DNA from: Escherichia phage Av-05 | Sequence record: KM190144 | Direction: 5' to 3' (one strand) | Length of the DNA stretch: 64,000 nt | Shown here: positions 1 to 64,000 of the stretch, in pieces | Layout: every line of letters starts with the position of its first letter | How positions within the stretch are numbered: position 1 is the stretch's first letter | Position numbers and translations under genes: made by a program | Notes under the pieces: model-generated | The model's input: only the letters and a program-made list of their open reading frames with translations | Databases searched by the model: none | What the model was told of the DNA's origin: nothing

Positions 1-138
1 AAAAGATAACACAACACGCTTCTTGTGCAAGGTTAAAGATGAAGAGAAGGGTTTTTAACATCCCACACAAAAACCTAACAGTTTTGGATCTTAATGACAA
101 CATTGTTATCTCCAGATACAGAGATAGCCACTGAAAAT

Positions 139-170
139 AAAAAAGGCCAAGAGAAATCTTGGCCTTTTTC
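139..170 (-). terminator. Rho-independent terminator-like hairpin (palindromic, usable on both strands)
   Basis: GGCCAAGA-GAAA-TCTTGGCC stem-loop at 145-164 flanked by A-run and T-run; lies downstream of minus gene 496-1215. Confidence 0.5.
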
Positions 171-495
171 TGGGTAAAAATACCCTTTTACTTTTGGTAG
201 GTACTTAAAATAAATGTCTTACTATAGCACAAAGATATTTTTCAAAATGCTACAACTCGACCTTATCATCGACCTATAGATGCTTGCCTTCAGCACAACA
301 CAAGTGTTAACGAATGTTGCGAGTTGACTACACATCGGTCTTCAGGTGCTTCTTTCGGCTATCTATTACTAGACAAAATCCGTCACCATGAACATCTGGC
401 CTTTAAAATACAAAGCGGAGAGTTCTTATACTTACCAAACATAAATCTTTAATATAAGTATACCATACTCTCTATCATAATGCAACAGCCTATGT

Positions 496-1215
496 TTATT
501 CAAAATCATCAACACCGCTATCGGTAAGGTTTTCTCTGCTCGAGGGTTTTGTTGAAAGAACTTGCTCAAGCAGAGAGGAGAATTTCTGCAAATTGCTTAC
601 AGAAGAAGTTCCTGTTGCCATGGCAAGCATATCCACTTCTTTTTCGGTAGGTTGCGTCCAGTCTAGAAACATCTCTTTCATGTACAACGTTGATGTCCCT
701 ATTGGTGTGGCGTGGTCAACCCTATCAGCATAGACCCAGAAAAGAACTTCTTTCTCTATACATACACACAAAGCAGCACCCAACGAGTATCCTGTAACGA
801 GGATCTCGACATTCAGGTCATCCCAGTGAAATACAACACCCAAACACTTCATACCCACAATGTCTTCCACTGCGGGTTTTAGCTCCTCATGGGAAGAAAG
901 GGAGTCATAGTTAATATTCTTTATGAATTTAAGAACGTCTTGGCTGTTGTAGACGCAATCACTATCTCCTTGCTTCCAGTAACCCCAAAATGAAGTCGAC
1001 AAATTCAACCAAAAACTTGCAGTTGTCCCTAATGTCTCAGCCAGTTTTTCAGCCACATCCTCTGTTACTTCTTCCATGTTATATAGGATAGTTCTTAACT
1101 TATTTACAGGTATACCAGATCTGTCGGCAAGATCATCCACACACCAACCTAATGGATCCAGATATTCGTGGATAATAACCTCACCTGGTGACGCTGGTGC
1201 TCTTTCTTTCTGCAT
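496..1215 (-). CDS. HigA-like HTH (XRE) antitoxin-domain protein fused to unknown C-terminal domain
   Basis: N-terminal PGEVIIHEYLDPLGW...LRTILYN...VAEKLAETLGTTASFWLNL matches HigA/VapI antidote pattern; RBS AAGGGGAAAG before ATG at 1215 (track start 1275 lies upstream of hairpin). Confidence 0.5.
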   Translation of the reverse strand: MQKERAPASPGEVIIHEYLDPLGWCVDDLADRSGIPVNKLRTILYNMEEVTEDVAEKLAETLGTTASFWLNLSTSFWGYWKQGDSDCVYNSQDVLKFIKNINYDSLSSHEELKPAVEDIVGMKCLGVVFHWDDLNVEILVTGYSLGAALCVCIEKEVLFWVYADRVDHATPIGTSTLYMKEMFLDWTQPTEKEVDMLAMATGTSSVSNLQKFSSLLEQVLSTKPSSRENLTDSGVDDFE

Positions 1216-1238
1216 TCTTTCCCCTTTTTCTCTACCAG

Positions 1239-1264
1239 AAAACCCTGCAAAGCAGGGTTTTGTT
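1239..1264 (-). terminator. Terminator-like hairpin between Cys-rich gene and HigA-like gene
   Basis: AACCCTGC-AAA-GCAGGGTT perfect stem at 1241-1259, T-rich flank. Confidence 0.4.
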
Positions 1265-1268
1265 ACTA

Positions 1269-1472
1269 TCAGCATTTAGGCGAGCATTTATCGCACGGGC
1301 ATGAAATGCCGTGGAAACACAAACCTGTTCCGTCTTTCTTGACCCCTGTCCCACCACATTGGGGACAACTATCGTGTAAGCATTTTGTTTTTGTTGTCTC
1401 CTCTTCATCTTTATTAAAGAGGTTTTTCATAATCATTTTCTGTTGTTCAATCGTAAACATTTGCGTCCCCAA
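1269..1472 (-). CDS. Small Cys-rich (zinc-ribbon-like) protein
   Basis: 67 aa with CPQCGG...C...CPCDKCSPKC cysteine cluster. Confidence 0.4.
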   Translation of the reverse strand: MGTQMFTIEQQKMIMKNLFNKDEEETTKTKCLHDSCPQCGGTGVKKDGTGLCFHGISCPCDKCSPKC

Positions 1473-1753
1473 AATCTTTCAAGTGCTTCTGCCTCTTCCA
1501 TGTTTGGGAAGATACCATAGAAACAGAACTTACCTTTAGAGAAGTACGGAATAAATACCTGCCCATCAGATGTTTGAAACATCTTGTCAAAATTTGGTAG
1601 CTTCAGGTGGGATTTTATAGCCTCTTTAATACTTTTATCCCATTGATGCTGCCATTTACAGACTTTTAGGTACTCACTAATATTGTAAGAACCTACTCTC
1701 CCCACAATACTGGAAAGAAACTTTTTATTTTTACGAATAATCTTCTTTTTCAC
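1433..1753 (-). CDS. Hypothetical small basic protein (paralog A)
   Basis: GTG start with GAGG RBS; N-terminus KKKIIRKNKKFLSS resembles the next ORF. Confidence 0.4.
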   Translation of the reverse strand: MKKKIIRKNKKFLSSIVGRVGSYNISEYLKVCKWQHQWDKSIKEAIKSHLKLPNFDKMFQTSDGQVFIPYFSKGKFCFYGIFPNMEEAEALERFWGRKCLRLNNRK

Positions 1754-2036
1754 TCAAAGACCTCGTCTCTTCAAACTGCTCTGGTGTCAATAAACTTGTT
1801 CCTACACGACTGCCATTACCACACATAATGGGCACGGCAATCATGTGGCTATCCTTTTCTGCATTACTTAAATCAAGGTACTGCCCATAACGTTTAATAA
1901 GTCGATGTTTCATTTTTGACTTAGCAAAAGCCCTCTCATTATAGAGATAATCCTCAAGGTACAAATGCATTGCGTTTGCGGATTTTAAGGATTTCGATAA
2001 GAATAATTTATTACGCCGTACCAGTTTTTTCTTCAT
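1731..2036 (-). CDS. Hypothetical small basic protein (paralog B)
   Basis: ATG with GAGGG RBS; N-terminus MKKKLVRRNKLFLSK. Confidence 0.4.
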   Translation of the reverse strand: MKKKLVRRNKLFLSKSLKSANAMHLYLEDYLYNERAFAKSKMKHRLIKRYGQYLDLSNAEKDSHMIAVPIMCGNGSRVGTSLLTPEQFEETRSLSEKEDYS

Positions 2037-2221
2037 GCAACCCTCGCTTGTGCCTGTACATTGCTAAGGGCCATACAGAACTCACTATAAAGCATTTCCA
2101 TGCCCAGCCCCATGCAGTTTTTGGTGCATATACCTGCTCAAGTATTTTACTATTCTCCATCTCTGCGGTATGTACAAACCATACAGCAATATACAATGTA
2201 ACTATAATGTAGATAAAGCCA

Positions 2222-3283
2222 TTAATCATTCATCTTATCCCAGCACATTTGTTGCGCTGTCATCAAAACATCGGCAGCAAAGTTAAGATCTGTTGTCTTC
2301 GGTAAATGCGTGTTCTTGTACAGAGTGTTACGAATATAATCATCCTTCTCTTCTGCCCAAGCCAAGAGCTTCTCCAAAGACCATGCACCATTCCTGATTG
2401 CAAGAAGCTCCTGAGCATCAGGTCTTTTTACTAAGACTTTACCTTCTGCTAAGATCTCCTCAGCCATACGCATCAATCTTACCAAATGGAGGGCATGTTT
2501 GCAATCGTACCCGTACTTTTCTTCTAACTCATGCCGGACCGGATTTCTGTTTTCAACCCATGCCCAGTAGTTCTTATGCTTTTCCTTCGCTTGTTTATGG
2601 TCATCTGCCAGATATTTAACGATTAAAATTGGCTTACGTTTCTTATCCTCGTCAGAGAACTGCTCGTATGGAACTTTACGAATAGAACCATCAGAGTTAA
2701 ACAAACCAGCGTTGTCATGTGTACCAATCACACCATAGATATTATCACCCATCGGCAAAAAGACACACAACTTATTAAGGTCATCCAGCATTTTCTGGAA
2801 GTCTTTATGTTTTGTAAGATTATCATCCATCCACGAGTGTGTCAAGCGCATGAACTCTTTTTGTGTTGGTTGCTCTTTAGGTTGCGGGTTATTAATCCAT
2901 TTATTATGGCCTTTGATACGCTTAAGTTGCGCCATCGCGTACCCAGAAAATGTAAAAGCAACTTTGCTTGATAGAAGTTTTGGCGCTTGCTCGCGTAGGT
3001 ACTCGTAAACATCTGAAGTTTGCAGAATGTCACCTCTATCAACAAACATAAGCTCGATAATGTTTGGGTTCATATCAACGAACAGCTTCATATAGTTTGT
3101 TAGCTCATACAGCTTACCATCCTCTTCATCAATAAGAGTCATCTCCCTGTCAACGAAAAATGGGGTAAGAATGCTTTTAGGCTCTGCACAATAAATTCCG
3201 CGAATATCCACATCGGATGTTGGCAAGTTAGTTCCATAGGCAATACTGCCGGAGTAACAACGCATTAGTTCTAGTTTCTTCAT
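2222..3283 (-). CDS. Pol-beta superfamily nucleotidyltransferase
   Basis: N-terminal GSIAYGTNLPTSDVDIRG (GS...hG[ST]...SDxD minimal NTase motif); 353 aa. Confidence 0.5.
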   Translation of the reverse strand: MKKLELMRCYSGSIAYGTNLPTSDVDIRGIYCAEPKSILTPFFVDREMTLIDEEDGKLYELTNYMKLFVDMNPNIIELMFVDRGDILQTSDVYEYLREQAPKLLSSKVAFTFSGYAMAQLKRIKGHNKWINNPQPKEQPTQKEFMRLTHSWMDDNLTKHKDFQKMLDDLNKLCVFLPMGDNIYGVIGTHDNAGLFNSDGSIRKVPYEQFSDEDKKRKPILIVKYLADDHKQAKEKHKNYWAWVENRNPVRHELEEKYGYDCKHALHLVRLMRMAEEILAEGKVLVKRPDAQELLAIRNGAWSLEKLLAWAEEKDDYIRNTLYKNTHLPKTTDLNFAADVLMTAQQMCWDKMND

Positions 3284-3642
3284 TGTTGTACCTTTTTGTC
3301 TTTTCTTGCATTATCCCAAAAATTAAGGATATTTTGGTAACGGATTTTGTCTTCCATATATTCAGCTTCATCACGAAGACCACATACATGGTCTATTAAG
3401 GCACATACTTCATTATGGTATTCTGTGCCACTCGTGATGTGTTTAATCATACAAGATCCTGCTTTCCATTTCGAGAGGGAGTATCTCAGATTATCATCTT
3501 TTTCTGTGGGGAAAGCATCAACAAGCACCTTTGCTCTATTCCCTTGTATCGTTTGCACTGTTCCTCGGCGCAGTTCGTTATTACCCCAATAGATAAATAC
3601 TGTATCGCCAACAAATAATCTTGTTCCGCTTGCATCCCTCAT
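3280..3642 (-). CDS. Hypothetical protein
   Basis: ORF in track (3280-3660); GGGGG RBS before ATG at 3642. Confidence 0.4.
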   Translation of the reverse strand: MRDASGTRLFVGDTVFIYWGNNELRRGTVQTIQGNRAKVLVDAFPTEKDDNLRYSLSKWKAGSCMIKHITSGTEYHNEVCALIDHVCGLRDEAEYMEDKIRYQNILNFWDNARKDKKVQQ

Positions 3643-3643
3643 T

Positions 3644-3988
3644 TTATGCCCCCAACACAAAGAAATAATGAACTGTTACCGCTGCAAAGTAAAGCGTTTT
3701 GGAAATCAATCGTAGCCAGCAATCTCTGTTTGTATACACTTTTCCTGCTAAGATATTACTCCCTGTTACGATATTTCCCCACAGCCACACAACAAACAAG
3801 AATGCTCCGAGCAAACCACTTGTCGGTGGTGTTAATGTAGTAATCATCGCAATACCTTCGAGGGTGGCGAATATGAAGAAGTATGGAAATGCCTCCCTTA
3901 CACATTTTATTCCTTTGCCAGTAATGCAGGTATTAACTAAACCTATAAGACAAAATATCGTCCAAAGCACATACAATGTATAAACCAT
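3644..3988 (-). CDS. Membrane protein
   Basis: 114 aa, multiple hydrophobic segments. Confidence 0.4.
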   Translation of the reverse strand: MVYTLYVLWTIFCLIGLVNTCITGKGIKCVREAFPYFFIFATLEGIAMITTLTPPTSGLLGAFLFVVWLWGNIVTGSNILAGKVYTNRDCWLRLISKTLYFAAVTVHYFFVLGA

Positions 3989-4053
3989 AATCCACTTAAC
4001 CCCAAAAATGTTAACCTCTCCAAACCTATCAGAGAGGTTTCAAAAATAATCTA

Positions 4054-4551
4054 CTACTCACCTTTTAGCTTAAAACTTTTCAATGTTTTGATAAAGTCTT
4101 TCTCCGCTGGTGTGTAAGTGTGTACGAAACCTGTCTCTTCGCAGGTGTAGGTATCATTAACCTCCATTGCGTGTGGAGGGATAAATGCACCATCAGGAAC
4201 AGACTTATATTCCGGGTTGTAGATAAATTCCGGCAGCACAACAGCTACAGCAGTCATTGCCCCATTCAAGGCTTTCTTTTCTTCACGCCACCAAGCCACA
4301 GGGTAGGTTTGTAAAGACATTGCCTGATCAAGAAAATCTTCAAGCACGGACTGATAACCACCATTCAAAACAATAATGGTCTTATCTTCTTCTTTCCAGC
4401 ATTTCAGCCAATGGTGTGCAGTGATCTGCTCTGGTGTATATGCTTCACCACTATGCAAAACCATAAGCTCTGCAATGGCGTGTGCTGATTGGATACCTGC
4501 ATGGATACCGCAGATATACTGGTTAACAATACAATACATTCTTGTTTTCAT
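4054..4551 (-). CDS. PTH2-like (peptidyl-tRNA hydrolase 2 family) domain protein
   Basis: GIHAGIQSAHAIA and W..W...DKTIIVLNG resemble PTH2 core motifs (GKGKxAAQCSHAA; KVVLK); by-eye only. Confidence 0.35.
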   Translation of the reverse strand: MKTRMYCIVNQYICGIHAGIQSAHAIAELMVLHSGEAYTPEQITAHHWLKCWKEEDKTIIVLNGGYQSVLEDFLDQAMSLQTYPVAWWREEKKALNGAMTAVAVVLPEFIYNPEYKSVPDGAFIPPHAMEVNDTYTCEETGFVHTYTPAEKDFIKTLKSFKLKGE

Positions 4552-4766
4552 TTTTGTTTCTTCCTCAAAATTATCCGTTCAGGACTGAAAAATTCTTTCA
4601 AACACAGGAAGATGGCTAATGCGCCACCCAACCACCAAAAAGGTATCAACAGCAAAGCAGGTATTAAGTCCTCTCCTGTGATACAATCCTGTGTTTTATA
4701 GGTCATGGTAAGAAATACACCTGCTGCTACTATCCCAGCAACCACATACAAGATCAGTTCAATCAT
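4548..4766 (-). CDS. Small membrane protein
   Basis: 72 aa, two hydrophobic helices. Confidence 0.4.
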   Translation of the reverse strand: MIELILYVVAGIVAAGVFLTMTYKTQDCITGEDLIPALLLIPFWWLGGALAIFLCLKEFFSPERIILRKKQK

Positions 4767-5079
4767 TATCCCGTTTCTCCAGAAACGCTTTCACCGCAAG
4801 AGCCGCAGCGTAAATTGCCACAAGACAAATACAAAATGTGAAAATAATAGGTAAAACCATTACCGCAAACATCATAAACAGTGGTCCTGCAACAGTAACG
4901 AATGCTGTTCCAAGCAACAATAGAAATACCACATATTTATCTGCCGTCTCATCCACCTTCTTAAGATACACACCTAAACACACAGAAGACAACAGGAATG
5001 ACAGAATGGACAGCAATAGATACCAATTATCAATAAAGATGATAATTGGACCAGCAACATTTTCTAGCCACCACATCAT
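4759..5079 (-). CDS. Membrane protein
   Basis: 106 aa, strongly hydrophobic. Confidence 0.4.
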   Translation of the reverse strand: MMWWLENVAGPIIIFIDNWYLLLSILSFLLSSVCLGVYLKKVDETADKYVVFLLLLGTAFVTVAGPLFMMFAVMVLPIIFTFCICLVAIYAAALAVKAFLEKRDND

Positions 5080-5093
5080 ATATACTTACCTCT

Positions 5094-6350
5094 TTAGAAT
5101 AACATATCTCTGCTGATTGCTTTACGAATAGCATCAATACGGGCTACTCGCACAGCCTCACCAATCTCTTTACCCTTCTTACCTTTTTCCAGAAGGGGTT
5201 TTGTTATAGCTTTAGAATCAACTTTTGTCATAGCGTCGTAGGCTTCCAACAAAATATGACCCTGAGGATAAGGTTTATGTCTAAAATCACCACCTCTCCC
5301 TTTAGCATCACAATAACACGCATCTGCAAGTGTGTAAACCTTTATTTTCTGATCAGCTTGTCCAGCAGCTTCAAATATTTTCATGATGCTTTTTGGTTTC
5401 AAACCGTTGTTACCATCTTTGGGGGAGATGGCGTGCACTTTTGTGTGATTTTCCGCAACATATTTTGCCGTGTCACGATAGATATTATAAATCTTCAACC
5501 TTTCACACAAGGATTGGATAACATCTACACCAGCTTTTTCATGACCATGAAGATTACCATTGTCCTTATGAGTCACAGCTTTGCCAAAATCATGGCACAG
5601 CACAGCAAACTTGGTCAGTGGATCAGCTCCTAATTCATCAGCAACCCGTAACGCTAGAATTGTATGGGTGTAAGCATCCCCTTCTGGGTGATGTTCTTTA
5701 GGTTGTTGCACACCACGTAGGGCTTCCAGTTCAGGGAGTTCGCCAATACGTCCCATATTGACAGCAAAAGATCTGAAATAACCACTCTTTAAGGCTTTCA
5801 ACATTTCCTTCCATTTACGCTCGGCGCTTATTTCTGCCAAAGAGTGTCGGTTGTCATAAGCCAGTTTAAAAGTTTCTGGATGGATATGCCATTCTTCCCC
5901 AAGCTGGGCTTTAAATCTAAACAGGCGTAGAATACGTAATGGATCTTCAATAAATGCCTGTGATGTATGACGTAATGTTTTAAGTCCTAAGTCAACCTGA
6001 CCACCAAAAGGATCTATAATTTCACCACTCTCAACATCCATCGCCATGGAATTGATGGTTAGGTCTCTACGTGCCAAATCCTCTTCCAGAGTTACATCTG
6101 GACTAAAGCATACCTCAAATCCTTTATGGCCTTCACCTGTTTTTCTTTCTGTGCGTGCAAGAGCGTACTCTTCTCTTGTTTCTGGGTGAAGATAAACTGG
6201 AAAAGATGCGCCAACTTGTGTGAACCCTCTTTTCAACATCTCTTCATGCGTAGCACCAACAACCACATAATCACGGTCTGATATTTCACGACCTAACAAT
6301 TTATCTCTTACTGCGCCACCTACCAAGTATACCTTCATTTCTTCGCCCAC
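5094..6350 (-). CDS. cca: tRNA nucleotidyltransferase (CCA-adding enzyme) with HD domain
   Basis: MKVYLVGGAVRDKLLG...DRD head motif, RRDLTINS, HD motif HHPEGDAYTHT...CHDFGK; probable ATG at 6338 (track GTG 6350). Confidence 0.8.
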   Translation of the reverse strand: MGEEMKVYLVGGAVRDKLLGREISDRDYVVVGATHEEMLKRGFTQVGASFPVYLHPETREEYALARTERKTGEGHKGFEVCFSPDVTLEEDLARRDLTINSMAMDVESGEIIDPFGGQVDLGLKTLRHTSQAFIEDPLRILRLFRFKAQLGEEWHIHPETFKLAYDNRHSLAEISAERKWKEMLKALKSGYFRSFAVNMGRIGELPELEALRGVQQPKEHHPEGDAYTHTILALRVADELGADPLTKFAVLCHDFGKAVTHKDNGNLHGHEKAGVDVIQSLCERLKIYNIYRDTAKYVAENHTKVHAISPKDGNNGLKPKSIMKIFEAAGQADQKIKVYTLADACYCDAKGRGGDFRHKPYPQGHILLEAYDAMTKVDSKAITKPLLEKGKKGKEIGEAVRVARIDAIRKAISRDMLF

Positions 6351-6661
6351 GTATTCATATAATTAACAATATCTTTTACGGCTCTCTTTCCGTCTAGTGG
6401 ATAAACTATGTCATCGCTCATCCCACCGTGTTTTAGCATTGCTACCAGTCTAGTATATACCTCTTTTGGTCTTTTGCAAGTTCTTTTCTTCCATTTATGA
6501 CCGTCTGGGGAGTACTCCTTATCTTCAAGAGAGATATGAAGTATATCCCCTATAAACTCTTTAGCCTGTGTGCTGTAAAGTGGACGGTGGAATATGTAGA
6601 ATTTCATTGCTTGCTCCTTTGTTGTAATAACAATATCAGTGCAAGCCACCTGTGTCAACAC
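6335..6661 (-). CDS. Hypothetical protein
   Basis: ORF in track; overlaps cca start (coupled). Confidence 0.4.
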   Translation of the reverse strand: MLTQVACTDIVITTKEQAMKFYIFHRPLYSTQAKEFIGDILHISLEDKEYSPDGHKWKKRTCKRPKEVYTRLVAMLKHGGMSDDIVYPLDGKRAVKDIVNYMNTWAKK

Positions 6662-6696
6662 ATAAAGAAAAACCCGCTAAAAAGCGGGTTAATCTC

Positions 6697-6978
6697 TTAC
6701 CATGTTACAAATATGTTTATAGATGTGCCTTGTTTTGTTGGTTGATAGCTAATAATATCTACCGTGAAGCCACCACCACGAAGATCGCCAACAATATGAG
6801 GCAGGTAATCACCCATTTCCTCCGGGAACTGTAGTGACATACCCATTCCAAATAGACCTTTCTTTGCACACTGGCTGATCCCGTTTACTATCTGGTCGTA
6901 CAGTTCCACCAGAGATTTTGGGGTGTCCTTTTTCGACTTGTTCGCTATCTCTCTCATTTTGCTGGCGACATTTGCCAT
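6697..6978 (-). CDS. Hypothetical protein
   Basis: 93 aa; AGAGG RBS before ATG 6978; in-frame TAA immediately upstream. Confidence 0.45.
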   Translation of the reverse strand: MANVASKMREIANKSKKDTPKSLVELYDQIVNGISQCAKKGLFGMGMSLQFPEEMGDYLPHIVGDLRGGGFTVDIISYQPTKQGTSINIFVTW

Positions 6979-7489
6979 CTTTACCTCTTAAAAAATAGAA
7001 AGGCTTCAAATTAAGGGTGTTCTTTTTGTCCCACACATACCATGCATACCCGCTTCCATCTGTCTTACCATCATCTGTAAAAGATGGTCTTTGAGAAAGT
7101 ACAAGCAGAGATGTTGGAGGATTATCTTGCCACCACTCCCACCTTTTCATACTTTCAAGAAAACCAAGGCGTAGAAGCATGATAACGACATCAGCGTCAC
7201 GTAGAGCTTTCTCAACAAATTCCTGAGCCAGTGAGTATGGAGGGTTAGAGATTATGATGTCTGTGTGATTATACTCTGTTGCCAGATAATCAACACCTTG
7301 ACGTATTTCTCCCCAAGCACTTCCGATTGGTAGAAAATTATAAATCCTACCGGAAGCCCTGCACGGCTCCATATATTTCTTTTTCATATCTATGGGGATG
7401 ACTTCCAACAGGGCTTCAACAGCCCATACTGGGGTTTCATACGTATCGTATTCTCTCCGCTCACTCTTCCTTTTCAGGGGCGCTACCAT
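6809..7489 (-). CDS. Dam-like DNA N6-adenine methyltransferase (small phage type); 3' end probably artefactually extended
   Basis: DIIISNPPYS catalytic motif; removing one T from the T6 run at 6990-6995 gives a 166-aa protein ending ...KPFYF directly before the RBS of the next gene. Confidence 0.6.
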   Translation of the reverse strand: MVAPLKRKSERREYDTYETPVWAVEALLEVIPIDMKKKYMEPCRASGRIYNFLPIGSAWGEIRQGVDYLATEYNHTDIIISNPPYSLAQEFVEKALRDADVVIMLLRLGFLESMKRWEWWQDNPPTSLLVLSQRPSFTDDGKTDGSGYAWYVWDKKNTLNLKPFYFLRGKDGKCRQQNERDSEQVEKGHPKISGGTVRPDSKRDQPVCKERSIWNGYVTTVPGGNG

Positions 7490-8415
7490 CAGTTATTCAC
7501 CTTTTCCATAGCCTCTTTCAAAAGATCTTCTGAGACACCAAGAATCTGATTTAACAAAACGTCCCGCTTATGTGGTATTGTGCGTGTTTCACTTTCACCA
7601 TATCGTAGGCTATTCAGTTGCACAAGGATTCCTTTTAACTCCTCAACATTAAAACCGTCAAAATCACGTTCATTGAGTGTTAGCATATTGAAACTGAAAT
7701 TTTCACCCCCAATCGCTATATTTAGAGGCACTTCCTGTAGTTCATCTTCAGAAACAATATCTATATTTTGCAGTGCTACACTCTTCGACTTTGCAGGTTT
7801 TGTCGTTTTCGGTCCTGTTATATACTTCAGCCCTTGTTGCTCTCTTCGGATATTCTCTTTATCCAGTAAAGCGGCTTCTGTGCGTACCAAAATATCTTCT
7901 TCTGTCAGCCAAACTTCCCCACCACCTTTAATGGTTTCCATTTCTTCAGGTGTTAGCACATCTTTATAGAAATAATCGAAGACACGATCAAAGTAGTCTT
8001 TTTGGAACACAGCTTGGCGGTAAATATTGGATCCGTCTCCACCTATCCAACCCTGGTAGTTATGGAACATAAAAATTGTCAATGGTGAAACAGTTCTCCG
8101 CTCACATGCCAACCATAATACTGTTCCTGCTGAACACACTTGGCCTTCTGCATGAACAATAACCATGGCCTGACTTTCTCTGATGGCGCTAACGTATGCC
8201 ATAGCAATAGCAACATCCCCACCCAATGTATTTATAATAATGCGTACCGTATCCTCTGGGTTGGCTGCACGAATTGTTTGTAACCGCTCTTGGTGGTCTT
8301 CCAACCAATGCATCTCGTTAACGTACACGACATGATTATTGGCATAGGCACGATATGTGAAAACATTAGAAGTCTCTACACGGTTAATATCAAATCCGTT
8401 ATTCAGTTTTTGCAT
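7489..8415 (-). CDS. ClpP-like (S14 family) serine peptidase
   Basis: INTLGGDV...GQVCSAGTVLWLA...MFHNYQGW matches ClpP core with Ser and His motifs; extra N- and C-terminal extensions. Confidence 0.5.
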   Translation of the reverse strand: MQKLNNGFDINRVETSNVFTYRAYANNHVVYVNEMHWLEDHQERLQTIRAANPEDTVRIIINTLGGDVAIAMAYVSAIRESQAMVIVHAEGQVCSAGTVLWLACERRTVSPLTIFMFHNYQGWIGGDGSNIYRQAVFQKDYFDRVFDYFYKDVLTPEEMETIKGGGEVWLTEEDILVRTEAALLDKENIRREQQGLKYITGPKTTKPAKSKSVALQNIDIVSEDELQEVPLNIAIGGENFSFNMLTLNERDFDGFNVEELKGILVQLNSLRYGESETRTIPHKRDVLLNQILGVSEDLLKEAMEKVNN

Positions 8416-8896
8416 TACAAACCTCTTCGTTTTTAATGAGGATACCCCTCAGAATGTGACTATTGCTCAAAAGCCAATCTATATTTATACCGCACTCCTC
8501 GTCAACAATAACTTTGTCACTATATCTGGAGCACCGGATAACTCTACGCGCATACTCAGCCGCTATAGCTGCTTGATGTATGATTGTAAATATGTCAAGT
8601 TCATCTTTAGTAAGATGAATGAACTTAGATTTACCATTCATGCAGATGAGATGCTCTAGCAGCTCAATTCTGTTAGAGAACATCAATTCGGCATCCTTCT
8701 TAGCAGCACTTTCAGAATAAAACATACTAGCTAAGAGGCTTTTATTAACAACTCTTAAAGAATTAGCTACCGTGGTCATATATCTGTTATAAAGCTCAGT
8801 AGCCATCTCTTCAAACACGTCAGGCTCTACAACACCACAATTCTGTAACTTTACCAAGGTATCGTTTGTTAAGACACTGTAGACAGTATTTTTCAT
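8399..8896 (-). CDS. Hypothetical protein
   Basis: ORF in track, 165 aa. Confidence 0.4.
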   Translation of the reverse strand: MKNTVYSVLTNDTLVKLQNCGVVEPDVFEEMATELYNRYMTTVANSLRVVNKSLLASMFYSESAAKKDAELMFSNRIELLEHLICMNGKSKFIHLTKDELDIFTIIHQAAIAAEYARRVIRCSRYSDKVIVDEECGINIDWLLSNSHILRGILIKNEEVCNAKTE

Positions 8897-8902
8897 TGTC
8901 CC

Positions 8903-9211
8903 CTACCTAGCAATTAGATATTGTATCTTTCCGTCATCTTCCTGATACCCAACATCTACAACATAGTATTCCCCAACATCAGGAATCAACAACTTATCCC
9001 CAACCTCGTACTCTTTTGCGGTATGGTATACCATTGATTCTGTAAAATATTTGTACTTATCCATATCGTTAATGTTGCATGAGATTTCCATTTCTCCGTT
9101 GTTGTTGGGTATGAGAATATCCTCACCATTCTTTTTCCCAACCACATAACCACCTACCAATGTTTTAACTAAGCACAGTGTTTTATTGAGTTTGTCTTGG
9201 AACTTTGGCAA
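8903..9211 (-). CDS. Hypothetical protein
   Basis: ORF in track, 102 aa. Confidence 0.4.
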   Translation of the reverse strand: MPKFQDKLNKTLCLVKTLVGGYVVGKKNGEDILIPNNNGEMEISCNINDMDKYKYFTESMVYHTAKEYEVGDKLLIPDVGEYYVVDVGYQEDDGKIQYLIAR

Positions 9212-9728
9212 AAGAATCCTCCATTTTGTCCAGGAATGTTTCCAGGAGTTTTATTCTTTCTGGTGTGTTAAGATTAAGTGTTTTAATCCCTTTCATCTTA
9301 GCAAGATTGACAGCAGTAGCCGTGCCGCCTCTTGGATTGCCATTCTTATCTTCTTTTGCAAAGTAGAGCACAAAGGAAGATGGCTTTGGGTTGTTAATAT
9401 TCACTCCCAACACTTGATGCACATTCCTAGAATGCAACGCAAATGCTGATCTGTTTCTCAACAATGCTTGTGGGTTTGGATGCACCTTTTGCACCAACTC
9501 ATCTCGATATTCTATTTGGTCGATATATAGATGGTTAATATATTGTAAGGCATAATCCCAGTTATCGTACAAACCCACTTCTTTATCACCAAAACCTTTC
9601 CATGGTATGTAGATTTCTGCGAGTCTGTTACCATACAACATTTTGGTTTTATCGTCAAGGCCATCGAAATATCGCTGCATCCCTCTCTGGAACGCTGCAT
9701 CGGCTCCTTCTGCCTTACCGCTCCGCAA
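9183..9728 (-). CDS. Hypothetical protein
   Basis: TTG start; weak DprA/SLOG-like resemblance (GKAEGADAA, RNRSA) not relied on. Confidence 0.35.
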   Translation of the reverse strand: MRSGKAEGADAAFQRGMQRYFDGLDDKTKMLYGNRLAEIYIPWKGFGDKEVGLYDNWDYALQYINHLYIDQIEYRDELVQKVHPNPQALLRNRSAFALHSRNVHQVLGVNINNPKPSSFVLYFAKEDKNGNPRGGTATAVNLAKMKGIKTLNLNTPERIKLLETFLDKMEDSFAKVPRQTQ

Positions 9729-9762
9729 TGTAAACCCTATTTTTTTTTCAAGGAGTTAAGCA

Positions 9763-11013
9763 ATGACAGCAACAACAGGTGTTGGTGGTTTAATTTATGG
9801 TCGTGCATTGGTTGATCAGAGGACAGGAAAGAAAATAAATTTTGATGAACTGGGCGGCGGGAATATTCCAGAAGACATAACAGATCTTATTGCATCTAAA
9901 GCCCCAATAGAAAGCCCTTCATTTACAGGAAACCCCCAAGCACCAACACCGTTGGATGATGCTATTGGAAAGGAAATAGCTAATGTAGAATATGTGAGGG
10001 GTTTAATTGCAAAATTGGCTGACTCAGCGCCTGAAACATTAGATACTCTCAATGAATTAGCGAAGGCATTAGGTGATGACCCTAACTTTGCGACAACCAT
10101 AACTAACGCTCTTGCTGGTAAACAACCATTGAGTGAAATACTGACATCTTTGTCAGGATTGATTACTGCCGGAAATAAACTAGCTTATTTCAGTGACAAA
10201 AACGTAATGGCTTTGGCAAATCTCTCCGCTGTTGGTCGAGTTATTATAGGGCAAGACTCAAAAACTGGGGTTCTTGATTATCTGGGGATAAAAACCGCCG
10301 CTACAAAAGATGTACAAAACGATATCTATGATGCCACCGATGGGGTAGTATCTTTGCCTGGTGCATTTGGTTTTGGGGCGTTTATCCCTGCCGAGAAAGA
10401 AGTTGTTTTTCAAGAGAAGAATGGGCCAGAGGAATGGGTTTCTTGGTTGAGAAGTGCACAACCTGGTCGTTACCTTGTTCGCCAAGATTTACCTTCAGGT
10501 GGTATACGTATTATTGAAGGGATCACATTTAGAGGTATGGTTGAGGTATTGTCCCTATTTCCAGCGGAGAGTGCGGAACAGGCATCTAAAAATAACAAAT
10601 ATGCTTATTTTTATGGTATAAATGGGGAGTTATACTCTTATCGCTTACTGACTATTTTTGCCAGTGGTGACTGGGTGAATATAAAAGGACAATTCTCTTC
10701 TTTACAGTCTACGGTAGACAATTCATGGGGGAGTCCTGATGTTGGAGGAATAATGTTAGGAGTGTATCTTGGCGCTTCGGACACTGATTCAAACAGAAAA
10801 CTTGTTCGTGGTCAGACTATCCCAGGATCCCGCATAGGGTGTATAACTCTTTACAGCAATGTTTCCGCAACAGGTGCATATCAAAGTACACCAGTTTCTG
10901 TTACACACAGTAATGAAACACAGAGAGGCACGTTTGTAGCCTTATCTGGCTCACCAAGCAACAGCGGTGGTACAGCCACAGGTTACATAGGTCTTTTTAT
11001 GAGGATTGCATAA
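9763..11013 (+). CDS. Tail fibre protein
   Basis: SPSFTGNPQAPTP tail-fibre anchor motif; AAGGAG RBS; N-terminus MTATTGVGGLIYGRALVD. Confidence 0.6.
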   Translation: MTATTGVGGLIYGRALVDQRTGKKINFDELGGGNIPEDITDLIASKAPIESPSFTGNPQAPTPLDDAIGKEIANVEYVRGLIAKLADSAPETLDTLNELAKALGDDPNFATTITNALAGKQPLSEILTSLSGLITAGNKLAYFSDKNVMALANLSAVGRVIIGQDSKTGVLDYLGIKTAATKDVQNDIYDATDGVVSLPGAFGFGAFIPAEKEVVFQEKNGPEEWVSWLRSAQPGRYLVRQDLPSGGIRIIEGITFRGMVEVLSLFPAESAEQASKNNKYAYFYGINGELYSYRLLTIFASGDWVNIKGQFSSLQSTVDNSWGSPDVGGIMLGVYLGASDTDSNRKLVRGQTIPGSRIGCITLYSNVSATGAYQSTPVSVTHSNETQRGTFVALSGSPSNSGGTATGYIGLFMRIA

Positions 11014-11582
11014 TGCTGGATATTAAAGATATTAAGTCCCCGCAGTATCTTCTTAATGGTGACGTTGATTGCCTCGTCCTTTTTGAGGGTTTCTCTGATT
11101 ATCTCCCATACACCGCTTCCAGTAACGACTGTAGCGAAACAGGAAAGGCAGTTTGGGATTCCTTACAATCTGGTAATTTTGGGGAGATTGCCCCGTATGT
11201 AGTAAACCCTCAATTTATCGAGGCATTAAAGCAACAGATGTTATCAGAAATAAAAGAGTGGAGAAAACTGGAAGAAAGCTCTACGGCTATTGTTTCTTAT
11301 AATGGTGCAAGGTATGATGTTGATAATGCAACCCTTGGTCGTATTTATCCAGTATTATTAGCACAAAAAGCATCCCCAGCCAGACAAGCTGTGGTTTGGA
11401 GAGATGTTGATAACAAACCTGTAGAGATGAGTAGCTCTGAATTTGAAAATCTTGTTGTAGCTATGTCTTCCGAGTTGGCAACTAAGAATGATTCAATATA
11501 CATCAAGCAACGAGAAATGAAAGATCAAGTGCTTTCAGCCTCTACGATTGAGGAATTACAAAGGATAAAAATTGGGTGGTAG
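11013..11582 (+). CDS. Putative tail fibre assembly/accessory protein
   Basis: Start overlaps fibre stop (ATGA); position between fibre genes. Confidence 0.3.
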   Translation: MLDIKDIKSPQYLLNGDVDCLVLFEGFSDYLPYTASSNDCSETGKAVWDSLQSGNFGEIAPYVVNPQFIEALKQQMLSEIKEWRKLEESSTAIVSYNGARYDVDNATLGRIYPVLLAQKASPARQAVVWRDVDNKPVEMSSSEFENLVVAMSSELATKNDSIYIKQREMKDQVLSASTIEELQRIKIGW

Positions 11583-13222
11583 CTATGGATTATAAGGATA
11601 AAGTTGTCAATGCTGAAGTCATACTTCCAGATGGGCATAGTATTGGAGGATCAGGACTCCCAAGCCAATCTTTTAAATTATACACAGAAGACACCGCGAC
11701 CATAAAACTTTCAGGTAATGGTGAAAAAGCAACACCACTTAAAGGTGTTGTTGTGGTGGCAGAAGATGAAAATAATGCTCTCCAAGCTGGAGATAATGGG
11801 TTAGCTGTTAAGGTGAGTCCTGCTGCAAATAACCTGCTGGAGTTGAAGCAAGGAGCATTATATGTAACAGCACCAGAGATAAATATTCCAATTTCTCCTA
11901 AAGAAGGAAACGCTTTAACAAATATAACCTCTGAAGGGGAAGAGGGGTTGTATGTTGCGCCTACCAAAGTGCAAGGATGGCTTTATGATTCTGCACCTGG
12001 TGTTGCAGCTTTGCCTGGCGCTTTCGGCTACGGAATGACAGATCCTGGAGCAATTTCACTTATTGCTAACAGTCTTGGCGATGTTGCACGTTCTGCCCAT
12101 AACCTACACCCAGGAAGGTATTATACTTTCACCACACGATCTGAGGAAATGACCGGAATAACAGAAATTATCTGGTTGGATAATGGCTGGGGCAACAAAA
12201 CCAGTCAGACAGCAACAAAGCTGGTTCTGTTTTTTGGAAAAGACGGTCGTATGAAGTATACAATCCGTGGCGACAATCTAAGCGATCCGGCAGTGTGGTA
12301 TGATTTGTTAACTACTAAGCAAACAGATATCTATGATCGTACAGAAGGTGTTGTCGCCATACCTGGCATGTTTGGATTCGGTAGTGATTTCGTCGGTATT
12401 GATACTGTCTATTTTAACAACAAAGCGGAGTTCCTTACTTGGGTGCATAATACTCGTTCTGGTCGTTATCTGGTGAGCCAGATATATGGTAGCGAGCCTA
12501 TCATTAACAGCAATGTTACGTTTAGCGGTATTCTTGAGGTTATCCCAACTGGTAGTGTTGGCGTTGGTTACGAGGAGAATTTACCTAACGTATGGAAAAA
12601 CCTTATTTTTTACGGCGCTAATTACGGCGATATCTGGTACACACGTTTTACCACACAACCGAATAACTTGTCTGGTTGGAGGTGCTTAGATAAGACAACG
12701 GATATAATCAATTTGCAGAACTCGCTTAATAGAAAAGCTCCATTGTACAACCCTAATTTCTCTGGTACACCAACAGTACCTACACCAAGCGATTCAGCAT
12801 CAGGAACCCAGATTGCCAACGTAGATTTTGTTAAAAAACAGGTATCTAATAACACTTACACACTGTCTGCTGGCACGGTTACTGTTTTAGATAGTGGATC
12901 ACAACCTACTATTGAGATAACTGGTCAATCACCATCACAGGTTTTAAATTTGGGAATACCAAAAGCACCTGATGGACAAACAATAAAATCTGTCAATGCT
13001 GTTGTTAAAGAAATAGACAGCGCACAACAGGTTACACTAACTTTTACAATGACAGATGATTCAAGTCAACAGGCGAGCTTTAATATCCCGTTTTCTCCTC
13101 AGCCGACTATGAAGCTGTCAGCAACATCTGGGAATTTCTCTTTCAATTATGGCGATACACCTTCAGCGGAAAAACGCAGCGGGAAGATCTGGGTCTTCTA
13201 TATATTTGAAAACAACAGTTGA
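11576..13222 (+). CDS. Tail fibre protein, N-terminal part (frame-shifted relative to 13149-13553)
   Basis: PNFSGTPTVPTPSDSASGTQIANVDFV fibre motif; stop at 13220 inside overlap with next frame. Confidence 0.55.
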   Translation: MVAMDYKDKVVNAEVILPDGHSIGGSGLPSQSFKLYTEDTATIKLSGNGEKATPLKGVVVVAEDENNALQAGDNGLAVKVSPAANNLLELKQGALYVTAPEINIPISPKEGNALTNITSEGEEGLYVAPTKVQGWLYDSAPGVAALPGAFGYGMTDPGAISLIANSLGDVARSAHNLHPGRYYTFTTRSEEMTGITEIIWLDNGWGNKTSQTATKLVLFFGKDGRMKYTIRGDNLSDPAVWYDLLTTKQTDIYDRTEGVVAIPGMFGFGSDFVGIDTVYFNNKAEFLTWVHNTRSGRYLVSQIYGSEPIINSNVTFSGILEVIPTGSVGVGYEENLPNVWKNLIFYGANYGDIWYTRFTTQPNNLSGWRCLDKTTDIINLQNSLNRKAPLYNPNFSGTPTVPTPSDSASGTQIANVDFVKKQVSNNTYTLSAGTVTVLDSGSQPTIEITGQSPSQVLNLGIPKAPDGQTIKSVNAVVKEIDSAQQVTLTFTMTDDSSQQASFNIPFSPQPTMKLSATSGNFSFNYGDTPSAEKRSGKIWVFYIFENNS

Positions 13223-13553
13223 TCTGAACAGAGCACCTGCTGGCAGTACAGATGTTATGGTGGATGTTCGTTTGACAGAGATACCTTGTACGGAAGACGG
13301 TACGTATCTTGATTATGATATCTATGCAGAATACCCAAGTGTTGTCGGGTCAGGGCAACCCACAGTGGCTGTATGGCTTATTCTGCCAACAGTTCCCACG
13401 CATACCATTGATCCCAAGACGAAGATAATAACTAAACTTCTTCGCGGAGACGGTGGCTTATCAGGACTTAATGGAGTCATTCCTATTGCAGGTGCAGACG
13501 AACAAGTCCACGAGTTTAAATATTTCTTGCAATATTCTTATCTAAACAACTAA
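13149..13553 (+). CDS. Tail fibre C-terminal part (+1 frame continuation, no RBS)
   Basis: No Shine-Dalgarno before ATG 13149; frame is +1 to upstream ORF; A5 run at 13170-13174 in overlap. Confidence 0.4.
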   Translation: MAIHLQRKNAAGRSGSSIYLKTTVDLNRAPAGSTDVMVDVRLTEIPCTEDGTYLDYDIYAEYPSVVGSGQPTVAVWLILPTVPTHTIDPKTKIITKLLRGDGGLSGLNGVIPIAGADEQVHEFKYFLQYSYLNN

Positions 13554-13563
13554 GGGGATAATT

Positions 13564-13821
13564 ATGGCAACAACAGGTGTGGCTGGTAAAGTATATGCAT
13601 CAAGCCTTGTTGATATTAAGACAGGTAAATCTGTTAAAGTTGGAGATATAGTTGCTGGAGGATCCGGTGGCTATGTTCTTCCAGAAGCGACAACATCTAC
13701 ATTAGGAGGTGTAAAGAAAGCAGAGTCCCAATCTGATTCTGTAGCCTCTGAGGTAGCTCAATTAGTAACAGATTTTAATGCTCTGCTTTCCAAGTTAAAA
13801 GCCGCTGGCATCATGGCGTAA
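13564..13821 (+). CDS. Small protein with tail-fibre-like N-terminal module
   Basis: MATTGVAGKVYASSLVDIKTGK parallels N-terminus of fibre 9763-11013; AAGGGGA RBS; followed by terminator. Confidence 0.5.
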   Translation: MATTGVAGKVYASSLVDIKTGKSVKVGDIVAGGSGGYVLPEATTSTLGGVKKAESQSDSVASEVAQLVTDFNALLSKLKAAGIMA

Positions 13822-13825
13822 TATA

Positions 13826-13850
13826 AAGACCCTTCGGGGTCTTTTATTTT
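13826..13850. terminator. Bidirectional Rho-independent terminator between convergent genes
   Basis: GACCC-TTCG-GGGTC hairpin (13828-13841) flanked by A-run and TTTTATTTT. Confidence 0.6.
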
Positions 13851-14248
13851 AGGAAGCTCTGTACTCTTTTGTCCAAATTTGCATTAATATACGGCTCACG
13901 CCCATTTTTGTAGAAAGTACAAATATATTTTCCTGTGTAGGATTGTTTTCCTGAGATAATTGCGACATCATCAAAATATTGATATGCTTCTGCTTGCTCT
14001 GCAATTCTGCCTTCAAAACCTGATGACACAACAATAACGTCCGGTTTAAATGCTTCTCTGAATCTTTTATCGCAAGATAATTGCACAATACGGCTGATCG
14101 CCTCATCTTTTTCTTCTGGCGATAACCAACTTGCCTCGACAGATTTGTAATCGTCAAGATCTGGGTTGTTTTTTATATAGCTGGTAATACCCGCACCAAC
14201 AAGAGCACAAGCACATACTGCAAGCGTAACTTTCAAAATACTTTTCAT
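13844..14248 (-). CDS. Secreted protein / candidate lipoprotein (signal peptide)
   Basis: AAGGAG RBS 6 nt before ATG 14248; MKSILKVTLAVCACALVGAG signal-like N-terminus with Cys near end of h-region; inverted inside tail module. Confidence 0.5.
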   Translation of the reverse strand: MKSILKVTLAVCACALVGAGITSYIKNNPDLDDYKSVEASWLSPEEKDEAISRIVQLSCDKRFREAFKPDVIVVSSGFEGRIAEQAEAYQYFDDVAIISGKQSYTGKYICTFYKNGREPYINANLDKRVQSFLK

Positions 14249-14273
14249 AATATTCTCCTTAGTTGCTAAGGAC

Positions 14274-14302
14274 ATTTTACACATAAGGGTTTTTCGTGTC
14301 AA
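14274..14302 (-). promoter_or_regulatory. Sigma70-like promoter for 13844-14248
   Basis: On minus strand: TTGACA (14297-14302), 17-nt spacer, TAAAAT (14274-14279), about 25 nt upstream of ATG. Confidence 0.5.
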
Positions 14303-14311
14303 GTGTTTTTA

Positions 14312-14340
14312 ATGACAAAAATTGTATTTTGTGATAATAT
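14312..14340 (+). promoter_or_regulatory. Sigma70-like promoter (extended -10) for plus-strand genes from 14375
   Basis: ATGACA (14312-14317), 17-nt spacer, TGaTAATAT (14332-14340); GGAGAG RBS at 14365. Confidence 0.45.
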
Positions 14341-14374
14341 AGTTACTAACAAGTAACATAAAATGGAGAGTTAG

Positions 14375-14893
14375 ATGACAGACCAAGAAATTGTTGATTA
14401 CATCAGGCTCCTGCTTGGGTCAATATCCCCAGAGGCACTACCTGATGAAGTTATCACGGCATTCCTTGAGATGGAGAAAAAAAGAGCAAACTGGCCTAAT
14501 CCGTCATCCACACCGTGTGACATGTGGAGAGTAGTTTATAACACAATGGTAGCTGTATTAAGATGGTTAATTCTTCAAGAGATAAATTCTGGGGAAGCAT
14601 CTATCACAGAAAGACTGGAAAAGATAGGTGATGAGACGATACAGGTAAAAGGGGGATCTTCCTATCAGAACTGGAAAGATTTTCTGGACTGGTTGTTACA
14701 AAACCCTGATTACGTCAATAGCTGCCTGAATGGTGTCTCTGGTTTGGTTATTGTTGGTGGTGTGCGACAGGATGAGTTTTGGCGTGTTAAGAGTAATCCT
14801 AACTCAAGAAGCCCGTTTGATGTTTCCGGTATAGTTCCTCAAACAGGAGTTCCCGGTATTCCTCGGAGATACCCAAAACACAGGTATTGTTGA
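14375..14893 (+). CDS. Hypothetical structural protein (tail/neck module)
   Basis: ORF in track, 172 aa, upstream of sheath gene. Confidence 0.4.
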   Translation: MTDQEIVDYIRLLLGSISPEALPDEVITAFLEMEKKRANWPNPSSTPCDMWRVVYNTMVAVLRWLILQEINSGEASITERLEKIGDETIQVKGGSSYQNWKDFLDWLLQNPDYVNSCLNGVSGLVIVGGVRQDEFWRVKSNPNSRSPFDVSGIVPQTGVPGIPRRYPKHRYC

Positions 14894-14958
14894 CAATCGC
14901 ATTCCTAATTATTGATTTTGCTTGGATAATGTGGTAAAATACCTTAACGGGAGTTCTT

Positions 14959-15435
14959 ATGAGAACAAAATTTAAATCTCATCAAGATTTAAGTGCTGTG
15001 GAGAATTTTTATAATTCTGTACAGCAACTTGATAAAAAACAAGTCTCTTATGGTTATTATGATGATCCACACTATTCAGGACTGAATACTGCAACTCTGG
15101 CAGCTATCCATGAACAAGGCTGGAATAATCTTCCAGCCCGTACATTCATAACTAGCGCGGCTGTATCCTTTCAAAAGGATTTGGAGAAATTACAGAAGGA
15201 GTTATTCGGCACGTTAGCATCTGGAAGTAATAATCCAACCCCGATGCTGAAAAAAATTGGTAAAGCAGGTGCTGAAAAAATTAAGTTTGTGATAGACTCT
15301 GGGCTTTTCCCTCATAATACTGTATCAGATGCATGGGCAGATGTCAAAGGTTTTAGTGCGGCTATGTATCATTATGGGGATTTAAGAGATTCCACGACTT
15401 ATAAAATTTCGAACAGAAGAGGTTCAGGGGCGTAA
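14959..15435 (+). CDS. Hypothetical structural protein
   Basis: ORF in track, 158 aa. Confidence 0.4.
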   Translation: MRTKFKSHQDLSAVENFYNSVQQLDKKQVSYGYYDDPHYSGLNTATLAAIHEQGWNNLPARTFITSAAVSFQKDLEKLQKELFGTLASGSNNPTPMLKKIGKAGAEKIKFVIDSGLFPHNTVSDAWADVKGFSAAMYHYGDLRDSTTYKISNRRGSGA

Positions 15436-15438
15436 ATT

Positions 15439-15873
15439 ATGGCGGGATACAAACTTATAGGCAAGAACAAATTGATACCCAGAGTTACCATGAAAGGTAG
15501 ACACAGGCAGTTCAAAAAGACAGACTTAGATAACCCATTTGAAAATGGTGGGTTGGATATTGAGTATGTTGAATTTGATGTACCTGAATGTGTCGTTCAA
15601 CCTATTAGTGGTAAAGCGGCGAGAGATTACACATCTCAATTAGTTCCTGAAGGTGGTAGGCAGTATGATTCCTTTACTGTGTATTCATCTGTGATGTTGA
15701 AAGGTCCAGTTGAAGGATCTGATAACATGGCTGATCAGATCCTATTAATGAACTCTCGTGGTGAGATGGAGTGGTTCACAGTTATTAAATCTGATTTGTA
15801 TCAGACCACAGGTGTCTCTAGGTTCAGAGCTTATGTGGTGGCAATACCAGAAGGAACAAACGGGGGTATTTAA
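15439..15873 (+). CDS. Hypothetical structural protein
   Basis: ORF in track, 144 aa. Confidence 0.4.
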   Translation: MAGYKLIGKNKLIPRVTMKGRHRQFKKTDLDNPFENGGLDIEYVEFDVPECVVQPISGKAARDYTSQLVPEGGRQYDSFTVYSSVMLKGPVEGSDNMADQILLMNSRGEMEWFTVIKSDLYQTTGVSRFRAYVVAIPEGTNGGI

Positions 15874-16403
15874 TGGCTGATTTTATCAGTACAGATGAGA
15901 TCTTCGATGCCTTGACGAAAACAATAGGTTCTTTTTGTAAAGAGGTTACTGGTCGAAAAGTCGTGCTGGCAGGGGAAGATGAAATACCTAAAGTTGATGG
16001 TGAGTTTATTTTGGTGGATCTTACTGCGGTAGATCAGCTTGACTGGCAATCTGATGATGGATTTACTGATGATGGTCGAGCGATGACAGTCCATAACTAC
16101 GAGGTGGTATATACATTGACTGCTTATCGCGGTAAAGCACCAAATGCCCTAAGTCGTATTTTACAGGCTATGAACTTACCTTTTATATACGATAAGTATT
16201 TCCCAACTAATTCCCCTTTTGCGTATTCCTCTTCTTCAACAATATCTCGGTTAAGAGTTCCTTTGAATGTTCAAAAATATGAAACTCGTGCTGTCGTGTT
16301 GCTAACATTCAATGTTTGCTTTGCAGAAACAGACACTGGAGTTTTCGAAGATTTGGAAACCCTCAATGCGCAACTTTCATATCATTTTCCGAAAGAGGAT
16401 TAA
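15873..16403 (+). CDS. Hypothetical structural protein (possible tail completion/terminator)
   Basis: ORF in track, ATGA overlap with previous gene. Confidence 0.4.
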   Translation: MADFISTDEIFDALTKTIGSFCKEVTGRKVVLAGEDEIPKVDGEFILVDLTAVDQLDWQSDDGFTDDGRAMTVHNYEVVYTLTAYRGKAPNALSRILQAMNLPFIYDKYFPTNSPFAYSSSSTISRLRVPLNVQKYETRAVVLLTFNVCFAETDTGVFEDLETLNAQLSYHFPKED

Positions 16404-16527
16404 AAGAAATATTTTGGTTATTGATAAGCACTGGCTTATTAGTGATCGTAAAGGGCTTTTTGCCCAAAGTACAGCACAAATAAGTGCTGGTCAATAACTG
16501 TACGTACAGAAATAAAAGAGGAAATCG

Positions 16528-17940
16528 ATGGCTTATAATGACAAGGTGGTTGATGTAACAGTCACACTTGGTACTCAACCAATCGACACAAAAGGGTTTG
16601 AAACCCCACTGTTCCTTGCGATCCATAATGTCTTCCCAGAAAGAGTTCGTGCTTATACCGAACTTAGTCAGTTAGTTGATGATGGATTTGCTGTTGGAAC
16701 ACCTGCATACAATTATGCATCTAAGGCATTTTCTGGAACATTCCGTCCACAATATCTGATGATTGGTCGTCAAGGCTTCACCAACACCGTTGTGGATTTT
16801 ACAGGACAAACTAACACAGATCCAGAGACACCTGTTGCATTGAATTTTGTTTCCGGTGCTTACCAGAAAAGCATTATTGTTAACGTTTCAGCTTCCTCTG
16901 AAGCAAATGCGATAGCTACATCTCTGGCAGCTGCGATTAATGCAGACACAACCCTGCAAACAGTACTTACTGCGACAGCAAGTGAAGCCAAAGTAACAAT
17001 TGCTCCAAAAGATGATGGTAAGTTTAGTGTTGGTAAGGACAGTGGCAACATGGTCATCACCAATACCTCTGATGAAACAGTTTCTTCTGTTCTCCCACAG
17101 GTTATGACTGCCAATGAAAACTGGTATTTCGTCAGTACTGAATCCCACACTAAGACATCTATTTTGAGTGCTGCTGCCTTTGCTGCTGCAAATTACAAGA
17201 TGCATGTTTACTCAACTGCTGACGAAAAATCTAAAACTGCCGATACCGATTCTATTGCAGATCAACTCAAAGCATTGCAATACGACACATCTATCGGTAT
17301 GTATGATCCTTTGGCAGACAGTGAGTATCCCGAGGGTGGGATTATCGGAGCGATGGCTTCGAATGACCCTTCCTATGGGGATTCTATCCACCTGAAAACT
17401 ATGGATGGGGTCATTGCTCCAACCTTAAGCGCAACGGAACGTATGACTATCTGGGGTAAGAATCTGAACTTCTACCGCATGATTAATGGTGTGGGATCCT
17501 TCTATGAAGGCAAATGTGCTTCCGGCAATTATGTAGATGTTGTGAGATTTGGTCACTGGCTTAAGTTCCGCACCGAAGAAAGTGTTTTCGGATATATGTC
17601 CCGCAGATCCAACATGGGGCTGTCTGTTAAAATGAGTGATGATGACCTCCCTAACCTGAAGTCTGTCATCATGAATAACCCTATCAACGTAGGTATTTCT
17701 AACGGAGCTATTTTAACAGGTTATGATGAGGTTAACAAGGTCTTCTTCGATCCTGTAATCACAATCCCTCTGCGTGGAAGCATACCCACTAACGATCTGG
17801 CAGCACGTACACTTAACAACGTGAAAGTGGAACTAGTGTACAACACACCACTACATTTTGTCAAGATCCGTATGACTGTCATGCTGGACAAAACAGGTTC
17901 AAATTCTGGCAACGCACAGACAGTAACAGCAGGAGTGTAA
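16528..17940 (+). CDS. Tail sheath protein (putative)
   Basis: 470 aa acidic protein directly upstream of a 157-aa tube-sized gene, chaperones and tape measure; AAGAGG RBS. Confidence 0.5.
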   Translation: MAYNDKVVDVTVTLGTQPIDTKGFETPLFLAIHNVFPERVRAYTELSQLVDDGFAVGTPAYNYASKAFSGTFRPQYLMIGRQGFTNTVVDFTGQTNTDPETPVALNFVSGAYQKSIIVNVSASSEANAIATSLAAAINADTTLQTVLTATASEAKVTIAPKDDGKFSVGKDSGNMVITNTSDETVSSVLPQVMTANENWYFVSTESHTKTSILSAAAFAAANYKMHVYSTADEKSKTADTDSIADQLKALQYDTSIGMYDPLADSEYPEGGIIGAMASNDPSYGDSIHLKTMDGVIAPTLSATERMTIWGKNLNFYRMINGVGSFYEGKCASGNYVDVVRFGHWLKFRTEESVFGYMSRRSNMGLSVKMSDDDLPNLKSVIMNNPINVGISNGAILTGYDEVNKVFFDPVITIPLRGSIPTNDLAARTLNNVKVELVYNTPLHFVKIRMTVMLDKTGSNSGNAQTVTAGV

Positions 17941-17943
17941 TAA

Positions 17944-18417
17944 ATGAATACAGCTATTCTAACGCCGTATGCATATGACCCTAAAAAAGTAAAACTGTAT
18001 CTGATGACTCAAAGAGTAACAGGATTCGCAGCGGACACGAAAATTGTGGTGTCCCGTAATGAAGACAATATCATTCCCCACATGGGGGTTGATGGTGAGC
18101 TATCTGCTGCACTGTCCCGTAACCAATCTGGTGTTATGACGGTTTCTCTTCAGAATACAGCATCATGGAATGGTAATTTAGCAAACTGGCAAAAACAAGC
18201 ATCCGTAACTGGTCTTATTTTCTTCCCTGTTCTTCTGGAAGGTTCTCAAGGTATGGGTTTGAGTACAATTGGATGGATTCAGAAGCAGCCTGACCTTACT
18301 TACGGAACGGAAGTTGGTCAAATGGACTGGGAAATTGGTATTCTGGATGCTTGGTTGAGTCCTGATACTCTGTCCTCTGTTGGCTTCGGCCTCGCTGGAC
18401 TTTCCGGTATCGTTTAA
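17944..18417 (+). CDS. Tail tube protein (putative)
   Basis: 157 aa, follows sheath gene by 3 nt. Confidence 0.5.
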   Translation: MNTAILTPYAYDPKKVKLYLMTQRVTGFAADTKIVVSRNEDNIIPHMGVDGELSAALSRNQSGVMTVSLQNTASWNGNLANWQKQASVTGLIFFPVLLEGSQGMGLSTIGWIQKQPDLTYGTEVGQMDWEIGILDAWLSPDTLSSVGFGLAGLSGIV

Positions 18418-18426
18418 TAATTTCGT

Positions 18427-18960
18427 GTGCCACATGGATGTGGCCTTTATACACGTAAGGATAATTCAACTTTTAAAGACGCAGGAGCGTGCATGAAAAT
18501 TAGACAAACAACTGAAATTGACCTCGCAGGTCACAACTTTGTTATCACACATTGGTCTCCAACAAAAGCATTTAAAAATATTCCTAAGATAGGACGTTAT
18601 ATTGCTGTTCCAATGGCATCCATCTCTGGGGCACTTATGTCTGGTGGGCAGAATCTTTCTGATGCTATCCCAACAGCAGTATTATACCTGTTTGACCAGA
18701 TGGAGCAAGATAATATTGAAGAACTTTTTGCCTTAATTCTGGACGATGTATCTGTTGATGGTATGGCAGGTAAGGTAGACATTGATGATATTTTCCAAGG
18801 GAAGATGATGGACCTTATCAAACTCGTGGCAAAAGTGCTGGAGGTTAATTACGGCTGTTTTTTCACGAAAGACGGTTTCGCAAGCCTTCAGGATCTTCTG
18901 GGACGCCTGGGTCAGACCCATCAACTGAACACGATGGATCAGGCAGAGGAAGCGGAGTAA
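18427..18960 (+). CDS. Tail assembly chaperone (putative)
   Basis: 177 aa acidic protein between tube and tape measure. Confidence 0.4.
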   Translation: MPHGCGLYTRKDNSTFKDAGACMKIRQTTEIDLAGHNFVITHWSPTKAFKNIPKIGRYIAVPMASISGALMSGGQNLSDAIPTAVLYLFDQMEQDNIEELFALILDDVSVDGMAGKVDIDDIFQGKMMDLIKLVAKVLEVNYGCFFTKDGFASLQDLLGRLGQTHQLNTMDQAEEAE

Positions 18961-18995
18961 CACCGTCCAATATTTCGAAAGTTGTCCTGAGAGCT

Positions 18996-19238
18996 ATGAA
19001 TTATGCAAGAAAAAATAGCTCATTGACTTGGTTCGATTATTTGTGGTGTCGTGCTCTGAAGAGTTTTAAAGGTGAGTCTTATTCCTCACTTGAGTCTGCT
19101 GACATGGCCTACCTGCTTAAACTGAACGAATATCTTGATATTGAAGAGTTTATCCAAGACGTACAGGAGAGAGAGGAACAAAGTGCAGCCAATGCTGCCG
19201 CCGCTGCAAATAGGTCGCGCCGAGGTAGAAGAGGTTAA
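18996..19238 (+). CDS. Small tail assembly protein (putative)
   Basis: 80 aa, immediately upstream of tape measure. Confidence 0.35.
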   Translation: MNYARKNSSLTWFDYLWCRALKSFKGESYSSLESADMAYLLKLNEYLDIEEFIQDVQEREEQSAANAAAAANRSRRGRRG

Positions 19239-19243
19239 TCTCA

Positions 19244-19278
19244 AGCCAGGTTCCTTCTCGGAACCTGGCTTTTTTATT
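19244..19278 (+). terminator. Rho-independent terminator
   Basis: AGCCAGGTTCC-TTCTC-GGAACCTGGCT 11-bp perfect stem then TTTTTTATT. Confidence 0.65.
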
Positions 19279-19289
19279 GAGGAAAATCT

Positions 19290-21671
19290 ATGGCGAATAT
19301 CATAGTAACTAAAACCGTAAATACTGTCGAGTGGTCTGTAGATCGCACCAGTTACGGTCGTGCAATGAAAGCTATAAAATCCCTGAAGAAGGAATGGGAA
19401 AAGACTAACAGAGCTTTCACTTCTAATAAAAGTAATCCGGCAGCAATTTATAAACGTTCTGCACAAGAGGCTCGTCTTGTAGCTAAAAGATTACACCAAA
19501 CTGAACGTGCAGAGCAAGCAAAATCTACGGCACATGCTATTGCAATGGCAAAAAAGGAAGCTCGTGCTCGTGAACAAATAGCTAAAGTTGAGAGCGCGAG
19601 AAGAAAGCAAGCAGTAGCCAGACTAACAAACAGAAGAACACCCGAAGAACAAAAAGAATATAATGCATTAAAATCAAAGTTGAAGCAGATGGAAAAAACA
19701 GGTTCTGGGTATGGGACAAATCCAGAAATATCTGCTGCCCGTCAAGCAAGATTGCAGCAAGAACTTGCAGCAAGGAAGTCTTCAGGATCTGCCTCTGGTA
19801 TTGTTGGGGATCCTAATAGTCGCCACGACCCAAGTCTTGTGGCTGCTCAGAACTCTGCTATGGAACGCTATCATAAATCTATCCCGAAAGAAAAAACAGC
19901 GGATGAGATTAAGGCAGAAAAAGATGCTAATAAGAAGAAAGAAAGAGAAGCGTTAAGAGCAGAAAGAATAAAGGCTGCAAAACAATCAACGATTGCTAAT
20001 GCTGCTGTAAGACTTCGTGCTAAGTATGGTGATGATTTCAGATCTAAAATTAAAGGTTATGATGATCTGGAAAAGAGATTTATGCAAAGCCAGACTATGA
20101 GAGCTTCTAATTTCCGTGCTGAATTGGCAGCAATGGAAACAGGACTCCGCAAAGCTAAGGCAAATACACTATCTCTTGATCAAGGATTGAAGAACCTTCG
20201 TAGCACATTAATTAGTGTTTCTGCTGCATACGGGGCTTTTAATGCTGCCGCAAGTGTTGTGAAAACAGGGCAATTCTTTCAAGGCATGGAAGCTACCATG
20301 TTAATGGTTTCTGATGACTCAGAAGAAGCTGCGAAAAGAATGCAGTTTGTTCGGGAGCAATCTTACAGATTGGGTTTGGATTTAAAAACCGCCGCTCAAG
20401 GTTATACCCAAATGGCTATCTCTGCTAACGGTGTTTTGAGCAAGGCGCAAAATGACGAACTGTTCAAAGGCCTCTCAGAATATGCTACTGCACTTCAGGT
20501 TGATCCTGTAAAATACCAGCGTGGTATCACTGCTATCCAACAAATGATGGGTAAAGGTCAGATCATGGCTGAGGAGTTAAAATCACAACTTTCCGAAGGT
20601 ATTCCAGGTTCTCTTAATGTATTCCTTAAAGCCACACAAGAAGCATTCAATGATTCATCTATAGACATTGCAAAATTAATGGATATGATGAAGAATGGAG
20701 AGCTAAAGGCTTCAAAAATTCTTCCTTTGGTTGCTAAGTATTATGCCGAGGCCGCAAGAAAAGGTGGTGCACTTACCAAGGCACAACAAAGCAACCGTGT
20801 TGCTATGCAGCGTTTACAACAAACGTGGATGAACTTTCAGAATCAAATATTTGAAAGTGGTTTTGGTGAAGCCTTGACAGACACGTTTAACAATCTGGCA
20901 AAAGCCTTGGATAGTAATGGGGAATTGGCACGTAACATAGGACAGATAACAAAAGGTTTTGTTGAAGGCTTTATGTGGGTATTCTACCAAATATATAATA
21001 TCTTTATAGATATTGACGGGATTTTGCAGAGATATATCCCAATTTTCAGAAGAAATGGTGATGAATTAGGGAAGGCTTGGGAATGGACAGGAATGGCTAT
21101 AGGAGCTTTGTTCTTCGCCACTTCGCTAGGTAGAGTTTTCACTATCTTATCTAAAATCGCAGGACTTTCGAAGTCTCTCAAATTTTTGAAAACACTTGGT
21201 GGTGGGGTAGCTACGCCAACCGCTCCAAGCAAAGGCCCGTGGGGGGGAGGTGGATCTGGAAAAGGATCATTTCCGTTTTTCTTAAATCCCTATGCTGCTG
21301 CAACAGTTTGGGGTTTGGATTATGCGGTCTCCACTGATAGTGAGAAAGATGATAAAAAGCGGCAGCTTGGTAATGCCTATTCCTATGGTAGTGGTGACTT
21401 CATGGCTGTGGTTGGAGGGATGTTAACAAACTGGTGGTCATCCCTGTGGGCTGGGCATATGCAGGATAAAGCTAACTATCTCCAATCCCATAATCTAATG
21501 CCTGGTGGTTCGACGGGTCAAACTGTAGCCCCTATGGTCATTCCTACCGAGCCTGTCAGTGGTGAAATAACCATTAAAATAGATGCTGGTGAATTACGCA
21601 ATATGATTGATCAGCAAATAGAGACAGCCAATATGGATAACATTAATCTTATTCTCGCTGTCCCTCAATAA
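19290..21671 (+). CDS. Tail tape measure protein
   Basis: 793 aa, long A/K/E/R-rich coiled-coil N-half, hydrophobic and Gly-rich segments (GGGVATPTAPSKGPWGGGGSGKG). Confidence 0.7.
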   Translation: MANIIVTKTVNTVEWSVDRTSYGRAMKAIKSLKKEWEKTNRAFTSNKSNPAAIYKRSAQEARLVAKRLHQTERAEQAKSTAHAIAMAKKEARAREQIAKVESARRKQAVARLTNRRTPEEQKEYNALKSKLKQMEKTGSGYGTNPEISAARQARLQQELAARKSSGSASGIVGDPNSRHDPSLVAAQNSAMERYHKSIPKEKTADEIKAEKDANKKKEREALRAERIKAAKQSTIANAAVRLRAKYGDDFRSKIKGYDDLEKRFMQSQTMRASNFRAELAAMETGLRKAKANTLSLDQGLKNLRSTLISVSAAYGAFNAAASVVKTGQFFQGMEATMLMVSDDSEEAAKRMQFVREQSYRLGLDLKTAAQGYTQMAISANGVLSKAQNDELFKGLSEYATALQVDPVKYQRGITAIQQMMGKGQIMAEELKSQLSEGIPGSLNVFLKATQEAFNDSSIDIAKLMDMMKNGELKASKILPLVAKYYAEAARKGGALTKAQQSNRVAMQRLQQTWMNFQNQIFESGFGEALTDTFNNLAKALDSNGELARNIGQITKGFVEGFMWVFYQIYNIFIDIDGILQRYIPIFRRNGDELGKAWEWTGMAIGALFFATSLGRVFTILSKIAGLSKSLKFLKTLGGGVATPTAPSKGPWGGGGSGKGSFPFFLNPYAAATVWGLDYAVSTDSEKDDKKRQLGNAYSYGSGDFMAVVGGMLTNWWSSLWAGHMQDKANYLQSHNLMPGGSTGQTVAPMVIPTEPVSGEITIKIDAGELRNMIDQQIETANMDNINLILAVPQ

Positions 21672-21675
21672 TTTG

Positions 21676-21700
21676 AAGGGGCTTTTGCCCCTTTTATTGT
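21676..21700 (+). terminator. Rho-independent terminator
   Basis: AAGGGGC-TTTT-GCCCCTT hairpin followed by TTATTGTTTT. Confidence 0.55.
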
Positions 21701-21751
21701 TTTAATAAAAGATTTATGATAAAATCATACAAGAACAAGTGAGGGTTTTTC

Positions 21752-22624
21752 ATGGCTTCAGTTTCTAATAACCAGTCAAAACCACAGCAAGGGAAGGCCA
21801 CGGCAAATGTTGAAAGAAAAGTAAACAATGCGCAGGATACAAGTGCTGGCGTTAAGTATACACTTTTTGCTAGTGGTCTTAATTATGGTGGTCGTAATAT
21901 TGAGTTAAAAGACAAAAATTATACAGATGATCTGGCAATAATTTTCGATGTTGTCGAGGAACACACCTATACAAGAGAAGTGGATAAAACATCTTACGCA
22001 GTTGAAGATAGGGTTAAATTCAGCGACCACGGTGTAATAAAAGATGGGAAATTCTCTTTTAGCGCAAGGGTTAGCTCATCACCACTCTCAATTATTCAGT
22101 TTAACTACATAGATAAAGATACTGATAATAAAAACCCTGCTGCATCAAAAAGACCAGAAAAAGCCCTAGAGATTCTTGAACGTCTTATAGACCAACGACA
22201 AATTGTAACTCTTGTGACAGAGGATAGAATCTTAGATAATTACATCCTCACTTCAATGGAAGCATCACGTAGTAATTCTGATGGTGCGGCATTAGTTTTT
22301 CAATTAGAGTTTACAGAGTTCCGTACATTTACATTGGGAAAGACCATCTTAGCCACCATCTATACAGACGCTAAAAAAACAGGAAAGACAAAGCAAAAAG
22401 GGGCTGTTCAATCTTCGGCTAACCAAGAAGAGTTAGATGTTACAGCTATGAGAACACGGTATATAGGGCCGGATGCTGAGAACAGGCAGAAAATGGCAGA
22501 CGCGAGAGGGTATGGCAATTTTACGAAACATGACACCAAAGTTGGCACATTATCTCCAGATGGGAAATTAAGAGATTTAGAAGGTAATATCACAGATTAT
22601 GATAGCCTAGTGGGGAAAAATTAA
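21752..22624 (+). CDS. Baseplate/tail protein (putative)
   Basis: 290 aa, first gene after tape measure. Confidence 0.35.
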   Translation: MASVSNNQSKPQQGKATANVERKVNNAQDTSAGVKYTLFASGLNYGGRNIELKDKNYTDDLAIIFDVVEEHTYTREVDKTSYAVEDRVKFSDHGVIKDGKFSFSARVSSSPLSIIQFNYIDKDTDNKNPAASKRPEKALEILERLIDQRQIVTLVTEDRILDNYILTSMEASRSNSDGAALVFQLEFTEFRTFTLGKTILATIYTDAKKTGKTKQKGAVQSSANQEELDVTAMRTRYIGPDAENRQKMADARGYGNFTKHDTKVGTLSPDGKLRDLEGNITDYDSLVGKN

Positions 22625-22971
22625 TGAAAGTTACATTTTCGTGGGATATTGATGGATTTGCCGACCAAACAATGAGAGTCGTTTTGGACAGCAGGACTTA
22701 TGAAATGAGATTCCAATGGAATGAGAGAGATGAATCTTGGTTGGTATATTTTGGGGATGTTGGTTCAGAACCTACGGTGTCCTTCAAATTAACAACAATA
22801 TTCGATATACTGGAACCTTTTAAGTATATGGAAAACATTCCTAATGGTGTTTTGAGTGTTTGGTCATTCAGTTCATCTACAAAACGTGTTGGAAGGTACA
22901 ATATCGGATTTCTTGCAGATCTCCAACTTCTTTATTCATCTCCTGATGAGGAGTTAACAGGTGAGGAGTAA
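22624..22971 (+). CDS. Baseplate assembly protein (putative)
   Basis: 115 aa, ATGA-coupled to previous gene. Confidence 0.35.
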   Translation: MKVTFSWDIDGFADQTMRVVLDSRTYEMRFQWNERDESWLVYFGDVGSEPTVSFKLTTIFDILEPFKYMENIPNGVLSVWSFSSSTKRVGRYNIGFLADLQLLYSSPDEELTGEE

Positions 22972-22976
22972 TAATT

Positions 22977-23975
22977 ATGCCATCTTACAGAACAAGAACA
23001 TATAAACTAACAATAGGCAAACCAGTATATATCGGAGAAAAGCCTACAAATATTTCCGATTATACAAATAAAAACAGTAAAGATGCTTATGTTGTAAGTA
23101 ATGAGTACGGTTCTGCAAATATAGAATTTGAAGTTAAAAAAGATAACTCGAAAGACCCCAACAAAGGTTACGTAACAATTTACAATTTGAGTGATGAAAC
23201 AGTTAGCTATTTAGATGCTAACCAGAGAGAATCTATAGCCATAGTGTTGGAGGCTGGGTTTGATGGTGAAAACCAAATGTTATTCTCTGGGACAGTAGAG
23301 TTTGTTCAGGATAAATGGGATGGAAATACCCGCCAAACAAAGATGATCCTTGGTGATGCAACCACAAATATTATGACTGCTAAAACAGCAAGATCATATA
23401 AAAAAGGAACACCTTTAGATACTGTTCTTAATGATTTGATTTCCGATTTAAAATTACCTATCGGAAAAGTTGTTAAATTCGGGAATAGGACTCTTCAACA
23501 ATCAATGGCATTCACAGGGAATGCTGCTAATAATCTTGAGAGATTAGCCAGAAATACAGGTTCCACATTTAGTGTCCAGGATGGCGCTGTGTACTGGACA
23601 ACACAAGGTAAAAGATTTAAGAACGCTGTTTTTGAAATAAGCGCAGAATCTGGGATGCATGATTCTCCAACCCCACAGAATCCAGAACCTGCTAAAAGAA
23701 GACTTGAGAAAGAAAGCAAAAAGAAAAAAAGGAAACCTAAACCTGGCACGGATACAAGACCAAGTAGAGCAAGAATAAAAGAAGACGCTGGGTTGGTTGT
23801 AACCACAGAGCTTAATGGGGCAATTATTCCTGAGAGCACAATTTATTTGAAGAGTCATAAATATACAGGTTTCTATAAAGTAGTATATTTGACACACAAA
23901 GGGCAACTTGAAGGTGGAGATTGGATTTCCGAAATTGGCCTTGCTGAAGCCCGTGGTGGTGTTGTGGAGGAATAA
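22977..23975 (+). CDS. Baseplate hub protein (putative, gpD/late-control-D-like)
   Basis: 332 aa, position upstream of spike; internal Lys-rich linker. Confidence 0.35.
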   Translation: MPSYRTRTYKLTIGKPVYIGEKPTNISDYTNKNSKDAYVVSNEYGSANIEFEVKKDNSKDPNKGYVTIYNLSDETVSYLDANQRESIAIVLEAGFDGENQMLFSGTVEFVQDKWDGNTRQTKMILGDATTNIMTAKTARSYKKGTPLDTVLNDLISDLKLPIGKVVKFGNRTLQQSMAFTGNAANNLERLARNTGSTFSVQDGAVYWTTQGKRFKNAVFEISAESGMHDSPTPQNPEPAKRRLEKESKKKKRKPKPGTDTRPSRARIKEDAGLVVTTELNGAIIPESTIYLKSHKYTGFYKVVYLTHKGQLEGGDWISEIGLAEARGGVVEE

Positions 23976-24676
23976 TGGCAGCAATTCAAAGAATGGACGC
24001 AGCATTGAATCAGTGGTTTGCGAGACAAGCCAGAGACATCCATACAGGATTAAGGGCGAAGGTTGTTGAGGTTGATTATAGCATACCCTCAGCAACTGTA
24101 CAACCTTTAGCATCCACCAATTTCGATGACGGAACAGTAGATGCATATCCTGCTGTTTTCGATGTGCCGCTTTCGATGCCAAGCGCAAACGGCGGTAAGG
24201 CAAGACTTACATTGCCTGTTAAACCCGGTGATATTGTCGGGTTATCTTTTTCAGAGAGAAATGAGTCAGATGCTAATGACTTAACGACACACGGTTTATT
24301 TCCTGGGTGGTCAATCATTGGTGTTCACAGTGATGGGAATGCAATGGTTATCGACCCAAACAATGTGGAATTATGGAACGATCAAGTTCATTTCTCTCTT
24401 GCCCCTGAAGGAGATTTTGTATTAAAAGGCCCAGTGGGAACATTTACTGTTGATAAAGATGGCAAAATGTCTTTTACCAACGGGTCTGCGACATTGACAG
24501 CGAAGCCTGATGGGAATATAGAGATGAATGGGGCGAAGGTGACACCAGATGGGAATATTGTGACAGCTAGAGGTGTGAATTTAAATGATTTCTACGACTG
24601 GTTTGCAAGGCACACACACCACTATGTTTGGACAGACCCATCTGGTGAAAGTGACACAAATGTCCCTAACAAATAA
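23975..24676 (+). CDS. Baseplate central spike (putative)
   Basis: 233 aa; C-terminal HTHHY (HxH-like tip motif). Confidence 0.4.
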   Translation: MAAIQRMDAALNQWFARQARDIHTGLRAKVVEVDYSIPSATVQPLASTNFDDGTVDAYPAVFDVPLSMPSANGGKARLTLPVKPGDIVGLSFSERNESDANDLTTHGLFPGWSIIGVHSDGNAMVIDPNNVELWNDQVHFSLAPEGDFVLKGPVGTFTVDKDGKMSFTNGSATLTAKPDGNIEMNGAKVTPDGNIVTARGVNLNDFYDWFARHTHHYVWTDPSGESDTNVPNK

Positions 24677-24685
24677 GGAGTCTAA

Positions 24686-25213
24686 ATGGCAACTCTCTAT
24701 TCTGATTTATTAATGGATCCTGTTACTGGGGATCTCGATGTCTCAGAAGGTCTTAAACTGATAGAATCAAACCAAGTTAGTCTTCGTCAACGTTTATGGC
24801 TAAGGTTTAATGTCTGGCAAGGAGACTGGTATTTCGATGAGACATTCGGATTCCCATATCGAACATATATTAGCAAGAAGGTTATGAAGACTGTACTTGA
24901 TAATAAGATAAAAGAGGTGACGAGGCAGGAACCGGACGTTTTGGAAATAACTTATTTTCATTCCACAATGGATTCAGGAACAAGAAGCTATCAAGCATAT
25001 TTTGAAGTGACAACCAAAGAACAAGAGGTTGTTAGGATTGCCTTTATAGGGCAGGATGAGTATTATTATCCAGAAGCTGATGCAGGGACAACAATCCTTT
25101 GCGATGATGATGGCTGGATACTTTGGGCTAACAAACTCTATTATCTCATCAATTTCCGTTTGCCTCGTACAGGCGACGCAACTTGGTGGAATAAGTGGGC
25201 AACTAATGAATAA
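24686..25213 (+). CDS. gp25-like baseplate wedge protein
   Basis: VSLRQRLWLRFNVWQGDWYFDETFGFPY resembles GPW/gp25 core. Confidence 0.45.
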   Translation: MATLYSDLLMDPVTGDLDVSEGLKLIESNQVSLRQRLWLRFNVWQGDWYFDETFGFPYRTYISKKVMKTVLDNKIKEVTRQEPDVLEITYFHSTMDSGTRSYQAYFEVTTKEQEVVRIAFIGQDEYYYPEADAGTTILCDDDGWILWANKLYYLINFRLPRTGDATWWNKWATNE

Positions 25214-25216
25214 TGG

Positions 25217-25245
25217 AAAGGGGCATAAGCCCCTTTATTTGTGTT
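25217..25245 (+). terminator. Rho-independent terminator
   Basis: AGGGGC-ATAA-GCCCCT hairpin then TTATTTGTGTTT. Confidence 0.5.
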
Positions 25246-25318
25246 TACTATTTATAATTAAGACATATTGTGGTAAAATAACCACATCTTATAATAATTT
25301 ACAAGAGGAGGCATAATC

Positions 25319-25633
25319 GTGGCTGCTCAATTTGGATTAAATGACTACGGTTTTTCAATTCCGTCCCTTGATGACTTGATAACAGATACCAAGCAATCCC
25401 TTATTAGAGCTTTTGGTGAAAACTTTAACACCCAAACTAACTCCGTTGTTGATAAGATCACTACTATTTTCAACGAAAGGGAATATCAATTAATTCTTTT
25501 GGCTGCATCTATTTATGCAGCACAAACGTTAGCAGGGGCAGAAGGTATATATCTTGACGAGATTCTTGGTCGTCGTGGGATATTCCGTAGAGGAAAAACC
25601 AAAGGGTCCGGTACTGGTTCAAATGGTAATTAA
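25319..25633 (+). CDS. Baseplate J-like protein, N-terminal part (frame-shifted)
   Basis: N-terminus of baseplate J-type protein; stop at 25631 inside overlap with next frame. Confidence 0.45.
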   Translation: MAAQFGLNDYGFSIPSLDDLITDTKQSLIRAFGENFNTQTNSVVDKITTIFNEREYQLILLAASIYAAQTLAGAEGIYLDEILGRRGIFRRGKTKGSGTGSNGN

Positions 25634-26813
25634 TAACACAGTGCCGTATAATATGATTTATGATGCCGCAACATACAGTATTGACGGTGGGAATTTTGTG
25701 TTAACAGAAGATACTGCCGTTGCTGGTAATATCATAGCGCAGCAAATAACCAATCAGGATTGGGTTCTTGGTAACTACACCATCCAGATAGTTAACCAGA
25801 ATGATGGGACAACAAAGACACTGAACCTATCTCTGAAAAACAAAACCCCAAACAGCACCGAATTAAACTCTTTTATGATGGCTATGAAAGAGTTTATAGT
25901 CGATAATACAACTTATCTGAACGAAGATAAGATCTTTATCGAATCTTCTTCAGGAAGTATGTTTATAGGTTATGATCAAAATAAGAAAATGATTGGTCTT
26001 AATGCTCCTGTTGACTTTAGAACATCACCCCTGCTTGGTCAAAGAACAATAACCATGGATGTTATTGCTGTTGAAGCAGGAGAAATATCTAGAGAAGCAG
26101 AGACAGTTACCAACATAAGCCCGACACCAAGTGGTTTTGTTAGCTTGACGAACAGGGAAGCATTTAGTGATGGTACAGATGTTGAGACGGATACAGAATA
26201 TAAGCTGAGGGCTTCGAGCACCACATCAACAGGTGCTGCCGCAACACGGCCAGCTATTGTTTCTGCTGTTTTAAATGTGCCTGGTGTAAGTAAGGTTAAA
26301 ATTTTCTCCAACAATACTGGTGTGACAAACGAGTACGGTGTTCCAGCGTATAAGTTTGAGACAGTAGTCTATGGTGGGGCCACAGAAGATATCAGTAAGG
26401 CACTTTATAATACCATAGCACTCTCTAATGCTACTTATGGTGATGTATTCTATGATGTGACTACAGAAGATGACCAAGTAGAAAGAATTTATCATAGCAA
26501 GGCAAAAGTAAGGCAACTTGAAATTCGTGTCAGATATAAAGGTAAATTACTATCCCTTACAGAACAGAACACGATCAGGGATTCCCTTAAAGCTGTTGTT
26601 GATCCTCTTAACATTGCAGATACGTTGTACAATATCCAACTTGTTTCTGCTGTGGGGTCATCCATCTCATCAGGTAGATTTACTCAACTTTTAGTAGATG
26701 TCAAAAACAAAGGTGAACCAGACAGTACGTATACTAATGATGATATTGTTGCTACTATGACAGAAGTTTTCGCTGTAGAGTTAAATGACATAACTTTCCA
26801 GCAAGTTCTTTAA
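25554..26813 (+). CDS. Baseplate J-like protein, C-terminal part (+1 frame continuation)
   Basis: 419 aa in +1 frame; A5 run at 25594-25598 in the overlap. Confidence 0.45.
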   Translation: MTRFLVVVGYSVEEKPKGPVLVQMVINNTVPYNMIYDAATYSIDGGNFVLTEDTAVAGNIIAQQITNQDWVLGNYTIQIVNQNDGTTKTLNLSLKNKTPNSTELNSFMMAMKEFIVDNTTYLNEDKIFIESSSGSMFIGYDQNKKMIGLNAPVDFRTSPLLGQRTITMDVIAVEAGEISREAETVTNISPTPSGFVSLTNREAFSDGTDVETDTEYKLRASSTTSTGAAATRPAIVSAVLNVPGVSKVKIFSNNTGVTNEYGVPAYKFETVVYGGATEDISKALYNTIALSNATYGDVFYDVTTEDDQVERIYHSKAKVRQLEIRVRYKGKLLSLTEQNTIRDSLKAVVDPLNIADTLYNIQLVSAVGSSISSGRFTQLLVDVKNKGEPDSTYTNDDIVATMTEVFAVELNDITFQQVL

Positions 26814-26823
26814 GGATGTTATT

Positions 26824-27501
26824 ATGGCAGACTATTTAAAAGATGTAAATCATATACACACACTGCCAGATTTCGTTGAGGGAGGTATTGACTATCTCCC
26901 TGGTGATTTTCTGAAAGAGAAAAAGAATCTTGTAAAATTTCTGACAATATACCTTGAAAGATTGAAAGCTGTTGATGAGATGCTTGTAAAGCTATCAGAA
27001 GGTAGATTATTAAGGAATGCCGCAGGGCTGAATCTTGATGAGATAGGTAATCAGGTTGGTATTGAGAGAAACGGGCTTGATGATGCCACCTATAGGGCAA
27101 TAATAATGATCTTGGCTGCTGGATCTGCAAGACACGGTACAAGACCAGAGTTTATTGAAACATTAAATCAACTGTTTGGTGTTGGAAATTTTACAACTTA
27201 CAAAGGGGATAATTACCGTTTTGACGTAAACGTATCGAAAAGCTGTTTCGACTTAGCAGCAGCGATAGATGAGATACTTGACCTATTACCGTTACCAACG
27301 CATCTTAGACTAACAGAGTCTGTGGGTTTGGCGTTTGGTTTTAAGAATGACAAACATGCACTTGGATTCGGATCTGTGACAGAGAAATCAAGAACTGGTG
27401 ATGGTGGTTTAGCCCATCTAGTTTACGTACCGGATCCACCAAGAACATCGGATGACATCCTTATTTATGTTGACAATATTTCTGTAGATGCTACAGAGTA
27501 G
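26824..27501 (+). CDS. Baseplate wedge protein (putative, tail-protein-I-like position)
   Basis: 225 aa directly after J-like gene. Confidence 0.35.
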   Translation: MADYLKDVNHIHTLPDFVEGGIDYLPGDFLKEKKNLVKFLTIYLERLKAVDEMLVKLSEGRLLRNAAGLNLDEIGNQVGIERNGLDDATYRAIIMILAAGSARHGTRPEFIETLNQLFGVGNFTTYKGDNYRFDVNVSKSCFDLAAAIDEILDLLPLPTHLRLTESVGLAFGFKNDKHALGFGSVTEKSRTGDGGLAHLVYVPDPPRTSDDILIYVDNISVDATE

Positions 27502-27513
27502 AGGAGACCACAT

Positions 27514-29577
27514 ATGACAGAGGCTATTTTCACAGCCAGAAGAGAAGATGACTCTGTAGCTGTTAGCTTTGACTATGAAACAATATCAAACACAGCTATT
27601 GCTGGAAGAGATTATACACCCAAAGTAGGTACGGCAACAATTCCTAAAGGGGAAAAGTCTGTACAGATACCTGTGGAGATAAAACAACATCCTAAAAACT
27701 CATTACCAAGAGAATTTACCTTGAAAATGAGTAATCCGTCTTTTGGTGCAAGGCTAGACAGGCTGGCTTCCAGATGTGTTATTAGCACCAAGGAGGATAT
27801 GTCTGAGTTGGGGTGGGGAACAAAAGAAGAGAAAATGTTTCTACCTAAATATTGGACAATTGATTCTCAGCCCACAGAAAGTTGCTCTATAATATCTAAT
27901 GGTAATATACTTACAGCTTATATGACTAATAGAACTGTAAGCGGTTTAGCAGGGGTTATTTGGAGCACAAAAGATAAGTATGATCATAAAGGGATCTCTT
28001 TTCAAGATCACACAGATCTTCGAAACGCTAAACTGTGGTTCGATATAGAGTTGGGCGACGGAATGCCTGATTTTAATAATGAGAAATTGACCCCGACATT
28101 AACTCTTAAACTTTTAGATGGGGCGACCCATTATATCCCTCTGTACGCTTATGCTGAAAATATCGGTGAGGATTATAAAAGAGCCACAATCAAACTTGAT
28201 TTTTCAAATTTAAAATCCGGCCCTGATGTGAACGTGCCAGTGGATACCTCTCAAGTGGATCAGTTTTTCTTTTCTATGATATCTGAGAAGTATGCAGAAG
28301 GAGAAGATGTTGTCCCTAAAGAAAATCAGAACCTTATGTTGAAAATAACTCTTAAAGAGCCTGATACAGGCTATACAATGATGAGAGTTAATAATTTGAC
28401 AATTCCTGCACATGATGTGCGTATGTGTACATCCTATGATGATATGTATAACCTGACACCTGAACGAGTGGTGGACAACTGCTTGAAACTTGGGTACAGG
28501 GATATGATAAACCACTATAATGGTATGTCGCATTATTACGAGTTCTCTTGGGAAAGCTCCGCATGGAAACTGAACAAAGATGTCCCTGTCAATAATGCAA
28601 CCCTACAATGGATGAATAACTATTTCGCACTGACACGAGCAAATGGTTATAAGGTTATCAATTCTATTAGTTTTGAGTTGATGAGTACTGTATGTCCGGC
28701 AGAATGGGTGCAGCATGATTGGAATGATGCATTAGCTGAAACAGGATACACACCACCAAGTTGGGTATTATCTCCTAATATTAATGAGGGTATGCAATAT
28801 ATCCAAAGTGTGATAAATAAAATAGCAGCCACATGCGAACAAGCTAACCAGGTTGTTATCATTCAGATAGGGGAGCCTTGGTGGTGGTATAATACTGCTA
28901 CAAATTTACCTTGTGTGTATGATTATACTACAAAAGCGCGTTTTAATGAAGAGACTGGATTGTATGCTCAAGACATGGGGACAATTTATGACTTTAAGAC
29001 CGGAACACCCTATGATGAGTATGTAGATTTTCTAAGACAGTGCTTAGGGGAGCGAGTGGTAAAATTCGGTGCTGATCTTAAAAAATCTTATCCTAATGCA
29101 AAAATAACACTTTTACCGTTTTTACCATCCATTATTGGTAATGGTATTATGGAAAAGATAAATTTCCCTAGTGGTAGTTATACACCTGAGAATTTTGATC
29201 TCTATTGCTCCGAGTGCTATGACTGGTTACTCCAAGGGAAAATGGAAAAATCATTCCAAGCCATCACCATTCCGCGAGATGTCTTAAAATTTAAAGAAGA
29301 TAAGATACATTATCTGGCAGGATTTGTTCCAGACGAAGGGCTAGCACCATTATACGGATTTGACCCTAATTCTAATTATAGAGAATATCTTTGGAAAATG
29401 ATTATAGGGAACATTGTCCTTAATGAGTTTAAGTTTCCAGGTATTTATCAATACATATGGGCGTATCCACAAGTAATGCATGATTCTATAACAGTGCACA
29501 ACTCTCAATCCGCAGTCTTTCATATGGGGCATACAGCATTGAAAGGGTATTTAAAAGATACCCCACCAGAAGTTTAA
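27514..29577 (+). CDS. Calx-beta domain tail protein (putative receptor-binding or glycan-interacting)
   Basis: N-terminal AVSFDYETISNTAIAGRDYTPKVGTATIPKGEKSVQIPVEI fits Calx-beta pattern; 687 aa W/Y-rich. Confidence 0.4.
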   Translation: MTEAIFTARREDDSVAVSFDYETISNTAIAGRDYTPKVGTATIPKGEKSVQIPVEIKQHPKNSLPREFTLKMSNPSFGARLDRLASRCVISTKEDMSELGWGTKEEKMFLPKYWTIDSQPTESCSIISNGNILTAYMTNRTVSGLAGVIWSTKDKYDHKGISFQDHTDLRNAKLWFDIELGDGMPDFNNEKLTPTLTLKLLDGATHYIPLYAYAENIGEDYKRATIKLDFSNLKSGPDVNVPVDTSQVDQFFFSMISEKYAEGEDVVPKENQNLMLKITLKEPDTGYTMMRVNNLTIPAHDVRMCTSYDDMYNLTPERVVDNCLKLGYRDMINHYNGMSHYYEFSWESSAWKLNKDVPVNNATLQWMNNYFALTRANGYKVINSISFELMSTVCPAEWVQHDWNDALAETGYTPPSWVLSPNINEGMQYIQSVINKIAATCEQANQVVIIQIGEPWWWYNTATNLPCVYDYTTKARFNEETGLYAQDMGTIYDFKTGTPYDEYVDFLRQCLGERVVKFGADLKKSYPNAKITLLPFLPSIIGNGIMEKINFPSGSYTPENFDLYCSECYDWLLQGKMEKSFQAITIPRDVLKFKEDKIHYLAGFVPDEGLAPLYGFDPNSNYREYLWKMIIGNIVLNEFKFPGIYQYIWAYPQVMHDSITVHNSQSAVFHMGHTALKGYLKDTPPEV

Positions 29578-29592
29578 GAAGGAGATACTTTT

Positions 29593-30663
29593 ATGGCTAT
29601 ACCAAGTATACCAATCGAGATTTGGGCAGCGGGAGATGTAATTCTCCCTAATACTCACGGGGAGAACAAAATAAGACCTATTGACGACCTTTGGTTAAAA
29701 GGTTGGGATATGGGAGAAAAACCAGCTTGTGAAGAGTTTAACTATGTTCTTCATATGATGACAAGTTGGATAAAATATGTTACAGGGGATCAAATTCCTG
29801 AATTAGATACAAGATTTTTAAGAAGAAGTGAAAATCTGTCTGATTTAGCGGATAAGGAAACATCCAGAGTCAACCTTGATGTGTGGAGCAGATCAGAGGC
29901 CGACAACCGTTACGTGAATGTAACGGGAGATACAATGACAGGAGCTTTGTCATTGCCGAGATTGAATTTTCAACCTTCTGAGACAGATACTGCGTATATC
30001 ACAACTACAAATCCGGCTTCTGACTGGACGTACTGGGATTTTGTTCTTGGAGATAATCCAGGAACAGCAGGGACAAACGGTGTAGATTCTATACGTTTCC
30101 GATTCTCTCCTTCAGGTAACTCTGGGATGTTCACTATGATGGAGCTTAATGCTATTAGCTCCTCAGCGGCTTTGTGTAAAGTAACAGGAAATGTTGTTGC
30201 CACAGGCACTGTACAAGGAACAAATGTTAATGGCACAAATGCAACATTCACCACAACAAGAACATCCTCTTTGACGGCTACAGGGCAAATTCAAGGTCAA
30301 ACTGTTGTAGCAACAAGCTCATTAACAACACCATATGCAAGGGTTAATGGGGAAGCGAATGTAAATTCACTGGTTGTAAATAATAACTCTGCAAGGGTTG
30401 CGGGGAGAAATATCGTAAGATCTGTTAATGGTGTAGGTGCTGACGGGAATGGTAATGTTAACTTACCAACAGGAAGTGTTCAGCAAATAAGACTTGGTAA
30501 TCGTTTCTCTGCGGGGGTTGTTGAGTCTACGTTTTATCCTGGACATGTAATGACTGGCTGGGCATTTGGTAATAAAAAGGAATTGAGAGGTGGTACGTAT
30601 TACACTGCTCCTTTGCAATATCTTGTGAATGGTCAATGGGTAACAGTAACAAATTTAAACTAA
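29593..30663 (+). CDS. Tail fibre protein
   Basis: T/S/G/N/V-rich beta-repeat region (TGNVVATGTVQGTNVNGTNATFTTTRTSSLTATGQIQGQTVVATSSLTT). Confidence 0.5.
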   Translation: MAIPSIPIEIWAAGDVILPNTHGENKIRPIDDLWLKGWDMGEKPACEEFNYVLHMMTSWIKYVTGDQIPELDTRFLRRSENLSDLADKETSRVNLDVWSRSEADNRYVNVTGDTMTGALSLPRLNFQPSETDTAYITTTNPASDWTYWDFVLGDNPGTAGTNGVDSIRFRFSPSGNSGMFTMMELNAISSSAALCKVTGNVVATGTVQGTNVNGTNATFTTTRTSSLTATGQIQGQTVVATSSLTTPYARVNGEANVNSLVVNNNSARVAGRNIVRSVNGVGADGNGNVNLPTGSVQQIRLGNRFSAGVVESTFYPGHVMTGWAFGNKKELRGGTYYTAPLQYLVNGQWVTVTNLN

Positions 30664-30666
30664 GGG

Positions 30667-31218
30667 GTGCATATGTACAAAATCTATGGTAATTTTCAGC
30701 CTTACACACCTGAAAGAACAGAGTATAATTCGGCCTTCATAGACACAGGGGCAGGTTTCCTTAAAGACAGTGATGGTAGAGATTGGTATGAATTATCAAA
30801 AGAACTAGCTGATAACAAAGCGGAAAACCAAAAATTTTTGCTTCTGACTTCGGATGATATAGTCCTCTGTGTCTCACAAGACCCAACCGCTTATTTTCCT
30901 TATGGAATGAAAATAGTAGTTATTGAGAATCTTACTGTAAACTTAGACCCTAAACTCGGGCATATAAAATTTACAGATGGAGAATTTTTTGATTATAACA
31001 AAGAAGCGGTAGAACAAGCTCAATCAATTATAGAAACAGAAATGATGTGGGCTTCTAATCAAATCTCTACCTTGGAGGATATGATCTCTATGGGATTGGG
31101 TACAGAGAGTAGAAAAAAATATCTGGAAAAATTAAAAGAGTATCGCATAAAACTGTTTTCGTTAGACCCTGAAGAAGATATGAATATTTCTTTACCAGAC
31201 AGACCTTCTAAAAAATAA
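30667..31218 (+). CDS. Tail fibre assembly protein (Tfa-like chaperone)
   Basis: C-terminus LKEYRIKLFSLDPEEDMNISLPDRP resembles Tfa C-terminal signature; follows a fibre gene. Confidence 0.45.
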   Translation: MHMYKIYGNFQPYTPERTEYNSAFIDTGAGFLKDSDGRDWYELSKELADNKAENQKFLLLTSDDIVLCVSQDPTAYFPYGMKIVVIENLTVNLDPKLGHIKFTDGEFFDYNKEAVEQAQSIIETEMMWASNQISTLEDMISMGLGTESRKKYLEKLKEYRIKLFSLDPEEDMNISLPDRPSKK

Positions 31219-31229
31219 GGAGACAAGGA

Positions 31230-31544
31230 ATGTCTATTGACCTATTTGCTATCTTAAAAGCCGTATGGGGTGTATTGACGTTTTTCTTAGTTGGTGTTCT
31301 GAAGTTAACATACTCAGACTATAAAAAGACACAGCAACGTCTTGATGAACTTGATAGGGACATCATAAGAATTAAGGCAGAGATGGTCACTAAAGAGAAA
31401 CTTGATGAGATTCTTGATAAAAAACTGAAAGCTGTCCGCGATGATGTTTCAGATTTTAGAAAAGACTTAAAAGAGGATGTGAGCAGTTTGAGAGTTGATC
31501 TTATAGACCAGCTTAAAATTCTTATAGAGAGTCAAATGAAATGA
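31230..31544 (+). CDS. Membrane-anchored coiled-coil protein
   Basis: N-terminal TM (LFAILKAVWGVLTFFLVGVL) then heptad-rich charged segment. Confidence 0.4.
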   Translation: MSIDLFAILKAVWGVLTFFLVGVLKLTYSDYKKTQQRLDELDRDIIRIKAEMVTKEKLDEILDKKLKAVRDDVSDFRKDLKEDVSSLRVDLIDQLKILIESQMK

Positions 31545-32014
31545 TAAGTTCTGCACTGTACTTTATATGCTTTGCAGTGCTACTTCTTGATAATGACAAA
31601 GGGATCCGAGCCATGTCAGTATTTGGCATGGTTCATATCGTGGCAGAGAATATACTGTACTGGTGGTTCTGTTCCCATATCTACGCATTTGACTTGTCAC
31701 TCTACCTAACCTTTTGTTGGTTCTTGGATATATCTCTGATTTTCTTTACTGCATGTGCTTTGACAGGATGGAGAAAAAAGCTAATGCTTACACTATCTCT
31801 TCCTGTTCTGTTTTGCCAAATTTTAGTTATGCAGTTCCCATTTATTTTACCAATCGCATTAGGCTTCACGATAAATTCATCATATCCAACATTTATGGAA
31901 GTTCTTTTATTATGCGCAGCATACAAAAGCGGCACAATAAAAGAATTGCTTGAGACTTCTGTTGTTGTTGGTTTCATAATTATAGCCAGAATTGTTCCTG
32001 GAGTAAATTATTGA
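31541..32014 (+). CDS. Polytopic membrane protein
   Basis: 157 aa with about four hydrophobic helices; ATGA-coupled to previous gene. Confidence 0.4.
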   Translation: MISSALYFICFAVLLLDNDKGIRAMSVFGMVHIVAENILYWWFCSHIYAFDLSLYLTFCWFLDISLIFFTACALTGWRKKLMLTLSLPVLFCQILVMQFPFILPIALGFTINSSYPTFMEVLLLCAAYKSGTIKELLETSVVVGFIIIARIVPGVNY

Positions 32015-32029
32015 GGATTCTAATGTATT

Positions 32030-32293
32030 ATGCTAAAATCAATATTGAAATTTTTAAAAGACCTTGTCAGATCCCCAGTAAATCCAGAGAAGGCCTCTCA
32101 CACAAAATTTTGGAGTAATATCGGCTTGGCTGCAATGACAGCAGTTTTTTTAGATTGGGGTTTCAAAGGCACATTGACGGAGTGGTATATGTGGGTGTAT
32201 GCCCCCACAGTGGCTGCTCCACAGTTAATAAGTAAGTTAATATCTCTACGTTGGGGTGTAGAAGCACAACGTAGGGAAGAATCAGACCAATAA
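32030..32293 (+). CDS. Small single-TM membrane protein
   Basis: 87 aa, central hydrophobic helix NIGLAAMTAVFLDWGF. Confidence 0.4.
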   Translation: MLKSILKFLKDLVRSPVNPEKASHTKFWSNIGLAAMTAVFLDWGFKGTLTEWYMWVYAPTVAAPQLISKLISLRWGVEAQRREESDQ

Positions 32294-32303
32294 GGAGATT
32301 CTT

Positions 32304-34058
32304 GTGGCAGACATGACTAAATTTGAACAGGCGGTCGATCAGGTTGTAGAAGATTCTGAACGCCTTCATAAAGTTGTCAATGGGGCAGCTACTGAAACTG
32401 TAGTTACAGAGGATGGCAGTCTGATACCTACAGTCAGAAAAGCATTTCTTGACAATTTATTCTTTAAAACACCTCCACTACCGTGGGTTGCTGGACAACA
32501 GGCAACGGTATTTAATCAGTTGTATGCTTATACAGGGGAAAGAGGTGTCCAATGGTGGTATGCACCCGGTGCGACAGAGAGTTCACCTGTAACACTACCT
32601 TCTAATCCAGTCAACAATGTTAACTGGAGATTATACAACGATTCAGAATCTATGTCTCAGCTATTTGCGCCTATTGACAGCCCTATCTTTACAGGGAACC
32701 CTCAAGCACCAACACCATCAGCGGATAGTAACAGTACAACTCTGGCAACAACACAATTCGTTACCAGAGCTATTGCTACCGCTTTGGCTGGAATTGCGGG
32801 TGGAAATGGTACATTCGCAGATCTTACTGTAACAGGTTTAGCTAGTCTTAATACGCTTTCTGTTGGCGGTGTATCAACATTTAATGGGCCTGTTAATGCT
32901 GACAACCAAACAGGAAAATTCCAGAATCTTATCTTAACAAAAGATAATTCAAGCCTATCTTTTGCCTACAGTGATGATTCTAACCCGACGTTTATAAAAA
33001 CAAGGCTTGAAGCATACTCAGCACAGACCCATCAGTTACATACAGATATCATCATAAACGGTGTGCCAGTAGCAGACAATACAACAATGTCTTTCACAGG
33101 TCTTGGTAATAATACCTTCGACTATGTTTATATTACAGGCAACTCTAAAAAAGACCCATCTGAAGCTCGTCTCAAAGTTTCTGGGATGACAGAACTTGAA
33201 AACTTAAAGATCACAGGTACTGTAACAGGACTTTCTTTTTCTGTCAATGGGGAAGACATCTCGCCTAATTCTGTAACAACGGCACAAGGGGTTACTGTAG
33301 GTGGTGATTTACAAGTCAATGGTAACACCAATCTCAACAGTACAACATGTGAGAGCTTAGAAGTTACTAACAACCTTGTTGTTAATGGACAAACCAGCCT
33401 CAAGGATTTCTCCTCTACAACTGGTAATGTCACAGGGCTATTAACTTTAGGGGAGGGATTCACTGCGACTGGTGACGGGTCTGTAGGTGGTGATCTAACT
33501 GTCAACGGAACTTCAACCCTTGGTAAGATAATATCTGATGGTGATGTGACTTTAAATAGATCTTCTGGCACAACAACAGTAAACAATTTGGTTGTTAAGG
33601 GGACTGTATCTGGTATTACGTTTGATTTGACAGGACAAAACGTAAACGTAGCATCTCTTTCTGCTCAAAGCAGTGTAACGACAAATCAGTTATTTGTTAA
33701 CGGCCAGGCACAACTTTCTTCCACCAATGTAAGTTTCCTAACTTTACAATCGGAAGAGGTTGACGATCCAACAGCAACATGGACACCAAGCGGCACATCC
33801 AACATTTATAATATCACAGTGAATAAAAATCTGACAATCGGAGCATGGCCTGATCCACAGCAACCTTTCTCCGCTATGATTTATCTGACGCAGGATGCCA
33901 CAGGTGGACACAGTGTAACTCTGGATCCTAATTATGTTGTCCTTAACAGTGAAACTGTTAATACGGCAGCAAATTCAGTTACCATCCTTCAATTAACCTT
34001 TAATGGTGTTGAAGATGGGGTTGTTGACACCATTATTGTCCGTAGACCACAACCATAA
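32304..34058 (+). CDS. Tail fibre protein
   Basis: SPIFTGNPQAPTPSADSNSTTLATTQFV anchor motif; repeated NGxTxL/VxG beta-repeats. Confidence 0.6.
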   Translation: MADMTKFEQAVDQVVEDSERLHKVVNGAATETVVTEDGSLIPTVRKAFLDNLFFKTPPLPWVAGQQATVFNQLYAYTGERGVQWWYAPGATESSPVTLPSNPVNNVNWRLYNDSESMSQLFAPIDSPIFTGNPQAPTPSADSNSTTLATTQFVTRAIATALAGIAGGNGTFADLTVTGLASLNTLSVGGVSTFNGPVNADNQTGKFQNLILTKDNSSLSFAYSDDSNPTFIKTRLEAYSAQTHQLHTDIIINGVPVADNTTMSFTGLGNNTFDYVYITGNSKKDPSEARLKVSGMTELENLKITGTVTGLSFSVNGEDISPNSVTTAQGVTVGGDLQVNGNTNLNSTTCESLEVTNNLVVNGQTSLKDFSSTTGNVTGLLTLGEGFTATGDGSVGGDLTVNGTSTLGKIISDGDVTLNRSSGTTTVNNLVVKGTVSGITFDLTGQNVNVASLSAQSSVTTNQLFVNGQAQLSSTNVSFLTLQSEEVDDPTATWTPSGTSNIYNITVNKNLTIGAWPDPQQPFSAMIYLTQDATGGHSVTLDPNYVVLNSETVNTAANSVTILQLTFNGVEDGVVDTIIVRRPQP

Positions 34059-34064
34059 TATAAA

Positions 34065-34090
34065 AGGCCACAGCAGTGGCCTTTGTTTTA
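34065..34090 (+). terminator. Rho-independent terminator
   Basis: AGGCCAC-AGCA-GTGGCCT hairpin then TTGTTTTA. Confidence 0.6.
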
Positions 34091-34099
34091 GGAGGATTA

Positions 34100-36043
34100 A
34101 TGTATCCAATCCCTTGTTTTTATATCATAATTTCCAATAACCCTCTAGCCAACTCCATTTCCTTAACCTCCCTCGGTACGTGTCTTAAAGGAGGCAAAGC
34201 ACAATTAATATGGTCTGTTGTGCCAGAAGGTGCAGACTTGCATGATATAACATTTACACCAGACAAACCGACAATTGTATCTGTTGATCCTACGGGGCTA
34301 GTATCTTTTCTTGAAGATGGTGATTTTATCATCACAATGTCTGCAAAGACTGGCAAAGGAGATGAAGAAAAGACCTTAACAGCACAAATCAATGGGCATG
34401 TTGACACATTACGCATTGATGTTGATCCTATAGGCAGCAGAAGCATTAGTGATAGATTCTGGTTTGTCTACAAAGGCGACCCGTCTTTTGACCCAGGCAA
34501 TCCGAATCCGAATATGATTGGCTTTAACATCTCCCCAGCAGAAGTTATGGAGGAGGATGACTTTTATGTCACCGCAGTTTCTGAAACACCTGATATATTA
34601 AGTCTGGCTCCTAGTGGTATCATTACATGTGTTAGTAAAGGTGTTGGGCATTGTGGCATGAAAGGAACCTATAAAGATGTGACAGTAACGACGCTTACCG
34701 ATGTATATGTGGATATAGCACCAGCACTTATAAATCCGACTGCTGTAGCCAACAGTTATGGTGACGTTAAGATAGCGTGGGATGTTCAATTTCCCTCCTC
34801 GGATGATATTTATACCGTAGAGGTTTATGACCCTAAAATGCCAGATGCTGTGTGGAGTAAGAAAACCAAAGACACATTCGTATTCTTTGATGTTACAGAA
34901 TCAGTGCCTATCTTTGGATTCGCCCCTACATATCTTGATGTGGTCATCAAAGGATCAAATCCAGAAACACAACCTATAAGTCCTGATAGGAATATAACTG
35001 TTGACGACTCTTTTGTTAAAGAGGTGCTTGTTTTTGCTGGCGGTGATAACGCAGCAGCGCATTTTAACTCTTTTTCTGGTAGGGATAAAACAACCCAAAG
35101 TGCGACCACAGCACGTAATGAGTATGCTCTCAGCAAAGGGTTTTACCCAGCAGAAGTATTACCAATCAATGCCGCATTCATTACATCTTGTGCAGAAGCA
35201 CAGGCAAACTCCTCTACAGGGTTAGCCACAAATTACTGGTATGACGTTAGTTCCTCCACAGCAGGTCCGTGTCTAACACAGTTCCTTGCGAAGGTTAAAC
35301 CTTATAAGGATAAAATTAAGGCTGTTTTCTGGTCGTTAGGGGAACAAGATGCCATGGTAGCAGCAGCAAAACAAGAGGGAAAACATAGCGATGATGCTCG
35401 TTTTCAGACTGCTATGACCGCCATCTTTGAAAATATCCGATCTGTTATCACAAATCCTGAAGCCAAGATTGTATTGCAGACACTTGGCAGATGCTTTGAT
35501 GATGATGTGGAAGTAGGTGGTGTTGAGTGGTATCGTTATAGAAATATTCAACAACAGTTAGTGGTAGATTCCAAGGGTGGAGTTATAATTGGCTCTTGGG
35601 TTGATGGCGCTGAACACTACGGCAATTATGTTGTTTCAGGGGCAGGGGGTGGTTTAAGAATACACTACCGACCAACAATTTATAAGAATGCCGCAATATC
35701 CTTGGCTAACATGGAGGACTTGTCGAGCACACCTCCTGCTTGGGTGGATATGAAAGTTCCCATGGGAGGAAAGGCAGTAAGGCAAGCAAACCAAGATATT
35801 CTTTTATCATGGGATACCAGAGACTACAGCAAGTTCTCTCTTTTTAACTTTGATGTCCTGACAGGGGCTGTTATATCCCAACAAACATTGACCACCAATA
35901 GTTACACATTTACCTACGCAGATCAAGTAAAACAGTACGGGTATGCTGCGGGTACAGTTTTGTTTGGTGTTGCATATGTTCAAACAACCAGTAAAGGTGA
36001 TATTACATCTCCGTTGGCGAAATTCAATATTAATGTAGCGTGA
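34100..36043 (+). CDS. Tail fibre/spike protein with Ig-like and SGNH/SASA-like esterase domains (putative)
   Basis: GGAGG RBS 4 nt before ATG 34100 (track GTG 34076 is inside terminator hairpin); VLVFAGGDNA and FWSLGEQDA resemble SASA/SGNH esterase motifs. Confidence 0.4.
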   Translation: MYPIPCFYIIISNNPLANSISLTSLGTCLKGGKAQLIWSVVPEGADLHDITFTPDKPTIVSVDPTGLVSFLEDGDFIITMSAKTGKGDEEKTLTAQINGHVDTLRIDVDPIGSRSISDRFWFVYKGDPSFDPGNPNPNMIGFNISPAEVMEEDDFYVTAVSETPDILSLAPSGIITCVSKGVGHCGMKGTYKDVTVTTLTDVYVDIAPALINPTAVANSYGDVKIAWDVQFPSSDDIYTVEVYDPKMPDAVWSKKTKDTFVFFDVTESVPIFGFAPTYLDVVIKGSNPETQPISPDRNITVDDSFVKEVLVFAGGDNAAAHFNSFSGRDKTTQSATTARNEYALSKGFYPAEVLPINAAFITSCAEAQANSSTGLATNYWYDVSSSTAGPCLTQFLAKVKPYKDKIKAVFWSLGEQDAMVAAAKQEGKHSDDARFQTAMTAIFENIRSVITNPEAKIVLQTLGRCFDDDVEVGGVEWYRYRNIQQQLVVDSKGGVIIGSWVDGAEHYGNYVVSGAGGGLRIHYRPTIYKNAAISLANMEDLSSTPPAWVDMKVPMGGKAVRQANQDILLSWDTRDYSKFSLFNFDVLTGAVISQQTLTTNSYTFTYADQVKQYGYAAGTVLFGVAYVQTTSKGDITSPLAKFNINVA

Positions 36044-36052
36044 TAGCAAAAT

Positions 36053-36077
36053 AAAAGGGAGCTAAAAGCTCCCTTTT
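36053..36077. terminator. Bidirectional Rho-independent terminator between convergent blocks
   Basis: GGGAGC-TAAAA-GCTCCC hairpin flanked by AAAA and TTTT. Confidence 0.6.
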
Positions 36078-36096
36078 ATATTAACAAATGCTACTT

Positions 36097-37269
36097 TTAG
36101 AAAGGAATATCTTCATCGTAGTCAAACTCAGGTGCTGGCGACTCCATATTCGGAATATCGCTGTTAGCACTGTTCAAAGGTTCCTTAGCATCCTGTTTGT
36201 TCTCTTGTTGTGTCTTCCCATCACCTTTAGATAAGAACTCGTAAAAAGGCTCTGACAGCGTTAGGTAAACATCTTTAGCGGCATTAAGAATGCCATCTTC
36301 TGTTAGTTTATCGATTTGATGATACAAAGCACAAGCTACTAAGATAGCATTACCCGCACTAGCACCCACCGCATTAGATTCCACATCTTTTCCTGTTCTC
36401 TCTGCCACAAAAGCCTTCATAGCTACTGTAGCGTTGTGAACCATCTTCGCGGCAGAGAGACGATCCTCGATCTTAAAACCAGCTTTAATGAGTTCCTTCA
36501 CACCGTTGATGCCGTGCCCACAAGCAACACCTAAAGCATCATAGCCGCCAGATGACTTCTTAGTCTGCCCAGCAGGACCGTAGGCTTTAAATCCACTTAA
36601 GACCGTACCATCACTTAGGTTAACAATCGCAGTGACACGACCACCTACTGCAACTTGCGACAATTGCTCATCTGTGAGGACAAGGTTTCCTTGACCATTC
36701 TTCTCATCATTAACTGTCACCACATTGCCAACGATTGCAGCAATCTCACCATAAATTTTAGTGCCTTTAACTTGGGCATTTGCAGGTGATTGGGTCGAAG
36801 ATTGCTGGCGAGGAGCACTTTGACCAACTTTGCTTTCATCAAGAATGCTGAAGGTCTTTCCGTTTAAAGTGCCGTTTGTATACGTTTTATCCACACTCTT
36901 AGTAATTTTGAGAGGGAAAGAAACAACCATCCCCGCCACAATATCTTTGTATCCAGAATCAAATTTCACCTGAATTTTGTCTGCATGGCTTGGGTGAAGT
37001 TTTTTCTCACCCATAGAAATCCACTCACCTTGGCTCTGTGGGTCAATAACGTTGTTATTATCGTCAACCTCTTGCATCAGGAAACTGATTGAGTGCGTGG
37101 CCTCAATAACTTTAGCTGGTTGCCCATTGCGAGCAGGGATATGGGTACGCCGGATACCATCTGCGTCAGCGTTTTTCACTGGACGAATATTAACATACTT
37201 GATAAAACCTTTCGCAAAATAATCAACTTTTCCGTTGATTGGGTTTTTAAATTCATTGATTACGCTCAT
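36097..37269 (-). CDS. Putative ssDNA-binding protein with SSB-like acidic C-terminal tail
   Basis: Ends PEFDYDEDIPF (bacterial SSB tails end DDDIPF); AAGGAG RBS before ATG 37269. Confidence 0.4.
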   Translation of the reverse strand: MSVINEFKNPINGKVDYFAKGFIKYVNIRPVKNADADGIRRTHIPARNGQPAKVIEATHSISFLMQEVDDNNNVIDPQSQGEWISMGEKKLHPSHADKIQVKFDSGYKDIVAGMVVSFPLKITKSVDKTYTNGTLNGKTFSILDESKVGQSAPRQQSSTQSPANAQVKGTKIYGEIAAIVGNVVTVNDEKNGQGNLVLTDEQLSQVAVGGRVTAIVNLSDGTVLSGFKAYGPAGQTKKSSGGYDALGVACGHGINGVKELIKAGFKIEDRLSAAKMVHNATVAMKAFVAERTGKDVESNAVGASAGNAILVACALYHQIDKLTEDGILNAAKDVYLTLSEPFYEFLSKGDGKTQQENKQDAKEPLNSANSDIPNMESPAPEFDYDEDIPF

Positions 37270-37282
37270 TCTCTCTCCTTTA

Positions 37283-37624
37283 TTACTTAACGCCTTCAGC
37301 AGTTTCGTTTCCAACGCTCAACATCTTATCTACCACTAAATCTTCAACTTGATTTAGCAGGTTCAATGCAAAAGTGGAAGCAGTATTTAATTTCAACAAA
37401 TTGTTGCGGTGTCCTCGGATCCATGAAATTGCATCCTCTACCGTTTTATAGTTACCACTTTGGATGAGCTTTAGCATCTCTTCTCGAATTTCTTTCGACC
37501 CGATTACTGTTCCCATCTGGTGGCTGGCGCTGGACAAGTATACAATTGTTCCAAACTGCCCTTCATCAAGATCAAGAAAACGGATATCTTCTTTGCTTTC
37601 AGGTGTTTGTTTTTCTTCAGACAT
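37283..37624 (-). CDS. Hypothetical protein
   Basis: ORF in track, 113 aa. Confidence 0.4.
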   Translation of the reverse strand: MSEEKQTPESKEDIRFLDLDEGQFGTIVYLSSASHQMGTVIGSKEIREEMLKLIQSGNYKTVEDAISWIRGHRNNLLKLNTASTFALNLLNQVEDLVVDKMLSVGNETAEGVK

Positions 37625-37680
37625 GTCTATTCCTTACAAGGTTGGTGAGTATTACATCTTACACTATGCGTGTATGTATG

Positions 37681-37872
37681 TCAAGATGATTTTTTGTCTT
37701 TTTCTTGGAGAAAAGACAGGACAAATGCTGTAACCGCTATAATCAAAGGTGGCATGACAACAATTGCCCATGGTAGGTATAGAGGGGCAAGAACTAACCA
37801 CCAAGACCAGTCTATAATCTCACACAACTTCAACGCTATGAAGAGAATGCTTAACGCAGATAAAAATCTCAT
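37681..37872 (-). CDS. Small membrane protein
   Basis: 63 aa, two hydrophobic helices. Confidence 0.4.
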   Translation of the reverse strand: MRFLSALSILFIALKLCEIIDWSWWLVLAPLYLPWAIVVMPPLIIAVTAFVLSFLQEKDKKSS

Positions 37873-37879
37873 AGAGACC

Positions 37880-38161
37880 TCAAGAGAAAAACTCTTCTAT
37901 AACTTCCCAAACCCTTTCCGAATCCCCTCCTGAAAGGATACTCCAAATAACCATATCTTGATAGCCTTTCTTACACACATCCACTTGTCGAAATGCTTTA
38001 TGGAAACCCTCTGGACAACTATATTCCACAGGGAGCATATCCACATTATCTTCGAAATATTTAAGTAGCAATTCCTCTTCTAAAGAGGGATTGTTGCGAA
38101 GTTTCTCTTTGAGATTCTCAACAAGTTGTGCACCTGTTAACTTTTTGTTTGTCATGTCCAA
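37880..38161 (-). CDS. Hypothetical protein
   Basis: ORF in track, 93 aa. Confidence 0.4.
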   Translation of the reverse strand: MDMTNKKLTGAQLVENLKEKLRNNPSLEEELLLKYFEDNVDMLPVEYSCPEGFHKAFRQVDVCKKGYQDMVIWSILSGGDSERVWEVIEEFFS

Positions 38162-38508
38162 TCTCCATTTTTAATTTCTAGTACATCCACGCTCTCTGTT
38201 GGTACAAAACCAACAACAGGCTTCATACATTTCTCTTTTACATTGTCGAAAACATACATTTCATCCAATGCTTTTTGTGTTGTGCACGATTCCCAGTTTT
38301 TTGTGTACTCTTTGTAGCCATCCTCGTAAAGGAGAAAGTAGTTAATAGTTGTTGCCCCAAGAATAACGAACATAACAAAAGAGACAACAACGTGTTTCCA
38401 TGTTCCTTTGTACGATAAAATGAAAGCCCAAATAGAACACAACACATAAAACGATAAAGCAGGGAACCAGTTATTATGCACCTGGACCCACTCTAAAAAA
38501 GACATCAT
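38152..38508 (-). CDS. Membrane protein
   Basis: 118 aa, N-terminal hydrophobic helices. Confidence 0.4.
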   Translation of the reverse strand: MMSFLEWVQVHNNWFPALSFYVLCSIWAFILSYKGTWKHVVVSFVMFVILGATTINYFLLYEDGYKEYTKNWESCTTQKALDEMYVFDNVKEKCMKPVVGFVPTESVDVLEIKNGDWT

Positions 38509-38512
38509 GTTT

Positions 38513-38806
38513 CTATCCTTTATTCATATATCTCTTCCAGTCAGAAACAATGTTAGATGCAAGCTGATAAGTTCCGTTGGCATGCCCATCAGCTTTTGCA
38601 GCCGCTTTTACATATGGTAGGGCTTGTTCGAGAGCATCCACAATCAAGGGACACATTGCAATAGCCAAAGCTAGGTTCCCGTTTTCAGCGGTACAGATTG
38701 GGGAGTAGCTCTCTATTCCGTTTCCGTATTTCTCAAGACTACCTTTAACAATAACTTGGTTTTCACCGAACAAATCCTCGTGATGTTCCCACATTTCTTT
38801 GGTCAT
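38513..38806 (-). CDS. Hypothetical protein
   Basis: ORF in track, 97 aa. Confidence 0.4.
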   Translation of the reverse strand: MTKEMWEHHEDLFGENQVIVKGSLEKYGNGIESYSPICTAENGNLALAIAMCPLIVDALEQALPYVKAAAKADGHANGTYQLASNIVSDWKRYMNKG

Positions 38807-39028
38807 CTAGTTGTTCCTCAATTTTGCCATTGCATTATTAAATATTTTTTCGAGTTTCCTGTATTTAATCTTTTGTTTTATGCTTAACTTTTTTCTCTCT
38901 CCGGCAACCATTGCGCCATAATACTTAAATAAAACAACACGTCTATTGCTTACTTTTAATACTTGGGATTCCCTTTTCCTTGGCAGGAGAAGGATTTTAG
39001 CTTTGCGATTTTTCAACTTTACCTCCAA
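38807..39028 (-). CDS. Small basic protein
   Basis: 73 aa, K/R-rich. Confidence 0.35.
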   Translation of the reverse strand: MEVKLKNRKAKILLLPRKRESQVLKVSNRRVVLFKYYGAMVAGERKKLSIKQKIKYRKLEKIFNNAMAKLRNN

Positions 39029-39539
39029 TCATCTTATCCAGTTTTCGCCACATATCCCACACACCACCATTACCTATTGTGTTTTTCGATGGAGTCACAC
39101 AGGCGATAAATTCCAGATCAGTGCCCTTATTCATAAGATATTCAGATACCAACCCTGAAGCGATCAGTTTTATATTTTCAAGGTCTTCTTCAAGCTCCTG
39201 AATACGAGCCTGTGCTTTTTCAATTTCTTCCTTATGTCTTTTGTATTCTTGAAAAGCGTGCCAAGATTGTCCTTTATGAACACTTTCACAAATGGCCTCT
39301 ACTTGCTCTTTTGAGAGCACAGTGAGTGGTTGAGATGGGAAAATCATTATTTGTCCACTATCCCAATCGAATCCTGCATGTATAGATTGAACATCAACCG
39401 AAGGTGTTGCTCCAACAGTGCCTGGGGAATGAATAACGATTGTTACTTTAGTGTCTGGATCCAGATATTGTTTTCCACGTAGAGATGCTATGTGATTAAC
39501 CAAGTCTGTAAATTTTGAAAATTTCATGTAAAACCTCAA
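38997..39539 (-). CDS. Hypothetical protein
   Basis: ORF in track, 180 aa, C-terminal coiled-coil-like segment. Confidence 0.4.
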   Translation of the reverse strand: MRFYMKFSKFTDLVNHIASLRGKQYLDPDTKVTIVIHSPGTVGATPSVDVQSIHAGFDWDSGQIMIFPSQPLTVLSKEQVEAICESVHKGQSWHAFQEYKRHKEEIEKAQARIQELEEDLENIKLIASGLVSEYLMNKGTDLEFIACVTPSKNTIGNGGVWDMWRKLDKMIGGKVEKSQS

Positions 39540-39946
39540 TATGCAAAATAAACTGTTGCCACGCCGTTATAGTGGTCAAACGATACGGCGTTTACTTCAT
39601 AGCTGGCCGGGAGCTTCGAGCCGAGAACGTATCTGGGCCACGTATTCCATGGAGTTTCTATACCCTTACCATTTTTATATACGACACATCCAAGCGAACC
39701 TACAACCTCCCCAGAACGTTTGCCACATGTTACGAAACCTATATTTTTGTTGCTGTCATTAATAACTATTTGGTCATACCTGACTGATGCATTAGCAGCA
39801 CGCTGTGCCAGTTGAGTTGCGATATTCGTAGAGTTCGCAGCAGCCACAGTAGCCATGGTCGCGGCGGTAGATGCCATAATAGCCGTTGAAGCCTGCACCT
39901 GTTGGGTAATTGTCAGCAATGCCGCTGCAAAAATGATCTTCTTCAC
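39536..39946 (-). CDS. Secreted (signal-peptide) early protein
   Basis: MKKIIFAAALLTITQQVQA signal peptide with AxA-type cleavage site. Confidence 0.45.
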   Translation of the reverse strand: MKKIIFAAALLTITQQVQASTAIMASTAATMATVAAANSTNIATQLAQRAANASVRYDQIVINDSNKNIGFVTCGKRSGEVVGSLGCVVYKNGKGIETPWNTWPRYVLGSKLPASYEVNAVSFDHYNGVATVYFAY

Positions 39947-40011
39947 TTGTTATCTCCTTGATGAAGCTGGGCAACTAACCTATCACAGATATGCCAAATA
40001 TTTGTTAATGT

Positions 40012-40266
40012 TCATGCGGCATCGCTATGGTAGATAAAGTCTTCTTTGAACTGTTTGTATGTTAAGCAGTGCTCTAAATAACCCTCGTTAATTTTAATCA
40101 AAGGGAAGTCAGTAATCAAGACATGATTTAAACCAACGGCAGTAACAAGGTATTTCTGCTCTGGATCCCAAGACAATTTAGACTTGTACAAACAACCTTG
40201 TCTAATTTTAAAATCTTCCATATACCCACCCTTCGCAGTTGTGATCACGACATCCTTCAAAATCAT
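40012..40266 (-). CDS. Hypothetical protein
   Basis: ORF in track, 84 aa. Confidence 0.35.
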   Translation of the reverse strand: MILKDVVITTAKGGYMEDFKIRQGCLYKSKLSWDPEQKYLVTAVGLNHVLITDFPLIKINEGYLEHCLTYKQFKEDFIYHSDAA

Positions 40267-40981
40267 AAGGATTGTACTGCCAGGTTATTTTTCCGCAGTG
40301 CGGACAATTCCAGCGCACCTTCCCGCTTCGCGACTTCTTTCTTCTGTTCTGCTTTTTCAACCAGTCAGGCATGACCAAACCTGCGCCCTGAACCATTGTT
40401 CTGCGGTTAAAGTTATTGATATTGAACGTCAGGCGCTTTGCTGAATCAGCAATGGAAAATGGCAACCAAACTATTCCTGGTTCGTTTTTGTTGGCGACGC
40501 TAAAGATGGTCGCTTTACTGAAGTCATCTGTTGGCAATCCACCGTGTTGAAGCCAGTAAACATCGTTGCCGTTCCAGCTACCTTTTTTGTAGGCCACATA
40601 CGCAGTGCAATCTGGCTCAATCAGGTTTTCTGTAGGGATGTACTGGCAATCAACGTGCCACACAGCCATTGCATCAACGCTATCAGCGCAAACAGGCCGA
40701 TCGATATCTCGACCACAATTCCAGGCTTTTTGGGCTTCTTCCAGCGTGTAAACATGGGCGCGATCGATATCAGAACTGTAACCATTACCGTTATGGCAAT
40801 GGAATGAGGCGTTATTACCTACAGTTTCACGCAAGCACATCATGTAAAAACGATTTTTACACATCTTTAGCAACCACCTGTAGACAAGTGAGTAAACCCA
40901 TGATAAAAGCACCAATATGCCCAGCAAAAAGCAGCCCTTTATGAACAGGTAGCCCCGCCATAACCAACGCCACAGGAACAC
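40208..40981 (-). CDS. Cys-rich hypothetical protein (true start uncertain)
   Basis: C-terminal CPHCGKITWQ...CRDHNCEGW zinc-binding-like cluster; N-terminal part of track ORF may be non-coding. Confidence 0.35.
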   Translation of the reverse strand: MFLWRWLWRGYLFIKGCFLLGILVLLSWVYSLVYRWLLKMCKNRFYMMCLRETVGNNASFHCHNGNGYSSDIDRAHVYTLEEAQKAWNCGRDIDRPVCADSVDAMAVWHVDCQYIPTENLIEPDCTAYVAYKKGSWNGNDVYWLQHGGLPTDDFSKATIFSVANKNEPGIVWLPFSIADSAKRLTFNINNFNRRTMVQGAGLVMPDWLKKQNRRKKSRSGKVRWNCPHCGKITWQYNPYDFEGCRDHNCEGWVYGRF

Positions 40982-41195
40982 TTACAAGTGTGAACAGGAA
41001 TGCCCATAATAATTCTTTCATTATTTTCTCTTATGTTTTGACTTTCTACGTATCTTAGCTGCTCGTCGTGCCGCTGCAATACCTGTACGGCGTTTCGAGG
41101 TTGTGATGCCGTTGCCACCCTTCTCTGGCTCTAGAGTGCCTGTGGCATCCAAAAACGGATCGGATATGGTAATAAACTACATAATGCCACACGCA

Positions 41196-41654
41196 TTACT
41201 CACCTCCTTTGCGAAGCTCTGCGGCGAAATATACGGCTGCGGAAACAATAGCTGCATGTAGGTTTTCACCATCAGAAAATAAAGGATCCCCCTTAAGTGC
41301 ATTGACGATACTCTGATGATTTTTTGCCAACATCTCCACCCCCTGCGCCCGTACTTCAGCCAAGAAAGCATCTGTTGCCGGAGTTTCAGGAATCAGTCTC
41401 CTCATCAGTCCTATTGCATGATTGAACCCGAAATCTTCAGCAAGAGATACGTCATCCATATTGTCATTGTCGTCCTCAATATCCCGTGGTTCTGGAATTG
41501 CAGACTTTATTGCCGCATTCTCCGCAGCCAGCGCCGCAAGATTAGCTTCCAGTTCTGAGATTTTCTTTTTGTCATGGTATTTCTCTTCTAAAAGAGTTGC
41601 ACATTTAGCACCAAGGCGTTTGATTTCATCAATGTACACCGATTTCTCAGTCAT
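41196..41654 (-). CDS. Hypothetical protein
   Basis: ORF in track, 152 aa, coiled-coil-like. Confidence 0.4.
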   Translation of the reverse strand: MTEKSVYIDEIKRLGAKCATLLEEKYHDKKKISELEANLAALAAENAAIKSAIPEPRDIEDDNDNMDDVSLAEDFGFNHAIGLMRRLIPETPATDAFLAEVRAQGVEMLAKNHQSIVNALKGDPLFSDGENLHAAIVSAAVYFAAELRKGGE

Positions 41655-41874
41655 GGCTAATTACCTCTCCCTTCAACAACTTGACATTAATTTTGAGTTC
41701 TGCAATTTGACACATAGCGTCAATATTTGTGTCTTCTAACTTCTTAATTTCATCAAGAAGTGCCAGCACAAGCTGGGGCGTGACCATAGCACGGTAGTCA
41801 GTTATTTCTTGATGAGTACCACCATCTTTTGCTATCTCTGCTAACTTACGTAATTCTTGGTAGTCAATTTTCAT
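41647..41874 (-). CDS. Hypothetical protein
   Basis: Track ORF 41647-41994 trimmed to internal Met MKIDYQELRK to avoid overlap. Confidence 0.35.
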   Translation of the reverse strand: MKIDYQELRKLAEIAKDGGTHQEITDYRAMVTPQLVLALLDEIKKLEDTNIDAMCQIAELKINVKLLKGEVISHD

Positions 41875-42250
41875 AACTTGATAAGTCCTGTGTTGTTTTA
41901 TTGACTGCATTATATGCCTCTTTGAGCACCCAGTCAACAGCATCTTTCCATGCTCCGGTTTCGACGGGTGGATTCTCACGCTTAACCTGCTCATAGAAGC
42001 GCACTGCTTTAATCAATCCTTCTAAGGTTACAGGTGTGGTGTATAACGCCTGAATTTCGTAGTTTGGTCTGTCGTTACAATCTTCTTTTGTTGGGACATA
42101 TTTCCAGTCACCAGTCCACAGATTTCCCTGTTTTACATAACGATAGCGCCAAGCAACTGGTTGTTGGGTTGCTGTTTTAAGGCTTGGTGACGAAGGTGGG
42201 AGCGAAACATTAGCCATTTCCGAGATGACAGGTTGATAACCATTGCTCAT
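41864..42250 (-). CDS. Hypothetical protein
   Basis: ORF in track, 128 aa. Confidence 0.4.
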   Translation of the reverse strand: MSNGYQPVISEMANVSLPPSSPSLKTATQQPVAWRYRYVKQGNLWTGDWKYVPTKEDCNDRPNYEIQALYTTPVTLEGLIKAVRFYEQVKRENPPVETGAWKDAVDWVLKEAYNAVNKTTQDLSSYEN

Positions 42251-42425
42251 CTAAATCTCCTCCTGCCTCATATGCCACTTGTAACCAATACATAAATGTT
42301 TCAATAGAAACACAACCACAATCCACATCAATCTGGTCATGTTGTTGTTCCAACCACTGCTGAAAACGTGATTTTTGAGTGTCATTCTCTGGCTGTTCTT
42401 TTATCATTATCACCCCCATCGGCAA
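42210..42425 (-). CDS. Hypothetical protein
   Basis: ORF in track, 71 aa. Confidence 0.35.
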   Translation of the reverse strand: MPMGVIMIKEQPENDTQKSRFQQWLEQQHDQIDVDCGCVSIETFMYWLQVAYEAGGDLDEQWLSTCHLGNG

Positions 42426-42489
42426 ACTGAGTACACTGCAAAGGCTACAGCCATTACAACCCCTACCGTTGTGAATGCTTCAGGCCAAG

Positions 42490-43152
42490 TCATTGATTCA
42501 TCCCCTTCTTCTTGAGCATGGCGGCACGGCAAGCGTTCCAGCCATCAACATAATCAAACGTATTACTATCGTCTGGCTCGATTTCATCCGGTACTGCCAA
42601 TGTCGGCTGGGCGGCAACATTGGCAAAGGCTGCACGCAACCCTGTCTTAATTTCCTCTACCTCATCAGCGCCTAGCGATGAATCTGACAGTGCATGATGG
42701 AATGCGTATGCCATGTCGTCGTTTACTGTTATCGGTTCCACTTTCTGTACTGTAAGTGTTGGCGGCACATGATACAACGGGATTACACGACGCGGGTCTG
42801 TGCCTTTACCTGGTGGGTACGGCATTATCCAGCCTAAACCAATCTGATCAACATCCCGCAACTCCTCTTCGTCCGTCCATCCCACCGGTTCTGCTCTCAA
42901 CTCCACCTGTGCATTAGGGGAGGTGTAGAGCGGGATTCCTTTCCTCCCACCAGAAAATTCATTGCGAGCGTTATACTCACGACCATCTGCGTCCTCACAC
43001 ATCCATGCTACAGGCTTTGTCTCCAGCACTGCCAAAGCAATCCGTGCCAGTTCTTGCGCTTCTTCTGCTGGCAGTACAACGTTGCTACCAAGTCCGTATG
43101 TTTCACGCCACTGCTTGATTGTCAGAAGGCGTTCTTTGGTAAGAATACTCAT
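42490..43152 (-). CDS. Hypothetical protein
   Basis: ORF in track, 220 aa. Confidence 0.4.
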   Translation of the reverse strand: MSILTKERLLTIKQWRETYGLGSNVVLPAEEAQELARIALAVLETKPVAWMCEDADGREYNARNEFSGGRKGIPLYTSPNAQVELRAEPVGWTDEEELRDVDQIGLGWIMPYPPGKGTDPRRVIPLYHVPPTLTVQKVEPITVNDDMAYAFHHALSDSSLGADEVEEIKTGLRAAFANVAAQPTLAVPDEIEPDDSNTFDYVDGWNACRAAMLKKKGMNQ

Positions 43153-43154
43153 AT

Positions 43155-43418
43155 CTATTTCACCTTAATCTCAACATTTCTCACATCTAGCTCTACGGGG
43201 AGTTCTGCCTTTCCAGTCAGTGCTAATGCAAGATTTTCTGGAGTAATAATGACAGTTATTGTTTTTCCTCTCTCCAGACGAATAGCCATTCTTATCTTGT
43301 CATCATCATCACCTGTGTTAGGTCGAGTAATTGATATTTGTCCGTTCATATATTTATCCTCTGTTATTAACATGCCAATCCTTAACAAATGGTTATGTGA
43401 ATGAAAGAAAGCAGCCAA
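43155..43418 (-). CDS. Hypothetical protein
   Basis: ORF in track, 87 aa. Confidence 0.4.
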   Translation of the reverse strand: MAAFFHSHNHLLRIGMLITEDKYMNGQISITRPNTGDDDDKIRMAIRLERGKTITVIITPENLALALTGKAELPVELDVRNVEIKVK

Positions 43419-43525
43419 AGAATTGACTCAATAGCTGCCCAACCAATAACTGCACAAACAACACCAAGAAACAAGAAAAAACCAGGACCTGGCAAATTAT
43501 TGAACATCCTCACTCCCCTTTGTTA

Positions 43526-43831
43526 TTAGCACGCTGTAAAAGCAAGTGGTGAAGTGTACACTTCAATTTTTCCGTTATCAATAGGCCATTCTCCATCTTT
43601 GATATAGTCGCTTGTACCATCGACTCGCTGCTCTGCGATATGGAAAGCACCAATCGGTTTTGCTTCTAATGCATTTAATGCGATCTTGGCAATCTCCAAA
43701 TCAAGAGATACCATATCAAAAATCTTCTTATACTCATCCCCAGCCTCACCAACACGCTGTTGGAGGTCTTTCAGATGGTCAACATTAGAGCGCACATGCT
43801 TAAGTAGCTTCTCTTTTGTAAATCTTTTCAT
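43526..43831 (-). CDS. Hypothetical protein
   Basis: ORF in track, 101 aa. Confidence 0.4.
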   Translation of the reverse strand: MKRFTKEKLLKHVRSNVDHLKDLQQRVGEAGDEYKKIFDMVSLDLEIAKIALNALEAKPIGAFHIAEQRVDGTSDYIKDGEWPIDNGKIEVYTSPLAFTAC

Positions 43832-43839
43832 AAGTCACC

Positions 43840-44103
43840 TTATCCTGCTGTACTTGCCACTACCGAGGGAAATGTAATACTCTCTTCAAACAAAGCGCCA
43901 AGGTTTTCAACAGCCATGCAAAAATCAAATGCCGTCCCAGAGTCCAGTGCCTTAAAAATTTCATCTTCACGGCGTAAATCGTACAGATAAATATGCCTAT
44001 CCCCTATGGTATAAAAACCTATCCTTTTTGGGGATGGGTAACGATCAATGATGCTTTGAAGGTCTCTTAACCACTTCTTTTCTTCTTTTGTCAGTTTTGG
44101 CAT
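43840..44103 (-). CDS. Hypothetical protein
   Basis: ORF in track, 87 aa. Confidence 0.4.
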   Translation of the reverse strand: MPKLTKEEKKWLRDLQSIIDRYPSPKRIGFYTIGDRHIYLYDLRREDEIFKALDSGTAFDFCMAVENLGALFEESITFPSVVASTAG

Positions 44104-44105
44104 AG

Positions 44106-44597
44106 TTACTCTTCCCTTTTGAATAATACATCCCGTAATACAGGAACGCTTTTATCCATACTTGCTTCAAGTTGCTTACTGTCCGCACTTGCCCATGCAT
44201 ACACAACCATTTTAGCAACGTCGCTCAAAGTTTCATACTTATTTCTTAAAGCTCCTTGCTCCTTCTTGAAAAAATCTATATTGTCTTGTACCCATTGCAA
44301 GCGTTCTTTGTTCTCATGGCAAGTATTTTTAAACATTTCTCTACTATAGGGACTTGTCTGGTTAAAAGGCAATCTTTTATCTAGCCCCGCCTTTTCGAAA
44401 TCATCATGCAGCATGTCTAGTAGGTCATCTCTGTAGCCGGACAAATGATTCACATTACACCAATCATATAAATTAGCACACAAACCGCAGTCACGAGAGA
44501 AAATATCAGAGTCTGGTGCTCCTCTTTTTACCCAAGCATCGTAAGAAAGGTAAAAACTTTGTAATAAGACATGTAGCTTTGTAATATCAAAATTCAT
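44106..44597 (-). CDS. Hypothetical protein
   Basis: ORF in track, 163 aa. Confidence 0.4.
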   Translation of the reverse strand: MNFDITKLHVLLQSFYLSYDAWVKRGAPDSDIFSRDCGLCANLYDWCNVNHLSGYRDDLLDMLHDDFEKAGLDKRLPFNQTSPYSREMFKNTCHENKERLQWVQDNIDFFKKEQGALRNKYETLSDVAKMVVYAWASADSKQLEASMDKSVPVLRDVLFKREE

Positions 44598-45055
44598 TGC
44601 TCGAAATCTCCATTGCGAAGTTGCTCTGCATAAAGAAGGGCTTGTTTTCCCGCATAGATGATGCTTTCTTCTTGCTCCTGCTCTCCGATACGGATTGTGA
44701 GCATACCGTACATATGAACACCTTGAGCCATCATCTCTGTGGAGAACTTCTTTGTGGCTTCCAAACTGGGCATCAAAGGTGACTGATCTGCTGGGGTATA
44801 TGCATCAGAGATATCAGATTGTTCCCCATCAAAAACATAACAACTCTCACGAATGAACTTCTTTAGGAGTGCATTTTCTGATGCTACGTCAATGAACATA
44901 CCCTCCAGTTTCTTGTAGTCATCGTAAGAAACCATGTCTGTACAGAAGGAACTCCCTTGTACAGGGGGTGATAAATAGTCACTTGGTATTGCATGTATCT
45001 TTACATTTCTCATAGAAATTCTCCACAAAGTGTCAGGTAGTGAAATGATACACAA
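44594..45055 (-). CDS. Hypothetical protein
   Basis: ORF in track, 153 aa. Confidence 0.4.
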   Translation of the reverse strand: MCIISLPDTLWRISMRNVKIHAIPSDYLSPPVQGSSFCTDMVSYDDYKKLEGMFIDVASENALLKKFIRESCYVFDGEQSDISDAYTPADQSPLMPSLEATKKFSTEMMAQGVHMYGMLTIRIGEQEQEESIIYAGKQALLYAEQLRNGDFEQ

Positions 45056-45079
45056 ACAGATTGCCTATAGCAAGTGTTC

Positions 45080-45451
45080 TTAATTAGCCAATTCAGCATC
45101 CAACGACATTATATACTCAGGTAGCTTTCGAATGTTCTCATACAGCACAATCTCTCCGTGTGTCAATGGCCTGATTTCTTTATCCACACCAACATTATTA
45201 TGGTAATCCCAATCTGCATCGACATGGACGAAGACCAGCGTTCCTCTATTGCCAGTCTTAGCGGCCTTTCTTACGATAATCTCTCCGTCTATTGAAGGTA
45301 GGCATCTTTTAAAGAACTTGTTTAAAAGTTTTTGTTGAATTGCTTCTGCCAAGATCATTTTGTCTTGGCTATCTATGATTCTTTTAATTTCAGAGTTGTT
45401 TACTTCAACATCAATAAGTTGTGTTGTTGTCTGGGTTCCTTTTACTTTCAT
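45080..45451 (-). CDS. Hypothetical protein
   Basis: Track ORF 45080-45544 trimmed to Met MKVKGTQ (45451) so it does not overlap the HNH gene. Confidence 0.35.
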   Translation of the reverse strand: MKVKGTQTTTQLIDVEVNNSEIKRIIDSQDKMILAEAIQQKLLNKFFKRCLPSIDGEIIVRKAAKTGNRGTLVFVHVDADWDYHNNVGVDKEIRPLTHGEIVLYENIRKLPEYIMSLDAELAN

Positions 45452-45461
45452 TATTTTTACC

Positions 45462-46100
45462 TTACTCTGATATAGGGTCTGTTTTTGATCTTCTTTTCTG
45501 GACTTTCTTGGGTCTTCCTGTGATATGTGACCATGAGTATCCATTATTTAAAGAAGATATTGTATTTCTGGAAACTCCGAATAGTTCCGCAATAGCTTTG
45601 TGTGTTATCCCACAATCAATAAGCCGTACAATCTCTAAAACTTTCTCCTTTGTAAGGACAGATAAATGATAATCATCACCAAATTTTTGGATTCTCCCCA
45701 TACTATAAGCCACTGTATTGTTATGGCTATAGGTACACCACTCAAGATTTTCAACTCTATTATTATGTCTGTTACCATCTATGTGGTTTATAATTGGAAC
45801 TCCTAGCACAGTTTTTCTGCATTCTTTCTGCAATTCTGGAGAAGGAGGCTCTTTAAAAGCCTCCGCTACAAGTCTATGGACTGAAAAACTTTTCCCTGAA
45901 TCTTTACCCCTTTTGTACAAGCACACGCTCGGATAGCATTGTGGAGATAAATTTTCACTTTTAGTTTTTAAATATTTCCACATTCCTGATTTAAAAGATC
46001 TTACATTTCCATAATTACTTACTTGATAATCAGGATACCCTACAATATCCTTCCAAATTTCCTCTACTTCATCAGTGGGAATCTGCCCATGTGTATCCAC
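45462..46100 (-). CDS. Free-standing HNH homing endonuclease (NUMOD4-like N-terminus)
   Basis: GYPDYQVSNYGNVRS motif and NHIDGNRHNNRVENLEW HNH motif; GTG start overlaps 3' end of polymerase exon 3. Confidence 0.65.
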   Translation of the reverse strand: MDTHGQIPTDEVEEIWKDIVGYPDYQVSNYGNVRSFKSGMWKYLKTKSENLSPQCYPSVCLYKRGKDSGKSFSVHRLVAEAFKEPPSPELQKECRKTVLGVPIINHIDGNRHNNRVENLEWCTYSHNNTVAYSMGRIQKFGDDYHLSVLTKEKVLEIVRLIDCGITHKAIAELFGVSRNTISSLNNGYSWSHITGRPKKVQKRRSKTDPISE

Positions 46101-46371
46101 AAAGATATTCTCCTGTAATTAAAACGGGAAGCCCCATTATCTTAGACGCTTTTTCTACACATTTTGTTGCAAGCTCTCCTACTGGGCAATGCAGTATCCT
46201 GTATTTCCCATACACATCAGGTTCAACAATAACTTTACCTGCTTTCACATAATGTCCGTCGAAACGATGGCCTTTTTCAAGCATCATATCTACATAGCTT
46301 TGTGCAGCCTCTAAGTTAGAATGCTCCGTTATTGATTTAAATCTTTCCGGTACTTGTACCTGTATCTCATC
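46072..46371 (-). CDS. DNA polymerase (family A), exon 3
   Basis: Begins DEIQV (completes motif C as ...YYH|DEIQV) and ends GLPVLITGEYLCGYTWADSH, like Pol I/T7 pol C-terminus. Confidence 0.6.
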   Translation of the reverse strand, partial: DEIQVQVPERFKSITEHSNLEAAQSYVDMMLEKGHRFDGHYVKAGKVIVEPDVYGKYRILHCPVGELATKCVEKASKIMGLPVLITGEYLCGYTWADSH

Positions 46372-47214
46372 CACTAGTTCAAGGAGTTCGCTACTCTCCC
46401 CCGCACCGTTACGTGCATAGCCACAAGATTTCTCCTGTGGGTCAGACTATATCATAACCCTTTTTCAAGGGTTCCTCCCGTTTGGACCGCGCTTGCTGGC
46501 CTACTCTACTCGCTTCTTCACATCAGATGAAGCTGATGCTATGCTTTCGATAGTCGTTGAACGTCACTTACCAAGTATAGTCTTTAGAGATATGCACCCA
46601 CAATCTCCGTTGTTTAATTCCTTTTACGGATGGGTAGGGGTATCCGAGATCTCTAATCTCGCATTGCCTTAGCCCTGACTGTAGCAATTCACAAATCTCT
46701 CTCACATCTTTTTCTGTGAGAATGGCATTCGCATTGTTTTCACCAATAGGTATAACACGTAATCCTGTATCGTAAGCATGTTTTATATTGCTGCCATGTG
46801 TCCCCCACTCAAGATTCCACGCTGCGTTATTAAGTTTGTTTCCATCTTTATGATTAACGCTGGTGAATCTTTCTGGATCTGGATTAGGCACAAAACATTC
46901 TGCCACCATCCGATGTATGGCTTTCGTACAGGACTTACCGTCTATCCTTATAATTGTACACAGATATCCCCTCCCATTATCAAATACCTGCAAGGGAAGT
47001 TTATCTCTTTTTGAAAGAGGCGTGGAACCATCTTCAAAAACTGTATACCCATGGTAATCTTTTGCTTTTACCATTTTACTATACCTCTTTAAGTTTTCGC
47101 TGCGGATTGGCATATTGTCCTTATAACACAATACATTATAAGAATCAACTTAGCTTTCCCGACAATTAGAGAGGTTTTCGACATGCATTACTGCATGAAG
47201 CCACAATGTTATTT
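46372..47214 (-). mobile_element. Group-I-intron-like insertion 2 in DNA polymerase gene, with HNH ORF
   Basis: Splits motif C; minus strand has R-like GTTCAACGACTA and S-like ATGATATAGTC elements; 5' exon ends U, insertion ends G. Confidence 0.55.
46568..47131 (-). CDS. Intron-encoded HNH homing endonuclease
   Basis: VNHKDGNKLNNAAWNLEWGTHGSN HNH motif; 187 aa inside insertion 2. Confidence 0.65.
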   Translation of the reverse strand: MCYKDNMPIRSENLKRYSKMVKAKDYHGYTVFEDGSTPLSKRDKLPLQVFDNGRGYLCTIIRIDGKSCTKAIHRMVAECFVPNPDPERFTSVNHKDGNKLNNAAWNLEWGTHGSNIKHAYDTGLRVIPIGENNANAILTEKDVREICELLQSGLRQCEIRDLGYPYPSVKGIKQRRLWVHISKDYTW

Positions 47215-47547
47215 ATGGTAGTAGATAACCCTTCTGACACCCTGGTCGTACCATCCCCGTTTCACCAATTCCCAATGGAACAGGACTCCCATGAGGTCAA
47301 ACAATGAAGCACCACCGTTTTGTTGGTAAGCATTCAGCAGAGAATGTTTAGAACGAGTCCAAATTTTACGCCCATCCATACCTGGAATATAGCGTCTCCC
47401 ATTTGCCTCCCAGAATTTTTCTAACCACTCCCTACGCATTTTCAACCCGAAGTTACTATCCCAGAATGCGTCTATTACAGCCTGTGCTCTATTAAGGGGG
47501 ATACCCAGCATTGCGGCTATCTTAGGAGCTTGTGCTCCATACATGAT
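47215..47547 (-). CDS. DNA polymerase (family A), exon 2
   Basis: IMYGAQAPKIAAMLG...YIPGMDGRKIWTRSKHSLLNAYQQNGGASL parallels T7 gp5 region FLYGAG...IKGLDGRKVHVRSPHAALNTLLQSAG. Confidence 0.6.
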
Positions 47548-48281
47548 CATATTGTTCAACATGGCTCGCTACACCATGCCCGTCCTTTTAGGAACTGCTA
47601 CATATTTCTATGCAGATCAGACTATATCTTCATCCTTTTCAGGATGCCCACCGCTTCGGCAGTCTGAAAGACTGGAGGTTTCCCTCACCGCTTGGCCCTA
47701 CGCCTTTCGGCTAGTCGTTGAAGTTTCGAATGCTTCCCAACATTTATGTTCTATTTGATGGCATTTTTTACAAAGTAATTCAAAATTACTTATTTCGTTA
47801 TTCGTCCTGTCATGGTCAATATGATGAACGCACCATTCATCTTTACCTGCATAAAGAAGATCTTTATTACATCTATTACAGTATCTTCTCTGTTCCTTTA
47901 TGACAGGGGATAACTTACGAAACATCGATATGCCATTTTTATAAAATTTGGACAATTTCCCACGAGGCTGCCCACCACCTTTTCCTATGCCAACTCTGTC
48001 AAGCCTATTTTCTCTTTCGGCCTTTCTGCGTCTATATTCTCTGGTTTTTATCTTTGAATATTCTCTTCTACAACCTTCAGAGAGACATACTTTTTGATTT
48101 TTACCAGTTTTAACACATTGTTCACCGCAGATTATACAACAAAATGTGCCCATATTCTCCCTCCTTTTGTAAGAGGGAAGCATTCGCTTACCTGCTGATT
48201 ATCTTCGACATAACTCGGTCAGATTTCCCAGCAATTCAATGGGTGCACCTTACAAATTACTTTGTAAGGGGGCTATCATTA
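47548..48281 (-). mobile_element. Group-I-intron-like insertion 1 in DNA polymerase gene, with HNH ORF
   Basis: Splits motif B region; R-like CTTCAACGACTA and S-like GAAGATATAGTC on minus strand; TAATGATAG stops in all frames right after exon 1. Confidence 0.55.
47698..48183 (-). CDS. Intron-encoded HNH endonuclease (Cys-rich zinc-finger N-terminus)
   Basis: CVHHIDHDRTNNEISNFELLCKKCHQIEH HNH motif; GGAGGGAG RBS. Confidence 0.65.
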   Translation of the reverse strand: MLPSYKRRENMGTFCCIICGEQCVKTGKNQKVCLSEGCRREYSKIKTREYRRRKAERENRLDRVGIGKGGGQPRGKLSKFYKNGISMFRKLSPVIKEQRRYCNRCNKDLLYAGKDEWCVHHIDHDRTNNEISNFELLCKKCHQIEHKCWEAFETSTTSRKA

Positions 48282-50318
48282 ACCATACGTAATCCCCTTT
48301 CCTCCAGAGCGTGTTACCTCCTTTCCTGCTGCTATTGTGTATGCTCTTGCGTTTCGTTCATGGGCATCCTCTTCCATCATGATACGTAAATACTCACCAC
48401 CATCAAACTCAAAAGCCCCTGCTGCAGCAATCATACCTTCTAAGTTAGACCCGTCACAACCCATCAGGTAGTAGCCTTCAGGGACTGTCCAAAGACCCCG
48501 CATTTCTTTTCCCAACAAAACCTTCGGATCAGGCTTGGGCATGTTTGCGCAAACAGTGTGCTTGCACCTGCCCGTGTTAGTGATTCCAGAAAAACGTGCT
48601 GGAAGTTTTCCGTCAATGTCTAAACGAGGGTGATTTAATAACCCTGTATCCGTCTTGTCCTCATCCATTGGGTCTAAAACAGATCGCCTGTTACGAAGTG
48701 ATAACCACTTAACAATCTGTTTTGCCATATGCACATCAATTTTCTCCAGATTTGGACACAGATGCCCAAAATTATCTTTTAGTTGAGGAGATGTCGGTAA
48801 CTGGCGTGCCTTACGCCGAAATTTCTTAAATATCTCTGAATAACCTCTTTCAGATGCATGTCGATGGTCAAACTTACGCTCTGAAATGTTGAATTTCTCA
48901 TCTGAATCATTAAGGTAGTCAAGAATAAGAGATTTATACTCAGACTCAGCCAACTCTTCTATGTACTTCTTAACTAGTACATCAATTTCAGAATCTTCTC
49001 TGGCCTTTTTAAATTGATCCTTCGTAACGTCCTTTACACGCCACAGTGTAGGTTTCCAACCAGCATCTTTGATCAGATATTTTTTAATGTCATCTTGATT
49101 GGAGATTTTCATTGGAACCATTAAATCTGGCATTTTTCTGTTTCGAAGGTCTTCTTTAGCCTTCTCTAGAAGATCCGGCGGCAAAGGTTCGAGTGTGTTC
49201 TCTTTGGTTCGCTGGGAACGAATGAAATTACCGTATAAAGCCGGATCTTCAATGCCATTCTGGATGCAATATCTCTCCCCTGCTGCACTTACATCCCCAT
49301 TACTCTTAAAAGCTGTTTTTGGTGGGGCTTTAAACTCTAGAGCTTCTCTGTTAACAGGATAACCAAGTTTATATTCCAACCAATTCCACCCATGATAAGA
49401 TATATTACCCGCTGTGTCAAAAGGGTTAGCTGGGAATTTTGGTTGTTGGGATTTCGTCATCTCTTTTTTTGGAAGAAGTGGTTCTACCTCTTCTTCAATC
49501 TCCCGCATCATCTTATCTATGCGGTCTCTTAATTTTTCTGCCTCCTCTCGATTAAAGTATACACCCTGTATTTCTTGCTCTATCATCAAATAGTCTGTGA
49601 GCATTCTCCTACGTAATGCATTTTTCCAATTAATCTGGTGCATCCCGTGAGGTTTATCAGCATACATGAACTGCTTGTCATCAGGCCATCGCGTACCATT
49701 TGACTCGTCAATAAGAGCTTTCCACACAAGTTCGTTAATGATAACGTCTTCCCACACACGGTTTACATATTCCCACAATGGTTGATTACGCCAATCATCA
49801 ATCTGTACTTTCTTGTTTGCCACACGATAACCCCATGCCAATAAGCCGTGTGGCCCAACCCTATCACGTTTTCCTGTTACAGGGTTTAATACAGAGTCTG
49901 GGCAGCCATTAGGCAATGGGCGATCTGGGTAAAGAACACGACTCATTGAAAGAGTGTCGTAAAGATTTACCTGTTTATTACCTATCGTCCCCATACATTT
50001 TGGGTCTTTGAACATATCATATTCAATCCCAGAAAGTTTTTTCCACAGACGTAAATCATAGCCAAACAGGTTATGTATTGCTATCCCTCTTGGTTCGGTC
50101 TGTAACCAAGAGTAAAAATCATCATAAGAAAGGATTCGTAAATTAACACCTTCTTTGCTGCGTGCAAAATTAACTGCACTCTGGTATTCCTTGTGAGCAG
50201 GATCGAGAAACAACACCCAGTTATTTACAGCATATTCTTTAAAAAGTGTGCAGTGATATTTAGTTGCCTCTTCTAATAATCCGTCAGCCTCTGTATCGGC
50301 TAAAAAAAGTCCTTTCAT
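48282..50318 (-). CDS. DNA polymerase (family A, T7-like), exon 1 (3'-5' exo plus N-terminal polymerase part)
   Basis: Exo I motif FLADTEADGL; motif A region CDGSNLE; ends ...RSGGKGITYG; AGGAGG RBS before ATG 50318 (track start 50360 upstream of RBS). Confidence 0.65.
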
Positions 50319-50513
50319 ACTCCTCCTATTCAAGATGGGCTTGACTGTATCGTCGCCCATCTCTTAGTTGGTTATAGATTATGTGGAAAACTACCTATTT
50401 TTGATTTATGTTTCTTTGCCAAAGGGCTTCTCTTGGCGGGAATGTATCCCTCAAGCCCCTTGGCAACACGAATAGCTAACTCATCATATTTTACATGTAT
50501 CCTCTTTTTTCTC

Positions 50514-52514
50514 TCAAAATGGAGAATCGCTATCTAAATCTTCAGGTTGCTCAATCACAACAGCAGGTTCTTGTTGAGGAACAGAAACAGCAATTTTCCC
50601 CACAGGTGTTTCAAGTTCCAGACTTTGAATCATTGATTTAGGTCTTAGCATTACCTCCCCATTAAGTTTAAACATACCATCTTCCCACACCCAACCAGAT
50701 GCATCAGAAAACTGACCATTATCATCCATAATCAGAGTATCCGCTATGCCTAATTTTTTGTGTGGACGGTTTTTCAAAACAACACTACGAATACGCCCAC
50801 GAGATCGGTCAGGGAGTTCTTCAGGCTCGACACCTAAGACAACCCACGATAACTGTTCGAGTGCTGCACTTCCCCTTAAAGATTCTTTTCTCACCGGATA
50901 CCAGAAAGGTAACAAATTACCTTCTTTATCTTTCGGAATTTGTATATCAACACGCTTCATATGACTGATACTGAGGATAAACACGTCATATTTTTTGCAG
51001 AAGGCAGCCAATTCCGTCATGATGTTATCTAAATCTCTTCTCTCGTTATCAGATTTTAATCCTGATATCACCATCGACAAGTGATCTAAAATAATCCACC
51101 TACACCCGTCAAGGAAAACCATCTGTTTCAATTTTTGTAGTAATTGGTCAGTCGGTATTGAACCAAAGTGATCAAAAATTTTAACCTTATCTTCGGCAAT
51201 CCACCGTTGGTGTATAGCTAAGTGCTGCTCATCGGTAAGAAATTGCTCTGGATCTGCAACAAATGCTTTCGGGTCAATTTTTAACTCCTCAGCATATAGA
51301 CTGTTTACAGACTCCTCTTCATCCTCCTCTAGACGGATAATTGCAATTTTCTCGTTCTCTTTCCAACCGTCCAGTCGGGGAATATCCATGTTACGGAGGT
51401 ACTCGATAATTGCATACTCAATCTTTCTTGAGAAAGTTGATTTCCCAGCTCCAGATGGGCCTGTCAGTGTCCACAATTCTCCTGTTCGTGGGCCTCTTGT
51501 TAGTTCATACAAACGAGGAAAGCACGGCAACGGAACGCCATCTTTTTTCTTTTTACGGAGATTTTCAATAGATATTCTCTCCAACCCAATCAATTTGTCT
51601 GGAACATATTTATCCTGCGCTTTAGCAAACATGTTCCAGATATCCATCCACTTACCTTTTTTGTAAATATCCCGGATATCTTTAACACCATTTGGGTCAT
51701 TGCGTTCATTTGGGTATCGTGCAACGTAGATATTGTCAGACAGTAAAAAACCTGCGACATCATCTGTAGCTTCCTTGCCTTTCTTAATTCTGTGTTCTTT
51801 TTCCCTTGCTGTGGCTTCATCATTGTCTAAACCAAGGACAATCTTTTCATATTCCCTGATAAACTTTTCGTTGTGGGCAAATGTATCTACCGCATTGGCT
51901 GTTCCACAGTTCAACCCGATAAAAGGTAATGTCGGGCAATTAGAAACCTCCTCACCATCCTGAATGGCTTTGATACCTTTTAAAGCATTGTTTGCCCACT
52001 CACGTACTGAACGTGACGTATTAGGATTACTATGAAGAAATTTAATATACTCAAACCCAGCTTGCCAGCCAGCCGTTACATCGCCTTCCCCCTCAACAAT
52101 AAAGATCTGTTTTTTACCAGATCCCATAGAGGCCTCATGTTGACCAAAAAATTGAGAGGAAGCCTTTACTGTGCCAACAACAGAGAAATGCCCCTTTTTC
52201 TCTTTCGGAACAGTCCAGTCTCGTTTCTTGTACCCTGTCAATTTCCCATATTTGTCATAATATGGAAGATATGTTGCCACTACTGTAGTACCGTCTTTCA
52301 AATCTGTTGCAGATCTGATCTTGAAGTACTTAGCTGCATCTAAACTAATATCCATTTGGGGGACAGCCAAGATCCTTGTACTATCCAGGACAGACTCTAC
52401 AGTTTCTTCTTCTTTTTTCTGATAATTCACTTTACCACCACTTTTTGTAGGTCGGAATGCTTTTGGGTTCTCACCTTCAAAGTATGCACCAGCCCCCCAT
52501 TTTGTAATCTTCAT
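50514..52514 (-). CDS. Primase-helicase (TOPRIM primase fused to DnaB-like helicase, T7 gp4-like)
   Basis: TOPRIM IFIVEGEGD and LGLDNDEAT; Walker A LTGPSGAGKST; Walker B WIILDHLS; acidic C-terminus ending DSDSPF. Confidence 0.7.
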   Translation of the reverse strand: MKITKWGAGAYFEGENPKAFRPTKSGGKVNYQKKEEETVESVLDSTRILAVPQMDISLDAAKYFKIRSATDLKDGTTVVATYLPYYDKYGKLTGYKKRDWTVPKEKKGHFSVVGTVKASSQFFGQHEASMGSGKKQIFIVEGEGDVTAGWQAGFEYIKFLHSNPNTSRSVREWANNALKGIKAIQDGEEVSNCPTLPFIGLNCGTANAVDTFAHNEKFIREYEKIVLGLDNDEATAREKEHRIKKGKEATDDVAGFLLSDNIYVARYPNERNDPNGVKDIRDIYKKGKWMDIWNMFAKAQDKYVPDKLIGLERISIENLRKKKKDGVPLPCFPRLYELTRGPRTGELWTLTGPSGAGKSTFSRKIEYAIIEYLRNMDIPRLDGWKENEKIAIIRLEEDEEESVNSLYAEELKIDPKAFVADPEQFLTDEQHLAIHQRWIAEDKVKIFDHFGSIPTDQLLQKLKQMVFLDGCRWIILDHLSMVISGLKSDNERRDLDNIMTELAAFCKKYDVFILSISHMKRVDIQIPKDKEGNLLPFWYPVRKESLRGSAALEQLSWVVLGVEPEELPDRSRGRIRSVVLKNRPHKKLGIADTLIMDDNGQFSDASGWVWEDGMFKLNGEVMLRPKSMIQSLELETPVGKIAVSVPQQEPAVVIEQPEDLDSDSPF

Positions 52515-52665
52515 CTCTTCTCCTTAGAAGGGTTTGGCAACTACAGCCATATACCAGCCATTACACACAGATATGCCACCTGAGATACAGTAGCCTTTTC
52601 TAAACCAAGTGTTTAGTTTTGATTCTAATTCTGAAATACTGGTTCCTGTGAGAATCTTGACATTT

Positions 52666-53406
52666 TTATCCACCAACCCTCCTAAAATCATTATATAGGA
52701 ATACAGCTTTGGCAAAACCTCTTGGGGTTAACGATCTTATAACCTTTGTCTTTTTTGATTTGCCACCCAATTTTAGGTGCTGCTCAGAATACCCGTCTAA
52801 CACGGGGACGGGTAATTTCTCAGGCATCTTAAAACCATTGCCTGTCCACAAACAAGTCTTTTTAGGGTAGGCATCTCTGGGTTTTATGTATTCTGGAAAA
52901 AATGGATGAACATCATTCTCTGGTAGATACCCGCCGTACTCATAAGGATGAAATGAATAGTCTGGTTTACGCCACAGAGAAGATAGAACACTAACTGGAT
53001 TTTCTATCATGTAAGGGCAGCCGTATTCATCTGCCAGCCTTGCTGCCACTTTTGCTGTATTTACAGCCTTTATCTGGAATAAAGGGTCTTTTGCAGCTTT
53101 TCTTGCGAAATGCGCTGCGCCACTAACAGCCATATCTGTGCATGGTGGGAATGCGAATATAATACTTGGCGTACATATCCCTATCTCTACTGGGTTAAAC
53201 TGGTCGTCTATCCAAACATTGATATATTCTATATTTTTGTGTTTTATTCTGATACTTTCATAACCACCGTGATCAGCGCCATCATAGTTAAGGCATATTA
53301 CTTTGTACCCATTCTTTGCCCACTCATAACCCATGATGCCGGATCCGTCAAACATGCACAAAACTGTATCACTCAATACACCTCCTATACCAGAAAACAG
53401 GCCCAT
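52666..53406 (-). CDS. DNA (cytosine-5)-methyltransferase-like protein
   Basis: Motif I LFSGIGG, motif IV FPPCTDMAVSG, ENV-like IENPVS; short (246 aa) for this family. Confidence 0.45.
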   Translation of the reverse strand: MGLFSGIGGVLSDTVLCMFDGSGIMGYEWAKNGYKVICLNYDGADHGGYESIRIKHKNIEYINVWIDDQFNPVEIGICTPSIIFAFPPCTDMAVSGAAHFARKAAKDPLFQIKAVNTAKVAARLADEYGCPYMIENPVSVLSSLWRKPDYSFHPYEYGGYLPENDVHPFFPEYIKPRDAYPKKTCLWTGNGFKMPEKLPVPVLDGYSEQHLKLGGKSKKTKVIRSLTPRGFAKAVFLYNDFRRVGG

Positions 53407-53433
53407 AGCTGGGCCTTTTAAGTTACGCTAAAA

Positions 53434-53655
53434 TCAGTGCAATACTGCATGAACAGGGCTTCCATCAGCCCCGTAAGGAATGTCTCGTACCTGGGCCAGC
53501 CTTTTCACTAAAGTATACACCAGCCAACCTTCAGCTTCATGTTGTCCTGCAATATCATAACCATCATCAAGAAGTTCAGCCAGTTTGTTCTCTACTTCTT
53601 CTCTTTTTGTTCTGCTAATTTTGAACTCAATGAGTTTAACAGTGTTTTTAACCAT
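53434..53655 (-). CDS. Hypothetical protein
   Basis: ORF in track, 73 aa. Confidence 0.35.
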   Translation of the reverse strand: MVKNTVKLIEFKISRTKREEVENKLAELLDDGYDIAGQHEAEGWLVYTLVKRLAQVRDIPYGADGSPVHAVLH

Positions 53656-53659
53656 AATT

Positions 53660-53944
53660 CTAGAAACCTTCTTCTCTATTGTAACACCCGTTTATCTCTA
53701 GATCTCTCAGGTATTCTCTTAAATGATGGTATAGCACATCATCTGGAATGTCAAGATAGATTTGCTTACCGTTTTTGAATACAGCGTAATATTCCAGTTC
53801 CTGAAAGCCGTTGTAATCCCAGTCGCTTTCTTTACTGAAGAAGTCAGGTTTTTGAACAGAAAATAGAGCTTCGACAACCACCAATCCGCAATCCTCATGG
53901 TCGTATTCGAACTCAATGTCTACCATAGGGGATTTGCTATTCAT
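53660..53944 (-). CDS. Hypothetical acidic protein
   Basis: ORF in track, 94 aa. Confidence 0.4.
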   Translation of the reverse strand: MNSKSPMVDIEFEYDHEDCGLVVVEALFSVQKPDFFSKESDWDYNGFQELEYYAVFKNGKQIYLDIPDDVLYHHLREYLRDLEINGCYNREEGF

Positions 53945-54410
53945 ACTCCCCCAACTCTTGTTTTAACTCAATATTTTCTTTTAACAGGGCATTCACAAAA
54001 GCTAATATGTGAACAAGAGAACTCTGACAACCATTAGCATATAGTTCAGCTTCTACACGCTTTTTCAATTTCGCACCATAACCGTCTAAGTTGTCGAGAT
54101 GCTCTTTAATTTTATCATAAGCATCTCGTTTTCCTCTTAGCTCATTAATAATGTACAGAACATTATCTGGGCTTGCGGTGGCAATGTAACTGGCATCGTA
54201 GTCATTTTGCCAGTGAGATAAATTCCCAGTTCCCTCATGTCTCTTTGCCGGACCCATTTTAGGATCTGTGATGAAAACAGTTTTTACCTCCTTATCATCC
54301 TGAAAGGATACCATCGAATGTCCATGGCTATCTATCCACCAGTGCCCTCTGGTGGCTTTCTTTGCCAGTTTCTCAATATCTCCGATTAAGATATCAGCTT
54401 TTGTCTGCAT
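53937..54410 (-). CDS. Hypothetical protein
   Basis: ORF in track, 157 aa. Confidence 0.4.
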   Translation of the reverse strand: MQTKADILIGDIEKLAKKATRGHWWIDSHGHSMVSFQDDKEVKTVFITDPKMGPAKRHEGTGNLSHWQNDYDASYIATASPDNVLYIINELRGKRDAYDKIKEHLDNLDGYGAKLKKRVEAELYANGCQSSLVHILAFVNALLKENIELKQELGEYE

Positions 54411-54663
54411 TGATATCCTCCTTCTTCAAGACTAAACTTGCTCTTGAGATCTCAGAAGAAACATACTCTATGTGACTAATCACATATGTCGTTACTTCGC
54501 TTCCATCGCCAAAAATATTATCAAGATCTACGATAACAAGATCACCATTCTCCGGTTTTTCTACATCATCGGATAAGATAATCACAGCTTCTGCAACCTC
54601 CCCAGATTGGTTGAGACGCAGTGTAATATCATGACCATTACCCCTATACTCAGTAAAATCCAA
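54394..54663 (-). CDS. Hypothetical protein
   Basis: ORF in track, 89 aa. Confidence 0.4.
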   Translation of the reverse strand: MDFTEYRGNGHDITLRLNQSGEVAEAVIILSDDVEKPENGDLVIVDLDNIFGDGSEVTTYVISHIEYVSSEISRASLVLKKEDINADKS

Positions 54664-54701
54664 AACCTTTTTCTGCTTTTTGGTGTGGTGGGAAAAACCA
54701 C

Positions 54702-54884
54702 TTAAAGAGCTTCTTCAACATGCATTCGCTCCTTAATTTCATTTAGGATGTCTTCGTATCGCTGCCACGACTCTTCGGCAGACAACTTTGCTTCGAGAAA
54801 GTTGTCTCGTGCAACATCTCGTAATTTCAACAATTTTTCAGTTGAAACTTGACTCAAATCTGTAAAGTCTTCGACTTTAAACAT
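54702..54884 (-). CDS. Small hypothetical protein
   Basis: Track ORF 54702-55100 trimmed to Met MFKVEDF with AAGGA RBS; start overlaps stop of upstream gene. Confidence 0.35.
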   Translation of the reverse strand: MFKVEDFTDLSQVSTEKLLKLRDVARDNFLEAKLSAEESWQRYEDILNEIKERMHVEEAL

Positions 54885-55248
54885 CTTTATTTTCCTTAAA
54901 GTAGTTAAATAAATCAGTGATTTTCTCTTCCACACCTTTATAGAAGAGATACTTTGTGTCTGCCATACGAGAATTATATGCGTCTTGACCTTTTTCCTGC
55001 AACCAGAAGAACGCTTGTGCAAACTCACCCTCTTTGAGGGTCGGGTCATATTCAAAACCAATTCTTTTACAGGCTTGCAAAGACTGATGGATAAGAACAT
55101 CCAAGGAGTTTATTATATGTGCAGCATTCTCAACATCGCACGCCATACGATGCTCACCTTTTGCAGAGAGTTCTTTAGAAATCTCCATAAGTCGACGGAA
55201 AGTTTCTTCTGCCACTGTTCTTGTACCTTTACTTGTAGATATTTTCAT
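54877..55248 (-). CDS. Hypothetical protein
   Basis: ORF in track, 123 aa. Confidence 0.4.
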   Translation of the reverse strand: MKISTSKGTRTVAEETFRRLMEISKELSAKGEHRMACDVENAAHIINSLDVLIHQSLQACKRIGFEYDPTLKEGEFAQAFFWLQEKGQDAYNSRMADTKYLFYKGVEEKITDLFNYFKENKDV

Positions 55249-55250
55249 AA

Positions 55251-55676
55251 TTAGTCCTCGAATTTAATCCAACGCTTCTGGGATTTGATCTGACCTTTCT
55301 CACCTTTACCTTTCAAACGCTGGACAGCCACCTGTTGTACAATTTTACTCCGTAAAGCAAAGCTGATAGCGTCAGGAGCTAAAACACGAGCTTTACAAAC
55401 ACAATTATTATGAAGTGACACAGCATCTTCAAAAGACAGGTTTAAAGGGTGTTTTTCAGAACCCCAAACACGATAATATCCAAAACGACCATCCTTAACA
55501 TCTGGGTAGTTAGGTAGTAAACGAGGTGCATATCCTAATGCAGCCATCATTTCATCAACCGATGCCATCTGGATATGTGTGGTGTCTTTACCATGATGAG
55601 ATTCTTTATTATCCCACCAACCCTTTAATTCAGCTTTAAATTTCTTCAAAAGTTCACTTTTTGAATATGAGGTCAT
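55251..55676 (-). CDS. Hypothetical protein
   Basis: ORF in track, 141 aa. Confidence 0.4.
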   Translation of the reverse strand: MTSYSKSELLKKFKAELKGWWDNKESHHGKDTTHIQMASVDEMMAALGYAPRLLPNYPDVKDGRFGYYRVWGSEKHPLNLSFEDAVSLHNNCVCKARVLAPDAISFALRSKIVQQVAVQRLKGKGEKGQIKSQKRWIKFED

Positions 55677-55686
55677 CAGCTATCTC

Positions 55687-56991
55687 CTACTTACCAGGGA
55701 AAGTCTCTTCATAAAACTTAACAAGACGTTGATCAACGATAATATCTTTATCCCTGATCCTACGTAATAACCTTAATCCTTTTGCACTTGTTGCTCTGCT
55801 AAAAGCCACGTATGCCATGCCCGGTGCAAAAGTCCCATTGCCAAAGTCAACATTAACTTCCGGTAATGTTAATCCTTGTGCTTTGTGTATTGTAACAGCC
55901 CACCCAAGACGAATCGGTAAAGCCCTGTACTCACCAATGATAATCTTCTCAATTTCTTCAGTTATTGTACCATCTGGGTTTTTCACCTTTATGGGGTTAT
56001 ACTCAACATTTTCCCACACATAAGGTTCTACGTCAACAATATCCCCATTTTCAAGACGGACTCTAACACTGTACCTACGTAGTTCAACAATCTCTCCACG
56101 GGAACCATTCACATAGCTTGGTTCATTTAGTCCTTTAGGGTCATTGACAGTAATCATCACCTGCGCCCCCTCTTTCAGATACAACTCTTCCGGTACAGGT
56201 GTCTGGTTAAATTGCCCTGTCTTTTTTGCCTTGTAAACTGTTGGGATTCCAGGTATTGCATCAAAACGTTTTTTGTTTATTTTGTCTGCTGCCGCGTTTG
56301 TTGAGGTTATTGTTATAGCATCCAAGGGTTTTCCCATGTTGTAGCAATAAGTATTCATAAACTCAACAATCTCTGGAATACGCTCTCCCTTGCGAAGGCA
56401 ATTAAGAAGTGTTGAAAAATGAACACTACTTTGCCTGTATATTTTATCAAGAAATACAGGATATGGGTTCAATTCTTTCCATGTTTTAGAAAAGCAACAA
56501 AGTTCTGTGTCGTGGAACTGGTAGTAGATCTCTTTTTCTTCACCTTTCAAAACAGGTGGATTCTGTAAGAAATCCCCGAACATGCACACCTGCAAACCAC
56601 CGAAAGGCTCTTTAGGTTTTTTACGTGCCAGACGACATTTCATGTCCATTTCCCAAAGTTTGTCTGCCCTGAACATACTTATCTCTTCAATAATAAGAAT
56701 CTTCAGTGCTTTACTTTTAAGCAACTTCTTAGCCTTTGCCTTTATCTCTTCTGCATCTTTTTTAGTGGACACGCCTAATGAAAGTCCGAAAGCTCTGTGT
56801 GCCGTCATACCATCCACATTAATGGCAGCAGCCCCTGTAGGGGCCACTGTCAAGACTGAACCTGCGTATAAGGATTGGATAGTTTTTATGGTATGGCTCT
56901 TTCCAGCACCTGCATAACCACTGATAAACACATTTTCACCGGACATTATAGCGCCAAGAGCATCTTCAACGCCAACCCCGTATTGAGACAT
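55687..56991 (-). CDS. Dda/RecD-like SF1 DNA helicase
   Basis: Walker A ISGYAGAGKS, VLTVAPTGAAA, Walker B IIEEISM, TIHKAQGLT and AYVAFSRA motifs. Confidence 0.7.
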   Translation of the reverse strand: MSQYGVGVEDALGAIMSGENVFISGYAGAGKSHTIKTIQSLYAGSVLTVAPTGAAAINVDGMTAHRAFGLSLGVSTKKDAEEIKAKAKKLLKSKALKILIIEEISMFRADKLWEMDMKCRLARKKPKEPFGGLQVCMFGDFLQNPPVLKGEEKEIYYQFHDTELCCFSKTWKELNPYPVFLDKIYRQSSVHFSTLLNCLRKGERIPEIVEFMNTYCYNMGKPLDAITITSTNAAADKINKKRFDAIPGIPTVYKAKKTGQFNQTPVPEELYLKEGAQVMITVNDPKGLNEPSYVNGSRGEIVELRRYSVRVRLENGDIVDVEPYVWENVEYNPIKVKNPDGTITEEIEKIIIGEYRALPIRLGWAVTIHKAQGLTLPEVNVDFGNGTFAPGMAYVAFSRATSAKGLRLLRRIRDKDIIVDQRLVKFYEETFPGK

Positions 56992-58004
56992 CAGTCCTCC
57001 TTAGATTCTTGTAGATAAATCTCTTCAAGAATTTTACCCTGTACACCAATGACAATAATATCTGGCGCACCTGCTGGTTTTGGTGTTCCTGTCAGAACTT
57101 CATAACGACAGCAACGGCATTTTTTCTGGTTATAGTCATAAGGGACACTGACAATATCTGCCGGATCCACAGATACTTCTACAAGTACCCTTGAAGTCTT
57201 CTCAAAGGTAGTGGCATAGTCAATAGATGCAACATGCAAACCTTGGCTACATGTTCTATTGGGATTATCCTCAACCATATTACGTGGCATGGAAATAACT
57301 TGCCCTTTATAATTAGGAACTTTACCTGTATGACAATCTCGTGGGCCATCTACAGTTATCTTAATTTTCTTGTATGCCTTAATATTTCCGTTTTCAAGGA
57401 TCTCAAGATCATTATGTTTTACAAAATCATAAAGCATTTTAACAGAAGCATACGACGGGTTGTGTAGCAACTTCTGCATGAATTTGACATATCGTTCGTC
57501 AAAGCAATCATTCTCAATATCTTTAATGATTCGTTTAGCAATACTGCTTTCCTGTTTTTGCCCGTGCCAATACAAAACACCATCTATCAATACTAAATTA
57601 TCACCAAAATCAATGGTCTTTTTCTTTTCTGCTTCTTTCTCTTCTAAAATACGTTGTACAGCAGCATCTATTCCTCCTGTCCAAAGGATAACACCAACTT
57701 CTTTGAAGATGGGGCTGCTACTATTTAGAGTATATTGTTCACCATTTAACAAAGTGATATGAATATTGTCTTGGGTAACAAGGACAATTGGTTGTGCAAG
57801 AGAATGCACTGGCTTCATAATACCTACAGGATCTTCCTTGGCCTTTTTGGTTGTCGGCATTCCTTTTTTGGGTGCAACTGTCCAGCGTTTAAGAACATTT
57901 AGACCACGATCAACAACCATCATATTATTTTTCTTAGCGTATTCACGAGCTTCACGACGTGACATGAATAAAGGATTACTCACCTTTTCCTCCTTTGCTG
58001 TCAA
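56991..58004 (-). CDS. rIIB: rIIB-like protein
   Basis: Immediately downstream of rIIA-like gene; C-terminal MPRNMVEDNPNRTCSQGLHV...DPADIVSVPYDYNQKKCRCCRYEV resembles rIIB conserved C-terminus as recalled. Confidence 0.45.
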   Translation of the reverse strand: MTAKEEKVSNPLFMSRREAREYAKKNNMMVVDRGLNVLKRWTVAPKKGMPTTKKAKEDPVGIMKPVHSLAQPIVLVTQDNIHITLLNGEQYTLNSSSPIFKEVGVILWTGGIDAAVQRILEEKEAEKKKTIDFGDNLVLIDGVLYWHGQKQESSIAKRIIKDIENDCFDERYVKFMQKLLHNPSYASVKMLYDFVKHNDLEILENGNIKAYKKIKITVDGPRDCHTGKVPNYKGQVISMPRNMVEDNPNRTCSQGLHVASIDYATTFEKTSRVLVEVSVDPADIVSVPYDYNQKKCRCCRYEVLTGTPKPAGAPDIIVIGVQGKILEEIYLQESKED

Positions 58005-59976
58005 TAAATTTACGATACTCTAGCATCTCTGGAGTATTGAAATGCCTAATATTAATGTATTTTAACAATGGGTAGCGATCTTTCTTAATTTGTAGCAGCT
58101 TTTTACCAATTCTCTTCTTGGCCTCTATCATCCATAATGCTTTCTCACGGCTATCTTCGTAGCCAGGAACTGAACAATAACTGGGCATGTTTACCTTCAT
58201 CTCCCATTTTGGGAAACTGGCTACCATCACACCAAAATAGCTAAGCTCTTTAACAATGTTATGATACTCATGATCTTTCCCCACTTCTTGATATAAATGA
58301 TATTCAAGAAGGTTAGTTTTTGCAAGAGCATGAATATCCTCCTCAGTTATAACCCGTGCCTCATCTGGCAGCCAACTTGATCTGTTTAAAGGCACAATGT
58401 ATAACTTACCTGCCACACCAAGATGTTTAAGAAATGTTGGTGGTTGCTTTCTCCAAGTTGTTCTAAGATTGGAAACGTATCCTAACGGGCATAATCCTTT
58501 CACCTGCCCACCCCAGTAGACCATAGCCGCCTCAATATCTTCAAATTGAGCACGGGAAATACGGGTTACATCTACGGAGCCATCTTGGTTGATTATCCAA
58601 ACTTTATGACCCGGTTCGTAATAACCATAGCCACCATACTTTTTATCTGCTTTTTGCACTGGTCGTTTTTCAAGTTCAGATAACTTGAAAATCATCCCTT
58701 CAAAGAATTTATCACTGTATAAGGACAGAGCGTAATCAGCATCGGTTATAAACGATCTCTTACCGAACTTCTCTGCAAGCCAGTTACATTTAGAACGCAC
58801 ATACTTGCGATCATCATTGTAAACCAGTGGATGACCATTCATCAACTCTGCGTATGAATAACGCTCATCCTTACCACGGCGTGAGCCTTCGCCACCATAT
58901 GTTTCACAGTAATCTATGTAAGAACCATCAGTATAATTCTTGAATTTATTTGCAATAAAAGCAGCACCGTATTTTGTGGCGAAGTAACCGCCAATAAACT
59001 TCATATGATCAAGGACTGCTTTTAAAGTTGGCAGATCGCTTAATTCTTTTGTGATTTCTTCTCCGCGAAGTCGGATAGCTTTCGTCACAAAACTTTCAAG
59101 TTTATCACGGAATCCTCCGTCATTCTTTCCTTCTACTGTCCATTCTCGGCCTGGGTCTACATTACAATCCCCAATAGGGATAGATACCGTCATCATGGGC
59201 AGTTCTTTACGAGTCGAGAGATAATCAGAAAGATATGGTTGCTGACCCATGATAACAACACTATCCGCGTTTCTTGAAATGCTACTATACATCTCAAGAA
59301 CCCAGCCAGTCTCCTCATCCTCATAACGATACTGAACAGGATAAGTGCGATCTTCAATCTGAGTTTTAACAAAAGGATCGTTAATGATATATGGAAATTT
59401 AGCATAGCGAAGGCATTTTACAATAGCCAGCCGATAAGCTCCTGTTTCCCAAGTGTTTACGTTAAATTTAACCTCTACACCATTCTCCTCTGTTGTTTCA
59501 CAAGAGAATAAAGGCACAACCTCTGGGATTCCACTGTTTTTATGGACAGAGTATGTTGTTTTCACTCCATCTTTAACAGAAATAACTGTGAACATATCTG
59601 TTACTGCAAGAGGCGCTTTTGACCCAATACCTTTCGCGCCAATCAGATCATTACTGTTTCTTTTTGTGGACTCACCAATCATCATGAATGTACGTGTTAC
59701 CATCTCATGATCCATACCTAACCCTGTATCCTTAACAGAATACCAAGGTTCCAAGTCTGTTGGTGAGTGGATGATGATGGGTTTGTCAGAACACCCTGCC
59801 TCTGTGTGAGCATCTACAGCGTTGAAGAGAGGCTCTCGTACTGCTGCTAAAGGTTTATCTTTATAAATTCCATCGATAAGAATACTGAAAGTCTCAGGAT
59901 TCATTGCAATTGATGCTTGGTATCTTTCTACGTTCCCAGTTACCTGAACTTTGTTGTCAGATCTTTGAATAATCAT
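57976..59976 (-). CDS. rIIA: rIIA-like protein (N-terminal GHKL ATPase-like domain)
   Basis: N-box AVREPLFNAVDAH, G1 VKDTGLGM, G2 GAKGIGSKA. Confidence 0.55.
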   Translation of the reverse strand: MIIQRSDNKVQVTGNVERYQASIAMNPETFSILIDGIYKDKPLAAVREPLFNAVDAHTEAGCSDKPIIIHSPTDLEPWYSVKDTGLGMDHEMVTRTFMMIGESTKRNSNDLIGAKGIGSKAPLAVTDMFTVISVKDGVKTTYSVHKNSGIPEVVPLFSCETTEENGVEVKFNVNTWETGAYRLAIVKCLRYAKFPYIINDPFVKTQIEDRTYPVQYRYEDEETGWVLEMYSSISRNADSVVIMGQQPYLSDYLSTRKELPMMTVSIPIGDCNVDPGREWTVEGKNDGGFRDKLESFVTKAIRLRGEEITKELSDLPTLKAVLDHMKFIGGYFATKYGAAFIANKFKNYTDGSYIDYCETYGGEGSRRGKDERYSYAELMNGHPLVYNDDRKYVRSKCNWLAEKFGKRSFITDADYALSLYSDKFFEGMIFKLSELEKRPVQKADKKYGGYGYYEPGHKVWIINQDGSVDVTRISRAQFEDIEAAMVYWGGQVKGLCPLGYVSNLRTTWRKQPPTFLKHLGVAGKLYIVPLNRSSWLPDEARVITEEDIHALAKTNLLEYHLYQEVGKDHEYHNIVKELSYFGVMVASFPKWEMKVNMPSYCSVPGYEDSREKALWMIEAKKRIGKKLLQIKKDRYPLLKYINIRHFNTPEMLEYRKFIDSKGGKGE

Positions 59977-59996
59977 TCAATACCTCTATGAACTAA

Positions 59997-60515
59997 TTAT
60001 GCGTCAGGATGCTTGTAAAAAATATGATTCCCAACCTTCACTGTTCTCACCATAACTTTTGTCCAAGATGGTCTAACAGTAGTTGCATGATAGTACGTTG
60101 CTGATTTTGTGTAGTCAAGAGCTTTGTATAAACTTTTGTGGTCTTTATGCAATCTCATCAAGATTTTAGCATAAAATTTAGCCCTCAACCATCTATCCTT
60201 TTCATAAACTTTAAAGGATTGCCCACCGAATGTCCAAGAGAATTGCCCTCGCTGATAAACTACTTTCTTGATAGTACGAGGGAAATTTTTGTCATCCTTT
60301 CTGTTCAGCGTGGCAAACGCGACACCCATCATTCCATAATCGCCTTCACCTCTTCCTTCTTTATACATATTACAGGCAAGAATATTAAGCTCTGTATCAT
60401 TCTTCTTGCAAATGTGAAGAACTCTGGGCTTCTTTGCACTTTCTTTGGCTAGAACAGGAGTAATAGACAGAGAAAGTGCACAGCAAACTGCAAATAATAA
60501 AGATCTTATTTTCAA
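59997..60515 (-). CDS. SleB-like cell wall hydrolase (Hydrolase_2 family) with signal peptide
   Basis: LACNMYKEGRGEGDYGMMGVAFATLNR and YQRGQFSW motifs; probable TTG start at 60515 with GGAG RBS gives MKIRSLLFAVCCALSLSITPVLA signal peptide; track ATG 60542 lies in a hairpin. Confidence 0.5.
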   Translation of the reverse strand: MKIRSLLFAVCCALSLSITPVLAKESAKKPRVLHICKKNDTELNILACNMYKEGRGEGDYGMMGVAFATLNRKDDKNFPRTIKKVVYQRGQFSWTFGGQSFKVYEKDRWLRAKFYAKILMRLHKDHKSLYKALDYTKSATYYHATTVRPSWTKVMVRTVKVGNHIFYKHPDA

Positions 60516-60534
60516 AACTAACTCCAGACAAATA

Positions 60535-60551
60535 AGCCCCATGAAGGGGCT
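60535..60551 (-). terminator. Terminator-like hairpin after 60557-60901
   Basis: Minus strand AAGCCCC-TTCAT-GGGGCTT then ATTTGT; weak U-tract. Confidence 0.35.
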
Positions 60552-60556
60552 TCTTG

Positions 60557-60901
60557 TTAACGATGGGTAATATCTCCAGATATTGTGTTCACACTACCAT
60601 GGATCGTATTTGCGCAAACATCACCAGACACCGAAGACACATTGCCTAAAATATCTTTTTCAACATTAATATCCCCAGATGTTGAGATCACACCATTAGA
60701 GACATTTCCATAAACATTGATACCACCTGATGTTGTGCGTACCTCTTTAGCATCACCTTTGATAATAACTGTGATGTTTTTATCGTTTGTGGTGTGAACT
60801 AAATCACCATTGATATATACATTATCACCCTTAGTAGTGATAGAGATACTACCATTGGTATAGTTTCCAGAAATTGTATTGCCGTTAATTGTAATCATTG
60901 T
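60557..60901 (-). CDS. Beta-helical repeat protein (bactofilin-like repeats)
   Basis: Repeats of G(N/D)xxVxGxV/I (ITINGNTISGNYTNGSISITTKGDNVYINGD...); start taken at MITINGN. Confidence 0.35.
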   Translation of the reverse strand, partial: TMITINGNTISGNYTNGSISITTKGDNVYINGDLVHTTNDKNITVIIKGDAKEVRTTSGGINVYGNVSNGVISTSGDINVEKDILGNVSSVSGDVCANTIHGSVNTISGDITHR

Positions 60902-61070
60902 TTTGTTTCTCTTTAACAATATGTGCTTTCTGAACAGAGTATACAAATGTTTTATTGTCTTCAATAAACTCTCTGCCCTGTTCTTCATTCTCAAAAATAA
61001 TTGTGTCACACTTTGCCTTTAACATACCACGTTCTACAGTTGTGTGTGTCGTAGAAACAATTAAAGCCAT
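60885..61070 (-). CDS. Small hypothetical protein
   Basis: ORF in track, 61 aa. Confidence 0.35.
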   Translation of the reverse strand: MALIVSTTHTTVERGMLKAKCDTIIFENEEQGREFIEDNKTFVYSVQKAHIVKEKQNNDYN

Positions 61071-62110
61071 TAAGACACCTCGTTAAGTTGTTCCATGTAC
61101 CAGCTACGGGCTTTATTTGTTGTAAATTTTGCCACGTCTTTCATAGAAAGAGAATTGGCTTCTAGCACATCAGCTTCTTCTTTGTTGATATCTCGGTTAA
61201 CCCATGCGATAAATGCCCCCAGAGATGCGATGTCCAATCCAATCTCTTGCAAACCTTGTTGCAAGCGGTTCTCGGTGACTGCATACTCCACAAAATCTTT
61301 GATAGATTGCAGTTTCACAGGATCAACAAAGGCTAGGGTTTTCACTTTAGAGACAGAATGTTTTTGCCCTTTCACTTTAAACCAAAGTGCAGAAACATGT
61401 GCCAAGTGGCGATCTTTAGGTGTCCATACCACACCCTCACCAACACCAGATACACCAAAATATTTACCTACTGGGCACTCTTTTTCCACACCTTCGGTGA
61501 TCTGTGCAATTTCTGATTGCACTGTCTCTGGCATGTTAAAAGGAATATCCAGTTCCCACTTACCAAAAGTTAAAATATTATAAATGCGTTGTTCTGGTAA
61601 TCCAATGCCAAGAATATCGTCTAAAGCTAACCATTTTCGATGGTCATTCTCTTTTCCTACTGCCACACGGAAAATAGTAAAGAAAGGCATGATTTCAGAT
61701 ACCGCAACACCTTTCTGGATACCTTTTCCTGAAAATTCTCCAGCAATTTCTACTGGGAACTTAAATTCAATACCCCGATCTTCGCAGAGTTGCTTAACTT
61801 GCTCCAACAGGAGCTTATGGTCCTTTTCAACCATAAAGGCCATAAACCCATAATTGTCTTCTTCCAAAGACAAAACGCGTTCTTTGGACTGGTATACAAC
61901 CTCATCTTCAGAATTAAAGACTACACGGCAATTAGTCCCGTGAATTTTAACTGTTCCCACATAAGGAATGAGATATTGGTCTGGAGAGGCAACCTTACGC
62001 TTTATATTGCCATTCTCATCACGACCATCATAGGTTAAACGATCATGAATCGCTCGGATAACATTGCGAAATTGGCTAGTGCTTGGATACTTAGTTACTT
62101 GCATTATCAT
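61070..62110 (-). CDS. RNA ligase (T4 Rnl2-like)
   Basis: Motif I KIHGTN, motif III-like GEFSGKGIQKGV, motif IV EGVVW, motif V WFKVKG. Confidence 0.6.
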   Translation of the reverse strand: MIMQVTKYPSTSQFRNVIRAIHDRLTYDGRDENGNIKRKVASPDQYLIPYVGTVKIHGTNCRVVFNSEDEVVYQSKERVLSLEEDNYGFMAFMVEKDHKLLLEQVKQLCEDRGIEFKFPVEIAGEFSGKGIQKGVAVSEIMPFFTIFRVAVGKENDHRKWLALDDILGIGLPEQRIYNILTFGKWELDIPFNMPETVQSEIAQITEGVEKECPVGKYFGVSGVGEGVVWTPKDRHLAHVSALWFKVKGQKHSVSKVKTLAFVDPVKLQSIKDFVEYAVTENRLQQGLQEIGLDIASLGAFIAWVNRDINKEEADVLEANSLSMKDVAKFTTNKARSWYMEQLNEVS

Positions 62111-62477
62111 CTTCCTTATTAATAAAAGTCACACCAAGAGTTGCCTGGGCAAGAAGTTTCGTGATCTCCTGGCTCCATACAGGACTGGAGATAAAATGTT
62201 GTAATTGGAGGCTACCTAAGCGATAGGCACTGTTCATCGTAATAGCATAGATTTCTCCATCGTGCAGGATCAGACTTTCGACAACAGAAGTCCTGATATT
62301 AGAACCACTAAATCCACGCTTTTTGAGGTCATCTGCTAAGTATCCACAAATGCATCGAACATCTTTTGTATAACCAAAACCGAAATAGGGTTCAGCACCG
62401 AACAGGATACCAGCGTATCTCTTCCCACAGACATAGGTATCTTTAGATATGCCTGTTACAGATTTACTTTCCATCAT
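62091..62477 (-). CDS. Hypothetical protein
   Basis: ORF in track, 128 aa. Confidence 0.4.
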   Translation of the reverse strand: MMESKSVTGISKDTYVCGKRYAGILFGAEPYFGFGYTKDVRCICGYLADDLKKRGFSGSNIRTSVVESLILHDGEIYAITMNSAYRLGSLQLQHFISSPVWSQEITKLLAQATLGVTFINKEDDNASN

Positions 62478-62677
62478 TGGCCCTCCACATCGTCAATATC
62501 TTCCATACCATCTTGCCACAGAACTTCATAGCAAGCGTCATAAATTGCGCTCATAGCATCTTTACGATCTAACACATCTACAATTTTTGGATCAATACTT
62601 TTAATTGCTTCCGCAATTTTATCGTAAGCAATATCAGGATGCATGTTCTTTTTTGCCATCTGGGATCTCCTCTTCAT
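62474..62677 (-). CDS. Small acidic hypothetical protein
   Basis: ORF in track, 67 aa. Confidence 0.35.
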   Translation of the reverse strand: MKRRSQMAKKNMHPDIAYDKIAEAIKSIDPKIVDVLDRKDAMSAIYDACYEVLWQDGMEDIDDVEGQ

Positions 62678-63242
62678 TTAAGACATAAATTGTCACATCA
62701 CAATCATGGAGAACAGATTCTATCATAGTTTCTATGATTTTCCAATCCCCACCTGCTAGTCCAGCACCTATTTTTGGCAGCCCGATCTTATAATCAGACA
62801 TAAAACCATCTGTGTGCCTTTGCAAACAATCTCGCATTGCTGCTAAGGAATCGTAAAGGGCGTTATAATTCAGATCCCTCACACCCATTCTACGCCCATT
62901 ATAACCGTATTGTGTGTACAGATTAAAACCAGCCAGTTTACCTTCGTTCATGACAACCCAAGTATAACTGCCCAGTTTTGTTCGATCACCTTTCTCTGTC
63001 TTTAAATCTTCAGCATACATTTTTGGGAATGCATTCTTTATTTCTTTAGCAATTCCAGACCCCATGGTGCAAAATGTATTACAACCATGAGCTATTACAT
63101 TAACATCCCTTTTAAGTGCTGCCTCTATTAAGCAACCAACTTTATACTTAAGCATTGTCTGATACCTCTTCGCATTCGTATGGATAGATATCCAGTCTTT
63201 TCCCATTCCATTCGCAAGAGTAACACTCAAGAAAACTACCAT
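62634..63242 (-). CDS. Macro-domain-like protein (ADP-ribose binding/processing fold)
   Basis: VNVIAHGCNTFCTMGSGIAKEI and KIGLPKIGAGLAGGDW resemble the two glycine-rich macro domain loops. Confidence 0.45.
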   Translation of the reverse strand: MVVFLSVTLANGMGKDWISIHTNAKRYQTMLKYKVGCLIEAALKRDVNVIAHGCNTFCTMGSGIAKEIKNAFPKMYAEDLKTEKGDRTKLGSYTWVVMNEGKLAGFNLYTQYGYNGRRMGVRDLNYNALYDSLAAMRDCLQRHTDGFMSDYKIGLPKIGAGLAGGDWKIIETMIESVLHDCDVTIYVLNEEEIPDGKKEHAS

Positions 63243-63330
63243 TAAATATTTCTTCTCTTACTTCAAGAATATCTCCTGTTTTTGGATATCCATCAACATC
63301 CGAAAAATCAGAAATCATTTTAACCTTCAT
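63148..63330 (-). CDS. Small hypothetical protein
   Basis: ORF in track; GAAAGGAG RBS. Confidence 0.4.
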   Translation of the reverse strand: MKVKMISDFSDVDGYPKTGDILEVREEIFNGSFLECYSCEWNGKRLDIYPYECEEVSDNA

Positions 63331-63502
63331 TCACAACTCCTTTCAAGGAAGGCATTCATACTTTCCAATGCCTCGCTTTTATTTTTAGCACAAACAACAA
63401 ACACACGCTTATTTTTATAGGTGTATCCTGCCATGACCATATCGGATCTTTCAATCCACCATTTCTCATGTAGCTGGTCTTTCTTAAATTTATGTTTTGC
63501 CA
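63327..63502 (-). CDS. Small hypothetical protein (58 aa, below track cutoff)
   Basis: ATG at 63502 to TGA at 63327 (MAKHKFKKDQ...); stop overlaps next start (ATGA). Confidence 0.3.
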
Positions 63503-63919
63503 TCAACGATTATACCATACCACATGTGTGGCCCAGTCTGGTTTTTTATCCCATACTGAAACGTCAGATTCATAGCTATCGTTAGGACACCAGTATCCGT
63601 TCCCATCTTCAGGGCTGAAAATCGCAGCTAGGACACCAAAATTCCAATCATCAAGATCCATCACCTTAGCCCCAGCGGTCTTAAAATTAGCCTCTGTTTT
63701 AAGATGATCTTTCAGAAAATCACTGATAGATGGAATTGGCATGTAAGCAATAACAGGTTCAAAATCAAAGTAGAAAGACCCATTGATGACATGAATAATA
63801 CAGTTATTGCCTTGATAGGATTCACAAATGCCAATCTTACCATCTGCCAAGACGACAAGCCATCTACCAACATCAAGATCTTCAACACCATTGGGAGTTT
63901 TTATCCACACATCATTCAT
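63503..63919 (-). CDS. Hypothetical protein
   Basis: ORF in track, 138 aa. Confidence 0.4.
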   Translation of the reverse strand: MNDVWIKTPNGVEDLDVGRWLVVLADGKIGICESYQGNNCIIHVINGSFYFDFEPVIAYMPIPSISDFLKDHLKTEANFKTAGAKVMDLDDWNFGVLAAIFSPEDGNGYWCPNDSYESDVSVWDKKPDWATHVVWYNR

Positions 63920-64000
63920 TTAGGTATTCCTAGGAAAAGCAGCCATTAGGCTGCTGCTATTAATTTAAAATTGCATCTACATCTTTTGCAAAGTTCTTGT

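Follow-up and report, generated by a model that had tools for sequence, protein, structure and literature searches.

A mosaic accessory-fibre locus in an rV5-like Escherichia coli phage and the possible capsid anchoring of its fibres

Organisation of the accessory-fibre locus

The window, by which we mean the whole 64,000-nucleotide stretch of DNA analysed here, comes from Escherichia phage Av-05 (KM190144), an rV5-like phage (Vequintavirinae) with E. coli as its host. The block at positions 9763–13844 is the Vequintavirinae accessory-fibre locus, which lies between the major capsid protein (MCP) gene and the neck genes. Its features, and the baseplate fibres with which they are compared, are given below.

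9763..9876, + strand: N-terminal module (N-module) of fibre A, long-fibre (L) subtype, residues 1–38; proposed capsid hexamer-centre anchor (HMM E 6e-9)
9763..11013, + strand: fibre A, 416 aa; N-module and side-tail-fibre (Stf)-like body with distal receptor-binding region (Stf homology; phrog_2636 tail fibre)
9913..9951, + strand: junction motif SPSFTGNPQAPTP, fibre A residues 51–63, 12 residues inside the start of the Stf homology (regex scan)
11013..11582, + strand: DUF4376 partner of the fibre A cassette, 189 aa (PF14301, E 8e-12)
11585..13553, + strand: fibre B, a single gene whose intact form encodes 649 aa, here divided between ORF 11576–13222 and ORF 13149–13553 (intact orthologues)
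12749..12787, + strand: motif variant NPNFSGTPTVPTP, fibre B residues 391–403 approximately (loose regex; homologous to the motif regions of ORFs 9763 and 32304)
13168..13169, + strand: one-base insertion (GG versus G in relatives) that frameshifts fibre B; CCTTCAGCGGAAAAACGC in the window versus CCTTCAGCGAAAAACGC in relatives L006 and L001
13564..13821, + strand: predicted small head-fibre protein, 85 aa; short-subtype N-module (residues 1–36) and C-terminal PF11133 domain (E 8e-16)
13825..13844, + strand: terminator-like hairpin closing the locus, 8-bp stem AAAGACCC/GGGTCTTT followed by a T-run
29593..30663, + strand: short tail fibre (STF), baseplate-anchored; residues 1–98 match φTE STF residues 1–98 (9CUY_c, E 1e-21)
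32304..34058, + strand: long tail fibre (LTF), baseplate-anchored; residues 8–348 match φTE LTF residues 16–369 (9CUY_g, E 6e-86)
32679–32717, + strand: motif SPIFTGNPQAPTP in ORF 32304, from residue 126 (regex scan)

The coordinates in the first-pass annotation of this DNA were correct, except that the start of fibre B should probably be moved and that ORFs 11576 and 13149 had to be joined as one split gene. Gene order is kept in eight relatives: MCP, an Inh-like gene, zero to three fibre genes, the small N-module gene, a membrane protein and the neck genes. In the window the adaptor and neck genes follow directly downstream, and the MCP gene is not found upstream of the locus, where a junction occurs at 9739/9740; the synteny argument therefore rests on the relatives. 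The nearest of these is phage 24-2-1, and among solved MCPs that of φTE is the one most closely related to its own (E 5e-125). φTE has an annotated terminator in the matching place, after phiTE_217. The locus is highly mosaic, and rV5 carries no N-module gene after its MCP, which indicates that the 9763–13821 locus was added separately and varies between lineages.

Virions of relatives have been found to contain products of the equivalent locus, namely CB7_10/11/12 (PMC7344957), W70_129/130/131 (PMC11370258) and pTE217 of φTE (PMC11972413). The W70 spectral counts scale poorly with copy number and so add little.

A rare N-terminal module is common to fibre A and the small protein

The N-terminus of ORF 9763 had been noticed to recur in the 85-aa ORF, and this observation is borne out. 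The two segments, MTATTGVGGLIYGRALVD (ORF 9763) and MATTGVAGKVYASSLVD (ORF 13564), align with an E value of 6e-8 (BLASTP), and an HMM built solely from small proteins of other genera recovers these two N-termini alone in a six-frame search of the window (E 3e-12 for the 85-aa ORF), the next best match being at E 0.7. No baseplate-fibre gene of the window carries the module. Residues M1, A2, G5, G8, D17, T20 and G21 are invariant among 13 sequences. The module is rare (32 of 1.84 billion representatives) and starts at residue 1–5 in all matches except two weak internal ones; what comes after it is a PF11133 tip, a run of collagen triple-helix repeats or a Stf-like shaft that ends in a globular part. 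Long and short subtypes are kept across genera, with 53–82% identity within the long type and 37–53% between types, over only ~33 residues. All loci with a long N-module protein (the window, L001, L006, L013, L014 and P8734) encode a short one too. The 5′ ends of the two genes share ~52% nucleotide identity, with the protein pattern kept. AF2 models the module with low confidence (pLDDT 45–68).

The N-module of ORF 9763 also aligns in register with residues 10–54 of φTE pTE217, with modest pairwise similarity (E 0.001); for the module of the 85-aa ORF the pairwise E value is 0.08, and the hexamer-centre placement of pTE217 is itself putative. This link is absent from the φTE paper, whose authors found no detectable homology for pTE217 (PMC11972413). 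pTE217, named 'Pagoda' (Certrevirus, Vequintavirinae), shares genome position, N-module, subfamily and a closely related MCP with the system described here, whereas the ~125 residues at its C-terminus show no relation to either PF11133 or Stf and have no Pfam match. Among virion proteins it ranks fifth in abundance, with an emPAI of 79,432 versus 533 for the next unassigned protein, and on the basis of this mass-spectrometry abundance the authors assigned it, as 'putative', to unmodelled density at the hexamer centres that shows no symmetry in its contact region (PMC11972413). It belongs neither to the φTE neck as modelled (portal, adaptor, head completion and terminator) nor to the nine modelled baseplate proteins (PMC11972413). 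The unequal occupancy of Pagoda in φTE hints at a possible match of subtypes to the two hexamer environments of a T=13 capsid.

The 85-aa protein is a predicted small head fibre

The 85-aa ORF matches PF11133 with 58.8 bits (gathering cutoff 24.6) at profile positions 213–277 of 277. A phmmer search of the PDB returned matches with E values from 4e-12 to 4e-9, including phi29 gp8.5 (6QVK, E 4e-12), crAss001 gp21 (7QOF, residues 36–92 against residues 29–84 of the ORF, E 2e-10) and 9D82 'B2 Dec Gp45' (E 2e-10). These three solved proteins matched by the C-terminal domain are all capsid-bound. Residues 45–85 are modelled by AF2 with pLDDT 87–97, and the predicted fold agrees with that of the solved phi29 protein (top Foldseek matches 3QC7 and 6QVK, probability 1.00), although the shortness of the domain limits the E value to 6.5e-3. 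Homology to phi29 gp8.5, a PF11133 protein, covers its last ~55 residues (45% identity in the Foldseek alignment). However, gp8.5 is 280 aa long, and its folded base domain and supercoiled helix-turn-helix shaft have no counterpart in the 85-aa ORF.

A parallel in size and layout is gp21 of crAss001, a trimeric head fibre of 97 aa, residues 1–38 of which occupy the hexon-centre pocket in trimeric form while residues 42–97 resemble gp8.5 (PMC10172136). No significant sequence similarity was found between the N-module and gp21 residues 1–38. A second crAss001 head fibre, gp29, also docks at hexon centres (PMC10172136), an earlier example of a capsid that carries two types of fibre. The two systems differ in that the crAss001 capsid is T=9, its pocket is formed by an auxiliary protein and its two fibres have different N-termini, whereas in the window one module is common to both proteins.

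Small PF11133 proteins form a family of 100+ members. The small N-module gene, preceded in the window by the RBS AAGGGG, is found in Seunavirus and Mydovirus as well, and phage KpS8 keeps it alone, which suggests that its docking partner is a core part of the virion. The 85-aa ORF is the conserved, constant member of the locus, encoding a small head fibre that is predicted to attach to the capsid and, by analogy with gp21, to be a trimer. The suggestion that it is a duplication remnant or a decoy did not hold; it is the long fibre that is the derived chimera.

Fibre A combines the N-module with a prophage fibre cassette

Residues 39–416 of fibre A are 52% identical, over 388 residues, to residues 219–604 of the Salmonella Mu-like prophage fibre P0132 (E 3e-125). 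The N-terminus of P0132 carries PF08400 (1–134) and PF03406 (189–229), and the homology begins downstream of both. ORF 9763 has no Pfam match at E ≤ 0.1, hence no PF08400 domain; the 38-residue N-module stands in place of the Stf tail-attachment domain and the PF03406 repeat. The gene that immediately follows P0132 encodes a protein with 38% identity to ORF 11013 (E 1e-50). ORFs 9763 and 11013 therefore correspond to the two-gene Stf and DUF4376 cassette of lambdoid and Mu-like prophages, and the partner gene arrived together with the Stf body; its product is probably an assembly factor or accessory.

The distal part of fibre A (residues 210–416) is modelled with pLDDT 78–94. The only strong PDB match of ORF 9763 is to the shaft region of 9D93, beside a weak one to 7ONA, a designed repeat protein (E 1e-6). 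Among relatives, residues 1–50 are 94–100% identical and the remainder 43–59%. In a PDB search the N-termini of ORF 9763 and the 85-aa ORF were not homologous to the wedge-binding regions of φTE STF and LTF. Because fibre A begins with the 35-residue attachment module of the small head fibre, it is probably displayed on the capsid and not on the baseplate, though it is annotated as a tail fibre.

Fibre B is frameshifted and carries a different anchor

Fibre B is a 649-aa protein when intact, as in L006, and has 593 aa in 24-2-1. In the window it is read as ORF 11576 (548 aa) and ORF 13149–13553 (134 aa, different frame), and the ATG at 11585 is a more probable start than the GTG at 11576. Its N-terminal ~128 aa resemble φTE_215 and share 47% identity with a collagen-like fibre of 918 aa from Seunavirus (E 3e-31); these similarities mark them as a second conserved anchor, differing from the N-module. 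The protein contains the globular domain of fibre A twice and has no match in the PDB. L013 lacks the fibre B anchor and has one N-module fibre only.

The SPxFTG motif marks a fibre-shaft junction

The first-pass annotation had placed the motif SPxF[ST]GxPx[AV]PTP in three fibre ORFs and read it as a shared anchor. A six-frame regex scan of the window gives two strict matches only, in ORFs 9763 and 32304; the copy in ORF 11576 carries N for S and so falls outside the pattern as written. Residues 28–83 of ORF 9763 and 363–424 of ORF 11576 are nevertheless homologous (BLASTP, E 2e-8), and the motif reads SPSFSGTPTAPTP in the intact fibre B orthologue of L006. The reading as an attachment module has to be rejected: the motif lies ~390 residues into ORF 11576, is absent altogether from the orthologue in 24-2-1, and occurs in φTE LTF as the variant SPNFVGNPRVPTP at about residues 134–146, past its baseplate-binding part, an N-terminal helical bundle and a globular domain (PMC11972413). 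Since it always lies beyond the virion-specific N-terminus, at the start of exchangeable bodies, it is no anchor. It is the first conserved element of those bodies, a module boundary or recombination joint at an ordinary fibre-shaft junction.

Baseplate fibres and other receptor-binding candidates

The count of six fibre-like candidates was broadly right. ORF 29593 is the STF and ORF 32304 the LTF, ORF 27514 has TIM-barrel and Calx-beta domains, and ORF 34076 has Big_2 and esterase-like (SASA) domains, both below the Pfam gathering score. In φTE, STF residues 3–92 bind wedge 1, and LTF uses its N-terminal helical bundle to contact both wedge 2A and the sheath initiator (PMC11972413); by their homology to these regions, ORFs 29593 and 32304 use anchors different from the N-module. 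Apart from the N-module, the motif and the globular domain of ORFs 9763 and 11576, the fibre-like ORFs have no common modules. The idea of a multi-receptor apparatus built from shared attachment modules thus stands in so far as several distinct fibre and receptor-binding proteins are encoded, and fails for the common modules, the N-module being confined to two proteins. A multivalent adsorption apparatus is already known for Vequintavirinae and phi92, and fibre and glycan-active tail proteins of this 'Swiss army knife', STF and LTF homologues included, are likewise encoded at 27514–36043 (PMC8594841). That apparatus is on the baseplate, unlike the proposed capsid fibres of 9763–13821.

A model of capsid-anchored fibres

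We favour, with a probability of roughly 0.6, a model in which the locus encodes capsid-anchored fibres whose N-module sits in the hexamer centres, fibre A being this module joined to a prophage Stf cassette. Hexamer-centre capsid decorations are exemplified by crAss001 gp21, the T4 Hoc-like position and, putatively, φTE Pagoda. The homologies, module boundaries, gene order and frameshift are established from the sequences, whereas the capsid location, the trimeric state and the part played in adsorption are inferred. The N-module would plug into a pocket at the hexamer centre, and whatever is fused behind it would be displayed on the head. Fibre A would have arisen when the module took the place of the ~220-residue Stf tail-attachment domain, with the join just before the SPxFTGxPxAPTP motif, while the shaft, receptor-binding end and DUF4376 partner gene were kept. 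The capsid would then bear a receptor-binding fibre, possibly at many sites, alongside or in competition with the small fibre, and might provide extra reversible adsorption besides that of the baseplate fibres. We know of no capsid-borne fibre with an Stf-type receptor-binding end.

An unlikely alternative, though the best of those considered, is that the small protein and both fibres are parts of the branched adsorption apparatus of the baseplate, with the N-module and SPxFTG motif docking on baseplate proteins or other fibres. Vequintavirinae and phi92 do have several co-expressed lateral fibres (PMC8594841), the body of fibre A and its DUF4376 partner derive from genuine tail fibres, and the φTE study describes, close to the long tail fibre, a 'third putative fiber candidate', unnamed in its main text, which we infer to be phiTE_215, a fibre B-type gene. 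However, every baseplate-fibre gene of the window lacks the N-module, pTE217 is not one of the nine modelled baseplate proteins of φTE and far exceeds the next unassigned protein in abundance, the motif lies beyond anchors or mid-protein and is dispensable in 24-2-1, and KpS8 and L013 have N-module proteins without any fibre B.

There is a still smaller chance that the module is a neck or collar anchor resembling the T4 fibritin N-terminus, so that the small protein and fibre A form whiskers at the head-tail joint. The adaptor and neck genes directly follow the locus, and T4 wac is encoded beside neck genes 13 and 14. Yet the φTE connector, which is called narrow, shows only portal, adaptor, head-completion and terminator rings in the reconstruction, the 6–12 positions available at a neck fit poorly with the abundance of pTE217, and every protein with a PF11133 C-terminal domain that has been solved is bound to a capsid face. 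Slightly less probable again is docking of fibre A through the 85-aa protein as an adaptor, either in mixed trimers formed by the N-module or seated atop the small fibre. The constant pairing of long and short proteins would suit it, but the two modules are separate subtypes conserved across genera, the higher identity within the long subtype suggests separate homotrimers, and the PF11133 domain is a distal tip in phi29 and crAss001 and not a docking platform (PMC10172136). That the module similarity is a functionless duplication or recombination leftover, with fibre A an inert or unexpressed chimera, is very improbable, for although the locus is mosaic and fibre B frameshifted, the protein pattern outlasts the nucleotide divergence, the first 50 residues of fibre A are far better conserved than the rest (down to 43%), its RBS is strong (AAGGAG) and relatives' virions contain locus products (PMC7344957, PMC11370258).

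The capsid-anchored model would have a wider reach, which we put forward tentatively. Hexamer centres may serve as a plug-in display platform in several Vequintavirinae genera (Avunavirus-like, Seunavirus, Mydovirus and Certrevirus), so that the head joins in host capture, and the two subtypes perhaps fit the two hexamer environments of a T=13 capsid. A rare anchor of ~35 residues would then bear trimeric cargos that can be exchanged: PF11133 tips, collagen stalks ending in globular parts and, here, a complete receptor-binding cassette from a prophage tail fibre.

A shared N-terminal module in two proteins

The N-terminus of ORF 9763 recurs in the 85-aa ORF at 13564-13821, as the first-pass annotation had proposed, and this similarity proved to be real (BLASTP, E 6e-8). 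The ORFs concerned are as follows.

9763 (start), fibre A, 416 aa
11013 (start), DUF4376 partner of fibre A
11576 (start) and 13149-13553, the two ORFs of fibre B
13564-13821, 85-aa ORF
29593 (start), homologue of the short tail fibre
32304 (start), homologue of the long tail fibre of the baseplate

A profile of the common N-terminus (N-module, about 35-38 residues), built solely from small proteins of other genera, matches exactly two N-termini in the window (85-aa ORF, E 3e-12; ORF 9763, E 6e-9), the next match having an E of 0.7. The idea of a shared attachment module stands for these two proteins but fails for the rest of the fibre set, both in the profile search and in the all-against-all comparison. 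Only 32 of 1.84 billion cluster representatives carry the N-module, which starts at residue 1-5 except in two weak internal matches. The cargo behind it consists of PF11133 tips, of collagen repeats with a small β domain, of collagen with a globular end, or of shafts of the prophage side tail fibre (Stf) type with globular ends. Presence of collagen repeats implies that such cargo would be trimeric. The modules may fall loosely into three subtypes (long, short, Certrevirus), a tentative division over only about 33 residues.

The same combination of a long and a short N-module protein is found 3' of the gene for the major capsid protein (MCP) in Klebsiella phage P8734. There (L016 3492-4444), the first protein, of 210 aa, combines collagen repeats with a globular end, and a 99-aa PF11133 protein follows. 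Tandem pairs of N-module proteins after the MCP gene are also present in LNA4, VLCpiM5b and AV124.

The 85-aa ORF encodes a head-fibre homologue

The 85-aa ORF matches the last 65 positions of the Pfam head fibre family PF11133, well over the curated cutoff. In a search of PDB sequences, four distinct solved sequences match it at E ≤ 4e-9, all of them named capsid fibre or decoration proteins.

Solved sequences matching the 85-aa ORF
phi29 gp8.5, two constructs: 6QVK, 3QC7
crAss001 gp21: 7QOF
99-aa 'B2 Dec Gp45': 9D82

Our literature search found no publication for PDB 9D82/9D93, for the phi92 entry 21uy, or for phages TH18 and 24-2-1. Residues 45 to 85 are predicted with confidence by AF2, and the first Foldseek match of the model is the phi29 head fibre. 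More than 100 small homologues (73-164 aa) exist, and within the Vequintavirinae they occur in Seunavirus, Mydovirus and related genera. The ORF is preceded by a ribosome-binding site (RBS) and a terminator-like hairpin lies directly 3'. The family and solved-structure matches, homologues, RBS and hairpin together establish the 85-aa ORF as a genuine, conserved gene and not the duplication remnant suggested earlier; a recent duplication of the N-module is excluded because the 5' DNA of the two copies is just ~52% identical.

Possible location of the N-module on the capsid

Among solved capsids, the closest is that of φTE (9CUL; E 5e-125 against the MCP of phage 24-2-1). In the gene order of φTE, phiTE_217 occupies the exact position of the 85-aa ORF, and its N-terminus, MAAIGGTSLGLVTGYAIMDQETGQVKTISELFEGG, aligns in register with both N-module proteins of the window. 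Its product, pTE217, is the fifth most abundant protein of the φTE virion, and the 'Pagoda' density at the hexamer centre, whose contact region lacks symmetry, has been putatively assigned to it (PMC11972413). The same authors reported no homology for pTE217 (PMC11972413). No Pfam family was matched by pTE217, phiTE_216 or fibre B in our searches. In gp21 of crAss001 (97 aa), residues 1 to 38 form a trimer in the hexon-centre pocket while residues 42 to 97 form a gp8.5-like domain (PMC10172136), a layout shared by the 85-aa ORF. Spectral counts from W70 were not used for stoichiometry, since those of known fibres and of the sheath fail to follow copy number.

The model best supported by these comparisons is that the N-module may serve as an anchor at the capsid hexamer centre, with ORF 9763 being a head-displayed fibre derived from Stf. 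We give the capsid location of the N-module proteins a probability of roughly 0.6. If it is correct, proteins routinely labelled 'tail fiber' in such genomes would be head fibres, and this relabelling would bear on host-range prediction from catalogues of receptor-binding proteins as well as on the engineering of therapeutic rV5-like phages. A capsid anchor would also provide a family context for the unmodelled 'Pagoda' density, which its authors reported as having none, and would represent a compact, portable tag of ~35 residues for the display of trimeric cargo at the T=13 hexamer centres (120 hexamers by geometry).

Fibre A and its partner

Residues 39 to 416 of fibre A are 52% identical to residues 219 to 604 of P0132, a fibre of a Salmonella Mu-like prophage, whose own N-terminus consists of PF08400 and PF03406. 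Downstream of P0132 lies a gene for a DUF4376 protein that shares 38% identity with ORF 11013. These homologies point to a two-gene tail-fibre cassette in which the tail-attachment domain has been exchanged for the N-module. Among relatives of fibre A, residues 1 to 50 are 94-100% identical and identity in the remainder falls to 43-59%, which is the pattern usual for an anchor that stays fixed while the receptor-binding end is exchanged. A fold search of the PDB with the AF2 model of ORF 9763 returned only noise (RSV F, lectins; E > 0.01, low probability). ORF 11013 is not a counterpart of the 214-216-aa gene located downstream of fibre B in Seunavirus and φTE, as the two have no similarity (E 1.6).

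In one relative (L013 6001-7764; Logan SRR30025518), a single 587-aa gene combines the proximal half of fibre A, including the N-module, with fibre B's distal half, which shows recombination between the two fibres. This relative has neither the DUF4376 gene nor the fibre B anchor.

Fibre B

The first ~128 residues of fibre B, a predicted second conserved anchor, are also found in φTE_215 and in Seunavirus fibres of the collagen-like kind (E 3e-31). The φTE study mentions a further, third candidate fibre close to the long tail fibre, without naming its gene in the main text (PMC11972413). Intact fibre B matched no PDB sequence. Compared to a metagenome scaffold (L006) and 24-2-1, the window has an extra G at 13168/13169 (GCGGAAAAAC in the window, GCGAAAAAC in L006 and L001), which splits fibre B into ORFs of 548 and 134 aa. 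Either a sequencing error or recent inactivation of the gene explains the extra G. A programmed frameshift is ruled out, since in the relatives the ORF is continuous and the difference amounts to exactly one G. The stretch 12366-12758, which encodes fibre B's second globular domain, does not align with L006, elsewhere 94-96% identical; this domain has been swapped between near-identical phages.

The SPxFTG motif and the fibre set

The motif SPxF[ST]GxPx[AV]PTP had been described in three fibre ORFs. Its strict form is present at two places of the six-frame translation, ORFs 9763 and 32304, whereas the copy in ORF 11576 reads NPNFSGTPTVPTP; all three regions are nevertheless mutually homologous. 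Besides this region and the N-module (9763 and 13564), the only element common to fibre-like ORFs in the all-against-all comparison is a globular domain of ~110 residues, with one copy in 9763 and two in 11576. ORFs 27514, 29593 and 34076 have nothing in common with the other fibre-like ORFs in this comparison. The reading of several fibres is correct, yet it is already textbook for Vequintavirinae.

A role of the motif as a shared attachment module does not agree with its positions. ORF 32304 is a homologue of the φTE long tail fibre (E 6e-86), which has SPNFVGNPRVPTP at about residues 134 to 146, within the modelled stretch 14 to 171; this comes after both the N-terminal helical bundle and the globular domain that contact the baseplate (PMC11972413). 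In fibre B the motif lies ~390 residues from the start, and it is missing in the 24-2-1 orthologue. Stf homology in fibre A starts at residue 39, 12 residues ahead of the motif, and thousands of proteins match the motif region, as do many tail-fibre families of PHROG. The motif is best described as a shaft junction at a module boundary. More generally, conserved fibre motifs of this kind (SPxFTGxPxAPTP) would mark exchange boundaries and not docking sites.

In the interval from the tail-fibre assembly gene to that of the long tail fibre (31230-32293) are three small ORFs (104, 157 and 87 aa) with apparent hydrophobic segments. The arrangement is equal in φTE and PVP-SE1, where the counterparts are annotated as membrane proteins.

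Genomic context

The window is a region of an rV5-like E. coli myophage of the Vequintavirinae. Its nearest records, phages 24-2-1, 18-1-2, 19-1-2 and TH18 (~90-95% nucleotide identity), are classed as Avunavirus and are collinear with it from 9740 rightward. A poly-T tract close upstream of the RBS of ORF 9763 contains a switch of sequence at 9739/9740 (window 9700-9765). The minus-strand genes to the left of the switch correspond to another scaffold of the closest phages; all relatives whose context is available carry the MCP and a ~170-aa gene at this position instead. The head module is not present anywhere in the whole window. Either a real rearrangement or a join made in assembly accounts for the switch.

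Eight relatives share the gene order MCP, ~170-aa gene, zero to three long fibre genes, small N-module gene, convergent membrane-protein gene, and adaptor and neck genes. The number of long fibres is 0 in KpS8, 1 in L013 and 2 in the window type. A promoter scan found sites no commoner than in shuffled sequence. rV5 is without any N-module gene. In rV5 (L011 14528-15356), the ~170-aa post-MCP gene of other genera is present as two ORFs, gp059 resembling its N-terminus and gp058 its C-terminus, with additional sequence in between, within gp058. The convergent gene directly after the locus (13844-14302, minus strand) has an apparent N-terminal hydrophobic segment and is kept in relatives. It is named 'adenosine deaminase' in the 24-2-1 record, which looks like a mis-annotation, and 'membrane protein' in other records.

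Follow-up and report, generated by a model that had tools for sequence, protein, structure and literature searches.

The window is the whole stretch of 64,000 nt that was analysed from Escherichia phage Av-05 (record KM190144). It comes from an rV5-like myovirus, and its DNA is 90-96% identical to that of phages 18-1-2, 19-1-2, 24-2-1, and vB_EcoM_TH18 (hereafter TH18). These four are marmot E. coli phages of the Vequintavirinae (Avunavirus). The locus under study is a fibre operon of four genes, one of which is present as two overlapping ORFs (Table 1). The DUF4376 gene sits between the operon's two fibre genes, and its counterpart in phage 19-1-2 is annotated 'tail fiber assembly protein'. 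The second fibre gene is the split one, and it is followed by a short last ORF and a terminator-like hairpin.

Table 1. Coordinates of the fibre operon, of the break within it, and of the other single-G breaks in the window.
Feature	Position	Strand	Remarks
First fibre gene of the operon	9763..11013	+	416 aa; phrog_2636 tail fiber, E = 2e-85
DUF4376 gene, resembling tail-fibre assembly	11013..11582	+	189 aa; PF14301, E = 8e-12; phrog_1141
Upstream fibre ORF	11576..13222	+	GTG start, 548 aa; TGA stop at 13220-13222
Upstream fibre frame from ATG 11585	11585..13222	+	545 aa; GTG 11576 is an alternative start
C-terminal beta-sandwich tip domain (predicted)	13106..13550	+	repaired residues 508-655; break about 20 residues in
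Downstream ORF	13149..13553	+	134 aa; +1 frame relative to the upstream ORF
Extra-G site	13168..13169	+	GG, against a single G in every intact relative (DNA alignments)
A5 run	13170..13174	+	same length in intact relatives
Last ORF of the operon	13564..13821	+	85 aa; C-terminus matches Pfam Phage_head_fibr
Terminator-like hairpin, then T-run	13825..13844	+	3' end of the fibre operon
Break in a small ORF	49..51	+	GGG, against GG in TH18; homologue of TH18 gene 98258..98539
Break in the Baseplate_J wedge gene	25616..25617	+	GG, against a single G in TH18
Break in a small ORF	54666..54667	-	CC on the + strand (GG coding), against a single base in TH18; homologue of TH18 gene 16024..16350

The upstream ORF, read from its ATG, begins MDYKDK. 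This start is the one annotated in phages 18-1-2 and TH18, and GGGTGG lies 7-12 nt upstream of the ATG. The last 18 codons before the TGA are out of frame (EKRSGKIWVFYIFENNS*), and the unrepaired product of 545 aa would end in ...PSAEKRSGKIWVFYIFENNS, with a tail peptide reading ...PSAEKRSGK.... The ORFs share 74 nt, in which GGAAAAAC with its A5 is found. The first seven codons of the downstream ORF (MAIHLQR) are fibre codons read out of frame, and from 13170 on it encodes the remainder of the fibre C-terminal domain. Neither its ATG at 13149 nor the following one in frame, at 13257, is preceded by a Shine-Dalgarno-like sequence. A sequence-only reading had described these ORF coordinates, the overlap, the A5, and the missing ribosome-binding site at 13149 in the same terms. 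It had also proposed that the +1 ORF continues the fibre. Homology to the C-termini of relatives bears this out, since from 13170 the downstream ORF shares 96% protein identity with the C-terminus of a 593-aa single gene in 18-1-2 and TH18, and 97% with the metagenomic protein P0001.

By homology, the split gene would encode a tail fibre. In tblastn, residues 2-126 match the 'tail fiber protein' of PVP-SE1, SSE121, and 4MG at 50-54% identity, and residues 244-421 match PHROG tail-fibre families, a widespread collar motif included (phrog_2636, E = 9e-35). A Pfam search gave no family for either half of the split fibre. The operon adjoins the capsid gene in relatives, and the match of its last ORF is to a head-fibre family, so that attachment of the fibre to the head or neck instead of the tail is conceivable. 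In E. coli genome and plasmid collections, only mosaic patches of about 250 nt are matched, and these lie in prophage side-tail-fibre genes.

The two ORFs are separated by a single extra base. The window reads TTCAGCGGAAAAACGC at the break, while 18-1-2/TH18 and the ENA scaffold L008, which carries P0001, read TTCAGC-GAAAAACGC. When aligned, the relatives have TTCAGC-G-AAAAACGC and the window has TTCAGC-GG-AAAAACGC. The 18-1-2/TH18 group and scaffold L008 are the intact comparators at the DNA level and are independent of each other; L008 has the same C-terminal domain after a different N-terminus, and also a single G. The sequence-only reading expected that removal of one A from the A5 would fuse the two ORFs. 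Removal of one base does restore a single fibre, but the A5 has equal length in the window and in the intact relatives, and the lesion is therefore the extra G. The A5 run is rejected as its site. The comparison with homologous fibre genes, which had been recommended as a check, finds intact relatives with a single ORF and one G before the A5.

Deletion of the extra G gives a fibre of 655 aa from ATG 11585, or 658 aa from GTG 11576, and the length of about 680 aa given earlier is too high. The repaired junction reads …NYGDTPSA/KNAAGRSGSSIYLKTTV… (the slash marks the break), and its counterpart in relatives reads …PSAKNAAGRSGSS…. The in-frame junction peptide is DTPSAKNAAGR, and recoding would give this peptide or DTPSAEKNAAGR. 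Past the break, codon comparison with 18-1-2 gives 16 synonymous and 4 non-synonymous differences, and comparison with the ENA scaffold gives 12 synonymous and 2 non-synonymous ones. There are no stop codons in the 134 codons of the +1 frame past the break. Since this frame is free of decay, the break is either extremely recent or absent from the real genome. The exact junction pattern has only two chance matches in viral_contigs, both in unrelated DNA, and no match in metagenome_contigs. The corresponding baseplate junction pattern (see below) has no match in viral_contigs.

The break falls within a C-terminal tip domain. The repaired C-terminal 232 residues, searched exhaustively and without a profile, match 282 cluster representatives, about 40 of which align as one stretch over query residues ~70-229. 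In those ~40 representatives the domain is always the protein C-terminus. The strongest conservation in the domain is in the motif GNFSFxYxDxPSAxNAAGxxG. This motif includes the junction PSA/KNAAG and is retained in a 34%-identical stand-alone homologue from Serratia phage PCH45 and in 42 diverse homologues. The residues D101, A108, G110, G113, Y117, and K119 are near-invariant in the alignments. AlphaFold2 with the homologue alignment predicts one compact beta-sandwich at query residues 85-232 with a pLDDT of 95-98. The predicted fold spans both sides of the break, which lies at 105/106, between the first two strands. Foldseek with the predicted domain returns nothing significant, and a sequence search of the PDB with the domain profile gives no match. 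From its position and predicted fold, we infer that the domain may be the distal glycan-binding tip of the fibre. It combines a confident predicted fold with the lack of a Pfam or PDB sequence match and recurs in ~40 diverse representatives, and may thus interest those who catalogue receptor-binding modules.

The same type of lesion is found elsewhere in the window. The whole window was aligned to TH18 with all indels listed, and the TH18 ORFs were compared with the window (tblastn) for changes of frame. Relative to TH18, two-frame splits affect exactly four genes, and each of the four breaks consists of one extra G on the coding strand with a shift to +1. The sequence contexts of the three non-fibre insertions are unrelated. 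The remaining odd-length indels relative to TH18 are intergenic or compensated, and the reverse comparison of window ORFs with TH18 finds no single-base break in TH18. TH18 as the carrier of the errors is rejected, as its ORFs are intact and other relatives agree with it.

One of the four broken genes encodes the Baseplate_J/gp6-like wedge subunit. Its pieces, 25319..25633 (104 aa) and 25554..26813 (419 aa, +1 frame), match consecutive parts of phrog_6 (Baseplate_J/gp6-like wedge subunit). The gene is a single ORF of 497 aa in TH18, and in 807 phage records it is covered to ≥80% by an alignment without breaks. The wedge subunit is required for the building of a contractile tail, and a viable myovirus with a broken one is not expected.

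The window also contains a sharp non-syntenic join at 9739/9740, where sequence from the TH18 107,833 region passes into sequence from the TH18 58,383 region. The join removes about 29 codons from a DprA-like gene and abuts a T-run and the ribosome-binding site of the fibre gene at 9763. The joined loci are 46-50 kb apart in complete relatives, and the intervening DNA holds the capsid, portal, and terminase genes. The window skips about 47 kb at this point, essential genes included. The join is a further sign of poor assembly and has the look of a contig misjoin or concatenation.

The split fibre is most readily explained as a single-base indel error in the record, with a probability of roughly 80%; its technical origin is read from sequence comparison and would follow from the same lesion in three other genes, one of them an essential baseplate gene. 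Four lesions of one kind speak for a systematic process at work on the record, and not for selection on the phage. The real phage would have one intact fibre gene of about 655 aa, with an N-terminal anchor common to rV5-like and PVP-SE1-like fibres, a body, the collar motif, and a lectin-like tip. The spurious G at 13168/13169 would have been added in base-calling, in consensus building, or in assembly. No close relative has the indel, and the ORF that it interrupts is otherwise conserved. This type of lesion recurs in the record, in an essential gene among others, and has no reciprocal cases. No pseudogene decay is seen past the break. A sequencing indel was one of three options put forward by the sequence-only reading, together with a real frameshift allele and programmed slippage, and it is the one that the evidence favours, given that the lesion recurs in three unrelated genes. 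A change of G to GG concerns a very short homopolymer and not the long run in which platform errors are most typical, which counts against an artefact. The downstream ORF as a recombination remnant like that of Logan contig L009 (described below) is rejected, because the window retains the whole gene apart from one base.

On this reading, the split is not a novel biological feature. The locus is best annotated as one fibre of 655 aa, or else given a frameshift or probable-sequencing-error flag; annotation as two proteins or as a recoding site is not advised. Caution is needed with the record as a whole, as it carries four or more single-G frameshifts and leaves out about 47 kb at its non-syntenic join.

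The extra G may instead be real, as a very recent mutation in the phage or in a sub-population. The fibre would then be 545 aa long without its lectin-like tip, and the 134-codon ORF would be an untranslated remnant that is still undecayed. This is unlikely, although the locus lends it some plausibility. P0001 on ENA scaffold L008 is a 316-aa recombinant which joins the N-terminus of fibre 1 to the same tip. In Logan contig L009 (P0003), a different DUF4376 gene is followed by no more than the last ~96 codons of the fibre gene. The locus shows natural plasticity. Because relatives exist with a 3' remnant or a shortened recombinant, the fibre in question is probably dispensable, and a real frameshift in it could survive. 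Since most of the fibre is deleted in these natural variants, loss of the tip may be tolerated. A second fibre is encoded in the operon (9763..11013), and Vequintavirinae have several fibre sets (PMC8594841).

Against a real allele, the essential Baseplate_J gene and two more genes are broken likewise within the same 64 kb, and it is implausible that a viable phage has four real G-insertion frameshifts at once. No decay at all is seen in the downstream frame, and the break would remove a domain that is kept at the C-terminus of all homologues. If the frameshift is real nonetheless, it is an ordinary loss-of-tip allele at an already plastic locus. A variant of this reading has a small chance of being correct: the GG is real, the natural allele loses the tip and alters host range, and some full-length fibre might still be made through slippage (-2/+1) of tRNA-Lys on GAA_AAA_C at a low level. 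If such slippage takes place, virions would carry two fibre forms.

Programmed recoding, by which one gene would give both a truncated and a full-length fibre, is very unlikely. It would need a ribosomal shift of +1 at GCG_G, a shift of -2 on GAA_AAA_C, or a slip of RNA polymerase on the A5. The tRNA-Lys on AAA (13172-13174) could re-pair perfectly on AAA (13170-13172), two bases back, and the short ORF overlap and the lack of a ribosome-binding site for the downstream ORF are also as expected of such a system. However, the two-ORF arrangement occurs in no homologue, as the TH18 group, P0001, PCH45, and about 40 representatives all have the sequence in one frame. The 0-frame codons are GCG GAA AAA CGC, with no stop or rare codon at the A site. 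There is no canonical slippery heptamer, and the sole conceivable route is non-canonical -2 re-pairing on the A5. No GGAGG-like (Shine-Dalgarno-like) stimulator lies upstream of the shift site. The 90 nt downstream have a minimum free energy of -18.5 kcal/mol, compared with a mean of -19.8 for shuffled sequences (z = 0.42), and are thus no better than shuffled. The other three G insertions sit in unrelated contexts. Tracts such as G2 and A5 are too short for efficient transcriptional slippage. The programmed slippage offered by the sequence-only reading accordingly finds no support in conservation, in shift-prone codons, in a stimulator, or in a stable structure.

It is scarcely credible that the two ORFs are separate genes, with the second (13149..13553) translated alone and supplying the tip to the truncated fibre in trans. 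A stand-alone homologue of the tip domain, 178 aa long, does exist in Serratia phage PCH45 (QFP93177). The second ORF, however, has no Shine-Dalgarno-like sequence at either in-frame ATG, lacks the first ~20 residues of the domain with a whole beta-strand (E85-95), and starts with 7 out-of-frame residues, and the relatives at 90-97% identity have single genes. A phase-variable locus that works by slipped-strand mispairing is rejected: the only tracts are G2 and A5, both too short for phase variation, and the A5 is invariant among relatives.

When compared with known systems, the split gene is closest to the 593-aa gene of 18-1-2, 19-1-2, 24-2-1, and TH18 (UDW09821, UOX40086), which is annotated 'hypothetical protein'. 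Both genes lie after the fibre and DUF4376 genes and before an 85-aa ORF and the neck genes. The flanks have ~90% DNA identity, the C-terminal 125 codons have 96% protein identity, and the A5 is the same. In contrast, the 593-aa gene has no interruption and one G ahead of the A5, and its central ~180 residues are another module, so that DNA coverage is 76% and overall protein identity 71.5%. The 'tail fiber protein' of PVP-SE1-like and 4MG-like phages (PVP-SE1 gp69; SSE121, GAP31, 4MG) has 50-54% identity over the N-terminal ~125 residues, which are probably a virion-attachment module. These loci have the same neighbourhood upstream of neck and tail genes, but the body and tip of their fibres are unrelated, and query coverage is 19-28%.

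The tip has 5-9% sequence identity with H-type lectins (Helix pomatia agglutinin 2CCV, discoidin I 2W94, and SLL-2 3WMP) and R-type pyocin fibre tips (6CU2, 6CL6, 6CXB). On the basis of the predicted model, the likeness would be one of fold and not a demonstrated membership of either group.

Programmed frameshifts, such as the -1 shift of the tail chaperone G/GT and the +1 shift of prfB, likewise involve overlapping ORFs of structural operons in which the second has no ribosome-binding site. The split in the window differs from these, as it is unconserved, has no slippery heptamer, stop or hungry codon, or stimulator, and is in the +1 direction. The window has its own tail-chaperone pair elsewhere, at about 18493..18960 and 18996..19238. 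Indel artefacts that give rise to false frameshifts and pseudogenes in draft phage genomes share with the split a single duplicated base, several genes hit in one record (an essential one among them), intact close relatives, and a preserved downstream frame. The window differs from them in that its runs are of 1-2 bases (G to GG, GG to GGG) beside A/T runs and are not long homopolymers.

The fibre locus of the window is modular, as shown by positions 9763-9840 and 13564-13640 together with a metagenomic scaffold (L008) and a Logan contig (L009). The N-terminal motif M(T)ATTGVxGxxYxxxLVDxxTGK is common to fibre 1 (the upstream fibre gene), an 85-aa ORF, and P0001, a 316-aa metagenomic protein in which this N-terminus is fused straight onto the tip domain, the predicted C-terminal beta-sandwich of the split fibre 2. 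In L009, fibre 2 is reduced to its final ~96 codons, which lie behind a different DUF4376 gene. Both fibre genes of the window contain the collar motif (…P.F.G.P..PTP……IANV.FV…), which could be the recombination point of the locus. The fibre body has a patch of ~250 nt (about 12000-12250) with 80-87% DNA identity to side-tail-fibre genes found in lambdoid prophages of E. coli, and likewise to Rac-SA53. The patch indicates that a lytic myovirus and prophages have exchanged segments in mosaic fashion.

PHROG head-fibre families match the same C-terminal residues of the 85-aa ORF as the Pfam family does. Because of these head-fibre matches, and because the fibre operon adjoins the capsid gene in relatives, the sequence raises the question of whether the putative 'tail fibres' of the window attach to the head or neck.

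Features of the window and their coordinates
Feature	Position	Strand	Detail
Small gene, function unknown	1-131		one extra coding-strand G; GGG at 49-51
DprA-like gene	9183..9728	minus	first ~29 codons missing at the 9739/9740 join
85-aa ORF	13564-13821		C-terminal ~55 residues match Pfam Phage_head_fibr (phi29 gp8.5-like), E = 8e-16
Baseplate_J / gp6-like wedge gene	25319-26813		extra G within GG at 25616-25617
128-aa ORF, single	41864-42250	minus	
Primase/helicase, 669 aa	50517-52523	minus	compared with TH18 18231-21158
Small gene, function unknown	54394-54742	minus	one extra coding-strand G; CC at 54666-54667

The window has an abrupt non-syntenic junction at 9739-9740 (context 9183-9763), where the truncated DprA-like gene immediately adjoins the T9 run and the ribosome-binding site preceding the fibre gene at 9763. 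In the related Escherichia phage TH18 and in phages PVP-SE1 and 4MG, the two loci stand 46-50 kb apart, and the capsid, portal, and terminase genes fill the interval. Most probably the sequence was misassembled here or contigs were concatenated; a true deletion, the alternative, would be lethal.

Three further genes are broken by one extra G. In the Baseplate_J / gp6-like wedge gene, the surplus base leaves ORFs of 104 aa and 419 aa, the second of them in the +1 frame. TH18 has one 497-aa ORF, and the gene is contiguous in 807 phage records. The TH18 homologues of the small genes at the start and toward the end of the window (98258..98539 and 16024..16350, respectively) are unbroken.

The window and TH18 also differ in two other places. 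The TH18 primase/helicase has a ~308-aa in-frame insert within the DnaB_C domain, which the window's protein lacks. The position of the insert suggests an intein; Pfam found no Hint or endonuclease domain in it at E < 0.001. Sequence homologous to the 128-aa ORF is put into two frames in TH18 by 20 nt that are extra relative to the window, in a region surrounding the 'ea22'-like genes 28021..28218 and 28276..28584.

Follow-up and report, generated by a model that had tools for sequence, protein, structure and literature searches.

We analysed a 64,000-nucleotide stretch of the genome of Escherichia phage Av-05 (sequence record KM190144), hereafter the window. Within its tail block, one short gene lies inverted between a head-fibre-like gene and a head-to-tail adaptor gene, bordered by a pair of divergent promoter sequences on one side and a hairpin on the other. 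The features at the locus are as follows.

13564..13821, plus strand, upstream neighbour of 85 aa, with a match to the C-terminal portion of the phi29 head-fibre family (PF11133, 7.7e-16)
13825..13844, no strand assigned, hairpin AAAGACCC-TTCG-GGGTCTTT, GC-rich, with flanking A and T runs
13844..14248, minus strand, coding sequence of the inverted gene, 134 aa, PHROG 11434, with ATG at 14248..14246 and stop codon at 13846..13844
14255..14260, minus strand, ribosome-binding site AAGGAG of the inverted gene, 6 nt 5' of the ATG
14274..14302, minus strand, sigma70-type promoter of the inverted gene, TTGACA at 14302..14297, 17-nt spacer, TAAAAT at 14279..14274
14303..14311, no strand assigned, A-rich 9-bp block reading TAAAAACAC on the minus strand, between the two -35 hexamers and almost invariant in relatives
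14312..14340, plus strand, divergent promoter towards the neck and tail genes, ATGACA at 14312..14317, 17-nt spacer, TG-a-TAATAT at 14332..14340
14375..14893, plus strand, downstream neighbour, a 172-aa head-to-tail adaptor (PHROG 2663), a homologue of which carries PF26075 (Phage_Adaptor_PhiTE)

The 134-aa minus-strand gene with its AAGGAG ribosome-binding site is present as first described, and its product matches the entry 'membrane protein [Escherichia phage Av-05]' at 100% identity. The GGAG/GAGG core of the ribosome-binding site is kept in relatives of the gene. A longer version of the reading frame in the mechanical ORF list (152 aa, TTG start at 14302) was rejected, because that start falls inside the promoter and all homologues begin with MK... 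at an ATG or GTG. The gene is also the sole minus-strand gene of the tail block, as had been proposed, since the other minus-strand ORFs in 9763..36043 overlap long plus-strand genes. Its homologue is likewise the only annotated opposite-strand CDS in the homologous 20 kb of TH18 and in the homologous 14 kb of PVP-SE1.

Codon differences between Av-05 and TH18 are exclusively synonymous over residues 33-113 (14 synonymous, 0 non-synonymous), against 16 non-synonymous and 5 synonymous differences over residues 1-32, and the PVP-SE1 and KE23 copies are separated by 60 synonymous and 13 non-synonymous differences. Judged by these counts, the inverted gene is a real coding gene under purifying selection. 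Per-nucleotide divergence between Av-05 and TH18 is mosaic (31% over codons 1-32, 6% over codons 33-113 and 19% over the last 21), pointing to recombination at the ends of the gene or, alternatively, to a very relaxed constraint on its membrane part. No deviant base composition was found when GC and GC3 were compared with the window and the neighbouring genes: GC is 37.5% versus 40.4% for the window, and GC3, at 29.6%, is inside the range of the neighbours.

The near-perfect sigma70 promoter that the preliminary description assigned to the gene is borne out, both by its match to consensus and by its conservation. TTGACA-17-TAAAAT scores 11/12 and is the top site of a 3-kb consensus scan, with a predicted transcription start near 14267. 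Only three sites scoring at least 11/12 occur on the two strands of the 64-kb window, this one included; because three exist, the site alone is unremarkable genome-wide, and its position and conservation carry the case. Conservation was read from an intergenic alignment of ten phage genomes together with two metagenomic contigs. The TTGACA -35 of the inverted gene is invariant in all 12 of these relatives, and the -10 elements (TA...T and TGATAAnAT) are conserved across the same 10 genomes and 2 contigs, most relatives having an extended -10 (TGnTAnnnT) in the promoter of the inverted gene. The second promoter, back-to-back with the first and facing the structural genes, was found as well. This site, ATGACA-17-TAATAT, scores 9/12 plus an extended -10 TG, faces the ATG at 14375, has a predicted transcription start near 14347 and is conserved in relatives as ATGACA...TGATAAGAT. 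Its -35 (TGTCAT on the strand of the inverted gene) and the A-run between the two hexamers are invariant in the ten-genome alignment; the A-rich block at 14303..14311 may act as a shared UP-like element. The spacers and 5' UTR vary among relatives while the promoter hexamers stay fixed, the pattern expected for two functional back-to-back promoters. A scan of the window for a phage-specific motif resembling the neck-facing promoter returned none above chance.

Two other intergenic sigma70-type promoters in the window, at 37656..37684 and 6630..6658 (both minus strand), combine a perfect TTGACA with a 17-nt spacer, and a ribosome-binding site and ATG come close behind; the former has an A-rich upstream block and the latter an extended -10. 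From their positions, both are probable promoters of minus-strand gene blocks. The promoter of the inverted gene is of the same class. Phages of the rV5 type appear to use sigma70-like promoters genome-wide (PMC3606486), so the early expression proposed for the inverted gene is not established by the type of its promoter. The literature we searched, which did not include the PVP-SE1 genome and proteome paper (PMC3194984), yielded no transcriptomic or functional data on the gene.

At its other end, the inverted gene converges on the head-fibre-like gene, and the hairpin occupies the 22 nt that separate the two stop codons at 13821 and 13844. The sequence GGCCCCGAAGGGCC is kept 3' of every homologue, and the PVP-SE1 record annotates the hairpin as a terminator on both strands. 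The hairpin is likely to be a bidirectional intrinsic terminator, serving both the fibre/head-fibre transcript and the transcript of the inverted gene. We propose that the gene was inserted in reverse at the junction of the head and neck modules, where it would form a transcription unit of its own. Transcription by unmodified host RNA polymerase would begin at TTGACA-17-TAAAAT and give a transcript consisting of a leader of about 20 nt with a strong Shine-Dalgarno sequence and the 405-nt gene, ending at the shared hairpin. Because the hairpin would also stop the upstream structural transcript, the neck and tail genes would need a second promoter, and the back-to-back extended -10 promoter would restart transcription into the adaptor, neck and tail genes. 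The adaptor gene is accordingly placed, on its position, as the predicted first gene of a neck/tail transcription unit served by the divergent promoter.

Av-05 is a member of the Vequintavirinae, and its nearest deposited genomes are those of the TH18, 18-1-2, 19-1-2 and 24-2-1 group (Vequintavirinae), with 91.6% DNA identity over 13000..15500. A tblastn search with the 134-aa protein gave matches in 64 phage records; all five annotated phages outside the TH18 group (PVP-SE1, 4MG, Mydo, KB57 and Ro1, among others) are Vequintavirinae, belonging to Seunavirus or Mydovirus. The hosts of phages bearing the family are Escherichia, Salmonella, Cronobacter, Enterobacter, Klebsiella, Raoultella and Proteus. 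At every locus examined, the gene is inverted and lies between the same two invariant neighbours, a short phi29-head-fibre-like gene of 85-130 aa (PF11133) and the head-tail adaptor gene (PF26075). One oddly annotated locus is collinear with KB57, and the two most divergent family members, found in metagenomic assemblies only, have the same gene arrangement, promoters and hairpin.

Beyond these phages the family is scarce. A word-indexed protein search returned Av-05 itself and one 85%-identical cluster only, and an exhaustive profile search of 1.84 billion cluster representatives returned four family clusters only. Five further profile matches (P0007-P0011) were discarded as artefacts, being long repetitive proteins with many short matched stretches. 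Searches of Pfam, NCBIfam, PADLOC and the PDB (the last with the single sequence and with the profile) gave no meaningful match to the 134-aa protein, and a PHROGs search gave only the family's own entry, 'membrane protein'. By these searches the family is a lineage-restricted ORFan family confined to Avunavirus, Seunavirus and Mydovirus; its PHROG entry is 11434, 'membrane protein'. Annotations are inconsistent across the homologues, other records also labelling the same family 'membrane protein'. The GenBank labels 'adenosine deaminase' (TH18 group), 'putative portal protein' (GEC_vB_MG, phage 19), and 'endonuclease' and 'exonuclease' (some Klebsiella phages) found no backing in the profile searches and were rejected.

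Gene order around the same junction was compared among relatives. In Av-05, genes upstream match the tail-fibre families PHROG 2636 and 1141, and fibre-family genes also lie upstream of the inverted gene in PVP-SE1 and 4MG. In the Mydovirus phages Mydo, KB57 and Ro1, the order is capsid, hypothetical, head-fibre-like, inverted gene, adaptor, and fibre genes are absent. A location directly after tail fibre genes, as originally noted, is therefore correct for Av-05 but is not a conserved trait. In rV5, gp060, gp059, gp058 and gp057 (the adaptor) are all co-directional; no inverted gene, homologue or TM protein lies between gp059/gp058 and gp057, and the junction holds two unrelated same-strand genes in place of the inverted gene. 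The rV5 late genes 27-81 have been described as a single unidirectional unit (PMC3606486). The locus is a clean comparative case in which the structural block of a virulent phage is split into two transcription units, by means of a bidirectional terminator and a divergent promoter pair.

The gene has its own promoter 5' of the coding sequence and a factor-independent terminator adjoining its stop codon, and it is absent from the same junction in a related phage; with these properties, the unit behaves like an inserted moron. Morons of the lambdoid phages (HK97 gp15, lambda bor and lom) were reportedly defined by Hendrix and colleagues. As with the lambdoid examples, one additional gene, equipped with its own sigma70 promoter and intrinsic terminator, lies between structural genes that are contiguous in rV5, and it encodes a small envelope protein. 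Unlike them, Av-05 is virulent rather than temperate, and prophage expression does not apply; the gene has no clear compositional anomaly at the GC values given above, is inverted, shares a bidirectional terminator and has no sequence similarity to these morons.

Two further observations concern its accessory character. Amino-acid identity between Av-05 and PVP-SE1 is 49% for the inverted-gene protein and 78-80% for the adaptor and Neck1, so that the former evolves about twice as fast. In addition, the K54lambda1.1.1, rec2, rec4 and rec5 Klebsiella phages have lost a single T from the gene (GATGG to GA-GG), which shifts its reading frame. The deletion (PQ569690.1 versus KB57; locus L011, 1780..1925) is outside any homopolymer and replaces the last ~18 residues. 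As these phages are viable, the intact gene is not needed for plaque formation, although the frameshifted copy could still be partly functional. On its sequence and distribution, the inverted gene appears to be a moron-like accessory gene specific to the Avunavirus, Seunavirus and Mydovirus lineage.

The protein begins with an MK..K n-region followed by an uncharged stretch with a mean Kyte-Doolittle hydropathy above 2. This stretch has 19 residues in Av-05 and 16 in TH18 (19-22 in 10 of 11 homologues; range 16-22), and the PVP-SE1 record notes one transmembrane domain in the homologue (TMHMM/Octopus). The N-terminal export or anchor segment expected from the preliminary description is thus present, as a hydrophobic helix over residues 1-27. 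Small residues near positions 18-22 could permit cleavage by signal peptidase I. The product would be membrane-anchored or secreted, its hydrophobic segment serving either as a type II anchor or as a signal peptide to be cleaved later. The soluble domain contains two invariant cysteines, C59 and C110, which would fit an oxidising compartment and which probably form a disulfide.

The same segment was examined for lipidation, as the product had been described as secreted or a lipoprotein. A regular-expression search for the lipobox [LVI][ASTVI][GAS]C found none in 11 of 11 homologues, and the N-terminal cysteines of Av-05, C12 and C14, are not conserved among them. As read from the sequence family, the 134-aa protein is not a lipoprotein, and the overlapping ORF at 13849..14157 has no signal or lipobox either. 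These results bear directly on the possibility that the gene encodes a receptor-blocking lipoprotein like Llp of T5 or Cor of T1 and phi80, that is, a lipidated outer-membrane protein that plugs the phage receptor and is encoded beside the receptor-binding gene. The resemblance to T5 Llp and T1/phi80/N15 Cor is real in Av-05, where a small exported protein is encoded near fibre-family genes and against the structural genes from a host-type promoter, and where the hydrophobic segment happens to carry cysteines 12 and 14. Apart from the missing lipobox, a hydrophobic helix of ~20 residues would hold the protein back in the inner membrane, Mydovirus lacks the link to fibre genes, and one family is kept across six host genera, in phages of E. 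coli, Salmonella, Cronobacter, Klebsiella, Proteus and Raoultella that differ in their fibres and receptors. The earlier suggestion of a receptor-specific blocker is thus disfavored, and we regard it as highly improbable.

The strictly kept place of the gene, between the head-fibre and adaptor genes in every relative, raises the alternative of a morphogenetic helper, a membrane-anchored factor for head, neck or tail assembly retained where it acts. A 12-kDa 'putative membrane protein' band in KP12 virions, assigned by gel size only, would agree with such a role (PMC9902359). An assembly factor would not be expected to have the opposite orientation and its own host-type promoter, to be missing in rV5, whose virion is homologous, to persist as a frameshifted copy in viable phages, or to evolve at about twice the rate of its structural neighbours. 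The two invariant cysteines and the export signal also point away from the cytoplasm, the site of assembly. We consider this explanation very unlikely.

Structure prediction gives a more specific picture of the soluble part. AlphaFold2, run on an eight-sequence alignment, produced a model with a mean pLDDT of 80.8; beyond residue 30, ten-residue blocks have pLDDT values of about 85-91, with one block at 75. In the model, residues 2-27 are helical, a second, long helix spans 44-65, and there are five antiparallel strands, with the cystatin-type architecture of a helix packed on a 4-5-stranded antiparallel sheet. Residues ~33-134 are thus predicted to form a cystatin/NTF2-like alpha+beta domain. 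Foldseek searches of the PDB and BFVD found nothing significant except one family member, and the model indicates a 'compact protein-binding module', but little more. From the strand order, most of the invariant residues would lie at the pole beside the C-terminus of the helix, on the far side from the membrane tether.

One reading of this fold is that the protein inhibits an enzyme, acting as a cystatin-, latexin- or PepSY-like wedge against a host periplasmic or outer-membrane protease or hydrolase and so protecting phage proteins or the envelope. Neither cystatin motif, QxVxG of the first hairpin or PW of the second, occurs in the alignment of 8 homologues, sequence identity to cystatin, latexin and NTF2-like proteins is at most 13%, and the fold is common to many non-inhibitors (NTF2, VirB8 and the CaMKII hub). 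With no target identifiable, we judge an inhibitor of this kind unlikely. The NTF2/VirB8 domains of VirB8, DotI and TraM, bitopic proteins of type IV secretion, differ in that the Av-05 domain is smaller and has one main helix rather than three or more, and the VirB8 family profile in Pfam does not match the 134-aa protein.

A role in lysis timing was also considered, in which the product would act as a periplasm-facing antiholin or endolysin control with a signal-anchor-release helix, by a logic like that of T4 RI or Mu releasin. G, A, S, T and V are abundant in the N-terminal helix (VTLAVCACALVGAGITSY and IAGVITAIVVSGGLIY, for instance), a small periplasmic domain follows it, the promoter is independent of the late operon, and a SAR endolysin and a pinholin have been reported for relatives such as KP12 (PMC9902359). 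All the same, no lysis gene is nearby in any relative, the head/neck synteny is strict, and there is no similarity to RI or to any lysis family. Moreover, PVP-SE1-type phages keep the gene despite a modular, non-SAR endolysin (PMC3352856). Nor does the protein resemble an i-spanin (Rz-like): a TMD is present, but it is joined to an alpha+beta domain rather than a coiled coil, no o-spanin lipoprotein ORF is embedded in the gene, and the gene is outside any lysis cassette. A lysis regulator therefore has a low probability in our assessment.

Our preferred reading combines the host-type promoter, the dispensability, the faster evolution and the periplasm-facing binder fold, which together argue for an accessory factor acting on the envelope. 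The N-terminal hydrophobic helix would insert the product into the inner membrane, and the cystatin/NTF2-like domain of ~100 residues would face the periplasm, probably stapled by the C59-C110 disulfide. Its most likely job would be to bind and neutralise an envelope protein of the infected cell. As the family is common to phages with differing fibres and hosts, the target is more plausibly something conserved, which could be the entry machinery of this phage group itself or an envelope component that is conserved. In the version we prefer, the protein would shut out related phages that superinfect, at or after their penetration of the outer membrane, in the manner of T4 Imm and Sp or HK97 gp15 and unlike Llp or Cor.

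T4 Sp is all-helical, and T4 Imm is an integral membrane protein. The Av-05 protein is comparable to both in coming from a virulent myovirus, in being small, with an N-terminal membrane or export segment and a host-type promoter, and in that it would act, if at all, at the inner membrane or in the periplasm. It differs in its predicted alpha+beta cystatin-like fold, with no fold homology and no Pfam or PDB sequence match. PMC9902359 cites HK97 gp15 (its ref. 16) as an inner-membrane superinfection-exclusion protein. Sequence searches of Pfam, NCBIfam, PADLOC and the PDB gave no match linking the 134-aa protein to known exclusion proteins. A Pfam scan of ten tail proteins found no peptidoglycan-hydrolase (tail lysozyme) domain, so a target like that of Sp is not evident.

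Taken together, the inverted unit with its own promoter and terminator is confirmed and strengthened as an observation, and its first interpretation is partly supported; the membrane-anchored periplasmic protein may block rival phages. That the locus is a moron-like gene for an envelope-facing binding protein, possibly serving superinfection exclusion in the style of Imm, Sp or gp15, is a tentative conclusion that we place somewhat short of an even chance. Exclusion acting specifically at or after outer-membrane penetration is possible, though clearly short of probable. More doubtful is the proposal that the protein founds a new family of inner-membrane-tethered, cystatin-like periplasmic inhibitors in one branch of the Vequintavirinae, directed at a conserved envelope step. 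If that proposal were true, the inhibitor would strike either the ejection machinery of kin phages, a new mechanism of superinfection exclusion for virulent phages of the therapeutic type, or a host periplasmic protease or hydrolase. Its expression would be driven by the back-to-back promoter pair, which is deeply conserved and would also restart neck and tail transcription.

Biocontrol and therapy, in many cases with cocktails, are existing or proposed uses of the phages of Seunavirus, Mydovirus and Avunavirus (PVP-SE1, KB57-like Klebsiella phages and Av-05). If exclusion is true, the factor made by the first-infecting phage would shape interference between related phages of a cocktail. The small size of the protein, its confidently predicted fold and the natural frameshift variant make it an easy target for a direct functional test.

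Several further observations were made in the window and in the genomes compared with it. Av-05 was assembled from 36-base reads (PMC4463512). The fibre-family gene at 11576..13553 is broken up into two ORFs that overlap (548 aa and 134 aa), with a junction near 13170..13190. Its TH18 counterpart is a single 593-aa protein, and the tblastn alignment passes from frame 3 to frame 1 at TH18 residues ~468-473, with 65% identity in the N-terminal part and 96% in the C-terminal part. The split reflects a true frameshift or pseudogene or, alternatively, an error of the 36-base-read assembly. Synteny with relatives breaks at window position 9739/9740. In TH18, PVP-SE1 and others, the capsid module precedes the fibre gene, and in Av-05 this place is taken by a minus-strand block (CCA tRNA nucleotidyltransferase and DNA N-6-adenine methyltransferase) whose match in 18-1-2 is on a different contig; the break is either a rearrangement or a mis-join in one assembly. 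The TH18 record (ON075799.1, vB_EcoM_TH18) has a length of 133,882, equal to the sum of two contigs of 18-1-2 (79,447 and 54,435), and match coordinates are identical, so this 'complete genome' looks like a concatenation of the two contigs. Finally, the plus-strand gene at 27514..29574 encodes a 687-aa tail protein with the TIM-barrel and N-terminal domains of a 'non-contractile tail sheath protein' and an N-terminal Calx-beta domain, a combination that is unusual for the baseplate/fibre region of a contractile-tailed phage.

Follow-up and report, generated by a model that had tools for sequence, protein, structure and literature searches.

The sequence analysed here is a 64,000-nt stretch of Escherichia phage Av-05 (KM190144), referred to below as the window (64 kb), which derives from a Vequintavirinae (rV5-like) myophage. 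Its tail region is 94% identical to that of Escherichia phages TH18 and 18-1-2 and about 78% identical to that of Seunavirus 4MG, GAP31, and PVP-SE1. On the + strand, the sheath gene (16528–17940; phrog_205) and the tube gene (17944–18417; phrog_280) precede the zero-frame tail assembly chaperone gene G (18493–18960; PF21822 Phage_TAC_15, E = 1.7e-30; phrog_3840), whose start is the Met at residue 23 of its ORF. A −1-frame "T" extension of the chaperone (18858–19238; phrog_10409, E = 1e-46) runs from the slippery heptamer T TTT TTC (18858–18864) to a TAA stop (19236–19238). The stem-loop under study (19243–19271, + strand) begins 4 nt past this stop and is followed by the Shine-Dalgarno sequence GAGGA (19279–19283) and the ATG at 19290 of the 793-aa tail tape measure protein (TMP) gene (19290–21671; phrog_5255, E = 0; PF20155 TMP_3), so that the element lies between chaperone and TMP, where the preliminary description of the locus had placed it. 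Family searches identified a Dit-like protein, a baseplate plug, and a hub past TMP.

That description had spoken of chaperone genes, and a chaperone is indeed encoded upstream, as a single G/GT pair of the programmed −1 frameshift type. The open stretch of the −1 frame spans 18849–19238 and overlaps the end of the chaperone gene, and the slippery heptamer lies in frame near the 3′ end of G; the T extension comprises ~125 codons, and the G stop is 283 nt upstream of the GT stop. Taken together, the open −1 frame and the in-frame heptamer indicate a lambda-type G/GT frameshift pair. All loci examined from the Vequintavirinae, Stephanstirmvirinae, and Plateaulakevirus share an unchanged T TTT TTC, and Barbavirus carries G GGA AAG. 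On sequence evidence, the 80-aa ORF at 18996–19238 is the distal part of the GT extension and not a separate gene. Public records give the −1-frame part an entry of its own as a "hypothetical protein", with start codons that do not agree; in rV5 it appears as an overlapping ORF. Downstream of the slip site no significant stimulatory structure was detected (z = +0.48), and the stem-loop at 19243 was rejected as a frameshift stimulator, being ~380 nt downstream of that site. In lambda, the frameshift cassette likewise lies upstream of the tape measure gene, in the order tube, G, −1-frame T, TMP (Levin 1993; Xu 2004, 2013, 2014; reviewed in PMC5009743), and gpG is in large molar excess over gpGT and TMP (PMC5009743). 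The Vequintavirinae differ from lambda in that a predicted strong terminator hairpin separates the T stop from the TMP start.

The element at 19243–19278 reads AAGCCAGGTTCC-TTCTC-GGAACCTGGCTT-TTTTATT. Twelve perfect Watson–Crick pairs, seven of them G–C, join 19243–19254 with 19260–19271 around the 5-nt loop UUCUC, an assignment based on both the predicted fold and covariation. The U-tract TTTTTTATT (UUUUUUAUU) occupies 19270–19278; its initial two T double as stem closers, and the T run at 19270–19275 is followed by A and then TT (T6-A-TT). A perfect stem with a T-tract had been noted at 19244–19278, and the stem, 11 bp when counted from 19244, proved to extend to 12 bp. The distance of 12 nt from the hairpin to the ribosome-binding site given at the same time does not hold: the stem ends 7 nt before GAGGA, and the T-tract abuts it directly.

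Several measures set this hairpin apart from chance. It was ranked first by a terminator scan of the 12–30 kb interval, and the stem-loop alone has a predicted energy of −21.2 kcal/mol (z = −5.9), which 0 of 200 shuffles equalled; with its flanks included, z was −3.7. It is the most stable of the terminator-like hairpins in the window, the others ranging from −10.9 to −17.4 kcal/mol. Perfect stems of at least 11 bp with a T-tract occurred at 3 sites in the window, compared with 0 in 30 dinucleotide shuffles of the whole window, both strands being counted. Folding of the flanks predicted a lower helix that extends the stem to ~21 bp in total, with internal loops.

The element therefore bears every sequence hallmark of a strong intrinsic terminator: a G+C-rich stem-loop on the transcribed strand, within the typical range of 5–14 bp for the stem and 3–8 nt for the loop; a U-rich tract of about 7–9 nt directly 3′ of the stem; sense orientation 3′ of a coding region, with all neighbouring genes on the + strand; and a structure that is maintained across homologues where the sequence is not. 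The minus-strand version of the hairpin lacks a T-tract. Transcript 3′ ends would be expected at about 19276–19280. A search of Rfam returned no family above its gathering score for the hairpin region. We attribute a sub-threshold match to L10_leader at 19135–19284 (26.8 bits, with the gathering score at 44; E = 0.17) to chance, the terminator hairpin being what drives it.

A counterpart had already been predicted in phage rV5, where terminator t050 (47469–47508; ΔG −24.2) is the second most stable of 20 (Kropinski et al. 2013, PMC3606486, Table S4) and is annotated at 47471–47508 in the record NC_011041 as a "Rho-independent terminator". Like the Av-05 hairpin, t050 follows the −1-frame chaperone ORF (gp050) and precedes the TMP gene (gp049), and its hairpin is alignable with that of Av-05 (GGGCCGGATTCC-TTTTCT-GGGATCTGGCCC, followed by TTTTTATTAT); in both phages a terminator lies past TMP and a promoter comes next. 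The rV5 hairpin differs in having a G–C stem base, as against A–U in Av-05, and in compensatory or wobble changes at several stem positions. With the syntenic position shared and the hairpins alignable, the Av-05 element is, by sequence comparison, the orthologue of the predicted t050, and hence not new. Table S4 further lists t052 after the tube gene, P051 before the chaperone gene, t049 after TMP, and the late-type P048 after t049, and no promoter before gene 49 (TMP); the same authors gave the rV5 late promoter motif as TggTAaAAtA and did not find T4-type late factors (PMC3606486). Our literature search found no transcriptome or 3′-end study of any Vequintavirinae phage.

We then compared the locus across relatives. 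A hairpin with a T-tract between the GT stop and the TMP start was present in Seunavirus 4MG, PVP-SE1, GAP31, and FENT2, Henunavirus Hena1 and SNUABM_01, Mydovirus KB57 and Mydo, and Vequintavirus FV3 and rV5, as well as in Certrevirus-like genomes, SSBI34, UPEC06, and several IMG/VR contigs. Among the relatives examined, it was absent from the phi92-like Stephanstirmvirinae, in which the GT stop is 11–20 nt from the TMP start, and from Barbavirus and Plateaulakevirus. In an alignment of 16 distinct homologous sequences, 99.4% of stem cells were paired and three stem pairs showed double-sided changes (22 cells). None of 500 column shuffles matched the observed covariation or pairing, and sliding the 3′ partners made pairing collapse to 25–61%. 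G·U pairs made up 27 of 175 stem cells (15%). On the other strand, each of these would be an A·C mismatch, so selection acts on the + sense RNA. A cruciform in double-stranded DNA or a protein-binding palindrome was rejected, since the G·U content makes the structure strand-specific and the loops vary.

The homologous hairpins fall into two types, in which the inner four pairs and the loop have been exchanged wholesale: TTCC/GGAA with a U-rich loop, or AGTC/GACT with a GNRA loop; the loop variants include UUCUC, UUUUCG, GAAA, and GUAA. All 16 distinct homologues carry a T-rich tract downstream of the stem, and the TMP Shine-Dalgarno sequence is conserved as GAGG/AGGA. Across eight genomes from the Seuna-, Henuna-, and Mydovirus groups, the hairpin segment was the most conserved stretch of the locus, with 21–24 of 30 columns invariant as against 1–19 in flanking coding DNA. 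Conservation with covariation thus spans at least 5 genera and, together with the hallmarks above, bears out the strong terminator proposed in the preliminary description as a prediction from sequence. The −1-frame stop lies 0–7 nt from the hairpin in 15 of the 16 homologues; the exception, L036 (IMG/VR UViG 3300026472_000003), has its stop 28 nt upstream of the hairpin. In the part of L036 homologous to 19205–19240 of the window, an in-frame TAA shortens the GT extension by 8 codons, and GGCAGAAGAGGTTAATCTC upstream of the hairpin, now non-coding, is still unchanged.

Certrevirus-like relatives carry a −10/late-type box (TGTGGTAATAT, TGTGATAATAT, GTTATAAT, and TGTATTAT) past the same hairpin. 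A promoter in that place argues that leaky read-through would be a lineage-specific feature and not a universal role of the hairpin. The deeply conserved role may be simply to end the chaperone transcript, and reliance on leakiness would be specific to the Seuna-, Henuna-, Mydo-, and Vequintavirus lineages. A conserved ORF of 38 aa, hydrophobic in character (MTVLILMTLIFIACVEAERKHGPMV...) and served by a −10-like box of its own, is also inserted past the terminator and ahead of TMP in three Certrevirus-like loci (L029, ORF from 2821; L031, from 2817; L032, from 2818); the Av-05 lineage lacks it. In Rheinheimera phage Barba5S (L016), an HNH endonuclease gene lies on the opposite strand (2126–2764) between the chaperone −1-frame ORF and TMP, which indicates that the intergenic site tolerates insertions in other lineages.

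The wider late region gives the element its context. An exact late-promoter-like box (TGTGGTAAAATA) at 14930–14941 is the likely start of a transcription unit running through sheath, tube, and G/GT to the terminator. After the TMP stop, a second terminator-like hairpin with a T-tract (21675–21694; −13.6 kcal/mol), equivalent to rV5 t049, is followed before the baseplate genes by the box TATGATAAAATC (21715–21726), which conforms to the rV5 late motif and is equivalent to rV5 P048. A further exact copy of TGTGGTAAAATA lies at 25269–25280, 3′ of a terminator at 25217–25236; the features at 14930–14941, 21675–21694, and 21715–21726 are on the + strand. At the terminators 21675–21694 and 25217–25236, a late-type box thus occurs within about 20–35 nt, with the next gene thereafter. 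The hairpin at 19243 is the exception, its stem ending 7 nt from the Shine-Dalgarno sequence and 18 nt from the ATG, and because late terminators elsewhere precede a promoter box, the lack of one here stands out. Neither a scan nor reading of the sequence revealed a promoter-like site on the + strand between 18,000 and 19,300. Phi92-like phages have the same arrangement one gene earlier: there a terminator behind the tube gene directly abuts the ribosome-binding site of the tail gene that follows.

TMP consequently stands alone between two terminators. Since no promoter separates it from the hairpin, its expression must depend on read-through, as had been proposed for TMP and the baseplate genes together; for TMP this agrees with the 7 nt between stem and Shine-Dalgarno sequence and with the lack of a promoter-like site, as far as sequence can predict. 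The proposal fails for the baseplate genes, which have their own terminator and TATGATAAAATC box behind TMP, as in rV5 (t049/P048). These genes would restart independently, and the element would gate TMP alone.

Other regulatory features were recorded in the window. Cassettes consisting of a stop codon, a terminator hairpin, a late-type box, and a gene recur at 21672–21751 and 25214–25318 and match rV5 TggTAaAAtA. Allowing up to 1 mismatch, we counted 18 copies of TGGTAAAATA in the window, where 9.0 would be expected. At 36051–36079, a 13-bp palindromic hairpin (ATAAAAGGGAGC-TTTTA-GCTCCCTTTTAT) with A/T tracts on either side marks the junction between the + strand late block, which ends at 36043, and a − strand block; it is probably a bidirectional terminator. 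A similarly strong minus-strand terminator was found at 140–169.

Upstream, the gap between tube and chaperone (18418–18492) holds a weak conserved hairpin, GCCACA-TGGA-TGTGGC (+CTTT), at 18429–18444 on the + strand (−7.6 kcal/mol, poor T-tract), and a −10-like GATAAT, at the place of t052/P051 in rV5. The two phages differ here, a strong terminator with a sigma70/late promoter in rV5 as against the weak hairpin in Av-05, with predictions being compared on both sides; FV3 resembles rV5 in having a strong terminator and a promoter instead. The gap forms a structured element common to Seuna-, Henuna-, Mydo-, and Certrevirus-like phages. Its outer helix (CGTGTG/CACACG) shows T–A to A–T swaps, its inner hairpin at 18429–18444 has compensatory changes in two loci, and an A(A/T)GGAT box is conserved. 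A small hairpin (ACGC-AGGA-GCGT, 18479–18490) presents the chaperone Shine-Dalgarno sequence in its loop, with G–C changed to A–U in 7 of 19 sequences. This gap element may combine a weak terminator with a promoter, or it may serve as a translational operator. Its contents bear on the earlier suggestion that the terminator sets the ratio of sheath, tube, and chaperone to all downstream products. Throttling of TMP stands in that suggestion; with P051 in rV5, and the weak hairpin and −10-like box in Av-05, the ratio affected would mainly be that of chaperone to TMP.

We consider it probable, at roughly 0.6, that an intrinsic terminator ends most sheath/tube/G/GT transcripts before the TMP ribosome-binding site and that TMP is expressed only from read-through. 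RNA polymerase from upstream late promoters would transcribe sheath, tube, and G/GT and then the hairpin with its U-tract, where most complexes would release their RNA at about 19276–19280, just 5′ of the TMP ribosome-binding site. The minority reading through would be the sole source of TMP mRNA in this lineage; that mRNA would end at 21675–21700, after which the late-type promoter would restart transcription for the baseplate genes. The net effect would be far lower transcription of TMP than of the chaperone and shaft proteins, in keeping with demand, since a tail contains few copies of TMP and the chaperone coats TMP in many copies. Termination in vivo, its partial character, and read-through as the supply of TMP mRNA are here predicted from the features of the locus. 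Since a strong terminator is what these features predict, the explanation presupposes enough read-through. A modified RNA polymerase might ignore or over-read terminators, which counts against this best explanation.

Precedents for such an arrangement exist. Terminator Tφ of T7, which lies behind the major capsid gene, is leaky; a P2 F-operon terminator may be a further precedent, which we do not use as evidence. Leaky terminators have been described as tuning structural gene expression in LUZ7, by ONT-cappable-seq, and in T7 (PMC9163698). As proposed for Av-05, they lie inside a late operon after abundantly needed genes, and essential genes downstream are expressed by read-through. The cases differ in that leakiness was measured in T7 and LUZ7, whereas in Av-05 we infer it from sequence, and in that the Av-05 terminator isolates a single gene, TMP, between two terminators. 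Tφ moreover acts on T7 RNA polymerase, whereas Av-05 is a phage without a known RNA polymerase of its own.

Alternatively, an efficient terminator might merely close the shaft/chaperone unit while TMP is transcribed from an unrecognised promoter, either a phage-specific late promoter overlapping the T-tract or one yielding a near-leaderless mRNA. The box found right after the hairpin in Certrevirus-like relatives speaks for such a promoter, as do a TATTAT inside the T-tract in Vequintavirus and UPEC06 and the terminator-then-promoter cassette that prevails elsewhere in the window. In Av-05, however, the stem and the ATG are just 18 nt apart, the hexamers closest to a −10 box (TTTATT and TATTGA) lack the key −11A or −7T, and the scan reported no site. 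A start there would also strip the conserved Shine-Dalgarno sequence from the mRNA, and the rV5 authors list no promoter for gene 49 (PMC3606486). We therefore regard a hidden TMP promoter as unlikely. The conserved upstream sequence GGTAGAAGAGG, which resembles P055, the weakest "late promoter" of rV5, was also considered as a promoter and rejected: it encodes a conserved R-R-G C-terminus and reads CAGGAGAGGA in Vequintavirus.

Read-through could instead be coupled to frameshifting, if a ribosome translating GT masked the 5′ arm on reaching its stop, with RNA polymerase still on the U-tract, and suppressed termination, while a lead ribosome stopped at the end of G left termination efficient. 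Ribosome-modulated intrinsic terminators are known from the pyrE and pyrBI attenuators. The stop 4 nt 5′ of the Av-05 stem is accessible to ribosomes only after slippage at T TTT TTC, and it lies within the ribosome footprint, as in the lambda tR2 position series, in which tR2 placed a few bp past a stop codon is almost completely repressed and regains efficiency with distance (Li et al. 2016, PMC4824070). The close spacing in 15 of 16 homologues fits this geometry. Yet a stop-to-hairpin spacing of 3–4 nt is general in Av-05 (13825, 21675, and 25217) and so not specific, the stop of L036 lies 28 nt upstream, and Certrevirus-like phages keep the geometry despite their TMP promoter. The Av-05 arrangement also differs from tR2, pyrE, and pyrBI in that its stop is reached only after a −1 frameshift, with no leader peptide or metabolite-sensing logic evident. 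We give such coupling little credence, and it is highly doubtful that the −1 frameshift sets read-through, and hence TMP mRNA, so as to tie TMP transcription stoichiometrically to GT synthesis.

A candidate antiterminator hairpin, in which the last GT codons pair with the 5′ arm and the loop of the terminator (GAAGAGG..AAUCU with GGUU..CCUUUUC), was no better than shuffles. Its energies in the Seuna-, Henuna-, Mydo-, and Vequintavirus sequences were −8 to −10.5 kcal/mol (z = −0.1 to −1.0), and in Av-05 it is weakened further (−5.7, z = +0.7), a pattern not expected of an attenuator. Rho-dependent termination in the sparsely translated T region was rejected as well, G exceeding C there with no C-rich, G-poor stretch.

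The hairpin might act after transcription, as a 3′ stabiliser that shields the sheath/tube/chaperone mRNA from 3′ exonucleases once it has been cleaved, or as an RNase III-type site, giving differential stability. This would suit a very stable, strand-specific hairpin with a predicted extended lower helix of about 21 bp including internal loops, and any terminated transcript would carry a protective 3′ hairpin too. The conservation of a U-tract 3′ of the stem in every lineage is, however, a signature of termination; the lower-stem pairing is A/U-rich and its register is not conserved between genera, and Rfam gave nothing but the sub-threshold chance match. A mainly post-transcriptional role thus seems improbable.

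Sequestration of the TMP Shine-Dalgarno sequence in read-through mRNA, by pairing of UCUCAA after the stop codon with UUGAGG, appears in the MFE fold of 19225–19295 (19239–19243 with 19279–19283, including GAGG), but it is exceedingly unlikely as a translational control, because the paired segment in Seunavirus is UUGAGA and leaves the AGGA core free, the Vequintavirus lower helix (AUAAU/AUUAU) lies upstream of the Shine-Dalgarno sequence, so that the pairing is not conserved, and it competes with A–U pairs at the base of the main stem.

Read-through of an intrinsic terminator thus remains our preferred reading, and it carries some practical consequences. For annotation, TMP would be treated as a one-gene unit, and the small "hypothetical protein" upstream of it as the frameshift extension of the chaperone. 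For the engineering of rV5-, PVP-SE1-, or Mydovirus-like therapeutic phages, the site should be left undisturbed and would be a poor place for payload insertion. The element is also a single non-coding feature, and mutating it would leave every protein unaltered. In other respects it is an ordinary terminator that had been predicted before. If it is as leaky as proposed, it would explain how scarce TMP is produced beside abundant shaft proteins and chaperone in rV5-like phages.
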